A DNA stretch of 64,000 nucleotides, taken from NCBI RefSeq assembly GCF_023055435.1, contig NW_025963902.1, positions 2,603,815 through 2,667,814 on the forward strand, in the 5' to 3' direction. Positions 1 to 64,000 of the stretch are shown here, piece by piece. The translations under genes and the position numbers were made by a program. Positions within the stretch are counted from its first letter, which is position 1. Every line of letters begins with the position of its first letter. The notes under the pieces were generated by a model. The model was not told the DNA's origin. It saw nothing but the letters and a program-made list of their open reading frames with translations, and did no database searches. The DNA comes from Haliotis rufescens (Eukaryota).

Positions 1-381
1 CCAATTAATTTTGAGTTGCTTGCATAAAATATGCATGAAACATTTAAAAACAACCACAGAAAACAACACTGCATAATTACCCAATGCAGGTGAGGTGAAA
101 TTGGGCTTAACGTTGTGCCCAAGATTATTGCACTTAAATAGTGACGTGCATGACACCTTCTCCGCATACAAATCAGTGAACTGTTGTTGGTTCAATTATT
201 TCATAGACTTTGAACTTCCATAATGCCAGTCAGCAGAGTAAACATATAAGCTGTGAGATGTTTTTTTAGGAAAACACTGTTTATTGTTTTTACGGAAGTG
301 CTTTACTCAGTGCTAATAAGCGGTGCTATTTGCTGTTTGATTGTATTAAGGTTAGGATATGTATCATTCCACTGGGGATGG

Positions 382-407
382 GGGGGGGGGGGGGGGTTGC
401 ATTGATA
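382..407. repeat. homopolymer G(26); similar long tracts: C(~35) at 21680-21715, C-rich 46446-46482, G-runs 54449-54466 and 55338-55362
   Basis: direct reading. Confidence 0.9.
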
Positions 408-3400
408 TTGAGTCGCATTTTTGGCTAGGGGTCAGGAGTCGTAATAATTTGGAGACGCATTAATTTCCAGATTTACCGTACCTTACAAACTTGGGGCAGC
501 ACACGAACATACAAATTAGTCACCGGAAACTTTTTCTCAGATTAAAAAATATCATTGCATTAAGCTGGATAAACGGAAACCACATTAATAAAAAGTAGGG
601 ATGGATATTGGAATTAAAGTGTATCACAATATTTTACAATGCACAATCAGAAGCAATTTGAATCATCAGTGCAGGAAATGAAGTTCATAAATGGAACAAA
701 ACAAGCTGCTGGAACAGGATAACTTACTTACTTACTTACACTTGGAGGTTTAACGTGCGCTTTCCGACTGGAGCGTATTTCGCAGACGGAACAGGATAAC
801 ATTTACTCATTCAATAAAGATACAAGGATGCACCCACAAAGTGATGACTTGGTGTTACACCACTGCCACAGAAGAACTCCAGAATGCGAACTTGCATTTT
901 GGAATTAGAGAAGTATTTCGAAGGTACATGTATTTGGCAAGTGAATAACATTAAACATAATAAAAATCACAATTTGAAATCACCCGGTATACCAAGCACT
1001 AAAACATTTCCCAAACAACAACCGGGGACATAGCAGTGCAACAGAACAAAGCTGACACTTACAGAATATCTGCAGCCTCCGTACCAGTGTCCCTGCTGCC
1101 TACTGTGCTGTCAGACAAGTGACAAATTTCGTTCCATGTGTGGAGTGTCGACACATTTGATTGAAAATCAATGGCTGATATTGGCTGTGCCTGTGTGATG
1201 TGACTGTGCACGAGCATGTTATAGAGGATAAATCAACTAACAGCTCTGCCTCTGACAAATAAACCAAGTCATTGCCAACCGGAACCAATCAATTATGATT
1301 TTATTAATAAGTAGGACTGATACCATATGCTCTAACATGCACGCCAGTTGTCTCCCTTTGACTATATGGCCCCACATTTTATTGCCCTGTCTGAAAGGAA
1401 CATATTTCATTTAAAAAAAATTATATTCACAAAAAATATCAAAAAGGAACCAAGAGACTTTCTTCATTTGCTCAAACTGAAATAATCTAGACTTACCAAA
1501 CATAATAGACTTATTGCATACTGTATTCGACGTAATAAGCGTCCCGCTCTAATAAGCGCCCACAGCGATAATTGCTAACATATTGACTAGTGAACAATCC
1601 CAATTAGCACCCCTTCCGATTGATCAATGTACACAAGACTTATTTATTCGCATATAATATGCACCCTTAATTATGGGCAATGAAATTCTGGAAAAATATA
1701 TACATTTACATTCAGGCTGTCAGCATAAACCACGAAATTTATTTTGCAACTCTGTTTTTTCCACCAAAATAATATTCTAGTTAGAGCCCCCTATTTCTAA
1801 TTTTGAGAGCGCCCTGTGTGCTTATTACGTCGGATACGGTATATTTGTTTCAAGGTCTGCATAACACGCTACCGTATAAATGTTGTGCTGGGCACTCATA
1901 AAGATTACTTGCAGACTGGTTGAAAGGTTGGTCAAGGACGTTTAATACAACGACTACATTAAGTATAATACAAGCTGTTCTGTATATTGATGTAGTCATA
2001 AACTTATCATATTACAGTACTCAAGTACTTTCGCAAATATAAAAAATGGTGCCATGGCACTGTAGCTCACCTGAATATGATAACGTGGAACGGGGCAAAC
2101 GGAAGCTGTAAGTATCGGAGGGACACACGATTTCGCCAAAATTAATGTAAATTTAACTGAATGAAATTTTGATTAAAATTGATAAAATAGATTTTGAGAT
2201 TACAAACATGAGTCCAGATATACAATGAACACTTTTTATTACCGATGGTGTAACAACAGGATTAACTTGCATAATTTAATATGTATTTGTTGATATTCTA
2301 TTTCCGATGATGATGAGACGTAGTTTCAGGTTGGAGGTCAGGCTTATCTACTAGACATAACGTTTTGAAACAGATTTCAAGGACCAAGTTCCTTGGCTTA
2401 TCTATGAGATCAGCTTATCTACAGTCATATACGGTAATGAATTGAACATGATATGACGTCATCACAAGGAGAAACATGTCTGCTAATGACTGCTCCCTCA
2501 GTTTCCCACTTTCAGTGCAGAAGAAATTTACAGAGTAAATATGTATTTTGAGAGAATTTAAGAGCATGGTCAAAAGAAGGTAAAATATTAAAATATGGCA
2601 ACAACAAAATAGCTTATCCCACAACTAGCAGAATAGATACCAAATTTCAATACATTTTTACAAACATTGACTCAGTTATGGCCATAAATAGCTTTCAATA
2701 TGGCTGCCGTGTGAGTTCAAACGATATCTCTTGTGAAAATCAGTTTGAAATTATAACACACTTATAGGCACAATCTTGGCAGCTAATGGATAGACCTCAG
2801 TGGAAACAACTCATGCTTTCAAAAAGACCAAGAAGGCAAAACTATCTCCCCAACACATTTACCGGCCAACTGATCATGTATGTGTCGATAAAATCTGTGC
2901 ACATATTTAGGTCAAAACAACAGTGATCGAGAGGAGTGAGTGAGTACGATTTACGCCGCTTTTAGCAATATTCCAGCAATATCACGGCGGGGGACACCAG
3001 AAATGGGCTTCACACATTGTACCCATGTAGGGAATTGAACCCGGGTCTTCAGCGTGACAAGCAAACGCTTTAACCACTAGGGTGATCGAGGGGAGGTAAC
3101 ATCAAACACAACAGTTTGGAAAAGTGCAACAGTCCTTACCACAGCTCCAGATAACTGTTTGAGCTGTTGAGATTTTACTCTAGGGTTTCTATTTTAATTA
3201 GGTTATTACATTTTTCATTTGGTAACATTTTTTTCACTCATATATTCATCACTCTGTTGTTTTTTTCCAAAATTAGTGAACATTTTAAGATTTCAAAAAA
3301 ATGAAATAATGTTACAGATGTATATAACTGTTCTAAATATATAGGCTTGACCCGGAATGTAAATTAGCTCGTAATTGTGTTTCGGAAATTAGCTCCTTTG

Positions 3401-6099
3401 TACGCATGCTGAAAAAGCTTCATTGAGTATTTCCACGTGTTTTTTTTACATTTTAGTATTTCATTTAATGCATGCGTTTCTGTACACAAGTTTATTGAAA
3501 GTAATTGGGTTTTAAATATTTTGTGGGGGTATTTTACGCAAATATGATGCTTATCTGTAGCTCTGCCTTACCATTGCAACATTTGGGCAGACGTCAAACT
3601 TCCATAGTTACGATATATAAAATTGTATTGTTTTCATCTGGATTTTTTTTTAAAGTTTCTGACAGTACATTTTGGGCAAAAAAATTGAACCCTCCCACAA
3701 AAGGTCTTGCCTTCTATGAATAACAATAAGAAATCATCTTCAAGTGAACATTGATAACATGTTTTGAAAGTGCATGAAAGCCACATATATAATGTATACC
3801 GTTATTTATCTAGACCTGCTCAGAGGTCGATTATCCTTGCAAACAGCTGTAGCCGATGTTACTAAAAACTCCAAATGGGATTAAATTTCCTATTTCATCT
3901 TAATAAAGTCATAACCATAAATGTGATGGCTAGGTCGGGGTGACTCATGTCACTGATAACAAGCATGAAATACTCATATCCTCCGCCAATATGACATGTC
4001 CGGTTGTGTGCAATGCATTAGCTCCTGTGAACTATGTTCACTGGGCCTTTTTGTAGATGGCCTAATTGCAGCACTAAAAAAAGTTATTACTGGTGTTGTT
4101 TTGCCATCTGCAGTTTATGATCCGTGTCCATGACACTTTTGGAGGAACATACACACAAGCAACGCAGAACTTACCAACAAGAAAGGAAATGTATTCAATA
4201 CTGCGAGATGACATTATGTGCGAAGTTTGGTGAAGAAATATGGTACAGTTTTCAAGATCTGCTCCGGAAACGAGGACTACCGACATTTTCAGTCTAAGTC
4301 AAAGTCGTTGCCATGGAAACTTTTAAATCCCAAACTATCATAAGGCATCAGTTCACCACTAGACCTATCTATGTGCCAAGTTTGGTGAAGAAATATGGTA
4401 CGGTTTTCAAGATCTGCTCCGTAAATGAAATGTGAAGGACGGACGGACGCCACCCATTCCTATATCCCGGCCCCTCCCACTTCTTGGTGGGGGATAAAAA
4501 GGACCATCAAACATGAAGAGGCCATTATGTTTGAATAAACATTATTGCACATTAATTAGTATTAACAGTTCCCTGACAAATAGTCTAAGAGGTACATGTG
4601 TGTAATAATTGTTATCGGTGCTAACTTGTTGACATGACCGAGAGCTTGGCTGCGGGAATGTTTTATGACAGAGATGGGGTCACTCTTGTGAAGTAGCCCA
4701 CTCCCACACACTTGATAAGAAGTCCAGTAGACCCCATTGGCATGTTATTTGTTTGTTTGTTTGTTTGTTTGTTTGTTTGTTTAAATCGTACTCAGCAATA
4801 TTCCAGCTATATGACGGCGGCCTGTAAATAATTGAGTCTGGACCAGACAATCCAGTGCTAGATATCATGAGCAACGATCAAGGCAATTGAGATATGATGA
4901 CATGCATCAACCATTTCAGCGAGCCTGACAACCCGATCCCGTTAGTCACCTCTTACGACAAGTATATTCGCTTTTTACAGCAAGCATGGGTTGCTGAAGA
5001 TCTATTCTACCCCGGATCTTCATGGGTCCGAACACATTTCTGGTTTCCCCCGCCGTGATATTGCTGGAATACCCATCCACCCACTCACTCACTCACTTAT
5101 GTGTCCAATTGGCATGTACCTGTGATACTACAGTAATAGAGGCACTATTGGGGCTATTTTCACTATTGCAATAGTGCCCCATATTATTGCAATAGTACTG
5201 CAATAGCAGTAAACCAACTTAAATGCTTGATAATTATTATATCAATAAACTTAATAGAAATGAATAAAATATTGCTGACAATCTCAAAGATGGCCATTCT
5301 CCTTCCTGTCCCTACACAAACCAAAGGGGAGGTAACTCTAATATGAAGTCGGTGGAGTCCTTGCTAACCAACACACACTCAGGTTCAAAATTCACATAAT
5401 GTATGTATTTTTTTTATCTAATTGCAACTATTGCAACTATTGATTATTATGCATTCTATCGATGAACCTATTGGTATTTTCAAGTTCCTATTGATATACA
5501 TGTAGTACGATCATAAGGCAAACAATTGCCGTATATATTGTGAGAAATGCTGTTTAGAAACTGCAGATATACCGTAAACCACAGGATAGCGATTGGTGCC
5601 TTAACACATATTATGTTTTTTGTTCAAATTCACTGCTCATATTCATCACGACAAACATATTTCGTTCTCGTCCAGAGATCTAGAATAGCTCAGAACTAGA
5701 ACATCTATAATTTCTGTGTTGAACTGCATTGGATAAATCGTGGACATTCCGCTGTATCGTTTTATGAAGATGTGAAGACGACATGGCAGGTAGGTTTTGA
5801 AACCAAAGACCTACGCGTGCGTTGAAAAGTCTTGGAATCGTTTGATAGATATTTATTACCATTAAAACTTACGTCCTTGTTGTCAAACGGTCAACGTGGG
5901 TGGGTGTTTACATGACGTTACCCGTTTACGCATTAACCAATGAAATGTGTGTGTTATCATGACGTCATACTGACTTGTCAGAGCACTCGTATAAGCTCCG
6001 CCCACTTGAGTGCAGTAGTTCCTACCGCAGATGCCCCTATAAACCCTATTTCACCTCACCTAGCTCACCCTCATCCAGCCTCACATAATGTACATGTGT

Positions 6100-6540
6100 A
6101 TCAACTTAAGTATTGGGTATTCATGCTTTTGTTGCCTTTGGATATTCACATGCACATGTCCCGGTATGGGATTCGAACCAAGGACCTTCTGATCCGAGGT
6201 CAGACGCCTTGTCCACATGACCAAAGAGGTTAACCCAGTCAGCAAGCTGACAAGGTAAGGATGTCATCTGTAGGATGATTCCACACCCTGCTACATACTC
6301 CCCCGTCAACAGAAGGCACGTCCCAGGCCGCATAGTAGGGTACTGAGACTTATTTTGCTCAAATTTGATATGAACGTGCTCAGCCCGACGTTGGGGGCCA
6401 ATGTAGCGGCCATAAAGTCCCGTGATGGGATTTGAACCACGGACCTTCTGATCCGAGGTCGGACGCCTTGTCCACATGACCAAAGTGGTTAGGATGTCAT
6501 CTGTAGGATGACTCCACGCCCTGCTACACACAGTATGTAC
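6100..6540 (-). mobile_element. SINE-like element with tandemly duplicated (~250-bp period) tRNA-Arg(TCG)-like head (..ggcgtctgacctcggatcagaaggtcc[g/t]tggttc[a/g]aatccca..) joined to a family-D-type tail
   Basis: two near-identical copies of gggattcgaaccaaggaccttctgatccgaggtcagacgccttgtccacatgaccaaag at 6163-6230 and 6420-6488; anticodon-arm tctga-cctcgga-tcaga still foldable. Confidence 0.6.
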
Positions 6541-7974
6541 AATTAATAACCATGAGCTGTTGTTACCTAATCCTCATTTTCAGCAGCTGCTGTTGTATAA
6601 GTCATACCTGGAATCATATTACTCTATGTTGATAATGAATACATATCAGACAGCTGGGAAATACAAGAATATGATGGCAGTCATAGAGATTATTACACGA
6701 GTTCGAGTATGTGTGTCATACTAATTTTATGAAACGAGGGTATAAATTCTTGTATTTCCCACACAATGCCATCTGGATGACAAGAACAATACAATGGTGT
6801 GTGTGAAATGATATTTGCACCAGCGAACATAGGATTTTTATTAACCATGTGGGTAATAAATAGAAGATATTATGTGTCTTGTGAAATATCTTGTTTCTCT
6901 CATCTCATGACAGGGGAGGGGCAGTGGGGTAGCCCAGTGGTTGAAGCGTTCACTCGTCATGCCGAAGACCTAGGTTCAATTACTCATATGGGTACAATGT
7001 GTGAAGCCCGTTTCTGCGGTCCCTAGCCATGATATTGCTGGAATTTTGCTTAAAAGATCACTCATGACGGGAGAGAAGAAATATTTTCAATTGTTGCGAC
7101 GCCGCTTTTAACAGAAGTCAGTATTATCACAATGTGTCAGCTAAATGTTGGAGGAAAGCCTGAAGTGATGAAGGTCTCAGATGTTTACCAGCTTGGTGAA
7201 ACTAATGACCATGGGTATGAGGCTGACAAACCTAGAAACATAAATGGGGCAAACCGGGATTCAAACCCATAGCCATAGGTTTCTGACGTGCCCAAGGGAT
7301 GCAACTCTGCCCAGCAAATTGTGCATCCTTAGACGACCTGGCCACCCATGCCCCCTGTGGGTAATGACAATGTTTGTCTGTTTGATGTTAAATGCCGCTG
7401 TCAGCATTCATGCTGCTGTGTGAAGGATGCCAGACACAAGCATACCTCGATCTCCATCCATCTCATTAAAACCGGATCTTTTATGATACTGCTTTGCACG
7501 AAGATTTGATGACGTCTACACAGGAGCTCAGGCATTAGGTGAACTTTTGTGATGATGACCAGGGTCTTAGACAGTTAAAGCAAGCAAAGCATTCAAAAGC
7601 ATATCTGTTTCCTGAATGTCAAAACTGAATCTGAGAGTTCAGAGTGCAAAAAAATAAAACCACGCTGTTATATTGTTGTGGCTATTTTACAGTGTTTTCT
7701 AGCACCATCTCCACCAGTAAGGGCGTATAATCAAGAGGTCTGTCGTGTTCTGAGGCAGTTTCTCTTTTGCTATTACATATAATTATAAAAAAAAAATCCT
7801 TATCGAGGTGGTAAAGAAATGAAGCTGAATCGTTATTAGAAGCTGACATCTGATTGGCTCTAGCTGGAACCTGCGCATTCTTCAGCAAGATCGGGCGGTT
7901 AGTCCACTTAGGGTTCACATGATGCAACCTTCTGTGAAGGTGTCCCCACATCTTCATGCACAGGCTATCATCAA

Positions 7975-9705
7975 AAACTGTTTACTATGTTTATCTAGTC
8001 TGTCATACAGACCCTGAAACAAATATATCTAATACAGCCAATGCAAGTCTATAATGTTTGGCAAGTCTAGATTACTGCAGTGTCTGAAAATGAAAAAAAT
8101 CTCTGGGCTCCTTTTTATTATATTTCATAACTATAATTTAACAAAAGTTTTTTTCTGTGAAATATGTTCATTTCAGAGACTAGATGTTAGTCTAATGTAA
8201 CAATAATGTTTCTCATCAAAAACCTTTTTTCTTATCGTATTTCGATATAAGAATGAAATTGGATGATAAATAAAATCTCTCTCGTGTCTTTTGATATCAA
8301 ATATATCAACACTCATTAATAAAAGTAGAAAAACACGATATCAAATATATCAACACTCGTTAATAAAAGTGGAAAAACTTTTCAACTTTTATCAACTCGA
8401 GTTGATAGATCTATATTTGATATCAAAAGATACTTGGGTGAGATCCTCGATAAAATAGTACTTAAAAGATCCGATTTGAATGAAATTGTCTGTAACACAG
8501 CTACTTTGAGGGCGATTTTGTGATTTTACTAATCATGCACTTAACTTTTTAGAAGATACATCACATCAGTATTTATCATAGCCAGCTAGTGACCTGACTG
8601 ACCTCTATCACCTCTAGCCGAGAGTCTAATGGGGGCCGAGGCTACAGTCTGGACCATCCCCACTCCAGTAATGAGCCAGTACTGGGCTACTCAATGATCT
8701 GATAGAACTCAGGGACTCCAGTAATGAGCCAGTACTGGGCTACTCAATGATCTGATAGAACTCAGGGACTCCAGTAATGAGCCAGTACTGGGCTACTCAA
8801 TGATCTTTAGAACTCAGGGACTTCAGTAATAAGCCAGTACTGGGCCACTCAATGATCTGGTAGAACTCAGGGACTTCAGTGATGAGCCAGTACTAGGCTA
8901 CTCAATGATCTTTAGAACTCAGGGACTTCAGTAATAAGCCAGTACTGGGCCACTCAATGATCTTGTAGAACTCAGGGACTTCAGTAATAAGCCAGTACTG
9001 GGCCACTCAATGATCTGGTAGAACTCAAAACTGTTTACTATGTTTATCTAGTCTGTCATACAGACCCTGAAACAAATATATCTAATACAGCCAATGCAAG
9101 TCTATAATGTTTGGCAAGTCTAGATTACTGCAGTGTCTGAAAATGAAAAAAATCTCTGGGCTCCTTTTTATTATATTTCAAAACTATAATTTAACAAAAG
9201 TTTTTTTCTGTGAAATATGTTCATTTCAGAGACTAGATGTTAGTCTAATGTAACAATAATGTTTCTCATCAAAAACCTTTTTTCTTATCGTATTTCGATA
9301 TAAGAATGAAATTGGATGATAAATAAAATCTCTCTCGTGTCTTTTGATATCAAATATATCAACACTCATTAATAAAAGTAGAAAAACACGATATCAAATA
9401 TATCAACACTCGTTAATAAAAGTGGAAAAACTTTTCAACTTTTATCATCTCGAGTTGATAGATCTATATTTGATATCAAAAGACACTTGGGTGAGATCCT
9501 CGATAAAATAGTACTTAAAAGATCCGATTTGAATGAAATTGTCTGTAACACAGCTACTTTGAGGGCGATTTTGTGATTTTAGTAATCATGCACTTAACTT
9601 TTTAGAAGATACATCACATCAGTATTTATCATAGCCAGCTAGTGACCTGACTGACCTCTATCACCTCTAGCCGAGAGTCTGATGGGGGCCTAGGCTACAG
9701 TCTGG
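7975..9705. repeat. tandem duplication: 665-bp unit at 7975-8640 and 9036-9705 (near-identical) separated by the 60-bp minisatellite; unit contains internal 45-bp duplication and a caactcgagttg palindrome
   Basis: aaaactgtttactatgtttatctagtctgtcatacagaccctg... recurs at 9036; gatatcaaatatatcaacactcgttaataaaagt motif. Confidence 0.85.
8640..9030. repeat. 60-bp minisatellite x~6.5 (ccagtaatgagccagtactgggctactcaatgatctgatagaactcagggact)
   Basis: period 60 verified (8681/8741); lies between two copies of a 665-bp direct repeat. Confidence 0.85.
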
Positions 9706-10409
9706 ACCATCCCCCACATCTCCACTGATCTCCATCGACCGCGGTCCTCGGGGACATCCAACTCCCAGTTGATGAATAGGAAAATACGGTACTCACCTTT
9801 GTAAGTCTCTCGGGTCTGCAAACTCCTTCCTAGGAAAGATCAGCAACAGTCAGTGTGATGTCAACTCGAGACACAGTCTTCCCGATCCGAGTACCCCGAT
9901 GGCGAGTCGATTCTACGTAAACAACGGTAAAGTCGTTAGACTATTAGGCACCTACACATGGACAGCTGTTGTGTGCTGTTATTTGACAATTGCCGTCGAT
10001 GACACCGCCTAAAAACCTGTCTTAATAAATATGCCAATGACAACGTGCACTGTAAAACTCGATACTTAACCAAACTGCAGTCTGAAGTTTGCAAACTCAC
10101 TCGCGTACGGCCTTGACATAGGCCCTTGAATCTTAACCCGGAAGTAAATAAGCGCGAATAAATCTAGACTTGCTTCGCGTCCTAAATAGGCATCCTCCTT
10201 GACAGTCTGCTCTATTTCTGCATGTGCTTACTGTTGTTCTGTGTATTGTAACTGATACAAGTGTTGAAGCTGAATGGTGGTCATTTTGGTCACATTCTAA
10301 ACGTGTTCTTTTCTCTCAACAATTTAATTAATCCCATATCATCGGATCTCAGTACATTTGGCTAACATCCATTTTTATTAATGTGATTTTATCTTTTTCT
10401 CAAAGAAGT

Positions 10410-11340
10410 GAGTGGCCCAGAGTGAGTTTGGTTAACCCCCTGGATGCCAGAGGGACATATATGTCCCTCCTCTACAGCCCTCACTTTGAAGTCGAATAAA
10501 ATTCAAAATACGTCACCCACACAAATACACTTTACAGTTTTGAATAAGGTGGGAAATTTCCTGTTCTGTAATATCACCCACTGGCATTTTAGGCCAAGCA
10601 AAAGTACTGAACATGACCTCTGAAAATTAGGTACATCGTAAATGTCGCCATTTTTTACACATTACTAAATCACCACTCACGGCGTTATTTACAGCATGTT
10701 TTGAAATCTAAATTTCGGATATTTACTCGGAGAAATGAATTTCAAAAATAGCATATTAGTGATCACGGGTATCTGTCTTTTATGAAATCACCAATGATCA
10801 TTCCAAAACGTCTCCGATAACCCTAGAATCGTTTAGAATGTTTTGGAAAAAACGAAAACACGAACGCCGAAGCGAACTTTCCGCCATATTGGATAGTGTT
10901 TACAAAATCACGTTTCATGTACACCGGTTATGAGACGCCTGTAACATCACGTATATTTCAAACTTATCTGCGATACCTACATCCTTGAATTCCTCATACA
11001 TTTTAGAATCAAATGACCATGCAGTGGTCTTTGTCACCAATACAAAGTGGCTAGATGAAATCAAGCAAAATAAGTTAGGTGTGAAAACGAACGCTGTGCT
11101 CGAAAAACTGCACATGGTTGAAATGTAAACAAAGCCAAATTCAGATTTTACACAGTGTAGCATATTCTCCTATGTTGAGCTATCCATTCGTCTATTCGTT
11201 CAAGATATTGGCTCAACATTTTCAGAATATGCATGGGAAGAGAATCGTAGGAAGAATAAGGGAATTTCAAATAGGTACATTGCAAGTTGTTTTTCTGACG
11301 CACATGAAGTGAAGGTTGTGCGAGAATATCTCGCCGCTTT
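10410..11340 (+). repeat. ~930-bp interspersed repeat, copy 1 (ends ggttaaccccctggatgccagagggacatatatgtccctc ... gtgaaggttgtgcgagaatatctcgccgc)
   Basis: inverted copy at 19990-20870 (identical 60-82 aa ORFs MLHCVKSEF... on opposite strands at 10915-11163 and 20132-20314); mini-copy at 17690-17790. Confidence 0.8.
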
Positions 11341-13549
11341 TAACAGTATTACAGTTATATCGCGGCGTGTCAGCTTAATGTGGGAGGAAAGCCCGAAGTG
11401 ATGCAGGTCTCAGACATTTACCACTTCAGTGAAACCCACGAGCACGGGTATGGTGCTGACAAACCTAGAAACATAATCGGGGCGAACCGGGAATCAAGCC
11501 CACAATCATAGGTTTCTGGCACGCACAAGGGACGAAACTCTGCACAGCGAATCGCGGCGCCTTAGACGACTGGGCCACCCTTCCCCCCTGTGGCCCAGAG
11601 TACAACACATAAGACAGATGCACATATATATTATGTGTGGACAACATAATTAACAATTACCTGAAATTTAAAGTATTCACCAAAGTAAAGTATATCTAAC
11701 GAAGATATGTCCTTTTTATATTTTTTTCTCTACTCTCTCTATAAACAGACATATAAACAACAATTGATATCCATATTAAAAAAATATTTAAGTTTGAATG
11801 TTCACAAGGTAATTGATCATGAGGAATAATGCCGTCACCGTCACGTTGTTCCTGAATCTATAAACTGCACGACATCATCAACAAATGACAATATCTTGAC
11901 ATCAATATATTCATTGACCAAAAACGTCCACGAATGTAATTCTTTTGTAAAATCTTTCTTAATAAAAATTATGAAAGAAATATTCTTTCGTAACATGATG
12001 TTTATAGGTTCTATTGTACAGGGAGTCTGTAAAAGATGCAGAGTTGCGTCCCTTAGCTGTGCCAGCTCTGTCATCTTCAAGTTTGTCATCCTCCTCAATA
12101 AACGCTAGACTTGATTTAAGGTTAAATGTAATATTTCACAAAATGAGGTATATGGGTTTAGTTCAATTTAGCTTAGTTCGTTGGTTGGTTTGTTGTTTTA
12201 CGCCGCACTCAGCAATATTCCAGCTATATGACGGCGGACTGTAAATAATCAAGTCTGGACCAGACAATCCAGTGATTAATATCATGAGCATCGATCCACG
12301 CCGTCGGGGTACGATTACACGCAATCAACCAAGTTACCGAGCTCGACTACCCGATCCATTTAGTAGCCTCTTACAACTAGCATAGGCTGCTGTGCACCAA
12401 CTAAGCCCGATTCGACGAGTAACATGTCAATTTCGACATTAGCGGTCGCCGATACACAGCTACAAACCCCTCATTTAGTAACGTCTGGCCCTGTCTCTGC
12501 AACGTTTTCAAAAAAATATTCTGGCCCAGACTCGATTATTGTTGTCAAATAGATGAATTATTGATGAGTGTGCCGTTAAATAACAAAGAAAGATCGATAA
12601 ATGCATGACCAAGTGTCAAACAAACACAAATGTACGAAACAGAATGACGTCATTAAGTTACCCTCCAATAATATTATATTTTACGTACGCTTCTGTTCCT
12701 TTAGGTAGGCCAAACGTATTTTTAACAATCACCATTCCATCTTTCTCTCAGGTGTACTATCATATTCAAACTGAGAATGTAACCTCGTGCCCAGTATCAC
12801 ACACACAGTGTAATGCTTCAATTGTGATAATTTAGTTGGGAAATGTTTCGAGGTTCTGACAGCCTCGAGTATCCAGTATTATATCTCCAATCTGTTATGA
12901 TACCTACATGAAAAACTGGATAATCGAATATGAAGTTCTGAGTGCATGCAGTGGTGTTTGAATCCCCATTCCAATGTATCAGTGAGTGAGTGAGTTGTGC
13001 TTAACGCCGCTTTTAACAGTATTCCAGGCCAGTTATATCACGGCGTGTCAGCTTAATGTGGGGGGAAAGCCCGAAGTGATGCAGGTCTTAGACGTTTACC
13101 ACTTCGGTGAAACCCACGACGACGGGTATGGTGCTGACAAACCTAGAAACATAATCGGGGCGAACCGGGATTCAAACCCACAATCATAGGTTTCTGGCGT
13201 GCCCATCCCATGATCTCCTCATTAGAGACAACAAAACCTGCTGGTATACATTTCACTTAAATTAAAACAATTTGCATATATACGCATATGTTTAAAATAC
13301 AGACAAATACTACGGAAACAAATCCGTACATTTAGATTGAGTAAAATTTAAAATAATAAAATGCTCTTGATATTAAACGTCGATTGGGTACCCCAAATAT
13401 TCGTGTAATACTTTAAGTGACGTATGAGAAATCTCGATCTGCGGTTATCCTATTGTCCTATTTCGCTAGGTTTCAAACATAACCGTTTTTATCACCCACG
13501 TGGTGAAGATACGAGTGGTAAGATACTAATTCCGTACGTCACACGTGCG

Positions 13550-14660
13550 TCCACTCTCCTACCCAGAGTTCCTTGCGGCCGGCAGCCAGCCAGCATAGTA
13601 CCTCTGCCACAGGCCAGCGCCCACACTCCGTCGCAGTGGTCACTCAGCATAACACCACTGCCACAGGCTAATTTGCATATCACGTGACCGGACTTTTCTC
13701 TTGTTTGTAAACAAACGCGCTTTTTCAAAAATCAGTATAGAACGGACTAATGCAAGTATTTGGTATATGCTTTACATATTGTTTTGCATAATTTTATAGA
13801 TATGCTACTACAACTGCGACAGTGAGTTGCATGACAATATATATTTATACATCAAAGTGACCGTATCGCTAGCTCTCCGTTGGGCTTCGATGACAGCACG
13901 TGGAGCCGTACAACCAATGTAAACAAAGGATAACTACGCAAAAACAAGTAGATTTTCACGTTTTAGGATACTTTCTTAATGAACCGTAACCATTCTTTGA
14001 CATTTGTTTACCACAATGTAAAAGCTTGACAAAAATGAAACGGATGAACAGCATATGCAATATCTTGAATGGACTGTGAAAGATGTGACGAATCGTCACA
14101 TGGCGCTGGCCTGTGGCAGAGGTACTATGCTAGCTAGCTGCCGGCCGCATGGAACTGGGTAGGAGAGTGGCCAGCGCCATGTGACGATTCGTCACATCTT
14201 TCAAAGTCCATTCAAGATATTGCATATGCTTTTCATCTGTTTCATGTTTGACAAGTTTACACATTTTCGTAAACAAATGTCAAAGAACGGTTACGGTTCT
14301 TTAAGAAAGTATTCTAAAACGTGAACATCTACTTGTTTCTGCGTATTTATCCTTTGTTTACATTGGTTGTACGGCTCCACGTGCTGTCATCGAAGCCCAA
14401 CGGAGAGCTAGCGATACGGTCACTTTGATGTATAAATATATTTTATCATGCAACTCACTGTCGCAGCTGTAGTAGCATATTTATATAATTATGCAAAACA
14501 ATATGTAAAGCGCTCCCAAATACTTGCATTAGTCCGTTCTATACTGATTTTTGAAAAAGCGCGTTTGTTTACAAACAAGAGAAAAGTCCGGTCACGTGAT
14601 ATGTTAATTAGCCTGTGGCAGTGGTGTTATGCTGAGTCACCACTGCGACGGAGTGTGACG
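13550..14660. repeat. ~1.1-kb complex inverted repeat: arm L 13611-14110 and arm R 14162-14660 (~95% identical as reverse complements); spacer 14111-14161 is itself an inverted copy of left flank 13550-13610
   Basis: reverse-complementing 13741-14110 reproduces 14162-14530 with few mismatches; tgtgacgaatcgtcaca palindromes at arm tips. Confidence 0.85.
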
Positions 14661-16924
14661 TGCGTCGTACAAGGTTGACCTTGTATTATTCGTTTTGATT
14701 GGATAACCGTGACCTCTGTCACACCGGAACTACTTTTTTATTCATAAAAAAAATCACGAGACGTCATTCACTTGTACAACAACAAGGCAGAAATGAAGGA
14801 ATCTCACACACTTTATTAAACCAAACAATTTCGTCACACGCATCAAATTCACTTTGCATTCTATATTAGTAATGCATAGAGCTACCTTATACTATCGAGC
14901 TATACCCATATGCAATGTACGACTACCGATAGATCGAGGGTCCCTATGAGAATGACACACCCGACCACTTTCGCGACTTTCAGATTTAACGTAAAAGGTT
15001 GAGCGTCGTGAAATGAAGCCACTTTACACTATCTGGACACATATGTAGACTTACGTTGGATGTCCCATGCCATCAGTGTTCCCATTCTAAGCTTATTTTG
15101 TGACATTGCTTCCGGAGGTGTTTGTTCATGAATGAGGATACACTACTGCACGGCCAGATCACTCAAAGTGAACAGATCCGATACAACTCATTCGAAAAAA
15201 GTGTGCCTTGCTTAATTTTTTTGGGTCCAAACATCCCAAATGTGAACATAATATTCCCTATTGACCTCTCCCGTAAAACGCTGCGAGTAGATCACGGTTG
15301 TCTTTTCTTATTCCGAGTGTGACCTTGGCCTTCGTTCGAAGCTGTCACTGACGTGTAAGCAGACTTGAGTTTGTTGATTTTCACGTCTTCAGTACAGGGT
15401 CATACAGTTAACATAAACGTATTCGGCGAGCACTCGGATTTCACTCTTCCCAAATGGTACAGACAGGATATTAATTCCGCTGATAGATCAAGGAAACCGA
15501 ACTATTTTGATTGCACAGCCGGGAACCCGTCGATGCGAAAGAACGAGATTCAAATCGCGGCGCTAATTGGCTTTTTAAAGTATTCTTACAGTTGTCATGC
15601 GTACTACAACAATACGCTTGACTTACCTTAAGTTGAATCAATACTTTAAATAAGATCTTGAGCGTTGATGCTGTCATGTTTGCACACACAACATCAGGAA
15701 CAAGTTGTTAATGCGTATGTATAGAAATGTCAACAATGCCTATATTTGGGCATATATCAATATCCATGCGCAACCAGATTTGCATCCGATTTCAGCTTGG
15801 TCTGTTCACGAACGAAATGTGTTATGTATTTACACTTAAATACATATTTTAGGTGCATGGGTAATAAATATAATACCACACTCATTCTCGTTAGATACCT
15901 TTTTTACGAAACTCGTGAACTTTCTATGGTGTCTAACCTCGCTTTCGCTCTGTCAGATACCATATATAGTCCACTCGTTTCTTAAAAATGATATCTAATG
16001 AAAATGAGTGTAGTATTCTTTATTTATTACCCACGAGGGCAAACATATCAGGGTTAAAAAGACCATATGTGCCCTAGGGTCATATCACGTCACGAGACAA
16101 CAGTGTATTATTTCGGTCATCCGGACGGCATTGTTGACGTCATTCGAATAATAATTAAATTTTCGTTGTGTTCATTGAAATTCCTGTATTCTGATTAGCT
16201 GAATTGGTCACGTGTTATTGCATTCATTTCCCACTGAATGTAAAAAAGTAAGCCACGCCAACCGAGGCGCACTACTTTTATTACTGCGGAATGTCGGGGA
16301 AATCCCAATATTACAATCGAGGGAATTCCCTTTCTGCTCACGTGTATCGTCATGCACAGGACATTTAGCGACTTTCATGCATATTCATTGTCCAAACTAC
16401 CCTTTGAAACCGAAGGCCGAGAATGAATGAAACAGCAAACGTGCAGGCTCGCTCGCCTGTTTTTTTTCTGCTCGCCTCGGTTCAACTTTCATGTCTTCGG
16501 GTTTCATTTCTAACTAGCATTTTTCCAACTGTGTTTTACCGTAATCAGGGAAGTAATGTTTGAATCTGGCGGTAACTGACCATGTAATTTGAAACAGCCG
16601 CCTTCTCCCGGACATATTTCTTCCGGTTCGTTACAGTTTGACATTTGCAGTTCTTTTCGCCTCTTGTCTTAATTGACAGGTCCAATGAACATTGTTTTGA
16701 TCCTGCTCTCCGTTGATTGGCTACTGACTGTACAGGCGTGTCAAGTTATGTGCATAAATTAAACGATCACCTGATTCATGTCACGCCACAGTATGTATTC
16801 CTACACCTGGAATGTTTATCAATCTCGTCATTTTTGTCTGTTTTGATATATACAACTGTTTTTGGTTAAACATGTTTTAAGTTGTCGAATTTAATTATAA
16901 GCATTGACTGTGTATTTTTTCGGT

Positions 16925-17038
16925 TCATTGAGGTATGAATCGAAAAACCAATGTGCAAACTTTTGTAAGAATCCGCTACGCGGATTCATACAGTTTGCAC
17001 ATCGGTTTTTCGATTCATACCCCATTCTACCATGAATT
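16925..17038. repeat. near-perfect ~100-bp hairpin / foldback (ggtatgaatcgaaaaaccaatgtgcaaacttttgtaagaatccgctacgcggattcatacagtttgcacatcggtttttcgattcatacc)
   Basis: outer arms ~33 bp with one mismatch; inner gaatccgc-tacg-cggattc palindrome; lies in the 16152-17395 segment that separates two CRE-rich repeat modules. Confidence 0.7.
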
Positions 17039-17404
17039 TGGAATTTACTCGATTCTGATTGGTCAATCAGAGGATTTTAAATCACAATAAACCCCCTATG
17101 ATTGAAACAGCTGGTTTGACGGCCGCATCACCGCGGAAGCTAATATTCATAGAATAGTACTATTTTCAGTCATTGTCGGTAGGCATATTTAAATAATTAT
17201 ATCTAAAATTACAGGTTACAAAATGCACAGATGCGGGTACTACGCTAAATCTAACATTTGAAACCTCACGCTGCGCGTTCGGTTCCAAATTCAATTTAGC
17301 GGGGTTGAATCTACAGGTAATCTAGCTCTACATTGAAAACACAGTATGTTTATCTCCTAAATAAACCGCAAAAATACACAGTCAATCCTTAATTATTGTG
17401 ACGT

Positions 17405-17470
17405 GTGGTCGGAATGACGTCACACTAGAACGACGTCATAGCTGAAGATTGTTGACGTCATTCGACAAAT
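17405..17470 (+). promoter_or_regulatory. repeat module carrying three CRE-like sites (TGACGTCA at 17415-17422 and 17453-17460, GACGTCAT at 17432-17439); identical module at 21385-21450
   Basis: ggtcggaatgacgtcacactag(c)aacgacgtcatagctgaagattgttgacgtcattcgacaa repeated 4 kb apart in same orientation; regulatory function not demonstrated. Confidence 0.3.
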
Positions 17471-17689
17471 TGACGTTCCGCTGCTGTTACGACTTGCTGT
17501 ACTAAACACTAACATTGGTCTCTGTATGTAGACATCTTCTTCGGTAAAAAATAGAACATTATATTTGTGTTCATTTCATACTATGTTTACGACACTCGCT
17601 CGCTCTCCCCCGAGAAATACCGGGATTTAGACACTCGTATCGTAAACATAGTATAGTAAACATGAACACTCATATTATATCCACTATTT

Positions 17690-17790
17690 AACCCTCTGGA
17701 TGCCGAGTTTTTTTTCTGACGCACATTTTCCTTAGATCGGAAAAGTGAAGGTTGTGCGAGAATTGCGCTCACGCGGCACTGGATCTACCT
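17690..17790 (+). mobile_element. ~100-bp internally deleted derivative of the 930-bp repeat (ttaaccctctggatgccgag-ttttttctgacgcacat..gtgaaggttgtgcgagaattgcgctcacgcggc)
   Basis: carries only the two termini of the long copies joined together, a pattern typical of non-autonomous derivatives. Confidence 0.5.
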
Positions 17791-19989
17791 CTGGATATAA
17801 AATTACGCAGGGGTGGAGAATATTAAATTTCCTATTTAATGGTGTAGAGTTAACTGCAAATATTGAACCGGTTTAATAAAAATACACTTCTAAGTGTTGC
17901 CCGAGAATTTTTTCTGCCTTGAAAAACAGTAAATTTCTCCGCTTTTTATCGAACACCGATATAAGTACACTGTGCGACGATTTTTTTTATTTACTAGCTT
18001 TACGGAATCTGTGAGCGAACAAAATACTGCCTAATATCTGAACGACATAACTATATACCAAATGGAGTTATATGCGTATGTATAACGACAAACATGCAAT
18101 GCCAAAAATAGCTTGCTGTAAATGACGAAAACTGATTTTTCTCTATGACGTCAAAAGGCGACAGAGAGGTTACACACGTACAAAGAAAAGGGGGCATAAC
18201 TCCGCTAAGCTTAGCACTAGTTTATTGTAACTCAGGTCACTTGATGAGAATTAGCCGTGGGTAAGGATAACATATTTTCGTGGTGTTTTGTTCACGAGGA
18301 ACCAAACTATTCCAACACAAATATCGATAAAGAAACTGTATACGTTTAGTTGTAAAACAGACCCATAAGAAATGATGAAATCGTGCTTCATTAAAAAGAG
18401 GTAATAGAGGAATGGATGGCCCTATCTAACCTATAACTTAGTCCTTAGATTCCAACATTCTCCTGAATGTGTAAGTGTAATTTGACTAATGTTGCATCAT
18501 TATTAATGGAGCACTAGCCTTATCATCAAATGTTATGAAATACCCTAAAAATAACACCATTCCTTTTGACGTCATGGCTGGTTTTATGTCTTTGATAACG
18601 TCGGAAAAAGACGACACTGGTATTTTGATTAATATATATCTCCTCTAATTTTCGTTCATGGTATGGTAGATCTCGATGTGTGGAACGGAATTTGATGCTT
18701 TTTCGACACAACATAAAATGACTGCTTTCACCAATTAAATAATGTCTTGAATATGTAAACAATTAGCTAGTTTATCGTGTGTCTTAATTGGACAAGACAC
18801 GCACCTGTTTGGCATCAATTTACGTAATGAAATACCCAAAAGAATGTTTCAAAACAACCAATATTCAATATTGGACATATATTTGTTCATGATTATATTA
18901 TTTTTTCTTACACAATAAAAGATGCGAAGAAAGCTGGGTTAAGAAATATCAGGATAATCGTATACGTTTGGTACCTGGCATGGGTTATATTTTTATACAT
19001 TTTACAATTCCTGGAGAAATAAAGTAAACTGTTTTCTATCCTGTGATCACAATATTGAAAAAGAATGAAACCATTGATTATGTAATGCAAAACGAGAGGA
19101 ATAATTCGTAAATTGTTTGTGACTAACGCGCACCTGACGAATCGTTAGATATCACTGTTCTCTGTATCCAACGACATAAAAGACAAATCCAAGACCAAGA
19201 CATTTCAGAAATGTGTGCATATATTTTACCGAAAAATATTATCCATTTTGTTAAAGTAATATATTCAGTTTTAGTTATACAATAAAATGAAACGGCTATT
19301 TGTGGACATTGGTTATATGAACTTATAATATTGACTTATTACACATCCAAAGAAATACGTACATGCTGCAGTTACATTTACACTTCATCTTGTAACACTT
19401 GTCCAAAGGAAAGAAATATCGTATTCGACACTAAAACCTATCAATTGTTATGTAAACAATGTTCAAACAAACAGGAGATTATCAAAGGTTCGTTCATACA
19501 TGTTGTGGCCTATATGTACGTATGATTTCATTTTGAACATTGACAAATATCCAAAGTGAAATGATTTGTGTGAAAAATTGTATAAAAGACATGCAAAATA
19601 TACACCATAACTGAAACTGTAAATAGCATGATACAATGATCGTGTGTACTCTCATTCAAGGACCTTCACCTCTACGAAATTACCAAATATGTACAACAAT
19701 GTTGACGTATGACATCACTACCTGTGACCCACTTTTACCAAATGGCGTATTCACTGTCAACAGTACGCAGGATTGTACGAGGGAACTTTCGTTGATTCAG
19801 GGATCGTAGAAACATAAATGTGACATGTAAGTAATCAGAAACATTCTGAAAATCTATGTACTGTTATTTGTTGTCATAATTTTCATTGAAACAATCGGAA
19901 ATAGTCAGAAATTCCGATAAATACCGTTGTCGTTGTGCGTGATTTTGCGTCAGTCATGGCGTCAACCAGAACGGTAATTTTGACAACAC

Positions 19990-20870
19990 CTGTTGAAAAT
20001 ATCAAATCATTGCAATGTATCTATTTGAAGTTCCCTAATTCTTCCTACGATTCTCTTCCCATGCATATTCTGAAAATGTTGAGCCAATATCTTGAACGAA
20101 TAGACGAATGGGTAGCTCAAAATAGGAGAAAATGCTACACTGTGTAAAATCTGAATTTTGCTTTGTTTACATTTCAACCATGTGCAGTTTTTCGAGCACA
20201 GCGTTCGTTTTCACTCCCAACTTATTTTGCTTGATTTCATCTAGCCACTTTGTATTGGTGACAAAGATCACTGGTCATTTGATTCTAAAATGTATGAGGA
20301 ATTCAAGGATGTAGGTATCGCAGATAAGTTTGAAATATACGTGATGTTACAGGCGTCTCATAACCGGTGTACCTGAAACGTGATTTTGTAAACACTATCC
20401 AATATGGCGGAAAGTTCACTTCGGCGTTCGTGTTTTCGTTTTTTCCAAAACATTCTAAACGATTCTAGGGTTATCGGAGACGTTTTGGAATGATCATTGG
20501 TGATTTCATAAAAGACAGATACCCGTGATCACTAATATGCTATTTTTGAAATTCATTTCTCCGAATAAATACCCGAAATTTAGATTTCAAAACATGCTGT
20601 AAATAACGCCGTGAGTGGTGATTTAGTAATGTGTAAAAAATGGCGACATTTACGATGTACCTAATTTTCAGAGGTTATGTTCAGTACTTTTGCTTGGCCT
20701 AAAATGCCAGTGGATGATATCACAGAACAGGGAATATACCACCTTATTTAAAACTGTAAAGTGTAGTTGTGTGGGTGATGTATTTTGAATTTTATTTGAC
20801 TTCAAAGTGAGGGGTGTAGAGGAGGGACATATATGTCCCTCTGGCATCCAGGGGGTTAAGTAAAGTTCGG
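19990..20870 (-). repeat. ~880-bp interspersed repeat, copy 2 (inverted relative to 10410-11340)
   Basis: reverse complement alignment with copy 1 over almost full length. Confidence 0.8.
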
Positions 20871-21683
20871 TGTTGGTGATACATGGCCTACCAGTATATG
20901 ATTCACAAATTATGATAACTGTGTATCGGGGTCACAGAAAGTTCCTCTAATGGGGAATGGAAATGACGCGACATGTCATCTGTAAATGCTATCTGTGAGT
21001 TTGTATATTGTAGTTTCACTAACACGCAGGGTCGGTCGTCTCCATAACACTGTACAAATATGTGTTCGGTATTTCGGCATACCACACGGACCAACACCAC
21101 ACGGACCAGTGTCAATAATGGTGGCCTACATGAATATCTCCACCTGATGATTGACAAGGTGTCAATGAATCAACGAACACAACGCCATATCGCATTTTTC
21201 TCAACAATTGAAGTACTGTGACGCCATATGGCTTCAATTGACTTCAAATTCAAACGTGCGAATGTGAGTAATATACTAGTTTATTACCCACAGCACTAGT
21301 GCAAATATCACTTCACGCACACCGGTGTATTGTTTACGTCATCAGGACGGCATTGTTGAAGTACTCGAATTTCCTTGTGACGTAAGGTCGGAATGACGTC
21401 ACACTAGCAACGACGTCATAGCTGAAGATTGTTGACGTCATTCGACAATTGTGGTTTTCAAAGACGGCGGTCGTGATCGGTGCATTTTTCTAAAGCAAAG
21501 CTGAACAGGATTAAGAAATAATGGGTGATAAAGAAATTATTATTATTATTATTGGGTTTCCAACCAAAAAGTCACAGACACGACATGTCAACCATTATTA
21601 ATTTTACTTTAAACAACCAAACCAACATGTTATCATGGTAGATTATCTTTTTACATTTACAACAGTGGGGCTGCCTCCCCCAG

Positions 21684-21717
<34 letters not shown>

Positions 21718-24700
21718 CCTGTAAGAAGGTATGGCAATGTGGGAGGAAAATCCGAAGAGGTGCAGGTCTTTGAAGTTTACGGCTGTTGTGAAACCTTAAG
21801 CACGGGTATGGCGTATATATAATCAATCATGCATATAATCGTATTTCAATTGCGTAGACCAATGCTCATGATGTCAGTCACTGGAACGTCTGGAATATTG
21901 CCGAGTGTGGCGTTAAACAAGAAGCACACTAACAACCAAAATAATTATACTCAGAGCGATGCTAGTTGATGGTATTTTTTAGTTAGCTCCAATTTGAATC
22001 GAACTTTAGTTAAATTACGGCGTGTAAGTTTCTAGTGGGAGGAAGTCCCCAAGTGATGCGGCTCTTAGACGTTAACTACTGTTAGTCTATGTGATGAAAC
22101 CAAGGAACAATGTGTTGAGTATAGTTTGAGAAGTGGTATAATGATGTACAGGAAACAAGGTTGTCGAAATCAGGTTTGTCGCCATTTGAACGTTGCCTGT
22201 AGCCTCATTGACAGTCTTGCATGTGGTTTCACTAAAAGTATCACCATAACAGAAATGTTTTTAAAAAAAATAGCTTTAAATTAGATTATGGTACCCGTTT
22301 TTGTCAAATTATACATCCCCGCCGCATTTAAACGCGCACAAATATCACACACAAAATTATGAGTCTACCACCTGCTCCTGTGGAAACCATTATGAAGATC
22401 CTACATATTACTTCTTTTCATGTTGTAACTACTGCAATAACAATATGTACTACTACATAAAAGGATATGACTTGATTCAGTATTATATAGAAATGCTGCA
22501 ACATCTACTGATACTAACCTTGCTATTGTAAAATCTGTTCATTTGTTAAGTATATGTGCATGGATGCACCGGTTTGGTTATGTACCGATAAATGTATGTG
22601 TGTATTTATGTGTACTTGAAATTTGCAACAGTAGGTACAGTTAATCTAAACTTATTTTGTATGTGCAGTAACTCTTATCAGTTGTTAAATGTCTTTTGTA
22701 GGGAGAGGTGTTTACATAGGCTTTGTATGTTCACCGATCCCATTCCTTTTTCTTGAAAATAAATATTTTTTAAATCACAATAGGACAGACAGTTTTTAAA
22801 AAAACGTTCACGAATCAGCCGACTAAAAAAATGAAATGTGAAAAAAATAATGATTTTCTTATTCAGCCGACCAGGAATAAGTAAAAATAATTTATTTACT
22901 GTCGCTTCTCAATATAAATGAAGTATTTGATTAAAACCTGTTGAAAAGCTATCTCAAAAACTTAAAAACACAAAGAGTTATGACGAATCCCTTTCCCCCC
23001 CGCCCCCACCAATGTTCACACCTACTCACTCACTCACTCACCTACTTCGCTGATCACCTGATTTACTTAGCTGCAGTAGCTTCAACCTTGGACAAGGTAT
23101 TTCGCAACATTGCAGGAGTAGCTCTTATACGACATGAACAATTATCGTTTTAAAAGCAGCTGTTTGCCTTTCGCTTGCATTATGATTTTCATTGATTATG
23201 TAATTTCATAGTATAGTATAATATTAACATTTTCAAATTTCGGCAATTCGTAGGCCTGTCTTACTTAATCACACGATATGCTTTCATGACGAAATTAAAA
23301 CAGCATGTTAAAACCTATTGCTGCATGGTTCCAGAGACCATATAATACCATCTATTATATGGCCTCTGCTGGTTCCAAATAGTTCAACCCGTGGTATTCC
23401 GGGTGCTTATATTTGAAATATAAAGAACTGACCTCAAAGACGATTTAATTGCCACAATATGTAACCTGGCTGCCATCGTGTCGTCACACACCAGTGGTGT
23501 GGATCGTTGTTAATGCTATCAACCTCTAGCCGGACTCGGACGCCGTTGCCTGCGGCGTAAAACAACGGTAAGTCAAACACTTTACCTTCTTTATCGACAA
23601 TGTCAGAACGACCAGAATAAACCAACTCGGTAACCCCAAATCATATACAGATTCTAATAAAGCGCCATATTTACTATATGTGTTTTACAATGCAGTAGGT
23701 TTTATATAGAATGTTCATATTAATCAGTTTAACTAATATTCGATCACTAAAACAAGTCCCAACAAGCCGTATTTACTTCGATCTCGAGGTTAACCACGCA
23801 TGGAATGTATAAGCGGAAGTGATGTCACAGCTAATTTTAGATAATACTCGGGCTCCTGTGATTTGATTGGTTGATCAACCTCGCCGGTCTTGCACCACAC
23901 ATCACAATACACAAGGTAGGTGTCGGACAGTAGGTCCAATTTTGCTGAATTTTCGATATTAATAGCATTCGTACTTTCGTTTCACTGCGTGATATCGGTT
24001 CTGTAAGTACCCCAAGTCACGTGCCACTTGATAAGAGGTGATGACAGTTCTGGATAAACATGTAATATCATCGAAACCGACCAGGATACTTAATTCTATC
24101 AAGCGGGTCAACCCGTCTTCCTCCTTTGTTCTACCCGTTTGTTATGACCAAAACATGTTTATTCGGGTACACGATACGCACAGTACTACATTCAAAGGCC
24201 ACATTTGATACAATATGAAACCGTAATTAATCTTGTGTGAATCCACTTGATTGCTGATTATTATAAAGAAGGCAAGTTACCGTCGATTAAACGCTCCTAG
24301 TGGACACGCCCACTTTGAACATGCTTGTATCGTGAGAACAGTTCATCAGACATTTCAAGTGTGAACCAACATTAGCCAGATCGAAACCTCCAAATGACCA
24401 GTTGCTTGAAAAAGATGTCTGTCACTAAAGCATGTGAAAACGCAAATAAACTTCCGTGTTTAGAGAGTTTGTTAAGCGGGGTGTGACGAATAGATCGACC
24501 CTTGATCGCCTCTAGTCAGTAGAAGTAAATGTAGGTTGTTGCTAGGCATTGCTTGGCCTCTCGATCGATTTAGACTGTCAGTTTGGACCATATGCAATTA
24601 TCCATGCATAACATCATCAATTTTGAATGCATCTTTCATATCACGTGCACTGCGTCATGGGTTGCACGAAGATCACTGTATCACAATTTAATGTGTATTT

Positions 24701-25496
24701 ATTATTTAGACATAACTTTGCACTGTAGAATAGACTGTAGGAGATGGTAGTTTGCCTTTTCTCGCAAAAATGTGTTTCTACTTCCTTATTTCCCGAAACA
24801 ATGGGAACACATATTACAACAAACCCTCAAGGAAATGCTTATTTCATTTTTTCATGATATGTGATTTTCTTTCCTTGGGATAAGTTTACCTCAGAATGGT
24901 ATTTTGTTTGCATGTACCTATTTCCAGTATTTTGTTCATTAGTAGAAACGGGTTGCATGCAATAGCCCACGAGCTTGTAATGCTTTGAATTCGTTTACAT
25001 GTTATAACTTGTGTACGAGGATTAGTGTTATGAAACAGCGCCTCAAGGACAACTTATACCAGGAAATACCTTTTAACATTAGAGGTGAACTGTAATATGT
25101 GCCATGTTTGCGCGTAATAGTATATGGTATTCCCCCGCGTTTATTTCCGAAAGGTGTCGTGTGTAACAGGACGTTCAATACTGACGTACCGTAAATACAA
25201 ACAACTACATGATTACAATGAAGCTTTGGAGATTGCAACAGACGGCCTTGAGGTTATCCGCATTGATATTAGTTGCGTGGAATATACTACGCATGCGCCG
25301 ACTCGTAGAAACATGAAGTAAACATTGTGAAATACTGTACTAAGTGGTTGCTGAAATCGCTGACGCGGCTGATATTGGGCGTTGTCAGGTACATACAATG
25401 TGATATCCTCTCTCTGCGGTCCAGTGGATACGGGTCCCATGTCTTGTCACCTGCGTCATTTCTTGATTCATATCGCTAGCGCAGCTAAATAGACGT

Positions 25497-25502
25497 CATA
25501 TA
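25497..25502 (+). promoter_or_regulatory. MVP: TATA box candidate for MVP promoter (agacgtcaTATAAAcc)
   Basis: canonical TATAAA ~1.2 kb upstream of ATG, about 30 bp before a plausible initiator, flanked by gacgtcat and tgcgtca motifs. Confidence 0.3.
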
Positions 25503-25527
25503 AACCCGGACTTCTCGTTCCAGCGCA

Positions 25528-25655
25528 GCCAGAAGTGAGTTAGTCGTGGGAGAATCTTCTTAACTGCGCGTGAGCTAAAGCATGTGAAAGTTCATCTGTT
25601 CACATCGTTTCTTTTTCTTGTTGCAGTTAACGGCAGGGACAAGTTATTATATTAG
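25528..25655 (+). other. MVP: putative non-coding first exon (5' UTR) of MVP; donor GTAAGT at 25656; coding exon acceptor at 26711-12
   Basis: TATAAA at 25497-25502 with CRE-like GACGTCAT just upstream, strong GTAAGT donor at 25656, tgttcag acceptor 27 nt before the ATG; exact TSS not determinable. Confidence 0.3.
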
Positions 25656-25914
25656 GTAAGTGTGTTTTCGTAATTTTACAATGTAACCATCTGGTATTGT
25701 AACACTTGATTCCAACAGTGAGTGAGTGAATTTTGTTCAACGGCACTACAAATGGACACTATTCCTGATATATCACGTCGAGGATGTACAGGGATGTATT
25801 AACCTTGGACATAGTTGTGATCCTGTAACCTACAGCGTTTGGTTATGCTAATTAGATATATGCTAAGCGCACCAGAACACGGTAACTAACAGTATAAGCT
25901 TGTCTTCATGTAAT

Positions 25915-26290
25915 TTGTACCGCCTCCGTGGTCTAGTGGTAGAGCGTCCGCCCGGAGAGCGGAAGGTCCGGGGTTCGATCCCCGACCGCGTCATACCAAA
26001 AGATGTTAAAAGATGGTACTTGCTGTTACCCTGTCTGGCGCTCGGCATTAAGGGGCTAAAACAAGGACTGGTCGGCTCGGAGTCAGTATACTGTGTCTGA
26101 GTGGGGTATTCATGTTAAACTGCGGCATGGTATCTCAGTGAGCTAGCACTATAAATCGGCATCAGTCCGGACTAGTACAAGCAGCCACACAAACACACAC
26201 ACGTACTTCCACGTCGCTATATAAGTGCAATAATCTTGGACGCGACGTTAAACCCCATTTCACCTCACCTCATGTAATTTGTCGAAATGA
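25915..26290 (+). mobile_element. ~375-bp tRNA-headed SINE, family D (head gcctccgtggtctagtggtagagcgtccgcccggagagcggaaggtccggggttcgatcccc; tail ..gttaaaccccatttcacctcacctc)
   Basis: other copies: 55795-56115(-), 57680-57900(- partial), 70-165(- fragment); related tail at 5985-6100. Confidence 0.7.
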
Positions 26291-26738
26291 ATTTCGAAAA
26301 ACATTATCCCAGGTTTCTGTGGAATATATTTGGATTCATGATTTTATTGACTTTATCACATACTTATTATAAAGTTTCCAGTGGTAGTTGAGATATTAAC
26401 ATGATGTCAATGGAATTATGTTGCATAACAAAATCGTTAAGTGTGCAATACATAAGTATTTTTAATATATCAACTCACTCAAAATGGCAGGTTCATGTGC
26501 TTAATATGTCATGTTAATTTCATTTGATCAATTAACAGCTTCATTTTCTCAATTAGATCTCTTTCATATATTTTAAGAAATTAATATCATATGTGTTCAA
26601 GAACGAGGCTAGACAGTGAGTTCAATCCAATTGTCCACATTCTCTTTGATCTTTGATCTTTGATCTGATCTATGCTTGCAGTATGTTTAAGCTGTATGTG
26701 TTGTATGTTCAGCTGAGGTTACGCTAGAGACACACACG

Positions 26739-26878
26739 ATGTCTGCACCACGAAGATCTGTGGAGGAGTCCTTGTACAGGATCCCTCCCTACTACTATAT
26801 CCACTGCTTGGACCAGAACACCAACGTCACACGGCTGGAGATTGGGCCAAAGACGTACATCAGACAGGACAATGAGAG
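26739..26878 (+). CDS. MVP: major vault protein, coding exon 1 (ATG at 26739; [46 protein letters not shown], ends in phase 2; donor GT at 26879)
   Basis: Translation matches the vertebrate MVP N-terminus (IPPYxYIHxLDQN..[12 protein letters not shown]); GTGAGA donor; codon R split ag|g with next exon. Confidence 0.85.
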
Positions 26879-27469
26879 GTGAGATTAGGTACTAGTTTTG
26901 GAGTATATAAACAGAAAAGAGATTAGACTTTGGCTTCAAGCATATTACATGTACGATGGAAGACATCGACAGGAGACAGGGGTTGAGAAAGTTGAAGCAG
27001 GAAATGAATTTTCTGAGATACTGGGAAAAATATAAAAGAATAAAAATATTTTCAGTGTTGATTTATGGTATATTTTCTGAAAAAGAACGCTTTAAAAAAA
27101 AGCTGTCTCAAAATGTATGACACCAAAGAATAACAGAACTACAGAAACATGAAAGAATCGGGTGTTCTTCAACTTCTTTAGAGTTCCATGGTAACTAAGA
27201 AACAGATATTGGCAAAAGAGCATATAATAGAAAACTGTTTAGTAACTTATTTTATTTTTTGTGAAATCAAAGGAAAGCTGAATTATAAAAAATAATAAAG
27301 TTGGTACATCTTCAGTTGGTGATGGTTCCTATTTCAAGATAGAAAATGCCTGGAAAATCAAAGAGGAGGTGACTTATGTGAGAAGTTAACACCTTCATAT
27401 TTTGCAAAGTGAAAATATAAGAGTTAAAATAAGTATTTGGCCACACTTTACTCTAAATGCACATTCCAG

Positions 27470-27665
27470 GGTTGTCCTCGGCCCCGAGAAGATGTTGGTG
27501 GTGCCCCCTCGCCACTACTGCGTCGTTGAGAACCCCGTCGTCCGCAACAAGGACGACCACATCGTGTGCAATGAGAGTGGTCAGGCCAAGCTGTTCCACG
27601 CTGATCAGGAGATCCGCTTGGCTCAAGACCCCTTTCCTCTGTACCCTGGGGAGGTGCTCAAACAG
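27470..27665 (+). CDS. MVP: major vault protein, coding exon 2 (..VVLGPEKMLVVPPRHYCVVENPVVRNKDDHIVCNESGQAKLFHADQEIRLAQDPFPLYPGEVLKQ)
   Basis: AG acceptor at 27468-69, GTGGGA donor at 27666; PPRHYC..LRHADxEIRLAQDPFPLYPGEVL conserved MVP repeat-domain motif. Confidence 0.88.
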
Positions 27666-28099
27666 GTGGGAATAAATACACATCTCAAACACCAGAACAC
27701 CCAGAGTCAGAGACCAGGGTTGCGTTCACTTTCAAGACTTATTGTCTCCCCCTAATTTTTTATAATATGGAAGAATGTTCTGTCAAAAGTTGATATTCCA
27801 ACTTCAGACTGGTCTAAACGGAGGATAATTATATGTTATATTATGAAAAAGAAAAGAATTGTTTTACTCTTGAAGAAAGCTAAGTAATTGAACCATTTAT
27901 TTTTTTGTTAGATTATGAAGTATACTTCTCGACTTTTGATAGGAATGTTTGTATCCTTTCGTCATATTCAAAGATGATTCTCATATGTCAATTGTTTATC
28001 TAAATAGAAAGAGATCTGAATATCCCTACCAAGAGTTGTGTCGTTTACATATGTTTCATGGAATGTACTATTTATATGATAATAACATTTGTATTGCAG

Positions 28100-28223
28100 C
28101 CTGTCACTCCGCTGAAAGTAGTACCTGCCAACTCAGCGCTTCGTCTCCGGTCAATCCTGGACTTTGAGGATGAGACTGGGGAGAAGAGGACTGCAGGGGA
28201 CGAGTGGTTATTTGAGGGACCAG
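28100..28223 (+). CDS. MVP: major vault protein, coding exon 3 ([41 protein letters not shown]-)
   Basis: tattgcag acceptor, GTATGT donor; [23 protein letters not shown] motif identical to human MVP; 124 nt, ends phase 1. Confidence 0.88.
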
Positions 28224-30268
28224 GTATGTACAGTCGTTGTGGGCTGCTTTCTTCAGGAAGTCAGATTACCTGATGCTCTTCGAACCTTCTCAGATAATGG
28301 GGAAAGACAACTGACCTCTTCCCAATTGGGAGGATTACTGATCATGTTGTCAATCACTGGATTGTCTGGTCCAGACTCAATTATTTTCAGACCGCAGCAT
28401 ATAGCTTGAATATTGCCGAGTGCAGTGTTAAACAACAAACAAACAACTGACCTCTGATCGAGTCTTAAAGAAGTGATATTAAAAACAATGATACTTTTGG
28501 GACATGAAATCAAATTTGTTTGTTATTTAAGGCAGCTGTGTATATGGAGGTAGTCTGTAGATAATCGAGTCTGGACCAAACAATCCAGTGATTAACATCA
28601 TGAGCATCGATCTACACAATTGGGATACAAGAGGTTGTAATCAATCAAGTCACTGAGTCTGACTACCTGATCCAGTTGGTCACCTTGTACGACCAGCATA
28701 GGTTTGCTGGGAAACTATTTTCTTATTGGAATCCTATGTCGTTACGAAATTGCTAACTTGAGCCCTTACAAAGAGCTAGGGACATAATTTGCCTGGAATA
28801 CCTGTTTTGTTTGGAGACAGGGTTAATACTGATACCAAGTTTGGAATGCTGATGAAGCAATTATGAATTCCATGTATGTGTGATTGCTCAGTATGGTGGT
28901 CTTATTTATGAAGATTCCATACTTTAACATAGACTTGCAATCCATGGGTTCAGGCCTTGGCCAAAACTTGTTCTTGGATTTCTGTAGTCAACATGACAAG
29001 ATCCAGGCAGCTGAATAAAATTGCTTGAGAAATTCAGGGTTGATTTAGGTAAAGTTTAAGAAAATATTACAACTTTGAAAAAATAAATTGCATTACATCA
29101 ATCACTTACACTGTTTTTATTTACCATATTTAGAATAGAAGAAAGAGTAATATACTTTGAACAGACTAATAGCATATGTACTAATATGGCCATGTGTATG
29201 GCAGCAGAGTTGTGTCTAAAGTAGACATTGAATCAGTTTCTTAAAATAGCTTTTGATGAATGCTGCTCTGATTGGTGAAAGGGGAGGTAATAAGGCAGCT
29301 AGCCAAAATGTCCTGTTGGCGGTTGATCATCCAAAGCATGATGAAACTCTTGGAAATCAGTACAGAACTGACTAAGGTTTATTTTTGTACAGTAACCTAA
29401 ATTATTGCATCTCTCAACAGTGTAAACAGCCTATTAGGTATATGATACATATTTAACAACACAAAGTGTTGTATATTACTGGTATATCTCAATTAGCCCT
29501 AATAAAGAACAAAATATATTTAATAATGTACAACATATTGATAAAAATGATGTTGGGGACAATCCATAAACTATTACACATTTTGGTTAATCTGTTTTTA
29601 ATATGATTTTTATTTGTTACATTGTATAACAATGGTAACATTGTTAATTCTGCCATATGTTATGGAGTTTTATTCAGTAATTAGATTATTGTAAACCTCT
29701 TCAGGGAAAATAACCTTGAATTTCTTCAGGAAAAATAGCCTTGAACAAGTTGATTGCTTTTGCATGGAAATACTTCTTTGTTCTATTGAATTTGGTCAAA
29801 ATTAATAACATGTAATCAATTTTGTTTGTTGCATGATAAGGAACAATTTAATTATTTAATATTTATTGATATTATTTGATGTGACATTATGTTAAGCTCG
29901 GGAAAATCATTGAAGGAGTTAATGTATTAGATCTTGATCAGAGATGAGTGATATACGTGATATATATCAAATATATGAAACTCAAGTTTCCTTCTTACAC
30001 AAATCTTTCACGAGATGTTTTCATCTAGTCACATATGCTACTCAAAAGAAATTAAGGATCACCCGATTCTTTCATAATGGTAAAGTTAATCTGTCATGAC
30101 ATGAGAGATTAACTATAGTAATATGAAAGAATCAGGTGATCCTTACCTTCTTTTGAGTAGTATATTATTTAAATTTTTCATCAAGGTTGATAGTCAAAGT
30201 TACTATTTATCAAATATAGTTTGTGGAAACTAAATTGTAAATCTCATTTCCCCTATGTAACTTTGCAG

Positions 30269-30495
30269 GCACATACATCCCACGTAAGGAGGTAGTAGTA
30301 GAGGAGACGATCAGGGCCACCGTCATCAAGCCAAATCAAGCTATCCGGCTGCGGGCTCGCAAAGAGTGCCTGGACCGTGACGGCAGTGCCCGGGTCACAG
30401 GGGAGGAATGGCTGGTCAAGAAGACTGGAGCTTACCTGCCTGGAGCATACGAGGAAGTTGTCGATATTGTCAATGCTTATGTTCTCACCGAAAAG
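30269..30495 (+). CDS. MVP: major vault protein, coding exon 4 ([76 protein letters not shown])
   Basis: ctttgcag acceptor, GTCAGT donor; [45 protein letters not shown] matches MVP. Confidence 0.9.
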
Positions 30496-31235
30496 GTCAG
30501 TATTCTGCATTGTTTTGTTGATATGTGCTACTTAAAAGAAGTTGAAGAACACCCATTTTTCTTTCATGTGACAATAGTCTGTCATGGCTGGTGGGTGTTG
30601 GAACACACAGCACTGTGAGTGTTCTTGAACTTCTTTTGAGTAGTATATATGAATCCAAATAACACTTTATCCTAATGTATTTCCCTGTGGGGATTACGGG
30701 TTACAATATGGTGCCAGCTACCTGTTCTGGTCGAAAGAGGCAGTCATATGGATCGGGTGGTCAGACTCGGTGACTTAGTCGCGTGTCATCAAAGTCCGAT
30801 GGCGTGTATCGTTGTTCACAATATCCATGGATTGTCGTGACCAGACTTGATTATTTACACCAAACATGAGGCTGAAATATGCTCAGTTTGCAGTTATTGA
30901 GTGAATTTTCTTCAATGAAAAGTCCTGGGGACAATAACAAATACAAGTTGAGTTATTTGTAGAGAGTTATCGGTAGAGAGGAGTGTCAGTGTTTGGCTAT
31001 TTCAGACAAGATTGAACTTACATCATCAGAAATGCTTTGTCATATGAAAGAAATCTGAGTTGATGAGGCCTACTGTGTATAATTTGTGTGTTCAATGGGT
31101 TGAACTAAAGGATTTTTCCTTTTTGGTGAAAGATACTGATTTTGCCATAATGTTAAAATGATTAAAATTTGCATGTCTAAGTGAATGATTGCTGTATTAT
31201 TGAACATTTCGGTGATTACTCAACAATGTCTGGGT

Positions 31236-31400
31236 GGTCGCTTAGCCTAGTGGTTAAAGTGTTCGCTCGTCATGCCGAAGACCTGGGTTCGATTCCCGAC
31301 ATGGGTAAATTGTGTGAAGCCCATTTCTGGTGTCCCCCGCCGTGATATTGCTGGAATAAATACCATACTCGCTCACTCACTCATTCACTCACTTAACAAT
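31236..31400 (+). mobile_element. tRNA-derived SINE, family A (head gcctagtggttaaagtgttcgctcgtcatgccgaagacctgggttcgattccc; tail ..ccgccgtgatattgctggaata + (cact)n) in MVP intron 4
   Basis: other family-A copies: 6912-7055(+), 38755-38880(+), 61443-61610(+), 2933-3095(-), 33565-33740(-), 52340-52497(-). Confidence 0.75.
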
Positions 31401-31457
31401 GTCTAGACTTCAAGTGGGAAACATTTTCACTATATATCATATTTACTTCTTTTGCAG

Positions 31458-31583
31458 AAAGCACTTCACATGCGTTCACTGAAGACTTTCAAGGATGACT
31501 TCAGCATTGTGAGAAAGAATGGAGAGGAATGGTTGATCACAATGACGGACACCGAGACCCACATCCCGGGGGTGTACGAGGAG
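31458..31583 (+). CDS. MVP: major vault protein, coding exon 5 (KALHMRSLKTFKDDFSIVRKNGEEWLITMTDTETHIPGVYEE)
   Basis: ttttgcag acceptor, GTGAGT donor; 126 nt phase 0; aligns to human [42 protein letters not shown]. Confidence 0.88.
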
Positions 31584-31774
31584 GTGAGTACAAGCGTACC
31601 CAAACACACAGTACACTCAATTTTTCTCACTAAACATTTACATTCCAATAAAAAAAGTGATAAATAGGTTTTAAAAAAACTGGTTCATTCTGTACAGAAA
31701 ATTTCAAAGGATTCAAAATATATTGGTTGGTTGGTATTTAGAGCTACAATTATTTGTAGTATGTTCTTATGGGT

Positions 31775-32052
31775 CTGGGGGACACGGATGGCCCAGTCGT
31801 CTAAGGCGCCACGATTCGCTGTGCAGAGTTGCGTCCCTTGAGCACGCCAGAAACCTATGATCTTGGGTTTGAATCCTGGTTCGCCCCGATTATGTTTCTA
31901 GGTTTGTCAGCACCATACCCGTGCTCATGGGTTTAACCGAACTGGTAAACAAACATCTAAGACCTGCATCACTTCGGGCTTTCCTCCCACATTAAACTGA
32001 CACGCCGTGATATAACTGGAATACAGTTAAAAGTGGCACTCACTCACTCACA
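31775..32052 (+). mobile_element. tRNA-derived SINE, family B (head gggggacacggatggcccagtcgtctaaggcgcc...; body ..aacctatgatcttgggtttgaatcctggttcgccccgattatgtttctaggtttgtcagcaccatacccgtgctc..; tail (cact)n) in MVP intron 5
   Basis: other family-B copies (minus orientation): 7088-7350, 11325-11592, 12975-13200, 44895-45190, 45690-45972, 50815-51090, 52610-52912. Confidence 0.75.
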
Positions 32053-32245
32053 GTCTATCCTATGCCTGTATCTGTAGGACCGCCTCTGTGGAGACATCAG
32101 CTCAGAGATCAGTAAAACGTTCTGAGATGTTTTATTGCAAATAAAATTGATTCATGAAACTGTTTATCCTATTGTTTATCACTGTTTTATGTACTAAATT
32201 AATTAACAATGTGTACATGCTATTATCAATATGTTTGTGTTTCAG

Positions 32246-32356
32246 GTTGTGGGAGTAGTGAACATCACCACTCTAACTAACCGTCAGTACTGTGTGATTC
32301 TCGACCCCGCCGACGAGAGTGGCAGACCACAGCTGGGGAGGAAGAAGCTTATCAAG
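32246..32356 (+). CDS. MVP: major vault protein, coding exon 6 ([37 protein letters not shown])
   Basis: tgtttcag acceptor, GTAATA donor; YCVILDP..G..QLG.K...KGEKSFF continuity with next exon as in human MVP. Confidence 0.85.
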
Positions 32357-32374
32357 GTAATACACGTTCCGAAA

Positions 32375-33050
32375 CGTAACTCACTCCGTACCATCACACA
32401 TCATCACATCACTCACACCACAATCACACATCACCGTAACATCACTCACAGCACCATCACACGTCACCGTAACATCACTCACACCACCATCACACGTCAC
32501 CGTAACATCACTCACACCTACCATCACACATCATCACAACATCGCTCACACCACCATCACACATGACCGTAACATCACTCACACCACCATCACACATGAC
32601 CGTAACATCACTCACACCACCATCACACATCACCGTAACATCACTCACACCACCATCACACATCACTGTAACATCACTCACACAACCATCACACATCACC
32701 GTAACATCACTCACACCACCATCACACATCACCGTAACATCACTCACACCACCATCACACATGACCGTAACATCACTCACACCACCATCACACATCACCG
32801 TAACATCACTCACACCACCATCACACATCACCGTAACATCACTCACACAACCATCACACATCACCGTAACATCACTCACACCACCATCACACATCACCGT
32901 AACATCACTCACACCACCATCACACATGACCGTAACATCACTCACACCCATCATCACACATCACCATAACATCATGCACACCAACCATCACACAACACCA
33001 TAACATCGCTCACACCAACCATCACACGTAATCAAGGTAACACGTTCCTT
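32375..33050. repeat. 33-bp minisatellite (~20 copies; accgtaacatcactcacaccaccatcacacatc) in MVP intron 6, starting ~20 bp after the exon 6 donor
   Basis: direct reading; both strands give long artefactual ORFs (11-aa periodic peptides). Confidence 0.9.
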
Positions 33051-33226
33051 ATCATCACACACAACCAAGCTGTGCCTCATCAGTCTGGTAAAGGCATTAT
33101 GATAATTTAAAAAAAAAATTCATTTCAAACTTTAATGCACGTTTTTAATTTTCTTCATTATACAACTGACAATTGGACTGTAATTTATATAATCAGCTTG
33201 TTCAAAATTTGTTTGTTTTCCTTCAG

Positions 33227-33352
33227 GGAGAGAAGTCCTTCTTCTTGTTGCCCGGTGAGCGGCTTGAGAAGGGAATTCAGAATGTGTACATCCTGGGAGA
33301 AGACGAGGGTCTCATCCTCAGGGCTAATGAATGCTTCAAGGACAAGGATGGA
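33227..33352 (+). CDS. MVP: major vault protein, coding exon 7 ([42 protein letters not shown])
   Basis: ccttcag acceptor, GTGAGT donor; [34 protein letters not shown] in human. Confidence 0.88.
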
Positions 33353-34258
33353 GTGAGTAAAACTATTATCTACACAACTGATAACATAGGAGAACCATGT
33401 TTCCTGCATGGAACTCGCAACACAAAGTTTTATTTCCTGCATCACATTGGTAACATATTGAAAATAATGGTAACAGATTACCATGGTAACCTATTTTCCT
33501 GTGAGGATGCATTTTAATTTCCAAATTGTCTTCATACTTTATTTGATTTTATCGGCTTGATCTGGGAGTGAGTGAGTGAGTGAATATGGTTTTACGCCGC
33601 TTTTAGCAATATTCCAGCAATATCACGGCGGGGGACACCAGAAATGGGCTTCACACATTGTACCCATGTCGGGAATCGAACCCGGGTCTTCGGCGTGACG
33701 AGCGAACGCTTTAACCACTAGGCTACCCGACCGCCCCTTGATCTGGGAAAAACATTCTGAAGTCTCACTGTAGTATTTAATGTACAGCAGTATGAGACAT
33801 TTGACTTTTAAAGACTATCGCTAGTCGCAGGACTAGTGCAAACATGCTTCACTTGTCACTGGTTCAGATTTATCGCCCATAAATGTTACTAGTTATTCAG
33901 GACTGACATTTTATTAAGTTGTCCTTGGCACTATTTCAAGGGCAAAAGTACTCCAACTCTGTCATCTCGGCAATTCATTTAGCCCATGTTATCACCAGAT
34001 GCAAATTAGCACTGAACACCAGTCAAACCCGTCAAGATGATAGTCCATGATAAATTTTGAATCCGTGAAGAAAAAGCCATCCAAATTTCAACAAGGTCGA
34101 GAGTTGTTTCCCTTTAGCAGCAAGCAGACAAGTATAACTTTCTAATGTGGATTCAGCAACCTTTTGTATGCTCTTGCTAATAATATTCATTACAATATTT
34201 TCGTCAGGTGCACATGGTCCAAGATGGGAAAACAGATTAATGTTATTGTTTTGTGTAG

Positions 34259-34408
34259 GGAGACGAGCGTAACCCTGGAGATCGATGGATGATCCGAGGA
34301 CCCACCGAGTATGTTCCCCCCGTGGAGGTGGAGGTGGTGATGAAACGTCAGGCGATCCCACTGGACGAGAATGAGGGGATATATGTCCGAGACATCAAGA
34401 ATGGCAAG
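34259..34408 (+). CDS. MVP: major vault protein, coding exon 8 ([50 protein letters not shown])
   Basis: gtgtag acceptor, GTATAT donor; [44 protein letters not shown] in human. Confidence 0.88.
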
Positions 34409-35158
34409 GTATATAGAAATGAATGTATTCAAGTTTCAATCCAACATTAAAAGAAATGCTGGATTTCATGGCAGAATGTATCCCTCAGGTAAATGAGGAC
34501 CAATGGTAACCATGTCTAATCTTGATTGATGTGTCATTACACTCAGTACCGGCCCAATGACCTGAGGCTTCTTAAGAGGCTGGATTACCTCCCTTAGCCA
34601 TATCAGGATCAGCTGGTCAAGGAACGCAATGACATATTATGCTTTTTTGGTTTTTCAGCACGATATATATGCTAATTTGTTGCAAGTGGTCAAGTTACTG
34701 TCCCAAATTACTGTCATTTTGGAATGTAACAAATTCTATCAAAGCGGCGTTATGCATCTAGTACTATAACTCACTCATAGGTGACAATAATTGAGCTCTT
34801 TTTGTCCAAGCAAGACAAGAACAGGATACAGTGGAATGTTGAAAAATTTCTTCATGTTTGATACTAGATATATCATGAAGATCTGGGTTAGAATTGGTCT
34901 TCAGCAACCCATGCTTGTCATAAGAGGCGACTAGCAGGATCGGGTGGTGACTCGGTAGATGCATCTCATCATGTCCTAATTGCGTAGATCAATGCTCATG
35001 TTGTCATGCACTGGATAGCTTGTCCAGATTTGATCATCTACACACTACCATCATATAGCTGGGATATTGCTGAGTGTGGTGTTAACTTACAGAAAAAGAA
35101 AAAAAAAAGTTATATCCTGAACCAAACTTGACCCCCCCTCTGTTATATTTGATCTCAG

Positions 35159-35394
35159 GTGCGTGCCATCACTGGGGAGACCTACATGTTGAACCAGGAT
35201 GAGGAACTCTGGGAGAAGACACTTGCCCCTATTGTAGAGAATCTCCTCGCGATTGGTAAGGACCCTCTCGCTGACCGTAGTGACCGGGGACGTGACGTCG
35301 CGGCTAAGCCACGTGACAAGACACGTGTCGTCACCTTCAGAGTCCCCCACAATGCAGCAGTCCAGATCTATGACTACAAGGACAAGAAGGCCAG
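35159..35394 (+). CDS. MVP: major vault protein, coding exon 9 ([64 protein letters not shown]-)
   Basis: ctcag acceptor, GTGGGT donor; [24 protein letters not shown] motif; ends phase 2 (ag|g = Arg). Confidence 0.9.
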
Positions 35395-35840
35395 GTGGGT
35401 CACCATCAACATCCTCATTGTCAGGCAAAGCTGTTGGATTTTCTGAATCAGAGACTCGGTCAGATGAGAAACACAAGGATCAGAGACTCAATATCCTGAG
35501 ATCTTTTTTCATAAAATTACTGTGGCCGTTCTCTGATCCAGGTGACAACATGATAGCTTAACCAATTGACAAAAGTCATAAATATTGCAAATTGATTAAT
35601 TTTGGTCTCAGCTCACTTGTCTAAAGTGTCCTTTATCTGAAACAGTATTTATTATTTTCATCCTACCAAACAGTCTTTTGATTAGACTACCGATATATAA
35701 TGTTGATAATCATGTAAGAACTTCTTGATCGTGTTATCAAGGCTTGCATGTAAATTTTGATAAAATGTGTTGAATTGAATTTAAATGAAAGTTTTGTTGA
35801 CATCTTGAACTGTTTAAGATTTAGTCCCGTTGTGTTTCAG

Positions 35841-36038
35841 GGTTGTGTTTGGACCTGAGCTGGTGATGTTGGGCCCTGACGAACAATTCACACAGCTCAG
35901 TCTGTCTGGCGGCAAGCCCAAGAAACCCAATGTCATCAAGAGTTTGTGCTTGCTTCTCGGGCCTGACTTCTGCACTGATATCATCGTCGTGGAAACCGCC
36001 GACCACGCCCGTCTGTCACTGCAGCTATCATACAACTG
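35841..36038 (+). CDS. MVP: major vault protein, coding exon 10 ([65 protein letters not shown])
   Basis: tgtttcag acceptor, consensus GTAAGT donor splitting Trp codon tg|g; [32 protein letters not shown] in human. Confidence 0.9.
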
Positions 36039-36434
36039 GTAAGTTTGAACATCTCATACTAATGCATGTGGAGGATAGCACCTGTTTAGTGATAGTTGGT
36101 GTGAACAAGGTTCCTATTTTCATGATACTGATTTCAAGTATTTATTCATTATGGCATCTGAATTCAGCACTTTTGTAGACTGTAGTTATATACAGTGAAG
36201 CATTCATCAGTGATTTATCCAGGAATCCCCTGGGAGGTAACTTGAAAAAAAGTTATTTTGTTCAAAATTGAATTTTGACAGAATAACTATGGTACTATAA
36301 AAGAATCGACTGATTCTTAGCTTCTTTTGAGTAGTATACGGTAATGGCCTTTTGTTATTTTGAAAATTATATTAGACCTTGAAAATTGTGTCAGTTCTTA
36401 TCGACTGTTTCTGATATCTTGTGTACTTGTGTAG

Positions 36435-36576
36435 GCATTTTGAAGTGCTTGAGAAGTCGGAAGGGGAGGCGGCTAAACTGTTCAGTGTCCCAGACTTCAC
36501 AGGAGATGCTTGTAAGGCCATTGCTTCCCGGGTCCGAGGGGCGGTCGCCCAGGTCCAGTTCGATGATTTCCACAAA
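36435..36576 (+). CDS. MVP: major vault protein, coding exon 11 ([47 protein letters not shown])
   Basis: gtgtag acceptor, GTGAGT donor; [32 protein letters not shown] nearly identical to human. Confidence 0.9.
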
Positions 36577-36604
36577 GTGAGTAACTGTTGTTATTCTCCA
36601 CCCC

Positions 36605-36840
36605 AATATAGATGTGTGATATAGAGGTTACACTCTCCTAGTAGTTATATATAGAGATGTGATATAGAGGTTATACTTTCCTAGTAGTTATATATAGATA
36701 TGTGATATAGAGGTTATACTTTCCTAGTAGTTATATATAGATATGTGATATAGAGGTTTTACTTTCCTAGTAGTTATATATATAGATATGTGATATAGAG
36801 GTTATACTTTCCTAGTAGTTATATATATAGATATATCCAC
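36605..36840. repeat. 43-bp tandem repeat x~5.5 (gatatagaggttatactttcctagtagttatatatagatatgt) in MVP intron 11
   Basis: direct reading. Confidence 0.85.
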
Positions 36841-37224
36841 ATTCATTACAACCCTTTGTAAGCGACATCCCCATCCTCGTGGATGTAAAAGATTTTAAGT
36901 CCTGCATCATTTTTGACACTGTACACTTTTTCACACGTGATATGATTGAAATGCAGTAAACTACGGTTATAACAAACTCAAAGGGACCACTAATTGTAGT
37001 TCGTTATAACCGTTGTTCATTACAAGAATATGTACAACATATACACAACAAATGGCCGGGACAAAAAAACAGTTTGTTATATACGCAAGTTTGTTATAAG
37101 CGTGTTCGTTATGAACATAGTTTACTGTATTGTTAAAAGCAATGTTAAATGTATCTAACTCACTCCGTTGATGTGATCAAAAGAATGTACTTTTCTAATT
37201 GTGATGGGAGATATTAAAGACATG

Positions 37225-37445
37225 CATCAATTTGGGACACTCCATGGGTACTCCTGGCAGGGATAGTTCCACATACTCCATGGGTATTCATGGCAGGGAC
37301 AGTTCCAAGTACTCCATGGGTACTCCTGGCAGGGACAGTTCCAAGTACTCCATGGGTATTCATGGCAGGGACTGTTCCACATACTCCATGGGTATTCATG
37401 GCAGGGACAGTTCCAAGTACTCCATGCTTGTCACAAGAGCAAACT
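37225..37445. repeat. 36-bp tandem repeat x~6 (ctccatgggtactcctggcagggacagttccaagta) in MVP intron 11
   Basis: direct reading; produces periodic ORFs on both strands. Confidence 0.85.
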
Positions 37446-37614
37446 ATCAACCACGGGTTTGCCTGACGGGCAGCCATCTCAGAGTTGAGCCGACTTGACA
37501 TTTTCAAACATGCATCTTTGAGTTATCTATGAAATGAAATATGAATCCATATATATTTTTATTTATTTTAATAATATGTTACTTATTAATAACATCAACC
37601 ACCATATTTTCCAG

Positions 37615-37826
37615 AACTCTGCCAAGATCATCCGTGCATCTGTGTTTGGTATTGACGACAAGAGCAAGGTGAGGGAGAAGTTCACCTTCCCCCAGAACAA
37701 CCTTCACATCACCAGCATTGACATCCAGTCTGTGGAGCCGGTCGACCAGCGCACACGGGATTCTCTCATGAAGTCCGTGCAGCTGGCCATTGAAATCACC
37801 ACCAACTCCCAGGAAGCTGCTGCCAG
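37615..37826 (+). CDS. MVP: major vault protein, coding exon 12 ([58 protein letters not shown]-)
   Basis: ttttccag acceptor, GTAACC donor; [36 protein letters not shown] motif. Confidence 0.9.
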
Positions 37827-38229
37827 GTAACCGTGGCAACGATGATTCATAACACTTCCTTATCCGATCAACAGGCTACTGATTCTCACTCGTTTGGGGC
37901 TTGTCGTAAAAGGCGACTAACGGGATTGGGTGGTCAGGCTCGCTGACTTGGTTGATGCATGTCATCGTATCCCAATTGCGAGGATCGATGCTCATGGTGT
38001 CAATCACTGGATTGTCTGGTCCAGACTCGATTATTTTCAGACAGCCGTCATGTAGTTGGAATATTGCTGAGTGCGGCGTTAAACAACAAACAAACAAAAC
38101 ATTCATCCAATGGATAAAGTTACTTTCCATGTTTCAACTTTTATGTGACAATAATGTTTACAGCTGACTTTATTTATCCTTCTCCAACATTGGACAGTCG
38201 TTTATACGTATATTACATTGTCTTCACAG

Positions 38230-38473
38230 ACATGAGGCTGAGCGTCTGGAGCAAGAGGCCAAGGGTCGCCTGGAGCGTCAGAAGATCAGCGATGAGGCCG
38301 AGGCTGAGAGGTCCCGCAAGGAGTTGCTGGAGCTGCAGGCCAACAGCGCTGCTGTGGAGAGCACCGGGCAGGCCAAGGCAGAGGCTCAGTCCCGGGCTGA
38401 GGCAGCCAAGATCGAGGGAGAGGCTGCTGTAGAGCAGGCTAAGCTGAAGGCACAAGCCATGAAGATTGAAGCT
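38230..38473 (+). CDS. MVP: major vault protein, coding exon 13 ([81 protein letters not shown])
   Basis: ttcacag acceptor, GTAAGT donor; coiled-coil cap-helix region matching human HEAQRLEQEARGRLERQK..VESTGTAKAEAESRAEAARIEGEG. Confidence 0.9.
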
Positions 38474-38923
38474 GTAAGTTTGCGGAGTTATTTCTGTCGT
38501 TGCAGTGCTTCTTATGCCAAAGGGTTTCAAGAAATTCTCCATTTCTGAGAGAATTTCATTATTGGTCTCCATGCCGTTTGTTCCTGTAATCTAGTCAGTC
38601 AGTTTACTGGTTGGGTCACTTGTCACTTATTTGAATATTTGAATTAGTCTGAAGTCCTGCATTATGCTTGTAACATTATTGAAGGAAATGATTCTTAGAT
38701 TTGTACATTCTTTCGGGGCTATAAAACGAATATATAGGCTGTTTCTTCTTCTAGGGGCGGTGGGGTAGCCTAAAGCTTTTGCTTGTCATGCCAAAGACCC
38801 AGGTTCGGTTCCCCACATGGGTACAATGTGTGAAGCCCATTTCTGATCTCCCCTGCTGTGATGTAAAATCATACTAACTCTTCTTCTTCTTCTACTTCTA
38901 TTGACATTTTATTTTGATTATAG

Positions 38924-39268
38924 GAGTCCGAGCTGGAGCGTCTCACCCAGGCACGTGATGCTGAACTGAGGTACGTCAAGGAACAGAATGATCTTGAACT
39001 TGATAAATCCCGCGAGGTCTCTTCCATTGAGACCCAGAAGTTCAAGGAAATGGTCAGTGCAGTGGGGGCAGACACTCTGCGCACGATGGCTTCCGCTGGG
39101 CCGGAGTTGCAGGTGAAGCTGCTGCAGTCTCTGGGACTCAAGTCCACACTGATCACTGATGGCAGCAGCCCCATCAACCTGTTCAACACCGCCAACGGCC
39201 TCATCGGTGGAATGGTGCCGTACAAGAAGCGCAAGACTGGAGAGAGTGATGAAGAAGATGAAGCATAA
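38924..39268 (+). CDS. MVP: major vault protein, terminal coding exon 14 ([66 protein letters not shown]; TAA at 39266-39268)
   Basis: gattatag acceptor; [37 protein letters not shown] identical block in human MVP; total CDS 2577 nt = 858 aa. Confidence 0.9.
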
Positions 39269-39554
39269 AGAGAGCATTTTGATTGGTTAGGTGTAACAGA
39301 AACGAAATGATTGGTCGAATGATGTTGGCGCTGACATTTGTATTTTCTTGTGTTTTCCATTGTTTGAGTATCAGTGTGATGTCATTAAGAATGTCAGTGT
39401 TGCTGTGTGGAGCCTGTAGCAATGACATGACCCACAGTAGGACCATAGACTTGATTGGAATTCAGTATGGAATATTAATCCTTTACCGACTGACCTATCA
39501 TTTCTAACAGACCAAATCACGCTATTGTTTATTTTGTTGAAAAACATGCATATG

Positions 39555-39700
39555 CTCAATGAAATAGACTATCATGACACACAGTACCTGTCACGTGTTC
39601 AGCGAAATAGACTATCATGACACAAGTTCCTGTCACGTGTTCAGCGAAATAGACTATCATGACACAAGTTCCTGTCACGTGTTCAGCGGAATACTGTCAC
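39555..39700. repeat. ~44-bp tandem repeat x3 in MVP 3' UTR, each unit carrying a CACGTG E-box (tgtcacgtgttcagcgaaatagactatcatgacaca)
   Basis: direct reading. Confidence 0.8.
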
Positions 39701-40139
39701 GCTATGATTACACTCTCATGAGTGATTTCCTATGTTAAGTGCTGTGTCATTGTCAAAATTGTTTCATTTTGTGACAGAAATTGTTTACGTTGACATTTTT
39801 GTGTTGAGAATTCTTTCAATTTCGTTCTGTTTGCACCCATCGCAGACAATAAGCAAACAAACTGTGATACAACATGAAAATGTGCCTGTATGAGAGTGTG
39901 AAGGGGAGAAGACTGCTTAACATTTTTCACAAGATTGCAATATGATGTAGATTTGATTTTGTTGTGTAGAACCAGCATAATATAGTATCAATCCTGTTTT
40001 GTTCATGTATGTGTATCAAGTACCACAGGTTTGTTAGGTCTATGCTTTTGTTGTGTCTCCATGAGAAACTGTACAGTACAACTCTTTGTATGATACATAC
40101 TGTGTGGTTTATTTACACAAAAGTATTGTTACTTAACGA

Positions 40140-40145
40140 AATAAA
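40140..40145 (+). terminator. MVP: AATAAA polyadenylation signal candidate ending an ~870-nt MVP 3' UTR
   Basis: first canonical AATAAA downstream of the TAA stop at 39268 on the + strand. Confidence 0.4.
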
Positions 40146-40964
40146 GCATCACATCATTGATATTTGTCTTATGTTATATGGTTAACGAATGGATGGAATA
40201 GAATCATGTCACACTGAAAATGTTGTCTTGACGTGAAGAACAAATGGTAGTGTGATCATTAATGTTTGCTTTTTCACAAAATATTTCCTGTGTCTTGATT
40301 TTGGCAGGTCTCTAATCACTGACACTTCAATGAATCATTTGGATCTCAAAACAAAAATGGCATGTTCATAATCTCTTATTTTATCTTACAGAAAAAGAGC
40401 CAATGCACTGTAGCTCACCTAGATACAGTCAAGTCCCGTTAATCCGACATGGCTTGTTGCATATGATAATGTTGGATAAACGAAATTAAGTAGTACCAAC
40501 ATTCGTCGGTCATAGTTTGCGAAAGGTTTTTCTGATGTGACCTGTAATGGAATGTCCTCGGCGATAGGGAGAACGTGTATCTGATTTTAATGAGATTGAT
40601 GTAATCTAAGCATGTGATTAATCCTGTTTGCTATATTTAAAGCATTAAATGTTTATTGTTAAGCAAAGTTTTAATCAAAACACTGGCTGTGTACTTGCGG
40701 GCAGATGACCACGGAGTATGCTGATCACTGTGTTGGATTAACGCGTCTGATTAATGAGTGATTTCGGTAATTCGTTGCAAATTAGGTGTGTCGGAGTCGG
40801 GGTGCGAGACTTCGGATTAATGGGTCTAAATAGCACTGATTTAATCGGTTCCCATCATTAGTGTCGGATAAAGCCGATTGTCAGATTTACAAGACTTGAC
40901 TGTATGTAGTCTGTAGGGAAACCATCAGTCACGTCTTGAAAGTGAACGCATCTGCAACACTGGT

Positions 40965-41350
40965 CTCTGACTCTGGTTGTTGTTGTTGGTTTGTTGTTTA
41001 ACGCCGCACTCAGCAATATTCCAGCTATATGAAAGCGGTCTGTAAATAATCGAGTCTGGACCAGACAATCCAGTGATTGACATCATGAGCATCGATCTAC
41101 GCAATTGGGATACGATGACATGCATCAACCAAGTCGGCGAGCCGGACCACACTCTCCCGTTGGTCGCCTACTTCAACAAGCATAGTCACCTTTACGGCAA
41201 GCATGGGTTGCTGACGACCTTTCCTAGCCCTGGCCTTTACGGGTCGTCGGGCATGGTTATTTGGTAGATGGTAGTCATCGTACCTCAACAGCAAGCATAA
41301 GTCCCCTTAACATCAATCACTGGACTGTCTGGTCTAGACATGATATTGAC
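40965..41350 (+). mobile_element. SINE-like element, family C ((tttg)n-aacgccgcactcagcaatattccagctatatgaaagcggtctgtaaataatcgagtctggaccagacaatccagtgattgacatcatgagcatcgatc..)
   Basis: other family-C copies: 4737-5070(+), 12170-12440(+), 28545-28720(+), 56985-57185(+), 57330-57560(+), 60415-60690(+), 28320-28445(-), 30690-30865(-), 34870-35095(-), 37865-38105(-), 62440-62660(-). Confidence 0.7.
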
Positions 41351-42289
41351 AGGCTGCTGTTATATTGCTGCAACACGCCTACACCTTAGAGAAACAAAAT
41401 AATACTATGTCATGTGATGAACACAAGTTTAGTTTATTGTGACAATTACAAAACATACATTCATAACTCGCATCAATATAATACTTCAGCACTGCAAAGT
41501 CAGCCTTGTACAAAAACATACAATGGTTTTTGTCTTTCACAGCAAACACAAGCTAAGTATAACAATCAATACTTGTAAAAATTATTTGTATGTAGAAATA
41601 CAGTGAAACCTTTAATGTGGTCTTATAAGAAAAATTGATATTTTACCAAAATTAGCTGTTTTAGATATTGACCATATAAAGAGCGACTTTGACAGTTTTC
41701 ATGAACAAAACTGCTATTCTGCAATTTTTCCCCGGAATTTGAGGAACTGCTACATCTATGCAAGATCTGAGTTGAGAATGTTTCACTATATTTCACGTGG
41801 TAATACTACAAAGTTTACTTATTGCTCATAACAACCATTAGCTGTCAATAATTACAATAATCTTGTCTTCTGACTAGTAGTACCAGCCGGCTGTAAGCTC
41901 GCCCCTGGAATACACATACATATTTTTTAATTTGCAGATTCAAACTAAGTCTTGTAGACAGTTGGTGACTGCACTGGTGCTGAAGGAGCTAATATCCTGT
42001 TGGTATGGCAGATACCGAGCCTTGTTAAGTGGTATTCCAGATGTCAGATGTCAAGTTTATCTGCTACATGGATGCAATATTTCAATGTTGAAATTCCTTT
42101 TCCTTTTTTTTTGGCAAAGAATGATAAATCAATAAATATTTCACCCTAAGCTTATGAGCATGCATATTGTAGTGCAATATGTGTGAAAATCTACTTGTAC
42201 CAGCTGTGGACACTGATATGACTCTTAGAGTTCTTACATTAGATGCCAAGACACATTCAGTGGTATGCCGGATGCCTAGAGGGTAGGGA

Positions 42290-42855
42290 TCGGCACCCTC
42301 TGCGCATCTTCCCGAAGCAAGAGAGTTAACTGACTTTAAAAGTCCAGTTTCCACCCTTGCCGAACTAGGCTGGAAGTCCTGGGCTCGATCGTAGCGCCAC
42401 CAGTGGCTATTACGAGTTATGTCCGTTCTATGCCTCTCCTACGGACCAATCAGATTCAACCTCTCGTATCACTTGTATTTGCTTCAAACAAAAAGGTGGC
42501 GCCCAGTCAAGACGATCTGATTGATAATCAAGATCTATATTGTGATAAAGCGTGTCTTACATCGCGAAGTGCATCAAATCACGTGAGCACCTTGATTAAA
42601 AGCATGAAAAGATTTAGAAAAAATCTGTTGACAACAAGTTAGCGCTGCACATGCTTTGCAAATCCTGCAGTCGACCGAAATCTGCATGACACTTTATGAA
42701 CCGGATTTCGATTTCGGTGCGCGATTTGATTGGACTATGCATAGACTCATTAGTCCAGCCAAAATGTAACTCCATAATACCAGCCTAGTTCGGCAAGGGT
42801 GGAAACTGGACTTTTATAGTCAGTTTACTCACTTGCCTCGGGAAGATGCCCTCTG
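42290..42855. mobile_element. MITE-like element (~565 bp) with ~50-bp terminal inverted repeats (gagttaactgactttaaaagtccagtttccacccttgccgaactaggctgg / ccagcctagttcggcaagggtggaaactggacttttatagtcagtt)
   Basis: TIRs read directly; second copy at 53700-54080. Confidence 0.7.
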
Positions 42856-43384
42856 CGAGGTTGATGTCTGTTTTTGTCATATGAAAAGAAGGGCACAATA
42901 ACCTGGGGACTAATCTACGGGGGTTTGGCTCAGCGTGACATTGTCCAACAGCACACCAGGGCTGCATTCCACAAGCCAACTGTGCTGCTATGACTGTTGT
43001 CAGTCTTTATCAAACTGTTGGACTTACAACAGTCACAGTGATATGATTGCTTTGAGAAAGGGCCCCTTGGCTGGGCTATTGTGTAGTGTTTCAACTTTGT
43101 GTGGTACAAGGATGTGAGCATCAACGTGATCATCAACTTGATCATCAAAATTATCATCAACGTGATCATCCATGGGTTCCTCAATGACTCTTTAGTCTAA
43201 CAACCCATATTACATGACATGCCACTTGAGGACAAATCTAAGAGTCTGTTGAAGACACTGTTCAAGGCTTAAACCATATTATACAAATTGTCCATACTCT
43301 CATCATTTCATGTGGACACAGCAGTTTTTTAATATTCGACATGATCATATGACAAATCATAGGTTTATTCAGCAAGTTTATACA

Positions 43385-43525
43385 CACAAAACATGGAGAT
43401 AATCCCTTTTCTGACGCATGTTTAGATAACACAAAACATGGAGATAATCCCTTTTCTGACGCATGTTTAGATAACACAAAACATGGAGATAATCCCTTTC
43501 CTGATACATGTTTAGATAACACATA
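43385..43525. repeat. 45-bp tandem repeat x3 (acaaaacatggagataatcccttttctgacgcatgtttagataac)
   Basis: direct reading; period 45. Confidence 0.8.
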
Positions 43526-43554
43526 AAAATCAGCTCAATCAAAAACAATCTCAT

Positions 43555-43990
43555 CAAAATCAGATCTTACTTCTCGCTACTGCTAAACAAAGATCTGAGG
43601 ACATCCCATGACGACCTTTCATCCAACCAGTCAGAGTGTCGTTCACCAGATCAGGAACGTGACGGAAAATTTAACATGGGGAATTCTAAATGACAGTTGC
43701 GGACTTTACAGCTGAATCCATTCAATCTAGGGCCATCTTTCAGCCATTCCAGACTGTTCAGACTGATCAGTTTTGAAATTATTAATCGTTTCAAAGCGCA
43801 GTTGCCAGTTTGAAACTAGTGCCATAAAGCACGAGAAAGCTGCCTTCTGATTGGCTAATGTCGGCTTCACTTTGAGTCATTCCACTGGTTGGTCAAATTC
43901 ACGAAATGTCAGTCTGAAGTGACATGTAATGGGATGTCCTCAGATCTTTGTTTAGCAGTAGCAAGAACTAAGATCTTATTTTGATGACAT
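43555..43990. mobile_element. MITE family 2 copy (~435 bp), ~55-bp TIRs (atcagatcttacttctcgctactgctaaacaaagatctgaggacatcccat / atgggatgtcctcagatctttgtttagcagtagcaagaactaagatcttat)
   Basis: TIRs read directly; internal gctgccttctgattggctaatgtc segment shared by other copies. Confidence 0.7.
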
Positions 43991-44339
43991 TGACATTGAT
44001 GACATTTGATGACACATCCAGACAGAGAAACAGACAGAGAGAGACTCACACACAGACATGGTCAAATGAATGCACACACACAGCCTAGAGCTGTGATTGT
44101 TAGGACAATATTATCAGGCACCATGCTATTTCAATATTGGAACAACTGTCCCAATAGCTTGATATATACTGCTCTGTCATACATAGTAGGTAGCTTTGCA
44201 TTACTTGAAAGGATAACAGCGCTCAACCAAGTAATAGATGCAAGCAAATTACATCGGAGGGTGTGAGAGCTAAGGGAGGTAACTCTGATAATCAGACATA
44301 AAATTATGACCATTTCCTGAATGGATGCCAGTCTCATTA

Positions 44340-44905
44340 AATTCACATCTTACTTCTGGCTACTGCTAAACAAAGATCTTAGGACATCCCATTATGGGTC
44401 ACCTCAGAATGGCCTTTCATCACACCAATGAAAGCAACGGTTACCAGTTCAGGAAAGTGACAGTCGGAATTACTTTATTATTGTGCAACCTTGAAAGGGT
44501 TAACATGGGCTACAGGCTGTACAACTGATTCTGTCAAAATCATTGTTTATCTCTCGCTGCAATTGGCTAAACATTTCAAATGGACGAGATTTTCCACACT
44601 CTGTGGGAAGAACTGCCACACAACATCAGCTCTCTATTAGAGATTCAAGAATTTGTTTTTGTTTAGTTTTCAAATTTTAAAATCGAGAACTTTGTCGAAA
44701 TATTTTTCAAAGCGTAGTCTGGTGTGGAAGTCGCCAGTTTGAATGCTCGAGAAAGCTGCTTTCTGATTGGTTAATGTCTACTTCTTGTCAGTCATTTCGT
44801 TGGTTGGTTAAAGTTTGCAAAAGGTTGTTCTGACGTGAACTGTCGCGAGATGTGCTCAGATGTTTGTTTAGCGGTAGCGAGAACAAACATCTGATCTAAG
44901 TGAGT
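44340..44905. mobile_element. MITE family 2 copy (~565 bp), adjacent to a SINE at 44895-45190
   Basis: same TIRs (cacatcttacttctggctactgctaaacaaagatcttaggacatcccat ... gcgagatgtgctcagatgtttgtttagcggtagcgagaacaaacatctgat). Confidence 0.65.
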
Positions 44906-47100
44906 GAGTGAGTGAGTGAGTGAGTGGGGTTTAACGTCACTTTTAACAGTATTACAGTTATATCACAGCCTGTAAGCTTAATGTGGGAGGAAAGCCCGAA
45001 GTGATGCAGGTCTCAGACGTTTACCACTTTGGTGAAACCCACGAGCACAGGTATGGTGCTGACAAACCTAGAAAAATAATCAGGGTGAACCGGGATTTGA
45101 ACCCACAATAATAGCCTTCTGGCATGCCCAAAGGATGCAACTCTGCACAGCGAATCGCAGCGCCTTAGACGACTGGGCCACCCGTGCCCTGATCTTAATG
45201 AGGATGAATGGATACCTACATGTATTTTCAACTCATTGAATGTAAATTAAGGGTTTTATATCTCATCCTGTATTACTCCTTAATGCTTCTACTGCTACTT
45301 TCTTGACCTCGGAGAAGCTGTGAGAGGTCCTGGCTACAGATAAAGTTGTACCTATAAAATATATATAATCACACAATCTTTTCATTTTATTACATCTGTC
45401 AAGAGCATTTATAGTGTGAGGCAGCATCAATGTTCACTGCTGGTAACTTGTCATCCATGTTTAGCCTGCGGTCCATGGACAGTTCTGATGCACCGCTAGT
45501 GTGATCAATCGTTACCATGTGCACAGAAGGTAGGAGCACAAGGGTCAGAATGTCAAATGGCTGAAAATGCAATCTAATTAAAATCAAATCTTTTACTCCG
45601 AAACCACTCCGTTCTGCGTATCATATCGGAGTAAAAGATGAGGTTGGCTGTAAATGATGCATTGTTTCTATTTGTGAAGCATGGCCATTGAGTGAGTGAG
45701 TGAGTTGGGTTTAACGCGGCTTTTAACAGTATTACAGTTATATCGCGGCGTGTCAGCTTAATGTGGGAGGAAAGCCTGAAGTGATGCAGGTCTCAGACGT
45801 TTACCACTTCAGTGAAACCCACGAGCACGGGTATGGTGCTGACAAACCTAGAAACATAATTGGGGCGAACCGGGATTCGAACCCACAATCATAGGTTTCT
45901 GGCGTGCCCAAGGGACGCAACTCTGCATAGCGAATCGCGTCGCCTAAGACGACTGGGCCACCCGTGCCCCCCATGGCCATTGAGAAGTATTCACCAAATT
46001 CATGGATTGAAGGCTAATGAATATGCAGTGTGTTGCTTCAAATGCCCTTCTTGCTTTGATATTGACATGTTTGTCAAGTTTACTTACAATGACCGATTCC
46101 ACGTATATAAGGCCTGCTCAGAGATCCACAGTAAGTGACAGTAAAAATTCCCAATACCTCAGAATTTACAAAAAATAAGAATATTTTTAAAAAAATCAAA
46201 TTTTGAACAATATCACAATTTTGTCCCAATTTGCCTGCCAGAGGCACTAAGTTTGGAATCCAATGCTTCAAGATATACAATGTTTTTTTCTGTAAGTGAG
46301 GAGGACCTGAACTTCTTGAAATAATTTCATAGAACATATTTTTCATTACAACTGACCATGTTACCATGGCTACCAACTCAAACGAAAACTTATGTTGTTG
46401 TAAAATTACATTTTGCAGCATTTTCTGGTTCGTAGTTTTCCTGATCCCCCCCCAGACACACAGGCAGCCCCCCCCCCCCCCCCCACACACACAGAGGTTA
46501 TCAGATTCTTGTGACTTATGACCATTGTATCAAGTCCATCATGTAACTACTGTACAAGCTGAAACAAACAATTTGAGACGCGCAACAAAAATATAGTTTA
46601 AATACATGAAACTAATCTAAGAAAATACATGATTAGGAAAATACATTGTGTACAAATGGGATTGAATAATACAAGTGTGCTATTATGCTTGTTGCAATGC
46701 TATATTTCTGACAACATTCTATAAATAAATACTGGTAACATAAGCTGAAGCCAATCTCACAGCACACGCTAACTGAAGTTGTGGACAGAGTCGTGTAAAA
46801 TCCTCAAACAAGATCACACCTTTTTTTCACTGTTCTTGATAAGCCGCCATTTATCATATCATCCAAACCTGGCTTCCACAGCAGATACCACCTGGGATAT
46901 ATTGGGACAACGAATTGCATCACAATGCTTTGCAGACCATTGAGGAAGTCATCAGGTATCATGACATCTCCGATCTCTTTGTTATTGAGGATGGTTAGCA
47001 GTGCTTTTTATACTCAAGACACTGGTTATTACTATTTACAAAATAAAAATGGGTGGACGAATGATCTGAATGATAAATACAATCTCACCCTTTTGTCTTC

Positions 47101-47445
47101 AGATGTCAAATATTTCAACACTCTGGATGAAATGTTGATATCAAATATATCAACACTTGTGGATGAAAGTTTGATATCAAATATATCAACACTCGTGAAT
47201 GAAAGTTTGATATCAAATATATCAACATTCATGCATGAAAGTTTGATATGAAATATATCAACACTAATGCATGAAAGATTGCTATCAAATATATCAACAC
47301 TCGTTGATGAAAGTTTGATATGAAAAATATCAACACTTGTGGATGAAAGTTTGATATGAAATACATGAACACTCGTGGATGAAAGTTTGATATGAAATAT
47401 ATCAACACTCGTGGATGAAAGTTTCATATCAAATATCCTCGGCAA
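47101..47445. repeat. 36-bp tandem repeat x~9.5 (gatatcaaatatatcaacactcgtggatgaaagttt) sharing the gatatcaaatatatcaacactcgt motif with the 8.3-kb and 9.4-kb element
   Basis: period 36 verified (47136/47172); followed by tttgatatcagaagacactcgagtgagat resembling 8420-8450. Confidence 0.8.
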
Positions 47446-47654
47446 CCCTCGGAGTCTTAAATTTTATTCCCAAATGTTGATATATTTGATATCAGAAGAC
47501 ACTCGAGTGAGATGCTCTACGTATCAAAGTGGTAGGTTATACACATGCACAAAGATACTTTAACTTTTAAAATTTCAATATCTGCGCTATAGTTAGAACT
47601 GTACTGAACAAGCCATTCCTATCTTTTCTTAAGAAATGAGAACTTACGTAAACT

Positions 47655-48165
47655 AAAAGTTTCAATCTCATTAAAATCAGATCTTAGTTCTCGTTATCGC
47701 TAAACAAAGATCTGAGGACATCCCATTATGGGACACGTCAGAGCGACCTTTCATCCGACCAATCAAAGCGTCCCATGCCAGATCAAGAAAGTGACAGTCG
47801 GTTCCATCAAAATTATAGTCTATCTCTCGCTTCCGTGGAATAAACATGTGAACGGAGGAGGCATTGCACAGTACGTGGGAAGCACTGCCATACAACCGCA
47901 ACCATATATTAGACCTTCTGGAATGTTCGTTTGTTAATTTTTCAAAATTTTAATCGAGAACTGTGTCAACATATCTTTCAAGCCTAGTGCCTTAAATCTG
48001 GAAAGCTGCTTTCTAATTGGCTGATGTCACTTTCTTGATAGTCATTTCAGTGGTGTCAAAGTTGGCGAAAGGTCGTTCTGACGTGACCTCTAATAAGATG
48101 TCCTCAGATCTTTGTTTAGCGGCAGCGAGAACTTGGATCTGATTTTAATGAGATTGTAAAAGTTT
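47655..48165. mobile_element. MITE family 2 copy (~510 bp); a right-end fragment of the same family is at 40500-40610
   Basis: atcagatcttagttctcgttatcgctaaacaaagatctgaggacatcccat ... gatgtcctcagatctttgtttagcggcagcgagaacttggatctgat. Confidence 0.65.
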
Positions 48166-51100
48166 CAGCTGTATAAGATTTAATAAAGTACAGTCATTCA
48201 GTCTTCCCGACTTCACAACAGGCTGCTCTTCTATCATTTTATTATTCATATAATTCATAACTAGTATTCATACGTATAAAACAAATTTCCTGTCAAAGGT
48301 TTCCCGATATATACAAACATTTATGTGCGAGCAGCTTCATTTACAAGAACGTTATCAAAGTGTTTACATCTTCTCTATGTCTCAGGTGGCCTATATGACC
48401 TTCATAATCTAAAATGTCGTCCACAAAATATTTCAATCAACAAAATCTTTCCAATAGCACCATAGAGTCTTTCAACAGATCAAGCAAGAGAAGATTGTCA
48501 CAAAGTATAACAAGTCAGCCAAAATAATTGTTTGAACAAACGAGGCTGACCTCAAAGAAATACATCACCAATGCCACCATCGTAGTTTATCAAAAGTTTA
48601 GCTGATACATACTCTGATTCAAAAGCTCTTTCACAACAACCATTTTCAAAAGCATATATTGAATACACAGCTCATTAACATGATTAATTTGGTCTTAAAA
48701 CTGAACACCAAATGAAACCTACTTCAAACACATTGGTCCTTCATATTTTTAAAGCACAAGCAAGACTCTTGCATAATTCTTAAACAAATAGGTTTTCTTA
48801 AAAATTGAAATGCTTTGAATAGCAAAGGATAGCATCCACAGCAAGAAAGATAATGATTATATCAAAATATTTTGGGAAACACATGAATTTGGATTTCAAA
48901 TATACATTACAACACGGTACATCCTGTAGTCATATTTGAGCAACTGGGTTAATACGAGCAGATATCTTAATACTTAATGCCATGACATGTTCATAAATGG
49001 CCAGGTCATGCAATAAACGGACAAAATAAACTGAACAAAATCTATAAAACAAAAATATCACATAAACATTAAAATAATTCACAATAACTTTCCAAGGCCA
49101 GCACCACCACTAAAATCAACAGAACAAGAATGTGTGATAGGTGGAAAGTGAAAACTCAACTAAAAAAAAGTTCATATCATACCCTCCTATCTATTTGAAT
49201 GAAAAGAATACATCATCGGAATAAATGTATAGCTTCTAAGTGCGAAGGAATTGTTTCAAATGCAACATAAATGCATAAACTATCGTCGTAACAATGGTTC
49301 TCATTGGAATCACCACAGAGCTGCTATTGAAACCGACAGCATTGGCAACCGGACATATTCGGTCGCTTCTGTAAATTCCGCATTTCACCGACTACAACAA
49401 CACTCGCCACAGCGAGCGAAACATGGATGACAGTAGCAGAGAAGAGATATGGTGAAGTGTTTTAATCAAGACTTGTTTACAGAGAATGTAACTTTTATTA
49501 AGAACTTCATGTGCATTGAATGTAAACAATAATTCCCCCTATACAGATTACTCATTTTCAGCAAAAATCTATTTTGTATTCATTATTAATGTAAAGCTTA
49601 TCAGTCATTGGCTAGATAAATTACTTCACGCATAATTTACTTCACTGTTTACGTCTTAGAGCTAGATCTAGTATCTGCCCAACAACTGTTGATATAACAT
49701 GGTTAATAAAACATTCCGTCAATCAATGTCGACATTAAGGAATTAGTCTGCATCTTATTGACACCTAAACAATAATATTAATGCCATGAATTTTATACTT
49801 TACAGTCAAGACTTCTAAACGGATGAACCAAAAGAAATTACTTCGCTGTCACTTATTTGTTTATCGCTGCCATTTCTCGCATGCTGTTTTTCTGGAAACA
49901 GTTTCGTCAATTAGCTACGGTCAGCTTTTGACAGATGCAGTCAAAGTTATTTCAATGAACTTGACCTAATTTCCCCATAGCAGCTGTGCACATATTCCGC
50001 ATCCGACCTCTGTCAAATTCTATACTGTTTCTTTTCATTTGAAAAATAAATGCATTTGTTTCCAAAAGAGAAGCAATGCTACCAATACGCCATTTATTAA
50101 ACCCATTCAACACTTTTTTTTCAATAGATAGGAGGGCCTGCATATATAGCATGTACATATTTTAGTTACGATATTAAAGTCTTTTACAATTATATGATTG
50201 TTATCTATGCTGAAATTCAGAAAATAGGATAATCATATAATTATGCAGTTCTTCATGCAAGTCTCCAAAGAAAAAGAATTTGGTTTGGTTAGTTCTCTAC
50301 TTAGGAGATTACTCTTTTTAGTTGGTTTGTTTTGTCTTTACAATGCCGGTGGTCAAAAACTATAAAATATAACTGTCTTCAAATGACCCTGAATTTCCTA
50401 AATTTTTGCCCATCAACTGCATTCACAATGAAGCCATGTCAATGTCACCCTTTCCATGCCCAAACAACTATGCAGACTGATATGTCATATCAAAGGGACA
50501 TAACTTTTACCAGTCAACACGGCTTCAAACTCTTATGGTAAACATTATGCTATGTATTTTGTAGTTCACAATAAATCCATTTTTCAACAATTTGTGTAAT
50601 ATTTCTTATTTCATTATACAATTCGAGTCAGAGGTTTGAAAATATTTTTTCATTGCTACTTTTAATGTCAGCAAATCCGTAAACCAGCAAAGAAAAATTA
50701 ATTGCCTCAGCAGCAATATTTAACCTGTGAAATTATCCTTATATCCACCTCAACATCATCAGAAAGTATAAGCTATGTTAGCATGGTTGGGCTTTGGTCA
50801 ATACTGTTTAGGAGTGGGATGGAGTGAGTGAGTGAGTGAGTGAGTGAATGAGTGAGTTGGGTTTAATGCTGCTTTGAACAGTATTTCATTGTAATTATAT
50901 CACTGCATGTCACCTTGATGTGGAAGAAATCCTGCACTAATGCAGGTTTCAGATGTTTACCACTTTGGTGAAACCCACAAGCATGGGTATGCTTCTGATA
51001 AACCTACAAACGTAATCATTGCGAATCTAGGAGTCGAACCCTTGCATAAGGGATGTAACTCTGCACGGTTAAATTGCGGCACCGTAGACAACTGGCTGCC

Positions 51101-51824
51101 TGAGTCTCTGGCTGTGATAGGAAGGTTTGGGGAGAGGATGTCGAAGGCGTCAATACATGACATGAGTTCATCCCTGCAATATTTCACAATACCAATCTTG
51201 CTTGGTATGCCATATGGGTTATATCACAAGTAATCTTTTCCTGTAACCATGGAAACCTGAACTATTAGAATAATTTCAAATAAAGATGATAAGATAATAA
51301 AGGATATGTCTTCCACCTCACTTTTCTAAAAATGTGTGTTTGTTTATTACTGCCTATGTTGGCGATCAGTGTTAAAACAGTGCATCGTTTCTTCACGCTT
51401 AGAATTTCCTATGTACACTACTTAGTTCTCACTCATAAATAGAATATATATAACATTACAATCTGCCATCAAGGTGTCATTGAAAACACTAACAAATAGA
51501 TGTCAGTGTACATCATTGTATCATCTAACACAGAAGTTCTCAAAGAAAAGGATATATGCACAAACAATTTGAATACAGAAACAGTTTATTTACAAGAGAT
51601 CTCATGCACGTACTAGAGATGAGGCAGGTTTGTAACTCGCATTCTGATTGGTTAGTTAGACTGAATAGAGGAGCAATCAAATTATGAACATCAAGGGTGG
51701 GTAATTTGAGATCACGGGAATGGATCCCGGGGATAGTGTAGGATAGTGTAAGAAATACAAACCCTGGAGATATAGAGAATGAGGATTGTGTTTATTGGGT
51801 GGCTGTACTGAAACATTCTTGGCA

Positions 51825-52230
51825 TCTCTAGTAACACCCCATCTCTAGTAACACCCCATCTCTAGTAACACCCCATCTCTAGTAACACCCCATCTCTAGT
51901 AACAGCCCATCTATAGTAACAGCCCATCTCTAGTAACACCCCATCTCTAGTAACAGCCCATCTCTAGTAACAGCCCATCTATAGTAACAGCCCATCTCTA
52001 GTAACACCCCATCTCTAGTAACAGCCCATCTATAGTAACAGCCCATCTCTAGTAACACCCCCATCTATAGTAACTCCCCAAATCTAGTAACAGCCCATCT
52101 CTAGTAACACCCCATCTCTAGTAACACCCCCATCTCTGGTAACAGCCCATCTCTAGTAACACCCCATCTCTAGTAACACCCCCATCTCTAGTAACACCCC
52201 ATCTCTAGTAACACCCCCATCTTGTTGTGC
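51825..52230. repeat. 17-bp satellite x~24 (agtaacaccccatctct / agtaacagcccatctat variants)
   Basis: direct reading. Confidence 0.9.
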
Positions 52231-53460
52231 AAACATGTAGCAATCTAACAATAAGTTTTACAAAGTTCCTGTTTCCTCTTAAAAAGAGCAATATGGTCTT
52301 ACAAAGCAGTGATAACTTAGGTCCTGCAAGGCATCAATGTGAGTGAGTGAGTGAGTTTGATTTTATGCCGCTTTTAGCAATATTCTGGCGGGGGACACCA
52401 GAAATGGGCTTCACACATTGTACCCATGTCGAGAATAGAACCCGGGTCTCAGCATGACGAGCGAACGCTTTAACCACTAGGCTACCCGACCGCCCCCATC
52501 AATGTGAGTATCTAGGTTTTTTTTTAGATAACAAGGTGTACTCTCAGACCCCGCATTATCCTTGAGTAAGCATTGATTAACAGTATTTCAGTTATATCAG
52601 GCCAGCTTAATGTGGGAGGAAAGCTTGACCAATGAGTGAGTGAGTTGGGTTTAACGCCGCTTTTAACATTATTCCAGTTATATCACGGCGTGTCAGCTTA
52701 ATGTGGAAGGAAAGCCCGAAGTGATGCAGGTCACAGACGTTTACCACTTCGGTGAAACCCACGAGCACGGGTAGTGTTCTGACAAACCTAGAAACATAAT
52801 CAGAGCGAAACGGGATTCGAACCCACAATAATAGGTTTCTGGTGTGCCCAAGGAATGCAACTCTGCACAGCGAATCGAGGCGCCTTAGACGACTGGGCCA
52901 CCCGTGCCCCCTTGACTAATGGGTTGGTGCTTACAAACCATAATCAGGACATATCTGGGATCTAAACTCACAATCGTCAGATTCAGGCACCGCTCTGCAG
53001 AGTGAATTGTGGGGCCTTGGATGCCTTAATTGTCTTCAAGATGTGAAGATTATGATTGCACCGAGTTGCCGAGAATGGACATGATGGCTAGCACATGTTT
53101 GACAAGGGTTGCATGTGTCTTTGCTCTCATAAACAAAATAAATAAATACTCAAAATATTGACGCAGCAATACTTTCATCATGTCAACGAGTAGAATTATG
53201 AAAAAACAAATGTCCGTTTTTCATCTCCCGATGAAGCATTTCGTACACACATTCTAAAATCCTTAAATGCCATGCATTTTCATTACTACACGTACTTCAC
53301 AAAAAAATATCCTTTGATAACTCAATTCACACAAATAGCTTGCTTATAAATGTAAAGAAAGAAAATATTTGTCATACATTATAAAAATAGTTGATGAAGG
53401 TTGACAAGAGATGACTGGCTGATGATGAGGGTTGTGCTGTGACCGGAACCGCGACGAGGG

Positions 53461-53639
53461 CTATGACCGGAACGTGTGAACAACGCGCACCACGTACTGT
53501 CGGCACATGGGGCACTCGGCGAGGCGCTTGCCGCAGGATGTGCACGTGATCATGTGACCACACTCCAGTAGAACACAGTCTATAGTATTGTCCATGCATA
53601 TCTTACACAGGTCCTGCTCAGAACTGGTGGTTGTCCCTG
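53461..53639 (-). CDS. RNF34/RFFL-like, terminal RING-finger exon ([58 protein letters not shown]; TAG at 53463-53461)
   Basis: ttcctttccag acceptor; C3HC4 RING nearly identical to human RNF34 C-terminus [49 protein letters not shown]. Confidence 0.85.
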
Positions 53640-53699
53640 CTGGAAAGGAAGAAGTAACTGTGACAAAAAGTGAAAGGAATGTCTTTAACCGGGACTTGT

Positions 53700-54085
53700 T
53701 CTAAAATGGCAAAGACATCTTTCCGAGGAAAAGGAGTTAACTGAGTATTTAAGTCCAGTTTCCATCTTCGTGAACTAGTCTGGAATTTCTTGGCTCAATC
53801 GCAGTGCCGCAAGTGGCTATTACGAGTTAAGTCCCTTCTATATCCCTCCTATTGACCAATCAGATTCCACCTCATATCACTTGCACTTGCTTCAAACAAA
53901 ATGGCATCACCCAGTGAAGACGATCTCATCGATAATCAAGATCTATATCGTAATAAAACAGGTCTTACTAATACACAGACTCGTTAGCCCAGCAAAAATA
54001 TAACTCCATAATTCCAGTCTAGTTCGGCAAGGATGGAAACTGGACTTGTATAGTCAGTTAAATCCCTTGCCCCAGGAAGATGGTC
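53700..54085. mobile_element. second, shorter copy of the same MITE family (TIRs ggagttaactgagtatttaagtccagtttccatcttcgtgaactagtctgg / ccagtctagttcggcaaggatggaaactggacttgtatagtcagttaa), immediately downstream of the RNF34-like stop
   Basis: shares internal ccaatcagattc..atcgataatcaagatctatat segment with 42290-42855. Confidence 0.7.
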
Positions 54086-56630
54086 CAAAGAGTGAATGAC
54101 ACTTAATCAAAACCTGATTAACATGCTGTAAGCTCACTGATACCCTTTGCCAGCTGAGTAGGCTGGTTAACCTCAGATTCTCTGGGGTTTTCCTTTTGCT
54201 TTTATTGAATTACAAAACAAACGACACTGTAAAACTGTGAAGTCGCTAGTTGACCACTTGAAAGACATGTATGGAAATGCAATTGGTTCACGATGTAAGT
54301 AAACCCTTCACGGATTGAACTTAAGTCCAATTTTTTATCATGGAAACCAGAAAAAAATCAAATTCAAATTCAAATTTTTCTAGTGGCATGGGATAATAAG
54401 GTATTTGCTGTTTTTTGTCTGTCTTTTTGTCTTCTTTTTTTTTTGGGGGGGGGGGATTTTATAACAAATTGACATTTAACTAATACACGGATGTAATGTT
54501 GAATGTTCTTATCAAGAGCATGTTCAATACTCAGAGGTTATCATGTGGCAGTTTTCATATCTTACCCCATATCAAATCCAAGACCCCATATCAGCTGTCT
54601 TGGGTTGATGTGAGGTATGATATGGAAACTGCCATATAATAATCTTTTTATCATATATCATAACATCAAATGGTAAAATGTTTCTGTTTGAAAGGGAATG
54701 CAATACTTTTTCATCGTTTGGAAAACATTGTCTCTGATAGCTAGCTGAGCAGACACACAGACAAGGGACATCACTCTAATTTCTTACCACCCAGGCTGAT
54801 ATCAATTGCCCATCCAAAATGCTTGATAAGTTTTATCAGATACGGGTCAGGTTATTACACCCCCTGTGATATGACTATCTCCATGTTGGCTCTATTGCAC
54901 ATGCCAAGAGCATCATATCACTGAAAGGAATGTGATAAAATATATTACATATACTACCAGAGCTCCAGATAACCTTTTGAGCAATTGAGTTTATACTCAA
55001 GGCTTTCTATCTTAATTGGGTTATTACATTTTTCATTGGAAAACCAATATTTATTCACTCATCTATTCATCACTCTATTGAGTTTTATCCAAATTAGTGA
55101 CCCTTTTAAGATTTAAAAAAAAATGAAATAATGTTTCAGATGTATATAACTGTTCTAAATATATAGGCTTAACTGAAAGTAAATTAGCTCGTAACTGTGT
55201 TTCGGAAATTTGCACGCATGCTGAAAAAGCTTCATTGGGTATTTAAGCGCACTGTTTTTATACATTAGAGTTTTTCATTTAACGCATGCGCTTCTGTATG
55301 CAAGTTAACTGAAAAAAATTGTTGGGTTTTTTTTTTTTGGGGGGGGGGGGGGGGTATTTTATGCAAATACACTGCTTATCTGTAGCTCTGTACTACTCAA
55401 AAGAACTTGAAGAAAACCAAATGTTTTCATGTTACTATAGTTAATCAGTCATACCATGAAAGACCAACTATAGTCATATAAAAAAATGGGGTGTTTTTAA
55501 AAAAAAAATTTAGTAGGACATATTAGAAGTCGAACATGTCATATTTAAGAGCCGTATTCAATGGGAGGAGTTATTGGGCCAATACATCATGACACATATA
55601 AACTAGATGAAATAATGTTGGAACAAGGCTTAAACCGACCAAAGGATGGCCATCTTGATAGACAGCCATTCGATCAATGACCACAGAACACTATTTATAC
55701 TTACTTAATTTATCTGCATTCTCTCTCATCTTTTCAGCTGCAAATTGAGGAAAGAAATGTAAGAAGGGACTAAACAATGACCCAAAACCAGCTCCACTGA
55801 CCTGCTCTCTAACAGGTCAGGCGAAATGGGGTTTAATGTCGTGTCCAAGATTATTGCACGTATATAGCAACGTACATGCACGTTTGTGTGGGTGTGTGGC
55901 TGCATGTACTAGTCCGGACTGATGCCAATTTATAGTGCTAGCCCGGGTACTGAGACCATGCCACAGTTTAACATGAATACCCCACTCAGACACAGTATAC
56001 GCCAGACAGGGTAACAACAAGTACCATCTGTTAACATCTTTTGGTATGACGTGGCCGGGGATCGAACCGCGGACTTTCCGCTCTCAGGACGGAAGCTCTA
56101 CCACTAGACCACGGCTGTGCTCTAGGACAGGAATGGTTACACTTTTCTGCAAGTGTTCTATGGCACAGTAAGGAAAATTCAGAACTGTTTCTTCTCCAGC
56201 ATTACTTCTGTGACATGAAGTATGTTCATAACGTTCTAATATTGCAATGAGCCAGCAATGTCACATTTGGGGACACTAGAACTGGAACTCATGTATTGTA
56301 CACACGTGGGATGTTTAACCCAGCACTGTGGCGTTACAAGCCAACGCTTTCATCATTGAGCTACCCCAGTGCCTCTTTTTTCTGTCCCAAAGGCTGTGTT
56401 CTTCACTTAGATGAGGCTGCTGAAACTCTTTTTGAAATGTTTCAAAATGGAACCTCTCCATGCCTGTAGCAAGGGCTACAATATTACTCCTGTCAATGTA
56501 TCAGTGTCCATTCATCCTCAGCTCCCCGGGGAGTATACAACCCCATATAAAGATATGATGTGCGCCAAAGCAGGCAGGTTGTATTTGGACAGAATATACC
56601 GAATGTCGCGTTGAATAATTCCTTGTTTAC

Positions 56631-56832
56631 CTTTGTCTTTGTTGGACTGTTCTTCATTCCACAGCCGCTTCACTCTATCAGTGAGTTCCGTCTTTTCACA
56701 ACACCCCTTGTAATCGACAAAGTTGTTTGCAAGGACCTCTTTGAGTTGCCTGACCGTCAGTGTGTCGACTTCCTCCACGGAGGCAATATTTTCAAGCCTC
56801 ATACGTGGGACTCGGTCTAACGTTGGCGACTC
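56631..56832 (-). CDS. RNF34/RFFL-like, SAP-like exon (ESPTLDRVPRMRLENIASVEEVDTLTVRQLKEVLANNFVDYKGCCEKTELTDRVKRLWNEEQSNKDK-)
   Basis: tattgcag acceptor, aag|GTAAAC donor; near-identical to human RNF34 [36 protein letters not shown]. Confidence 0.8.
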
Positions 56833-58215
56833 CTGCAATACCCATGTGCGAGACATTCACAGTTATATTTCAACCTAATATTTCAGATGTGTTCAACAGG
56901 ACAAAAAAATGTCTACTACTCAATTCAGTGAGGCATTTGGCAGAACAAATGTCTGTCATTATATCAATAAATTATCTTTTTTATTGTATGTTGTTTAACG
57001 TCACATTCAGCAATATTCCAGCCACATGACGGTGGTCTGCAATTGGGATCAATTATATGCATGAACCAAGTCAGCAAGCCTGACCACCCGATCCGGATAG
57101 TCGCTTCTTACCAGCATAGTCGCCTGTTATGGCAAGAATGGGTTGCTGAAGACCTATTCTAACCCGATTTTCATGGGTCCAATAAATTATCATGTTTATG
57201 AATATACATAATCTTTTAATAAATATATGTGACCTAAATATGCCACATGAGGAATAACCTTTCTGAACACAACACCAGTGTCAAAGCTCCTGAATGAAGG
57301 AAAAAACAACAACAATTATTTGACTTTGTTTGTTTCCTGTTGAACACCACACTCAGCTATATTCCAGCAATATGATGGCAGCCTGTAAATAATCGAGTCT
57401 GGACCAGACAGTCCAGTGATCGATATTGTGAGCAATGATCCAAGCCATTAGGGTATGATGACACACCATCAACAAAGTCACCGAGTCTGACCACCCAATT
57501 CATTTGGCTGCCTCTTACGACCAGAGGTTGCTGGTGACAAATTCTAATCCAGGATCCCCATTGGAAATAATTCAAGAAAATATTATGCTGTGTGTTACCC
57601 AAAGGTCAAAGCTGATTGTGACGCATTTCATTATTAGAGCTAAACTGTGGTGCTATGTCATGTGGGTCTTACCAAAAGCAAAGAGGTGAGGTGAAATGGG
57701 GTTTAACGTCGTGTCCAAGATTATTACACTTATATAGCATGTACATGTGTGTGTTTGTGTGGCTGCTTGTACTAGTCGGGACTGATGCCTATTTATAGTG
57801 CAGTATACTGACTCCGAGCCGACCAGTCCTTGTTTTAGCCCCTTAATGCCGAGTGCCAGACAGGGTAACAACAAGTACCATCTTTTAACATCCAGGGACC
57901 TCCAATAATTAATTTCAAGAGTCCTTACAGGAAATATGAGGGTCCTGTAAATTAATGAAAAAGTGGTACTACTTCAGAATTTATTGAGAGTTCATGACAA
58001 TGGTTCTGCAGTCATATCAGTTGAGAACTTGTCATCGAAAACATCTCTGTTGTTTGCTTAAAAACAGCAAGACAATGTGAGCCTCTCACTTGAAATTATC
58101 AGCACACAAGATCAGCACTCGCTGGATATTTATAAGTGGGTCCTAAATCTTTCCTCGAGGCTTCAATGTTTGAATCACCACTGATCAGTGCTGATGGTGG
58201 GAGTAACCTGAGTAC

Positions 58216-58302
58216 CTGCATGGGTTCCTCTGGAGACGGGACACTGTCTCTCTGTGTGTCTGTCGGGGGCACATCGGGGACACTGTCTTCTCTCATCCGC
58301 TC
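58216..58302 (-). CDS. RNF34/RFFL-like, putative small middle exon (ERMREDSVPDVPPTDTQRDSVPSPEEPMQ; 87 nt, phase 0-0)
   Basis: tttacag acceptor and cag|GTACTC donor; keeps frame between exon 2 and the SAP-like exon; low-complexity Ser/Pro/acidic linker as in RNF34, but weak donor and no direct homology, so tentative. Confidence 0.4.
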
Positions 58303-58355
58303 CTGTAAATAAACTCTGATGCAGACAAATTCATCTTTGAAAGTAGACAAACAGA

Positions 58356-59765
58356 TTTACAGCTCTCTCAAGTTCCGCCTACCTGAGTTGATTGACATAT
58401 ACATCATCTTCAACTTCAATAGAAGCAAGTGTTACCACCAACTGCTGCACCAGTCTCTCAAGCTCCACCTCTCTGAGTTGATTGACATTTATCCATCCCT
58501 CCCACTCTACTCAACACAAGCAAGTCTTACCACCAACTGCTGCACCAGTCTCTCAAGCTCCACCTCTCTGAGTTGATTGACATTTATACATCCCTCCCAC
58601 TCTACTCAACACAAGCAAGTCTTACCACCAACTGCTGCACCAGTCTCTCAAGCTCCACCTCTCTGAGTTGATTGACATTTATACATCCCTCCCACTCTAC
58701 TCAACACAAGCAAGTCTTACCACCAACTGCTGCACCAGTCTCTCAAGCTCCACCTCTCAGAGTTGATTGACATTTATACATCCCTCCCACTCTAATCAAC
58801 ACAAGCAAGTCTTACCACCAACTGCTGCACCAGTCTCTCAAGCTCCACCTCTCTGAGTTGATTGACATTTATACATCCCTCCCACTCTACTCAACACAAG
58901 CAAGTCTTACCACCAACTGCTGCACCAGTCTCTCTAGCTCCGCCTCTCTGAGTTGATTGACATTTATACATCCCTCCCACTCTACTCAACACAAGCAAGT
59001 CTTACCACCAACTGCTGCACCAGTCTCTCAAGCTCCACCTCTCTGAGTTGACTGACATTTATACATCCCTCCCACTCTACTCAACACAAGCAAGTCTTAC
59101 CACCAACTGCTGTACCAGTCTCTCAAGCTCCACCTCTCTGAGTTGATTGACATTTATACATCCCTCCCACTCTACTCAACACAAGCAAGTCTTACCACCA
59201 ACTGCTGCACCAGTCTCTCTAGCTCCACCTCTCTGAGTTGATTGACATTTATACATCCCTCCCACTCTACTCAACACAAACAAGTCTTACCACCAACTGC
59301 TGCACCAGTCTCTCAAGCTCCACCTCTCTGAGTTGATTGACATTTATACATCCCTCCCACTCTACTCAACACAAGCAAGTCTTACCACCAACTGCTGCAC
59401 CAGTCTCTCAAGCTCCACCTCTCTGAGTTGATTGACATTTATACATCCCTCCCACTCTACTCAACACAAGCAAGTCTTACCACCAACTGCTGCACCAGTC
59501 TCTCAAGCTCCACCTCTCTGAGTTGATTGACATTTATACATCCCTCCCACTCTACTCAACACAAGCAAGTCTTACCACCAACTGCTGCACCAGTCTCTCA
59601 AGCTCCACCTCTCTGAGTTGATTGACATTTATACATCCCTCCCACTCTACTCAACACAAGCAAGTCTTACCACCAACTGCTGCACCAGTCTCTCAAGCTC
59701 CACCTCTCTGAGTTGATTGACATTTATACATCCCTCCCACTCTACTCAACACAAGCAAGTCTTAC
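58356..59765. repeat. 95-bp tandem repeat, ~15 copies, filling intron 2 of the RNF34-like gene; unit = copy of exon-2 3' end plus GTAAGA donor
   Basis: period 95 verified at 58521/58616/58711; minus-strand unit ..agactggtgcagcagttggtgGTAAGActtgcttgtgttgag.. matches the exon 2/intron boundary. Confidence 0.85.
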
Positions 59766-60059
59766 CACCAACTGCTGCACCAGTCTTTCATGCTCAGCCT
59801 CTGAGTTTGAAACAGATCCTCGGCTGTAGTGGCGTATCACAAGGTCAATGAGGTCATGTTTTTCACGGCACATATTGGTTGGAATGTTGTGGCTGTCAAG
59901 GAAACATCTCATGTCCTTGACCTTCCACTCTTGCAAGATTTGGCGGCTAAAGTTCCCAGAGACAATAATTCGGCACTTTTGACATTGTCTATCACGTTTA
60001 TTTGCCTCTTTTGGCAGACAAGTTGAGCAAAATTGACGTTTACAATCTCTGCACATTTT
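59766..60059 (-). CDS. RNF34/RFFL-like, coding exon 2 (KMCRDCKRQFCSTCLPKEANKRDRQCQKCRIIVSGNFSRQILQEWKVKDMRCFLDSHNIPTNMCREKHDLIDLVIRHYSRGSVSNSEAEHERLVQQLV)
   Basis: ttctcttccag acceptor; GGTG|GTAAGA donor; aligns to human RNF34 VCCDCKKDFCSVCS..CSTCH..LKVKDLRQYLILRNIPIDTCREKEDLVDLVLCHH (FYVE-like plus helical region). Confidence 0.8.
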
Positions 60060-62681
60060 CTGGAAGAGAAGAAATGTCAATGACTGTACCATGTTTATGG
60101 ACTATTAAAAACCGATATTGGTTGTACCTATTCATACCATTACATTAAAATATAGACCTGATTAACAGAGAGGAACTAATGTTCCTTTGATTTCAACATT
60201 AGTCATGTCATTTAATGTATGAACCATAATTTGATGAACATGTTGGAGATTTAATTTCCTCCTTATATCAAATGATAATTTTAACGTTAATCCATGTTTA
60301 TCCCTGTATCATTGTGTTTTGTTTGTTTGAATGACAACAAGAAATTATCTTATATCTCCATCAGAGTATATCTTATACATTAATCAGTGCATAGTAACAA
60401 CTAAATTGCGACATTTCATTTTTGATTTGATTGGTTGGTTTAGTGTTTAACGCCACACTCAGCAATATTTCAGCTATATGACGGTGGTCTGTAAATAATC
60501 AAGTCTGGACCAGATAATCCAGTGATTGACATCGTGAGCATCGATCCACACAATTGGGATACGATGACATGCATCAACTAAGTCAGCGAGTCTGACCACC
60601 CGATCCCGTTAGTCGCCCCATACTACAAGCATTGTTGGGGCAAGCATGGGTTGCGGAAGACCTATTTTCACAGGTCTGAATCATTGTGGATGGAAACTAG
60701 TGTCATGTTTGTTTGAACATGCCTTTAATCATGTTCATAAACAACTTACTTCTTACTGCCTCAAGAATTACTTAGGTTATTATTAGTAATGGATATTGAT
60801 GTAGGAATGATCACAGCTTTTCACTGTCAAGTCTTGATATTGGTGTACACAATGTCAACAATGACAACATTTCTACAGAAACATTTCGTATTTCAACTGC
60901 ATTTTTCACACAATTATCTGACATACGATGTCCCACTGGGTTAGAGGCTGACTAGTGAGGATCATGTCATCATGAAAGACTGGGTTCATAAATAACAATA
61001 AAAACAAACACAAAAATAATAATCATAATAATGCACCAGATTCCATTTAAATAAGTGAATGCTCGAAACACAAAACCATTAGCACCCCCATCAATGGATT
61101 GGTGCGCTCTTTTTTCTTTCTCAGCTCCCTGGGAGCATACAACCAAGCTGCCTGTGAGTCACATTACCATCTCATCCTACCAGGTACCCACTCACTGCTG
61201 ACTGTGTGTCATCATGCCAAGACATGGCTCTTGATATCAACCACTGGCTTTGATTTGATTATTTCCATGCCACTGTGATACAGATAATGGTTACCAATGT
61301 TGCTTTGAAACAAGAGAAGGGATTGATCACTTTATCTTCCTGCAAACTGGGAGACCTGATATTTTGTTCAAGATGGATTTCTTTTTTGTTCTCAGGTCCC
61401 AGTCTTTTCCATTATTGTCATGATGTTATCTCTGAATCCTCAGGTGGGGTAGCCTAGTGGTTAAGAGTTCGCTTGTCATCCCGAAGACCCGGGTTTGATT
61501 CCCCACATGGGTTCAATGTGTGAAGCCCATTTCTGGTGTCCCCTGCCATGCTATTGCTGGAATATTGCTAAAAACGGCGTAAAACAATACTCACTGAATC
61601 CTCAAACTCTTAATAATCAAATCGATTTAATTCTACATATCAATCATGGATTCTCTACCTTAAATCACTTGGAATTGCTTTCTAATATAGCAGAACACAG
61701 ATATAACGAACTACAAGGGACCAGAGAAATCAGTTCATCATATCCGTTGTTCGTTATACACGTTTTCGATCGGAAACGTCTGTCATCTTGGATAAGACAA
61801 AACACAATACACGTAATTGCAGTGTTAATGTGAAATCTTCATGGCCTTATTTCACTGCAAGTTCGTCAGCATTGGTCTTTCTTGGTTTTTATGCCAGCAT
61901 CAACAGCATTAATAATTCTCAATTTCGTGTCTAAACTGATAGCTTTCCTCTTACTATTGCCCGCCATGATAGCATATGCAAGTGTACTGACACTTGGACA
62001 CAATCTCGTAAAATGTATATGTTTAATGTTTGTTCAACAGACAAGATTACATGTACAGGTAAGATTAACACAATGCAAATTTAACAAGGTTGGTCCGTCA
62101 CAGCTGATTGTATTGATTCGCCACCATTGTGTTGATTCGCCACTGATTGCGTACAGCCAATTGTCAGTGACACTTGACACTCAGTGAGATTTCTCAGTTC
62201 GCTATACACGTCACTAATTAGTGATAGATGGGCTTGTCGGTGATCAGATATCAGTTCGCTGTATCCGTTCGTTCGCTGGAGAGAGTTCGTTATATACGTA
62301 AATTTTATATGATATATTATAGGAGATAAATCAGGGAATTTTTAACAGTTCGTTGTATCCGTTTGTTGGCTATATCCGGGTTTGTTATATCCGTGTTCTA
62401 CTGTATATATTAATCAGGGCGTCATCTCAAGCTTTAACGTTTAACATTTGGGTTACATATGGCAAGAACCCATTGATTTTCAACTCTGAGGTGACAGTGT
62501 GGGTGGTCAGGCTCGGTGACTTGGTTGATGCATATCATCGTATTCCAATTGTGCTCATGATGTCAACCACTGGATTGTCTGGTCCAGACTCGATTATTTA
62601 CTGACTGCTGTCATATAGCTGGAATATTGCTGAGTGCGGCGTTAACAACAAAACAAACAAAACAAAACTGAAAGTACATAC

Positions 62682-62804
62682 CTTCCGTTTGAAGATTGTG
62701 AACTCCGTAGCACATGACTCACAGGCCATGGTCTTTGACAAAATTTCTTGACCGTTGACAACTGTCCCTGGATGCTGCTGGCCGCCCACGGCTCCCGCCC
62801 CCAT
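62682..62804 (-). CDS. RNF34/RFFL (CARP)-like RING E3 ligase, coding exon 1 (MGAGAVGGQQHPGTVVNGQEILSKTMACESCATEFTIFKRK; ATG at 62804-62802; donor GTATGT)
   Basis: in-frame TGA 6 codons upstream of ATG; matches human RNF34 MGTGAVRGQQS...CKACGLSFSVFRKK (first Cys pair of the FYVE-like finger). Confidence 0.75.
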
Positions 62805-64000
62805 CCGACCACGCCCGAGTCACCCTCAGAGCATCAACGGTCTACAGCTGAACTCACCAACCCTGTTTATGACATACAACTGTGTCTTCACTCGGACTGG
62901 ATATCAATATACATCTTTGAGAACGATACTCGATATCTATCAATTATCCATAAATATGGAGAAGTAACTTCAAGCAAATACGCAAAAAGCTCAGACAAAA
63001 CAACATATTTTACCTCACTGGTGATTGGTCACAAATTACATTGATTACTCTGTGAACATGTGAGATGTTAAAAAATCAGTTGCTTTCCGTCTTCGGCACT
63101 GGACAAAAATATGTCTGCTTCGGTAAAGTAAAATTTGATTTCATCATAATAGGTTATGTAAGATATTATGAGTGACACAATTTTCATATCAATAATCAGT
63201 ATTTCTTCCCATGAACGATAATTCTGATTATTGATTTTTTTAGCCAAGCCTTGTCTTCACAACAGCAGACTGGCATCTTCCCTGTAGGTATACAGATCTG
63301 GCAAACCCTCCATTGGAGGTCAGGTCAGGAGAACCCTCAGTGAACTCTGACCAGTGAACATGAAGGATACATGGGGTTTTGAGCCAATCAGGTATCAGCT
63401 TTCTAAATTATTCACCTTCATGATCTAACTGGCAGCCTTGATAGGACAGTTTTTAATTGCTGTTTTACTTTTAGTGTAGTAGAAATAAAACAAAAGCTAA
63501 AACAAAGTCCTCTGTTGTGGATTGAAACATTTGGCCATTATTATTCTCCATTTGGAACTGCCCATTTACATTCATTTTTGAAATACCAAAATCAGAAAAG
63601 CTGCTCTGAATTCTCCACATGTTTATACTGAGATAAACTAAGTCTATATGCTGATTGGCTGATACACTGACATGACAAAATGAAAGGTTTGTTGGATCTT
63701 GACAGAAAGGTATTGAAGTGAGTAAAAGATCTGATCCTAATCAATGCTAATGAGTGAGTGAGTTATGATTATACATCAGTTCAGCTTTGTTTTGTCAAAT
63801 TGTGACTGAGATTGGTATTTTTTAGCATTGTTATCATGGTCATGCCTTGGCCTAAAGATAACAAAAACAATAATAATCATTGTATCTTAGTGCATCATAT
63901 TTGTTCAAAACCGTAGTTTAAACACATTCTATTGTCACAGACGTCAAATAGATGACTGTTTGATTGACATTCCAGAAGTTGGGTAATAAGTAAGAAAACA

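Follow-up and report, generated by a model that had tools for sequence, protein, structure and literature searches.

Nested multimers account for more than 10% of 6,600 rice MITEs, with frequent self-insertion in Castaway and Gaijin, and nesting is also known for maize Tourist and in mosquito (PMC5172404). In these arrangements, a short non-coding element with terminal inverted repeats (TIRs) lies inside a copy of its own family, each copy has its own target-site duplication (TSD), and the insertions are independent events. The plant cases are mostly Tourist or Stowaway elements, the TSDs of which are 3 and 2 bp long, respectively. In the maize double Ds, one Ds is inserted in inverted orientation within an identical Ds, and the composite breaks chromosomes by aberrant transposition (PMC3260210, PMC7584900).

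The 64-kb stretch of Haliotis rufescens DNA analyzed here (the window) contains a 1.1-kb structure that very probably consists of two antiparallel copies of one small non-autonomous TIR transposon (MITE-like), one nested in the other. Nested self-insertion of this kind is a common and already understood arrangement and not a new kind of element. The features of the nested MITEs named above are shared by the abalone pair; unlike them, it has a gastropod mollusc as host and a TSD of 9 bp. The antiparallel, element-within-element architecture is also that of double Ds, but Ds is a hAT element with an 8-bp TSD (PMC3260210), whereas the TSD here is 9 bp, the termini are different, and the copies have diverged by 5.5%. 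Because both copies keep their ends, a transposase would see like ends in an unusual relative orientation, as in double Ds, and a similar aberrant transposition may take place at the nested pair.

The Foldback (FB) elements of Drosophila, which have a TSD of 9 bp, resemble the nested pair in their long hairpin-forming structure and in the 9-bp TSD around the whole. However, the arms of an FB element consist of short repeats in tandem array and belong to a single element, whereas the arms here are unique sequence belonging to two elements. Maize Mu killer is a natural inverted duplication of part of MuDR, and its hairpin RNA silences MuDR. The nested pair is like Mu killer in containing inverted transposon sequence, the transcription of which would yield a long dsRNA, and unlike it in being intergenic, with no promoter identified at its locus.

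The initial annotation described two inverted arms at 13611-14110 and 14162-14660, separated by a spacer that mirrors the sequence to the left of the left arm. The arms are real, although these limits were off by ~3-11 nt. By BLAST, positions 13622-14111 and 14169-14657 are 94.3% complementary over 490 nt with one 1-nt indel; the repeat search splits the same arms into 13769-14111/14169-14511 (343 nt, 94%) and 13622-13763/14516-14657 (142 nt, 98%). The mirrored spacer was also borne out. The 57 nt between the arms are the reverse complement of part of the 70 bp that adjoin the left arm on its left, the matching segments being 14102-14170 (69 nt) and 13551/2-13621 (55 nt at 95% plus 16 nt at 100% in the repeat search; 70 nt at 92.9% by BLAST). 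This spacer copy and the left arm have 10 nt in common at the end of the arm. If the left 70 bp are called A and the left arm B, the arrangement is therefore interleaved, A-B-A'-B', and not X-loop-X'. Such an order is exactly the outcome of the antiparallel insertion of an element into a copy of its own family, and the 10 nt shared by B and A' where they meet are the signature of the inner target-site duplication.

The boundaries of the two copies are defined by two pairs of perfect 9-bp direct repeats, each with a chance probability of ~4^-9 = 4e-6. The inner pair, GCCAGCGCC at 13613-13621 and 14170-14178, encloses the inner copy (U), a complete unit of 548 bp on the + strand (13622-14169, CACACTCC...GGAGAGTG), which was delimited by these repeats, by BLAST, and by a structural scan. 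The outer pair, ACGTGCGTC at 13543-13551 and 14658-14666, encloses the outer copy (V), which lies on the - strand and is split in two. Its first 70 bp, at 13552-13621, carry the A end with the terminus CACTCTCC and hold the 9-bp target that was later hit by the inner copy. The other 479 bp, at 14179-14657, end in ...GGAGTGTG, the B end, as placed by the TSD boundaries and BLAST. When the inner copy and one 9-mer are excised, 13552-13621 and 14179-14657 are joined into a 549-bp outer unit of opposite orientation. In reverse complement, this unit can be aligned to the inner copy from the first to the last base (548 vs 549 bp) at 94.5% identity, and the differences comprise 14 transitions, 16 transversions, and 3 gap columns.

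The inner target 9-mer GCCAGCGCC occurs a single time at the homologous place in the inner copy (14102-14111 region), which makes it a piece of the element itself that the insertion duplicated. The bases immediately beyond the outer 9-mers are unlike, and the TSD is thus exactly 9 bp long. A structural scan with the pattern CACWCTCC...GGAGWGTG and flanking direct repeats matching in at least 7 of 9 positions was run over the window and three other Haliotis loci (~159 kb). It returned only the inner interval and the 1106-bp composite, each with 9 of 9 positions identical. Both 9-mers share xCxxGCGxC and are GC-rich within DNA of ~40% GC, but with n = 2 this is not significant as a target preference. 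The locus thus records two successive integrations, each of which duplicated exactly 9 bp of target.

The first copy integrated at ACGTGCGTC, an intergenic site ~12 kb upstream of the gene for major vault protein (MVP), and duplicated 9 bp. The second copy then integrated in the opposite orientation at GCCAGCGCC, 61-69 bp from one end of the first, and again 9 bp were duplicated. In both steps, a transposase supplied in trans is presumed to have bound the termini and cut the target with a 9-bp stagger, and gap repair would have produced the duplications, according to the established mechanism of DDE cut-and-paste transposases. The antiparallel orientation of the copies brings 490 bp of one opposite 490 bp of the other, with a loop of 57 nt in between that is formed by the short end of the inner copy. 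This explains both the foldback and the spacer that mirrors the left flank.

The insertion was also seen from its empty site. The MVP locus of Haliotis cracherodii (L001, GCA_022045235.1) aligns to window positions 11332-49315 at ~90-96%, and the alignment breaks exactly at 13551. In L001, positions 2243-2263 read cgtcacACGTGTGTCgtacaaggttga, where window position 13551 is joined directly to 14667; the stretch ...ttccgtacgtcacACGTGTGTCgtacaaggttga... corresponds to 13538-13551 joined to 14667-14678. The flanks of this empty site are 91-94% identical between H. cracherodii and the window. A single copy of the outer 9-mer is present in the ortholog as ACGTGTGTC, with one substitution, and the element is absent. 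Empty sites of this kind are the classical proof that a transposon has inserted, here with a 9-bp TSD. The site also shows that the outer insertion, and hence the inner one, postdates the split from H. cracherodii and took place in this Haliotis lineage, most likely H. rufescens. Precise excision in H. cracherodii, in place of an ancestral empty state, is unlikely, since cut-and-paste excision usually leaves footprints. The loci of Haliotis rubra and Haliotis asinina, which are 72-75% identical upstream, are too diverged for the orthologous site to be located.

The window is eukaryotic in character, with few long open reading frames, many minisatellites, and ~39% GC. Exons of MVP were found at 26757-39208 on the + strand, so that the nested pair lies ~12 kb upstream of the gene. 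The MVP protein stitched together from the window is 99% identical to that of H. cracherodii and identical to that of H. rufescens away from the exon-junction stitching. Exons of an RNF34/rififylin-like gene are located on the - strand at 56.5 and 59.7-60.1 kb, and the same neighbor is present in H. rubra. In the H. cracherodii annotation, MVP is the only gene called in the 33.8-kb orthologous stretch, with none over the site, and the insertion site is therefore intergenic.

Three other differences from H. cracherodii are situated upstream of MVP. A 316-bp segment at 14679-14994, 12 bp to the right of the nested pair, is absent from the ortholog. It is flanked by an 8-bp direct repeat, AAGGTTGA (14671-14678 and 14995-15002), that is present once in H. 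cracherodii, and it lacks TIRs and was found nowhere else in the window or the loci. This segment is either an insertion with an 8-bp TSD or the result of a microhomology-mediated deletion in H. cracherodii. At 16157-20884, 4.7 kb without long open reading frames stand opposite ~0.8 kb of unrelated sequence in H. cracherodii (L001 3790-4573), and this is a further lineage-specific insertion/deletion block. A tRNA-derived SINE of 352 bp is located at 25919-26270, ~470 bp upstream of the MVP start codon, and is also absent from H. cracherodii. Its tRNA-like head reads ...GTGGTCTAGTGGTAGAGCGTCCGCC...GGTTCGATCCCC, and it has a 12-bp TSD, CATGTAATTTGT, at 25907-25918 and 26271-26282. Diverged copies of this SINE (73-77%) were found on the - strand at 55827-56108 and 57697-57892, and one was found in the H. 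asinina locus (L003).

Folding calculations agree with the long, near-perfect hairpin expected from the initial annotation. The RNA minimum free energy of the composite is -843.5 kcal/mol, compared with -283 +/- 9.6 kcal/mol for 30 dinucleotide-preserving shuffles (z = -58), and as single-stranded DNA the composite folds at -559 kcal/mol into one near-continuous hairpin. The inverted repeat is far beyond chance. In contrast, a single 548-bp copy folds weakly (-73 kcal/mol as single-stranded DNA, z = -3.0), with its two ends paired together. Because a lone copy forms no foldback and the composite does, the hairpin stems from the nesting, and the foldback property is a feature of the nested pair and not of the single element. 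A short palindrome that had been noticed earlier is present as the 19-bp ATGTGACGAATCGTCACAT at 14083-14101, with the outer-copy counterpart ATGTGACGATTCGTCACAT at 14179-14197 (direct repeat D4 of the repeat search). It has the form ATGTGACGA(A/T)TCGTCACAT and occupies element positions 462-480, directly internal to the landing site of the inner copy. An Rfam search aligned the hairpin tip (14083-14198) with the plant miRNA family MIR6145 at 45.5 bits (E ~1e-8), compared with a gathering score of 53.4. This match was dismissed as structure-driven, being a generic match to a perfect stem with a loop of 55 nt instead of the 14 in the model.

Two open reading frames had been interpreted as mirrored artefacts of the symmetry. 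Both exist and neither matches a family, but instead of being reflected about the axis of symmetry, the two share an overlap on opposite strands in the GC-rich left end. True mirror pairs are found elsewhere, for example 13956-14099(-)/14181-14324(+) and 13852-13959(-)/14321-14428(+).

The same initial annotation classified the structure as a complex foldback-type element, FB- or Crypton-like, or as a recent inverted duplication. Its relation to transposons stands, and the FB, Crypton, and inverted duplication identities were rejected. A single FB-type transposon with terminal inverted repeats of ~490 bp and a short loop, inserted once, would provide the long inverted arms, the short loop, and a 9-bp TSD around the whole, which is the size found for Drosophila FB. 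Such an element is very improbable here, because the internal perfect 9-bp repeats mark off a whole unit whose termini are those of the outer unit and thus reveal two elements. The loop is moreover homologous to sequence beyond the left arm, contrary to what would be expected of a single foldback element, and the outermost ends of the structure are not the long arms, the left end being the 70-bp A segment. Tandem sub-repeats are also absent from the arms (TRF score of at least 30, 13400-14800). Cryptons encode a tyrosine recombinase and lack TIRs and TSDs, whereas the unit has both and contains no tyrosine-recombinase open reading frame or other coding signal. Fold-back priming or chimeric long reads can also yield high-identity inverted arms with a short spacer, so that a local inverted duplication (by template switching or hairpin-primed repair, without transposition) or a palindromic assembly artefact would explain part of the geometry. 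However, an inverted duplication yields a simple X-loop-X', free of TSDs and set in unique flanks that continue the ancestral sequence, and not the interleaved A-B-A'-B' with an independent perfect 9-bp TSD for each unit. In the sister species, moreover, the whole unit is missing, with the break exactly at the TSD. Assembly palindromes are ~100% identical, in contrast to the 30 substitutions and 3 gap columns observed here. We consider an origin by duplication or artefact to be hardly credible.

An alternative that retains the nesting is a local self-insertion of the double-Ds type, in which the inner copy is the outer element's own copy, for example from the sister chromatid, that hopped by dozens of base pairs. 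The inner hop would then have followed soon after the first insertion, and the 5.5% difference between the copies would have arisen afterwards. The architecture is that of double Ds, which is frequent since Ac transposase favors local transposition (PMC7584900). In addition, the copy divergence of 5.5% lies just below the flank divergence of ~6.2% between the species (window 11332-13551 vs L001, 93.8% identity), so divergence in situ since shortly after the species split is numerically possible. Local self-insertion nevertheless needs both insertions to have occurred almost immediately after that split, whereas independent source copies explain the 5.5% without any constraint on timing. On balance, the local hop appears rather unlikely; the divergence fits two different source copies and is just compatible with such a hop.

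The single unit is 548 bp (inner) or 549 bp (outer) long, within the size of MITEs (less than ~800 bp), and has 41% GC. Its termini are CACWCTCC...GGAGWGTG, and the terminal 8 bp are inverted repeats with 7 of 8 positions matching (CACACTCC and CACTCTCC). A subterminal motif of 24 nt, CAGCATARYACCWCTGCCACAGGC, is located at 13645-13668 on the + strand (direct repeats D1 and D2, inverted repeats I4 and I5), and the repeat search places further occurrences at 13591-13614 (+), 14109-14131 (-), and 14611-14634 (-). The motif is set back by 24-47 nt from the B end of each copy and by 39-62 nt from its A end. The motifs at the two ends are 87-88% identical (I4 and I5), and it is through them that the ends pair in the single-copy fold. 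The terminal 8 bp and the 24-nt subterminal motif together form an imperfect TIR, and the motif may serve as a binding site for the transposase. When the longest stop-free translations were joined into a chimera, designed also to catch open reading frames called on other copies in Logan assemblies, a search of 5.8 billion proteins gave no homolog of any element reading frame. No Pfam match, tRNA, SINE origin, or above-threshold Rfam family was found for the element. It is a MITE-like non-autonomous TIR transposon without coding capacity.

The window and the fetched Haliotis loci yielded neither an autonomous partner nor a transposase, and TSD length is for this reason the sole guide to the superfamily. 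Both termini begin with CAC, yet CACTA/CMC and Transib were rejected, since their TSDs are 2-4 bp and 5 bp, respectively (Wicker 2007, Repbase). Merlin elements have a TSD of 8-9 bp, which fits, and a conserved terminal 5'-GG (PMC8101967), which does not, as both termini of the element start with 5'-CAC. The hAT elements (Ac/Ds) have an 8-bp TSD (PMC3260210), and they are excluded here, as the unlike outer bases and the empty site confirm that the TSD is exactly 9 bp. Mutator-like elements (MULEs) have TSDs of 8-11 bp and TIRs of 14-500 bp (PMC6446971), and the 9 bp found at both insertions lie inside this range. In automated surveys, MULEs were detected in all mollusc genomes analyzed, and Merlin was nearly confined to cephalopods (PMC10294476). 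From the length of the TSD, a Mutator-like transposase is tentatively suggested as the best fit, with about as much to be said against it as for it. Against it stands the TIR, whose short and imperfect make-up (an 8-bp end with one mismatch and a displaced subterminal motif) departs from the long TIRs typical of classic MULEs.

A sensitive BLAST search found two copies of the unit and no further ones in the 64-kb window, and ~95 kb of DNA from H. cracherodii, H. rubra, and H. asinina contained none. Exact-pattern scans gave 0 matches for the subterminal motif in viral and metagenome collections, and 0 matches in metagenome and GTDB genome collections for a 25-nt core in which the two copies are 100% identical; as these collections are not mollusc DNA, the scans are uninformative on copy number. 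We found nothing specific on Haliotis MITEs in the literature, and only the Haliotis family as such, with its element of 548 bp and its 9-bp TSD, may be new.

With two insertions after the split of H. rufescens and H. cracherodii, the locus documents recent activity, in California abalones, of a DNA-transposon family that has a TSD of 9 bp. Beyond annotation the finding has little import, except as a worked example of how nested self-insertion mimics a foldback element or an inverted duplication. When genome scans report an A-B-A'-B' order with a spacer that mirrors the flank, internal TSDs should be checked before a foldback is called. The locus can also be used as a presence/absence marker among Haliotis species or populations.

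Cruciform extrusion, replication instability, and dsRNA or siRNA production, all of which had been proposed earlier, are physically plausible for the nested pair in view of the predicted fold energies, and a hairpin might also form on the lagging strand. Long, closely spaced inverted repeats are known fragile sites, and the pair is thus a candidate for local instability upstream of MVP. We infer that the hairpin or cruciform potential, any dsRNA, and any aberrant transposition of the double-Ds kind would be side effects of the arrangement and not evolved functions. Improbable roles for the pair are those of a starting point for a new foldback element with long TIRs and of a hairpin silencer in the manner of Mu killer. 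If it did seed such an element, the like B ends at 13622 and 14657 would bound a 1,036-bp unit with 490-bp TIRs that could be mobilized by the family transposase. As a silencer, a read-through transcript would feed siRNA/piRNA silencing of its own family in abalone.

Several tandem repeats are present elsewhere in the window. A tandem duplication at 7974-9714 has a period of ~1,053 bp (7974-8447 vs 9027-9500, 99.4%; 8200-8661 vs 9253-9714, 98.9%) and surrounds a satellite block of 6.9 units of 53 bp at 8662-9027. Within it, two 44-bp x 2 repeats (8293-8378 and 9346-9431) are related to a 36-bp minisatellite at 47102-47436. A 95-bp minisatellite of 15.3 units at 58364-59807 (97% identity) either adjoins or overlaps the RNF34/rififylin-like exon reading frame at 59742-60092(-) in its 3' part, and the GC skew in the 58-60 kb bin is -0.39. 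In an MVP intron, an Rfam tRNA match at 33661-33732 (-) scored 30.1 bits against a threshold of 29 and was not called by ARAGORN; it is probably a SINE head or a tRNA pseudogene. An MVP intron also holds a 33-bp minisatellite of 19.3 units (32390-33027), which is C-rich on the + strand with a GC skew of -0.31 and produces long artefactual open reading frames on both strands.

Follow-up and report, generated by a model that had tools for sequence, protein, structure and literature searches.

Intron 2 of an RNF34-like gene of the abalone Haliotis rufescens consists almost entirely of a 95-bp minisatellite, whose first monomer spans the boundary of exon 2 and intron 2 and whose units thereby reiterate the 5' splice site. 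Intronic minisatellites that repeat a donor in this way (F7 IVS7 type) are already described in human genes, and the abalone array belongs to this kind. In our judgement it is probably a neutral and long-lived repeat, with the most upstream donor being chosen for splicing. The analysis covers a window of 64,000 nt (64 kb) of contig NW_025963902.1; all coordinates refer to this window, and gene and array lie on the minus strand.

Results

An earlier reading of this DNA, based on the letters alone (the sequence-only reading), had proposed an RNF34-like gene on the minus strand. Indeed, a six-exon CDS using the first donor, i.e. with an exon 2 ending at 59766, equals H. rufescens XP_048257052.1 residue for residue, and the best matches among 1597 protein homologues are named RNF34-like. 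Coding exon 1 (62682-62804, ATG at 62804, MGAGAV…TIFKRK) is followed by exon 2 (59766-60059; 294 nt, aa 42-139), exon 3 (58216-58302; 87 nt, ERMREDSVPDVPPTDTQRDSVPSPEEPMQ, phase 0 at both ends), exon 4 (56631-56832; rififylin-like third domain), the 33-nt micro-exon 5 (55705-55737; EKMRENADKL) and exon 6 (53461-53639), which encodes the RING finger and the stop codon. Pfam domains were found at aa 78-122 (PF23632), aa 184-230 (PF22968) and aa 254-298 (PF13920), alongside a weak FYVE match at aa 24-70. The protein accordingly has the architecture of RNF34/RFFL (CARP) E3 ubiquitin ligases, comprising a FYVE-like finger, the SAP_RNF34_RFFL domain, the rififylin-like third domain and a C-terminal RING; exon 2 contributes the second half of the FYVE-like finger and the SAP_RNF34_RFFL domain. 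The gene region gave no Rfam match.

Exon 2 ends with …CAGCAGTTGGTG|GTAAGA at 59766, and both this end and the position of the next exon (58302-58216) are as the sequence-only reading had placed them. There was no indication that exon 2 ends elsewhere: the CDS with the 59766 donor is XP_048257052.1, and its junction matches that of three other Haliotis species. Read-through past the first donor would yield …LVQQLV-VRLACVE-stop. The in-frame TAG that had been noticed in the extra units is therefore real, and the stop lies 8 codons on if the intervening sequence is retained. It had also been supposed that such a product would be truncated ahead of the SAP and RING domains. The RING and the rififylin-like third domain are indeed encoded downstream; the SAP_RNF34_RFFL domain, however, lies upstream, in exon 2.

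The tandem array that had been described in intron 2 was recovered by Tandem Repeats Finder as a single array at 58364-59807, with a period of 95, 15.3 head-to-tail copies, 97% matches and 0% indels. Its score of 2669 is the top score among the repeats of the entire 64-kb window, and it takes up 96% of the 1463-nt intron. Many other tandem arrays occur elsewhere in the window, including a 17-bp minisatellite at 51823-52222. The 42-nt motif AGACTGGTGCAGCAGTTGGTGGTAAGACTTGCTTGTGTTGAG has 14 minus-strand matches with no more than one mismatch, spaced by exactly 95 nt, while dinucleotide-preserving shuffles gave 0 matches; a 15th copy of the motif (donor G+1 at 58435) carries GTAAC and is decayed downstream. 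With the units in register, each is composed of 42 nt of exon-derived and 53 nt of intron-derived sequence, and in copy 1 the exon-derived part is the final 42 nt of exon 2 itself (59807-59766). Thus, the proposed serial duplication of the exon tail and the start of the intron stands, with the lengths corrected from ~35 and ~60 nt to 42 and 53 nt. Similarity to the exon tail is not uniform along the 42 nt: the final 24 nt are identical, and the remaining 18 have diverged and include a 2-nt indel.

The authentic 5' splice site, GTG|GTAAGA (59760-59768, G+1 at 59765), is also the donor of the RefSeq protein model. It matches CAG|GTAAGT at 6/9 positions, contiguously from -1 to +5. In total GTG|GTAAGA is present 14 times, plus the one decayed GTAAC copy, so that the earlier count of ~15 near-identical GT donors holds for 14 and not for the last. 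Downstream of the authentic site, 14 pseudo-donors are lined up between 58430 and 59673. Those reading GTG|GTAAGA have their G+1 at 59670, 59575, 59480, 59385, 59290, 59195, 59100, 59005, 58910, 58815, 58720, 58625 and 58530, and the one in the decayed last unit reads GTG|GTAACA (G+1 at 58435). A terminal partial copy (58364-58392, …CTCAGGTAGGCGGAACTTGAGAGAGCTG; 0.3 copy) closes the array. The unique 3' end of the intron, which had been estimated at ~50 bp, is 61 nt long by Tandem Repeats Finder (58303-58363), ends in TTTATTTACAG and is conserved in alignments across Haliotis; presumably, it must hold both the branch point and the pyrimidine tract. The final two donors are 133 and 228 nt from the acceptor, and the geometry of the array forbids no use of either.

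Individual units carry distinct point variants, and every unit displays purine-rich GAGAGAGG…GAGAGA tracts. A coding or overlapping gene within the array was rejected, as no frame stays open for more than 70 codons and the pseudo-copies lack coding constraint. A dispersed repeat or transposable element was likewise rejected within the window and the orthologous loci, as sensitive blastn detected no copy of the unit outside the arrays, neither in the 64-kb window nor in 47 kb of orthologous loci, and there was no Rfam match.

To follow the array through the genus, we used assemblies of other species (GCA_037392515.2, GCA_022045235.1 and GCA_003918875.1). Donor copies number 4 in H. cracherodii, 5 in H. 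asinina, 13 in H. rubra and 15 in the H. rufescens window, and the 3' boundary of the array is colinear, with the same end point in all four species by alignment. The suspected variation in copy number is thus seen between species. The junction …ERLVQQLV|ERMRED is present in the RefSeq proteins of H. cracherodii, H. asinina and H. rubra, and in the longer form …EHERLVQQLV|ERMRED it is conserved in all Haliotis proteins compared. Since the exon tail is kept in Haliotis and still recognisable in Gigantopelta as EHERMVENLAQRMRQ, it is ancestral, and the repeats are derived from it. The converse, that the exon tail is a captured repeat unit, was rejected on the same grounds and because the orthologue of the scallop Pecten maximus has an intron at the same place that is free of any array. 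An apparent double match of the exon-2 tail in Pecten, suggestive of a second duplication, turned out to be an over-extension of tblastn into the intron.

Units diverge on average by 0.055-0.14 within a species and by 0.10-0.23 between species. In H. rufescens, copy 1 is identical to the inner consensus over its intron part (0/53 differences), compared with 8-11/53 between clades, and three unit variants are common to the arrays of H. rufescens and H. cracherodii. The units are thus homogenised within each species and undergo concerted evolution. Between H. rufescens and H. rubra, 6/42 positions differ in the exon-derived part and 7/53 in the intron-derived part. In these sequence comparisons, the extra copies change at the same pace in their exon-derived and intron-derived parts and are thus apparently free of coding constraint. 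GTAAG is intact in nearly all copies in all four species. The 17-bp minisatellite is also kept in all four; since an unrelated array is equally long-lived, persistence of the 95-bp array needs no selection. This control argues only that selection is unnecessary, and retention across the genus could also reflect selection.

H. asinina is annotated with a second isoform, X2 (XP_067668268.1, …SNSE-AECERLVQQLV-ERMRED…), whose sequence we obtained exactly by splicing in one of the downstream repeat copies as an in-frame mini-exon of 33 nt. A first splice (GT-AG) leads from GAG|GTTGAG within exon 2 to AAG|GCGGAA of repeat copy 4 or 5, and a second joins the GTAAG donor of that copy to exon 3. The segment VEHERLVQQLV of isoform X1 is thereby replaced by AECERLVQQLV. 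The first splice removes a whole number of repeat units, and frame and length (305 aa) are restored. In the window the exon copy reads CAGAG|GCTGAG without the GT, and an AG|GT donor at this position is found in H. asinina only.

Searches for transcript-derived abalone protein fragments showing donor usage returned nothing usable with a 96-aa junction query, and a 191-aa N-terminal query retrieved, apart from unrelated fragments, no more than the RefSeq models already known.

Discussion

We favour the view that the array is neutral, and its history would have been as follows. In a Haliotis ancestor, a 95-bp segment straddling the exon-intron boundary, with ~42 nt from the end of exon 2 and 53 nt from the start of the intron, would have been tandemly duplicated; unequal exchange or replication slippage would then have made the array grow and shrink separately in each lineage, keeping the units alike. 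During splicing the array would be excised as part of intron 2. The spliceosome is expected to pair the donor at 59765 with the exon-3 acceptor at 58303, because this is the only donor that closes a normal-sized 294-nt exon and preserves the frame, and the other 14 copies would act as silent pseudo-sites. Usage of a downstream donor with retention of the intervening sequence would lead to a stop 8 codons later, and the mRNA would probably be degraded. The structure, the orthology across species, the homogenisation of the units and the agreement of the first-donor model with the RefSeq proteins are shown. Donor usage is read from RefSeq protein models; these are computational, and isoforms with premature stops would escape them, just as NMD would remove such isoforms. 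By analogy with human F7 IVS7, the pseudo-sites are presumably silent, and the donor is presumably selected by 5'-to-3' scanning or by an exon-definition rule. The annotated X2 model implies that a downstream copy is usable, and "silent" may fail in some species.

Isoform X2 also raises the question whether the array is an alternative-splicing module. Its copies could serve as in-frame mini-exons of 33 nt, taking the place of the exon-2 tail or lengthening it; or they could act as poison exons or donors, diverting transcripts to NMD and so tuning the level of the RNF34-like protein. The exact reproduction of X2 via GAG|GTTGAG to AAG|GCGGAA and the copy's own GTAAG donor speaks for such a role, as does the fact that each unit of the window contains …CAGAGAG|GTGGAGCTTGAGAGACTGGTGCAGCAGTTGGTG|GTAAGA, with 33 nt free of stops (VELERLVQQLV) that would continue the frame of exon 2. 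However, the position of the internal H. asinina donor reads GAG|GC in the window, H. cracherodii and H. rubra, and RefSeq labels isoforms among the H. asinina proteins and for none of the other three species. Splicing to the first AG of a unit (CTCAG|), which is preceded by a poor pyrimidine tract, would generate a frame-shifting 37-nt segment, successive mini-exons would be separated by an intron of just 62 nt, and the exon-derived part of the pseudo-copies has no extra conservation. Moreover, GAG|GTTGAG makes a weak donor for X2, and variant-allele reads aligned to the reference could have given rise to this isoform. We therefore regard a splicing module as unlikely. The alternative and NMD isoforms foreseen by the sequence-only reading gain indirect support for the alternative part, through the downstream copy in X2; NMD does not follow from it, as X2 is in frame and not an NMD substrate.

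That selection maintains the array as a cis-acting RNA element appears distinctly improbable to us. Its serial U1 snRNP sites, together with their GA-rich flanks, would then improve exon 2 definition, shield the nascent transcript or regulate its processing in some other way. Such an element would fit the persistence of the array since the common ancestor of the four Haliotis species, the intact GTAAG in nearly all copies of all species and the purine-rich tracts of each unit. Yet homogenisation by unequal exchange accounts for intact donors without selection, the unrelated 17-bp array adjoining the gene is equally persistent, and a copy number that ranges from 4 in H. cracherodii to 15 in the window among close relatives does not suggest a tuned dosage. 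An assembly error behind the array or its copy number is very hard to credit: long near-identical tandem arrays can be mis-sized and the copy number of the window comes from one sequence only, but three independent assemblies of other species have the array at this position too, and its units in the window carry distinct point variants as expected of real sequence.

The arrangement had been considered a rare situation for splice-site choice. It has precedents, however, in human F7, IFI6, CBS, LMNB2 and PDGF (PMC1557585). The VNTR of human F7 intron 7 is a 37-bp minisatellite whose first monomer spans the exon 7/IVS7 boundary (Borensztajn et al. 2006, PMC1557585); its unit contains 4 nt of exon only, is present in 5-9 copies and carries a weak donor, UGG|gugggu (PMC1557585). 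Its pseudo-sites were proven by experiment to be functional but silent (PMC1557585). The abalone array likewise has a unit in the minisatellite range (about 10-100 bp) repeated head-to-tail, with the junction in the first monomer and the authentic donor followed by identical tandem pseudo-donors; copy number differs between the species compared, and mature mRNA appears to derive from the most upstream donor, as judged from annotation models, not reads. In contrast to F7, the abalone unit is 95 bp long with 42 nt of exon, is present in 15 copies, carries a stronger GTAAG donor and resides in a mollusc, where it is known from sequence and annotation models; its copy-number variation is seen in the comparison between species. 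Closest in unit length and copy number are the donor-spanning minisatellites of LMNB2 (100 bp, 10-15 copies) and PDGF intron 4 (81 bp, 16-18 copies), for which, as for F7, only the authentic donor is reported to be used (PMC1557585); these are vertebrate genes, however, and have no sequence relationship to the abalone gene. In IFI6 (6-16) intron 2, with 25 pseudo-sites, and CBS intron 13, with 15-20 repeats, the first two pseudo-sites are used as well, giving rise to alternative mRNAs (PMC1557585). This is comparable to H. asinina X2, in that a donor is reiterated many times and some downstream copies are used. Whereas IFI6 and CBS employ the first two pseudo-donors directly, in the H. asinina model an additional splice starts within exon 2, and copy 4 or 5 forms a mini-exon of its own. 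Of note, the scanning rule for donor choice was established in mammalian cells, not in molluscs.

Introns can also be created by tandem duplication of an exonic AGGT segment (Rogers model; Hellsten et al. 2011, PMC3265369; potato RdRp, PMC4974935). H. asinina X2 resembles this model in taking AG|GT of the upstream copy as donor and the homologous AG|G of a downstream copy as acceptor. In the window species the exon copy is AGGC, so this route is closed, and the duplicated segment already had a working donor and intron sequence, so that an existing intron was lengthened and none was created. Tandem exon duplication reportedly gives rise to mutually exclusive exons (Kondrashov & Koonin 2001; Letunic, Copley & Bork 2002). 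X1 and X2 of H. asinina are similar in that tandem coding duplicates provide alternative segments of equal length; here, however, only the exon tail and donor were duplicated rather than a whole exon with both splice sites, and coding constraint is absent. In the library searched, no paper on the abalone RNF34-like locus was found.

Nothing suggests a new mechanism or a changed function of the RNF34-like protein. At this locus, gene predictors and spliced-read aligners can be misled by the array. As 15 near-identical 5' splice sites compete for one acceptor, it provides a natural test case, in which any enhancer in the exon tail is copied too with the 42-nt exon-derived part of each unit, far longer than that of F7. 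Four species with 4 to 15 copies allow testing whether the most upstream site wins outside mammals, and whether this weakens with copy number. Judging by the X2 model of H. asinina, a single point mutation may be enough to turn such an array into an alternative coding segment. Speculatively, and with little confidence on our part, the array might be a standing source of new exon structure: one C-to-T change (GAG|GC to GAG|GT) would have sufficed in H. asinina to make repeat copies an alternative in-frame mini-exon, a naturally occurring, still polymorphic intermediate of Rogers-type intron/exon birth, and the 14 spare donors of H. rufescens could feed regulated unproductive splicing of RNF34-like mRNA. 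If confirmed, X2 would show in a concrete case how a tandem duplication can yield new exon-intron structure.

The exon 2 donor of the RNF34-like gene is reiterated in intron 2

Exons encoding the FYVE/SAP, third and RING domains of the RNF34-like gene were located by tblastn using a human RNF34 sequence as query, and all of them lie on the minus strand. A database search with the initial exon model yielded 1597 homologues, the best being RNF34-like proteins of Haliotis cracherodii, H. asinina and H. rubra, and the top cluster included H. rufescens XP_048257052.1. The translation of the six-exon model (exon 1, 62804-62682; exon 2, 60059-59766; exon 3, 58302-58216; exon 4, 56832-56631; exon 5, a 33-nt micro-exon, 55737-55705; exon 6, 53639-53461; all minus strand) is identical to this 305-aa protein, confirming the sequence-only reading that exon 2 ends at 59766, where the junction reads GTG|GTAAGA. 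At this gene, the window thus represents red abalone or a form that cannot be told apart from it.

Tandem Repeats Finder (TRF) detected 15.3 copies with period 95 at 58364-59807 (97% matches, no indels), and the array's score of 2669 is the highest among the 23 TRF rows of the window. The array is also visible by eye on the minus strand of 58000-60300. A 42-nt motif comprising the exon tail, GTAAG and the first intron bases occurs in 14 minus-strand copies with at most one mismatch, spaced by exactly 95 nt; it has no further occurrence in the window and no match in 100 dinucleotide-preserving shuffles. Hence, the structure proposed from sequence alone, a tandem array with a reiterated donor, was right, and its numbers needed only slight correction. 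Of the roughly 15 near-identical donors initially described, 14 belong to these copies, whereas copy 15 retains the exon-derived part but carries the donor GTG|GTAACA and is decayed downstream. Within the 1463-nt intron 2, the array occupies 1402 nt (96%), leaving merely 61 nt of unique sequence before the exon 3 acceptor. The repeat unit has no match elsewhere in the window or in the fetched orthologous loci, no frame across the array is open for more than 70 codons, and Rfam returned no match in the RNF34-like gene region.

Read-through past the first donor encodes VRLACVE followed by a stop, as anticipated, and therefore use of a downstream donor with retention of the intervening sequence would truncate the protein. 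According to Pfam, such truncation would remove the RING domain (aa 254-298) as well as the third, rififylin-like domain (aa 184-230), which are encoded downstream of the array, but not the SAP_RNF34_RFFL domain (aa 78-122), which was also thought to be lost and in fact resides in exon 2 upstream of it.

The array is shared by four abalone species

In H. asinina (L001), H. cracherodii (L002) and H. rubra (L003), the orthologous locus likewise contains a 95-bp array beginning in the exon 2 tail. TRF copy numbers are 15.3 in H. rufescens, 12.9 in H. rubra, 4.9 in H. asinina and 3.5 in H. cracherodii, corresponding to 15, 13, 5 and 4 donor copies, respectively. Across the four species, the last unit can be aligned colinearly together with the terminal partial copy and the unique sequence preceding exon 3, which points to a single origin of the array before these species split. 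The array of H. rufescens shares three non-consensus unit variants with that of H. cracherodii, and therefore the common ancestor of these two probably already possessed several copies.

Mean unit divergence is 0.055-0.14 within species versus 0.10-0.23 between species. In copy 1, the 53 bases derived from the intron match the inner consensus without any difference in H. rufescens and H. cracherodii, yet between the two clades 8-11 of these positions differ. The units thus undergo concerted evolution that includes the intron flank of the working splice site. In the extra copies, the 42 exon-derived nucleotides diverge as fast as the 53 intron-derived ones (e.g. 6/42 vs 7/53), and hence these copies are free of coding constraint.

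As to the direction of origin, the RefSeq proteins of the four Haliotis species share the junction …EHERLVQQLV|ERMRED, and the exon 2 tail can still be discerned in Gigantopelta, a deep-sea snail, where it reads EHERMVENLAQRMRQ. In the scallop Pecten maximus, an intron lies at the equivalent position (…SSEVEDL|ESLSRQ…), and no tandem array was found within the orthologous gene. Thus, exon tail and intron are old and the repeats are copies of them. The reverse, capture of a repeat unit as exon, fits neither the exon tail of Haliotis and Gigantopelta nor the array-less intron of Pecten.

A repeat copy as putative coding mini-exon in H. asinina

For H. asinina, RefSeq lists two isoforms of equal length that differ only at the exon 2 tail, which is …SNSEVEHERLVQQLV in X1 and …SNSEAECERLVQQLV in X2 (XP_067668268.1). 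In L001, no part other than repeat copies 4 and 5 codes for the sequence AECERLVQQLV, and a splice path through either copy (L001 4262-4812) reproduces X2 exactly. In this path, a GT-AG splice leads from a donor within exon 2 (GAG|GTTGAG, after L001:4262) to the acceptor AAG|GCGGAA (L001:4550 or 4645), followed by a 33-nt mini-exon and splicing from the GTAAG donor of the same copy to exon 3. H. asinina alone among the four species has GT at the internal donor position; the other three have GC. This donor is weak and X2 is an annotation model, and reads of a variant allele could in principle have been aligned as a splice; however, the switch point is confined to a 3-nt window coinciding with GT and AG. 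The path implied by the X2 model agrees with the Rogers-type model, in which tandem duplication of an AGGT-containing segment provides both donor and acceptor (PMC3265369; PMC4974935).

In the H. rubra RefSeq protein P0003 (336 aa; locus L003), the RING domain and C-terminus are frameshifted, and VLQ is inserted after exon 3, anomalies that probably reflect assembly or model error rather than biology.

Other arrays in the window and in related loci

At 51823-52222, immediately 3' of the RNF34-like gene, is a 17-bp minisatellite in 23 copies, which also occurs at the equivalent place in all three orthologous loci, making it a useful neutral control for long-lived arrays. Other arrays are lineage-specific, among them two found only in H. 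cracherodii (L002), one of 76-bp x 14 (intron 1, 3758-4820) and one of 22-bp x 28 (8630-9251); both are lacking in the window's orthologous introns despite the close relationship of the two species. The window itself is rich in minisatellites, as its TRF rows attest. It is thus a general trait of this genome to hold long-lived and fast-changing arrays. Overlap of an array with a splice site alone is no evidence of selection.

The second largest array of the window is a 33-bp x 19.3 minisatellite (32390-33027). Two identical 44-bp x 2 arrays (8293-8378, 9346-9431) lie on either side of a 53-bp x 6.9 array (8662-9027). The 44-bp unit begins with GATATCAAATATATCAACACTC, a sequence found again in the 36-bp x 9.3 array at 47102-47436; these arrays may represent a family of dispersed elements that contain tandem repeats. 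In the RNF34-like gene, copies of a dispersed repeat that resemble one another are present in introns 1 and 3 (~60577-60473, 57447-57319, 57107-56967), and one frame of them reads ITGLSGPDxIIYRxPSY. They look like a SINE or other interspersed element, with no Rfam match at the gathering threshold. An unbroken run of 29 C is found at 21686-21714.

Donor choice and relation to known systems

Use of the first donor agrees with RefSeq. The array would leave the transcript with intron 2. The most upstream donor is probably picked as it closes the 294-nt exon and is the first encountered in a 5'-to-3' search, while later donors would remain silent or give rise to premature-stop transcripts cleared by NMD. 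With 133 and 228 nt to the acceptor, the last two donors would not be kept from use by distance alone. Transcription passes each of the 15 donors ahead of the acceptor, and therefore plain first-come-first-served pairing would not suffice and a rule based on position is needed.

Human intronic minisatellites provide precedents (PMC1557585). In F7, the first monomer of a 37-bp VNTR spans the exon 7/IVS7 boundary, and of its 5-9 identical donors the most upstream alone is used. The authentic site alone is likewise used in LMNB2 (100-bp unit, 10-15 repeats), whereas in IFI6 (6-16) intron 2, which has 25 pseudo-sites, the first two of these are used as well. Further cases are CBS intron 13 (15-20 repeats) and PDGF intron 4 (81-bp unit, 16-18 repeats). 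The abalone array has the structure of this F7 kind, and first-donor use is consistent with the RefSeq models. No paper on the abalone locus was found in the searchable library. The array belongs to a kind already described and is neither the rare situation it was initially taken for nor a new one. What it adds is a cross-species series of 4, 5, 13 and 15 copies, a long exon-derived part in each unit, and, in H. asinina, a model where one of the repeat copies would act as a coding mini-exon.
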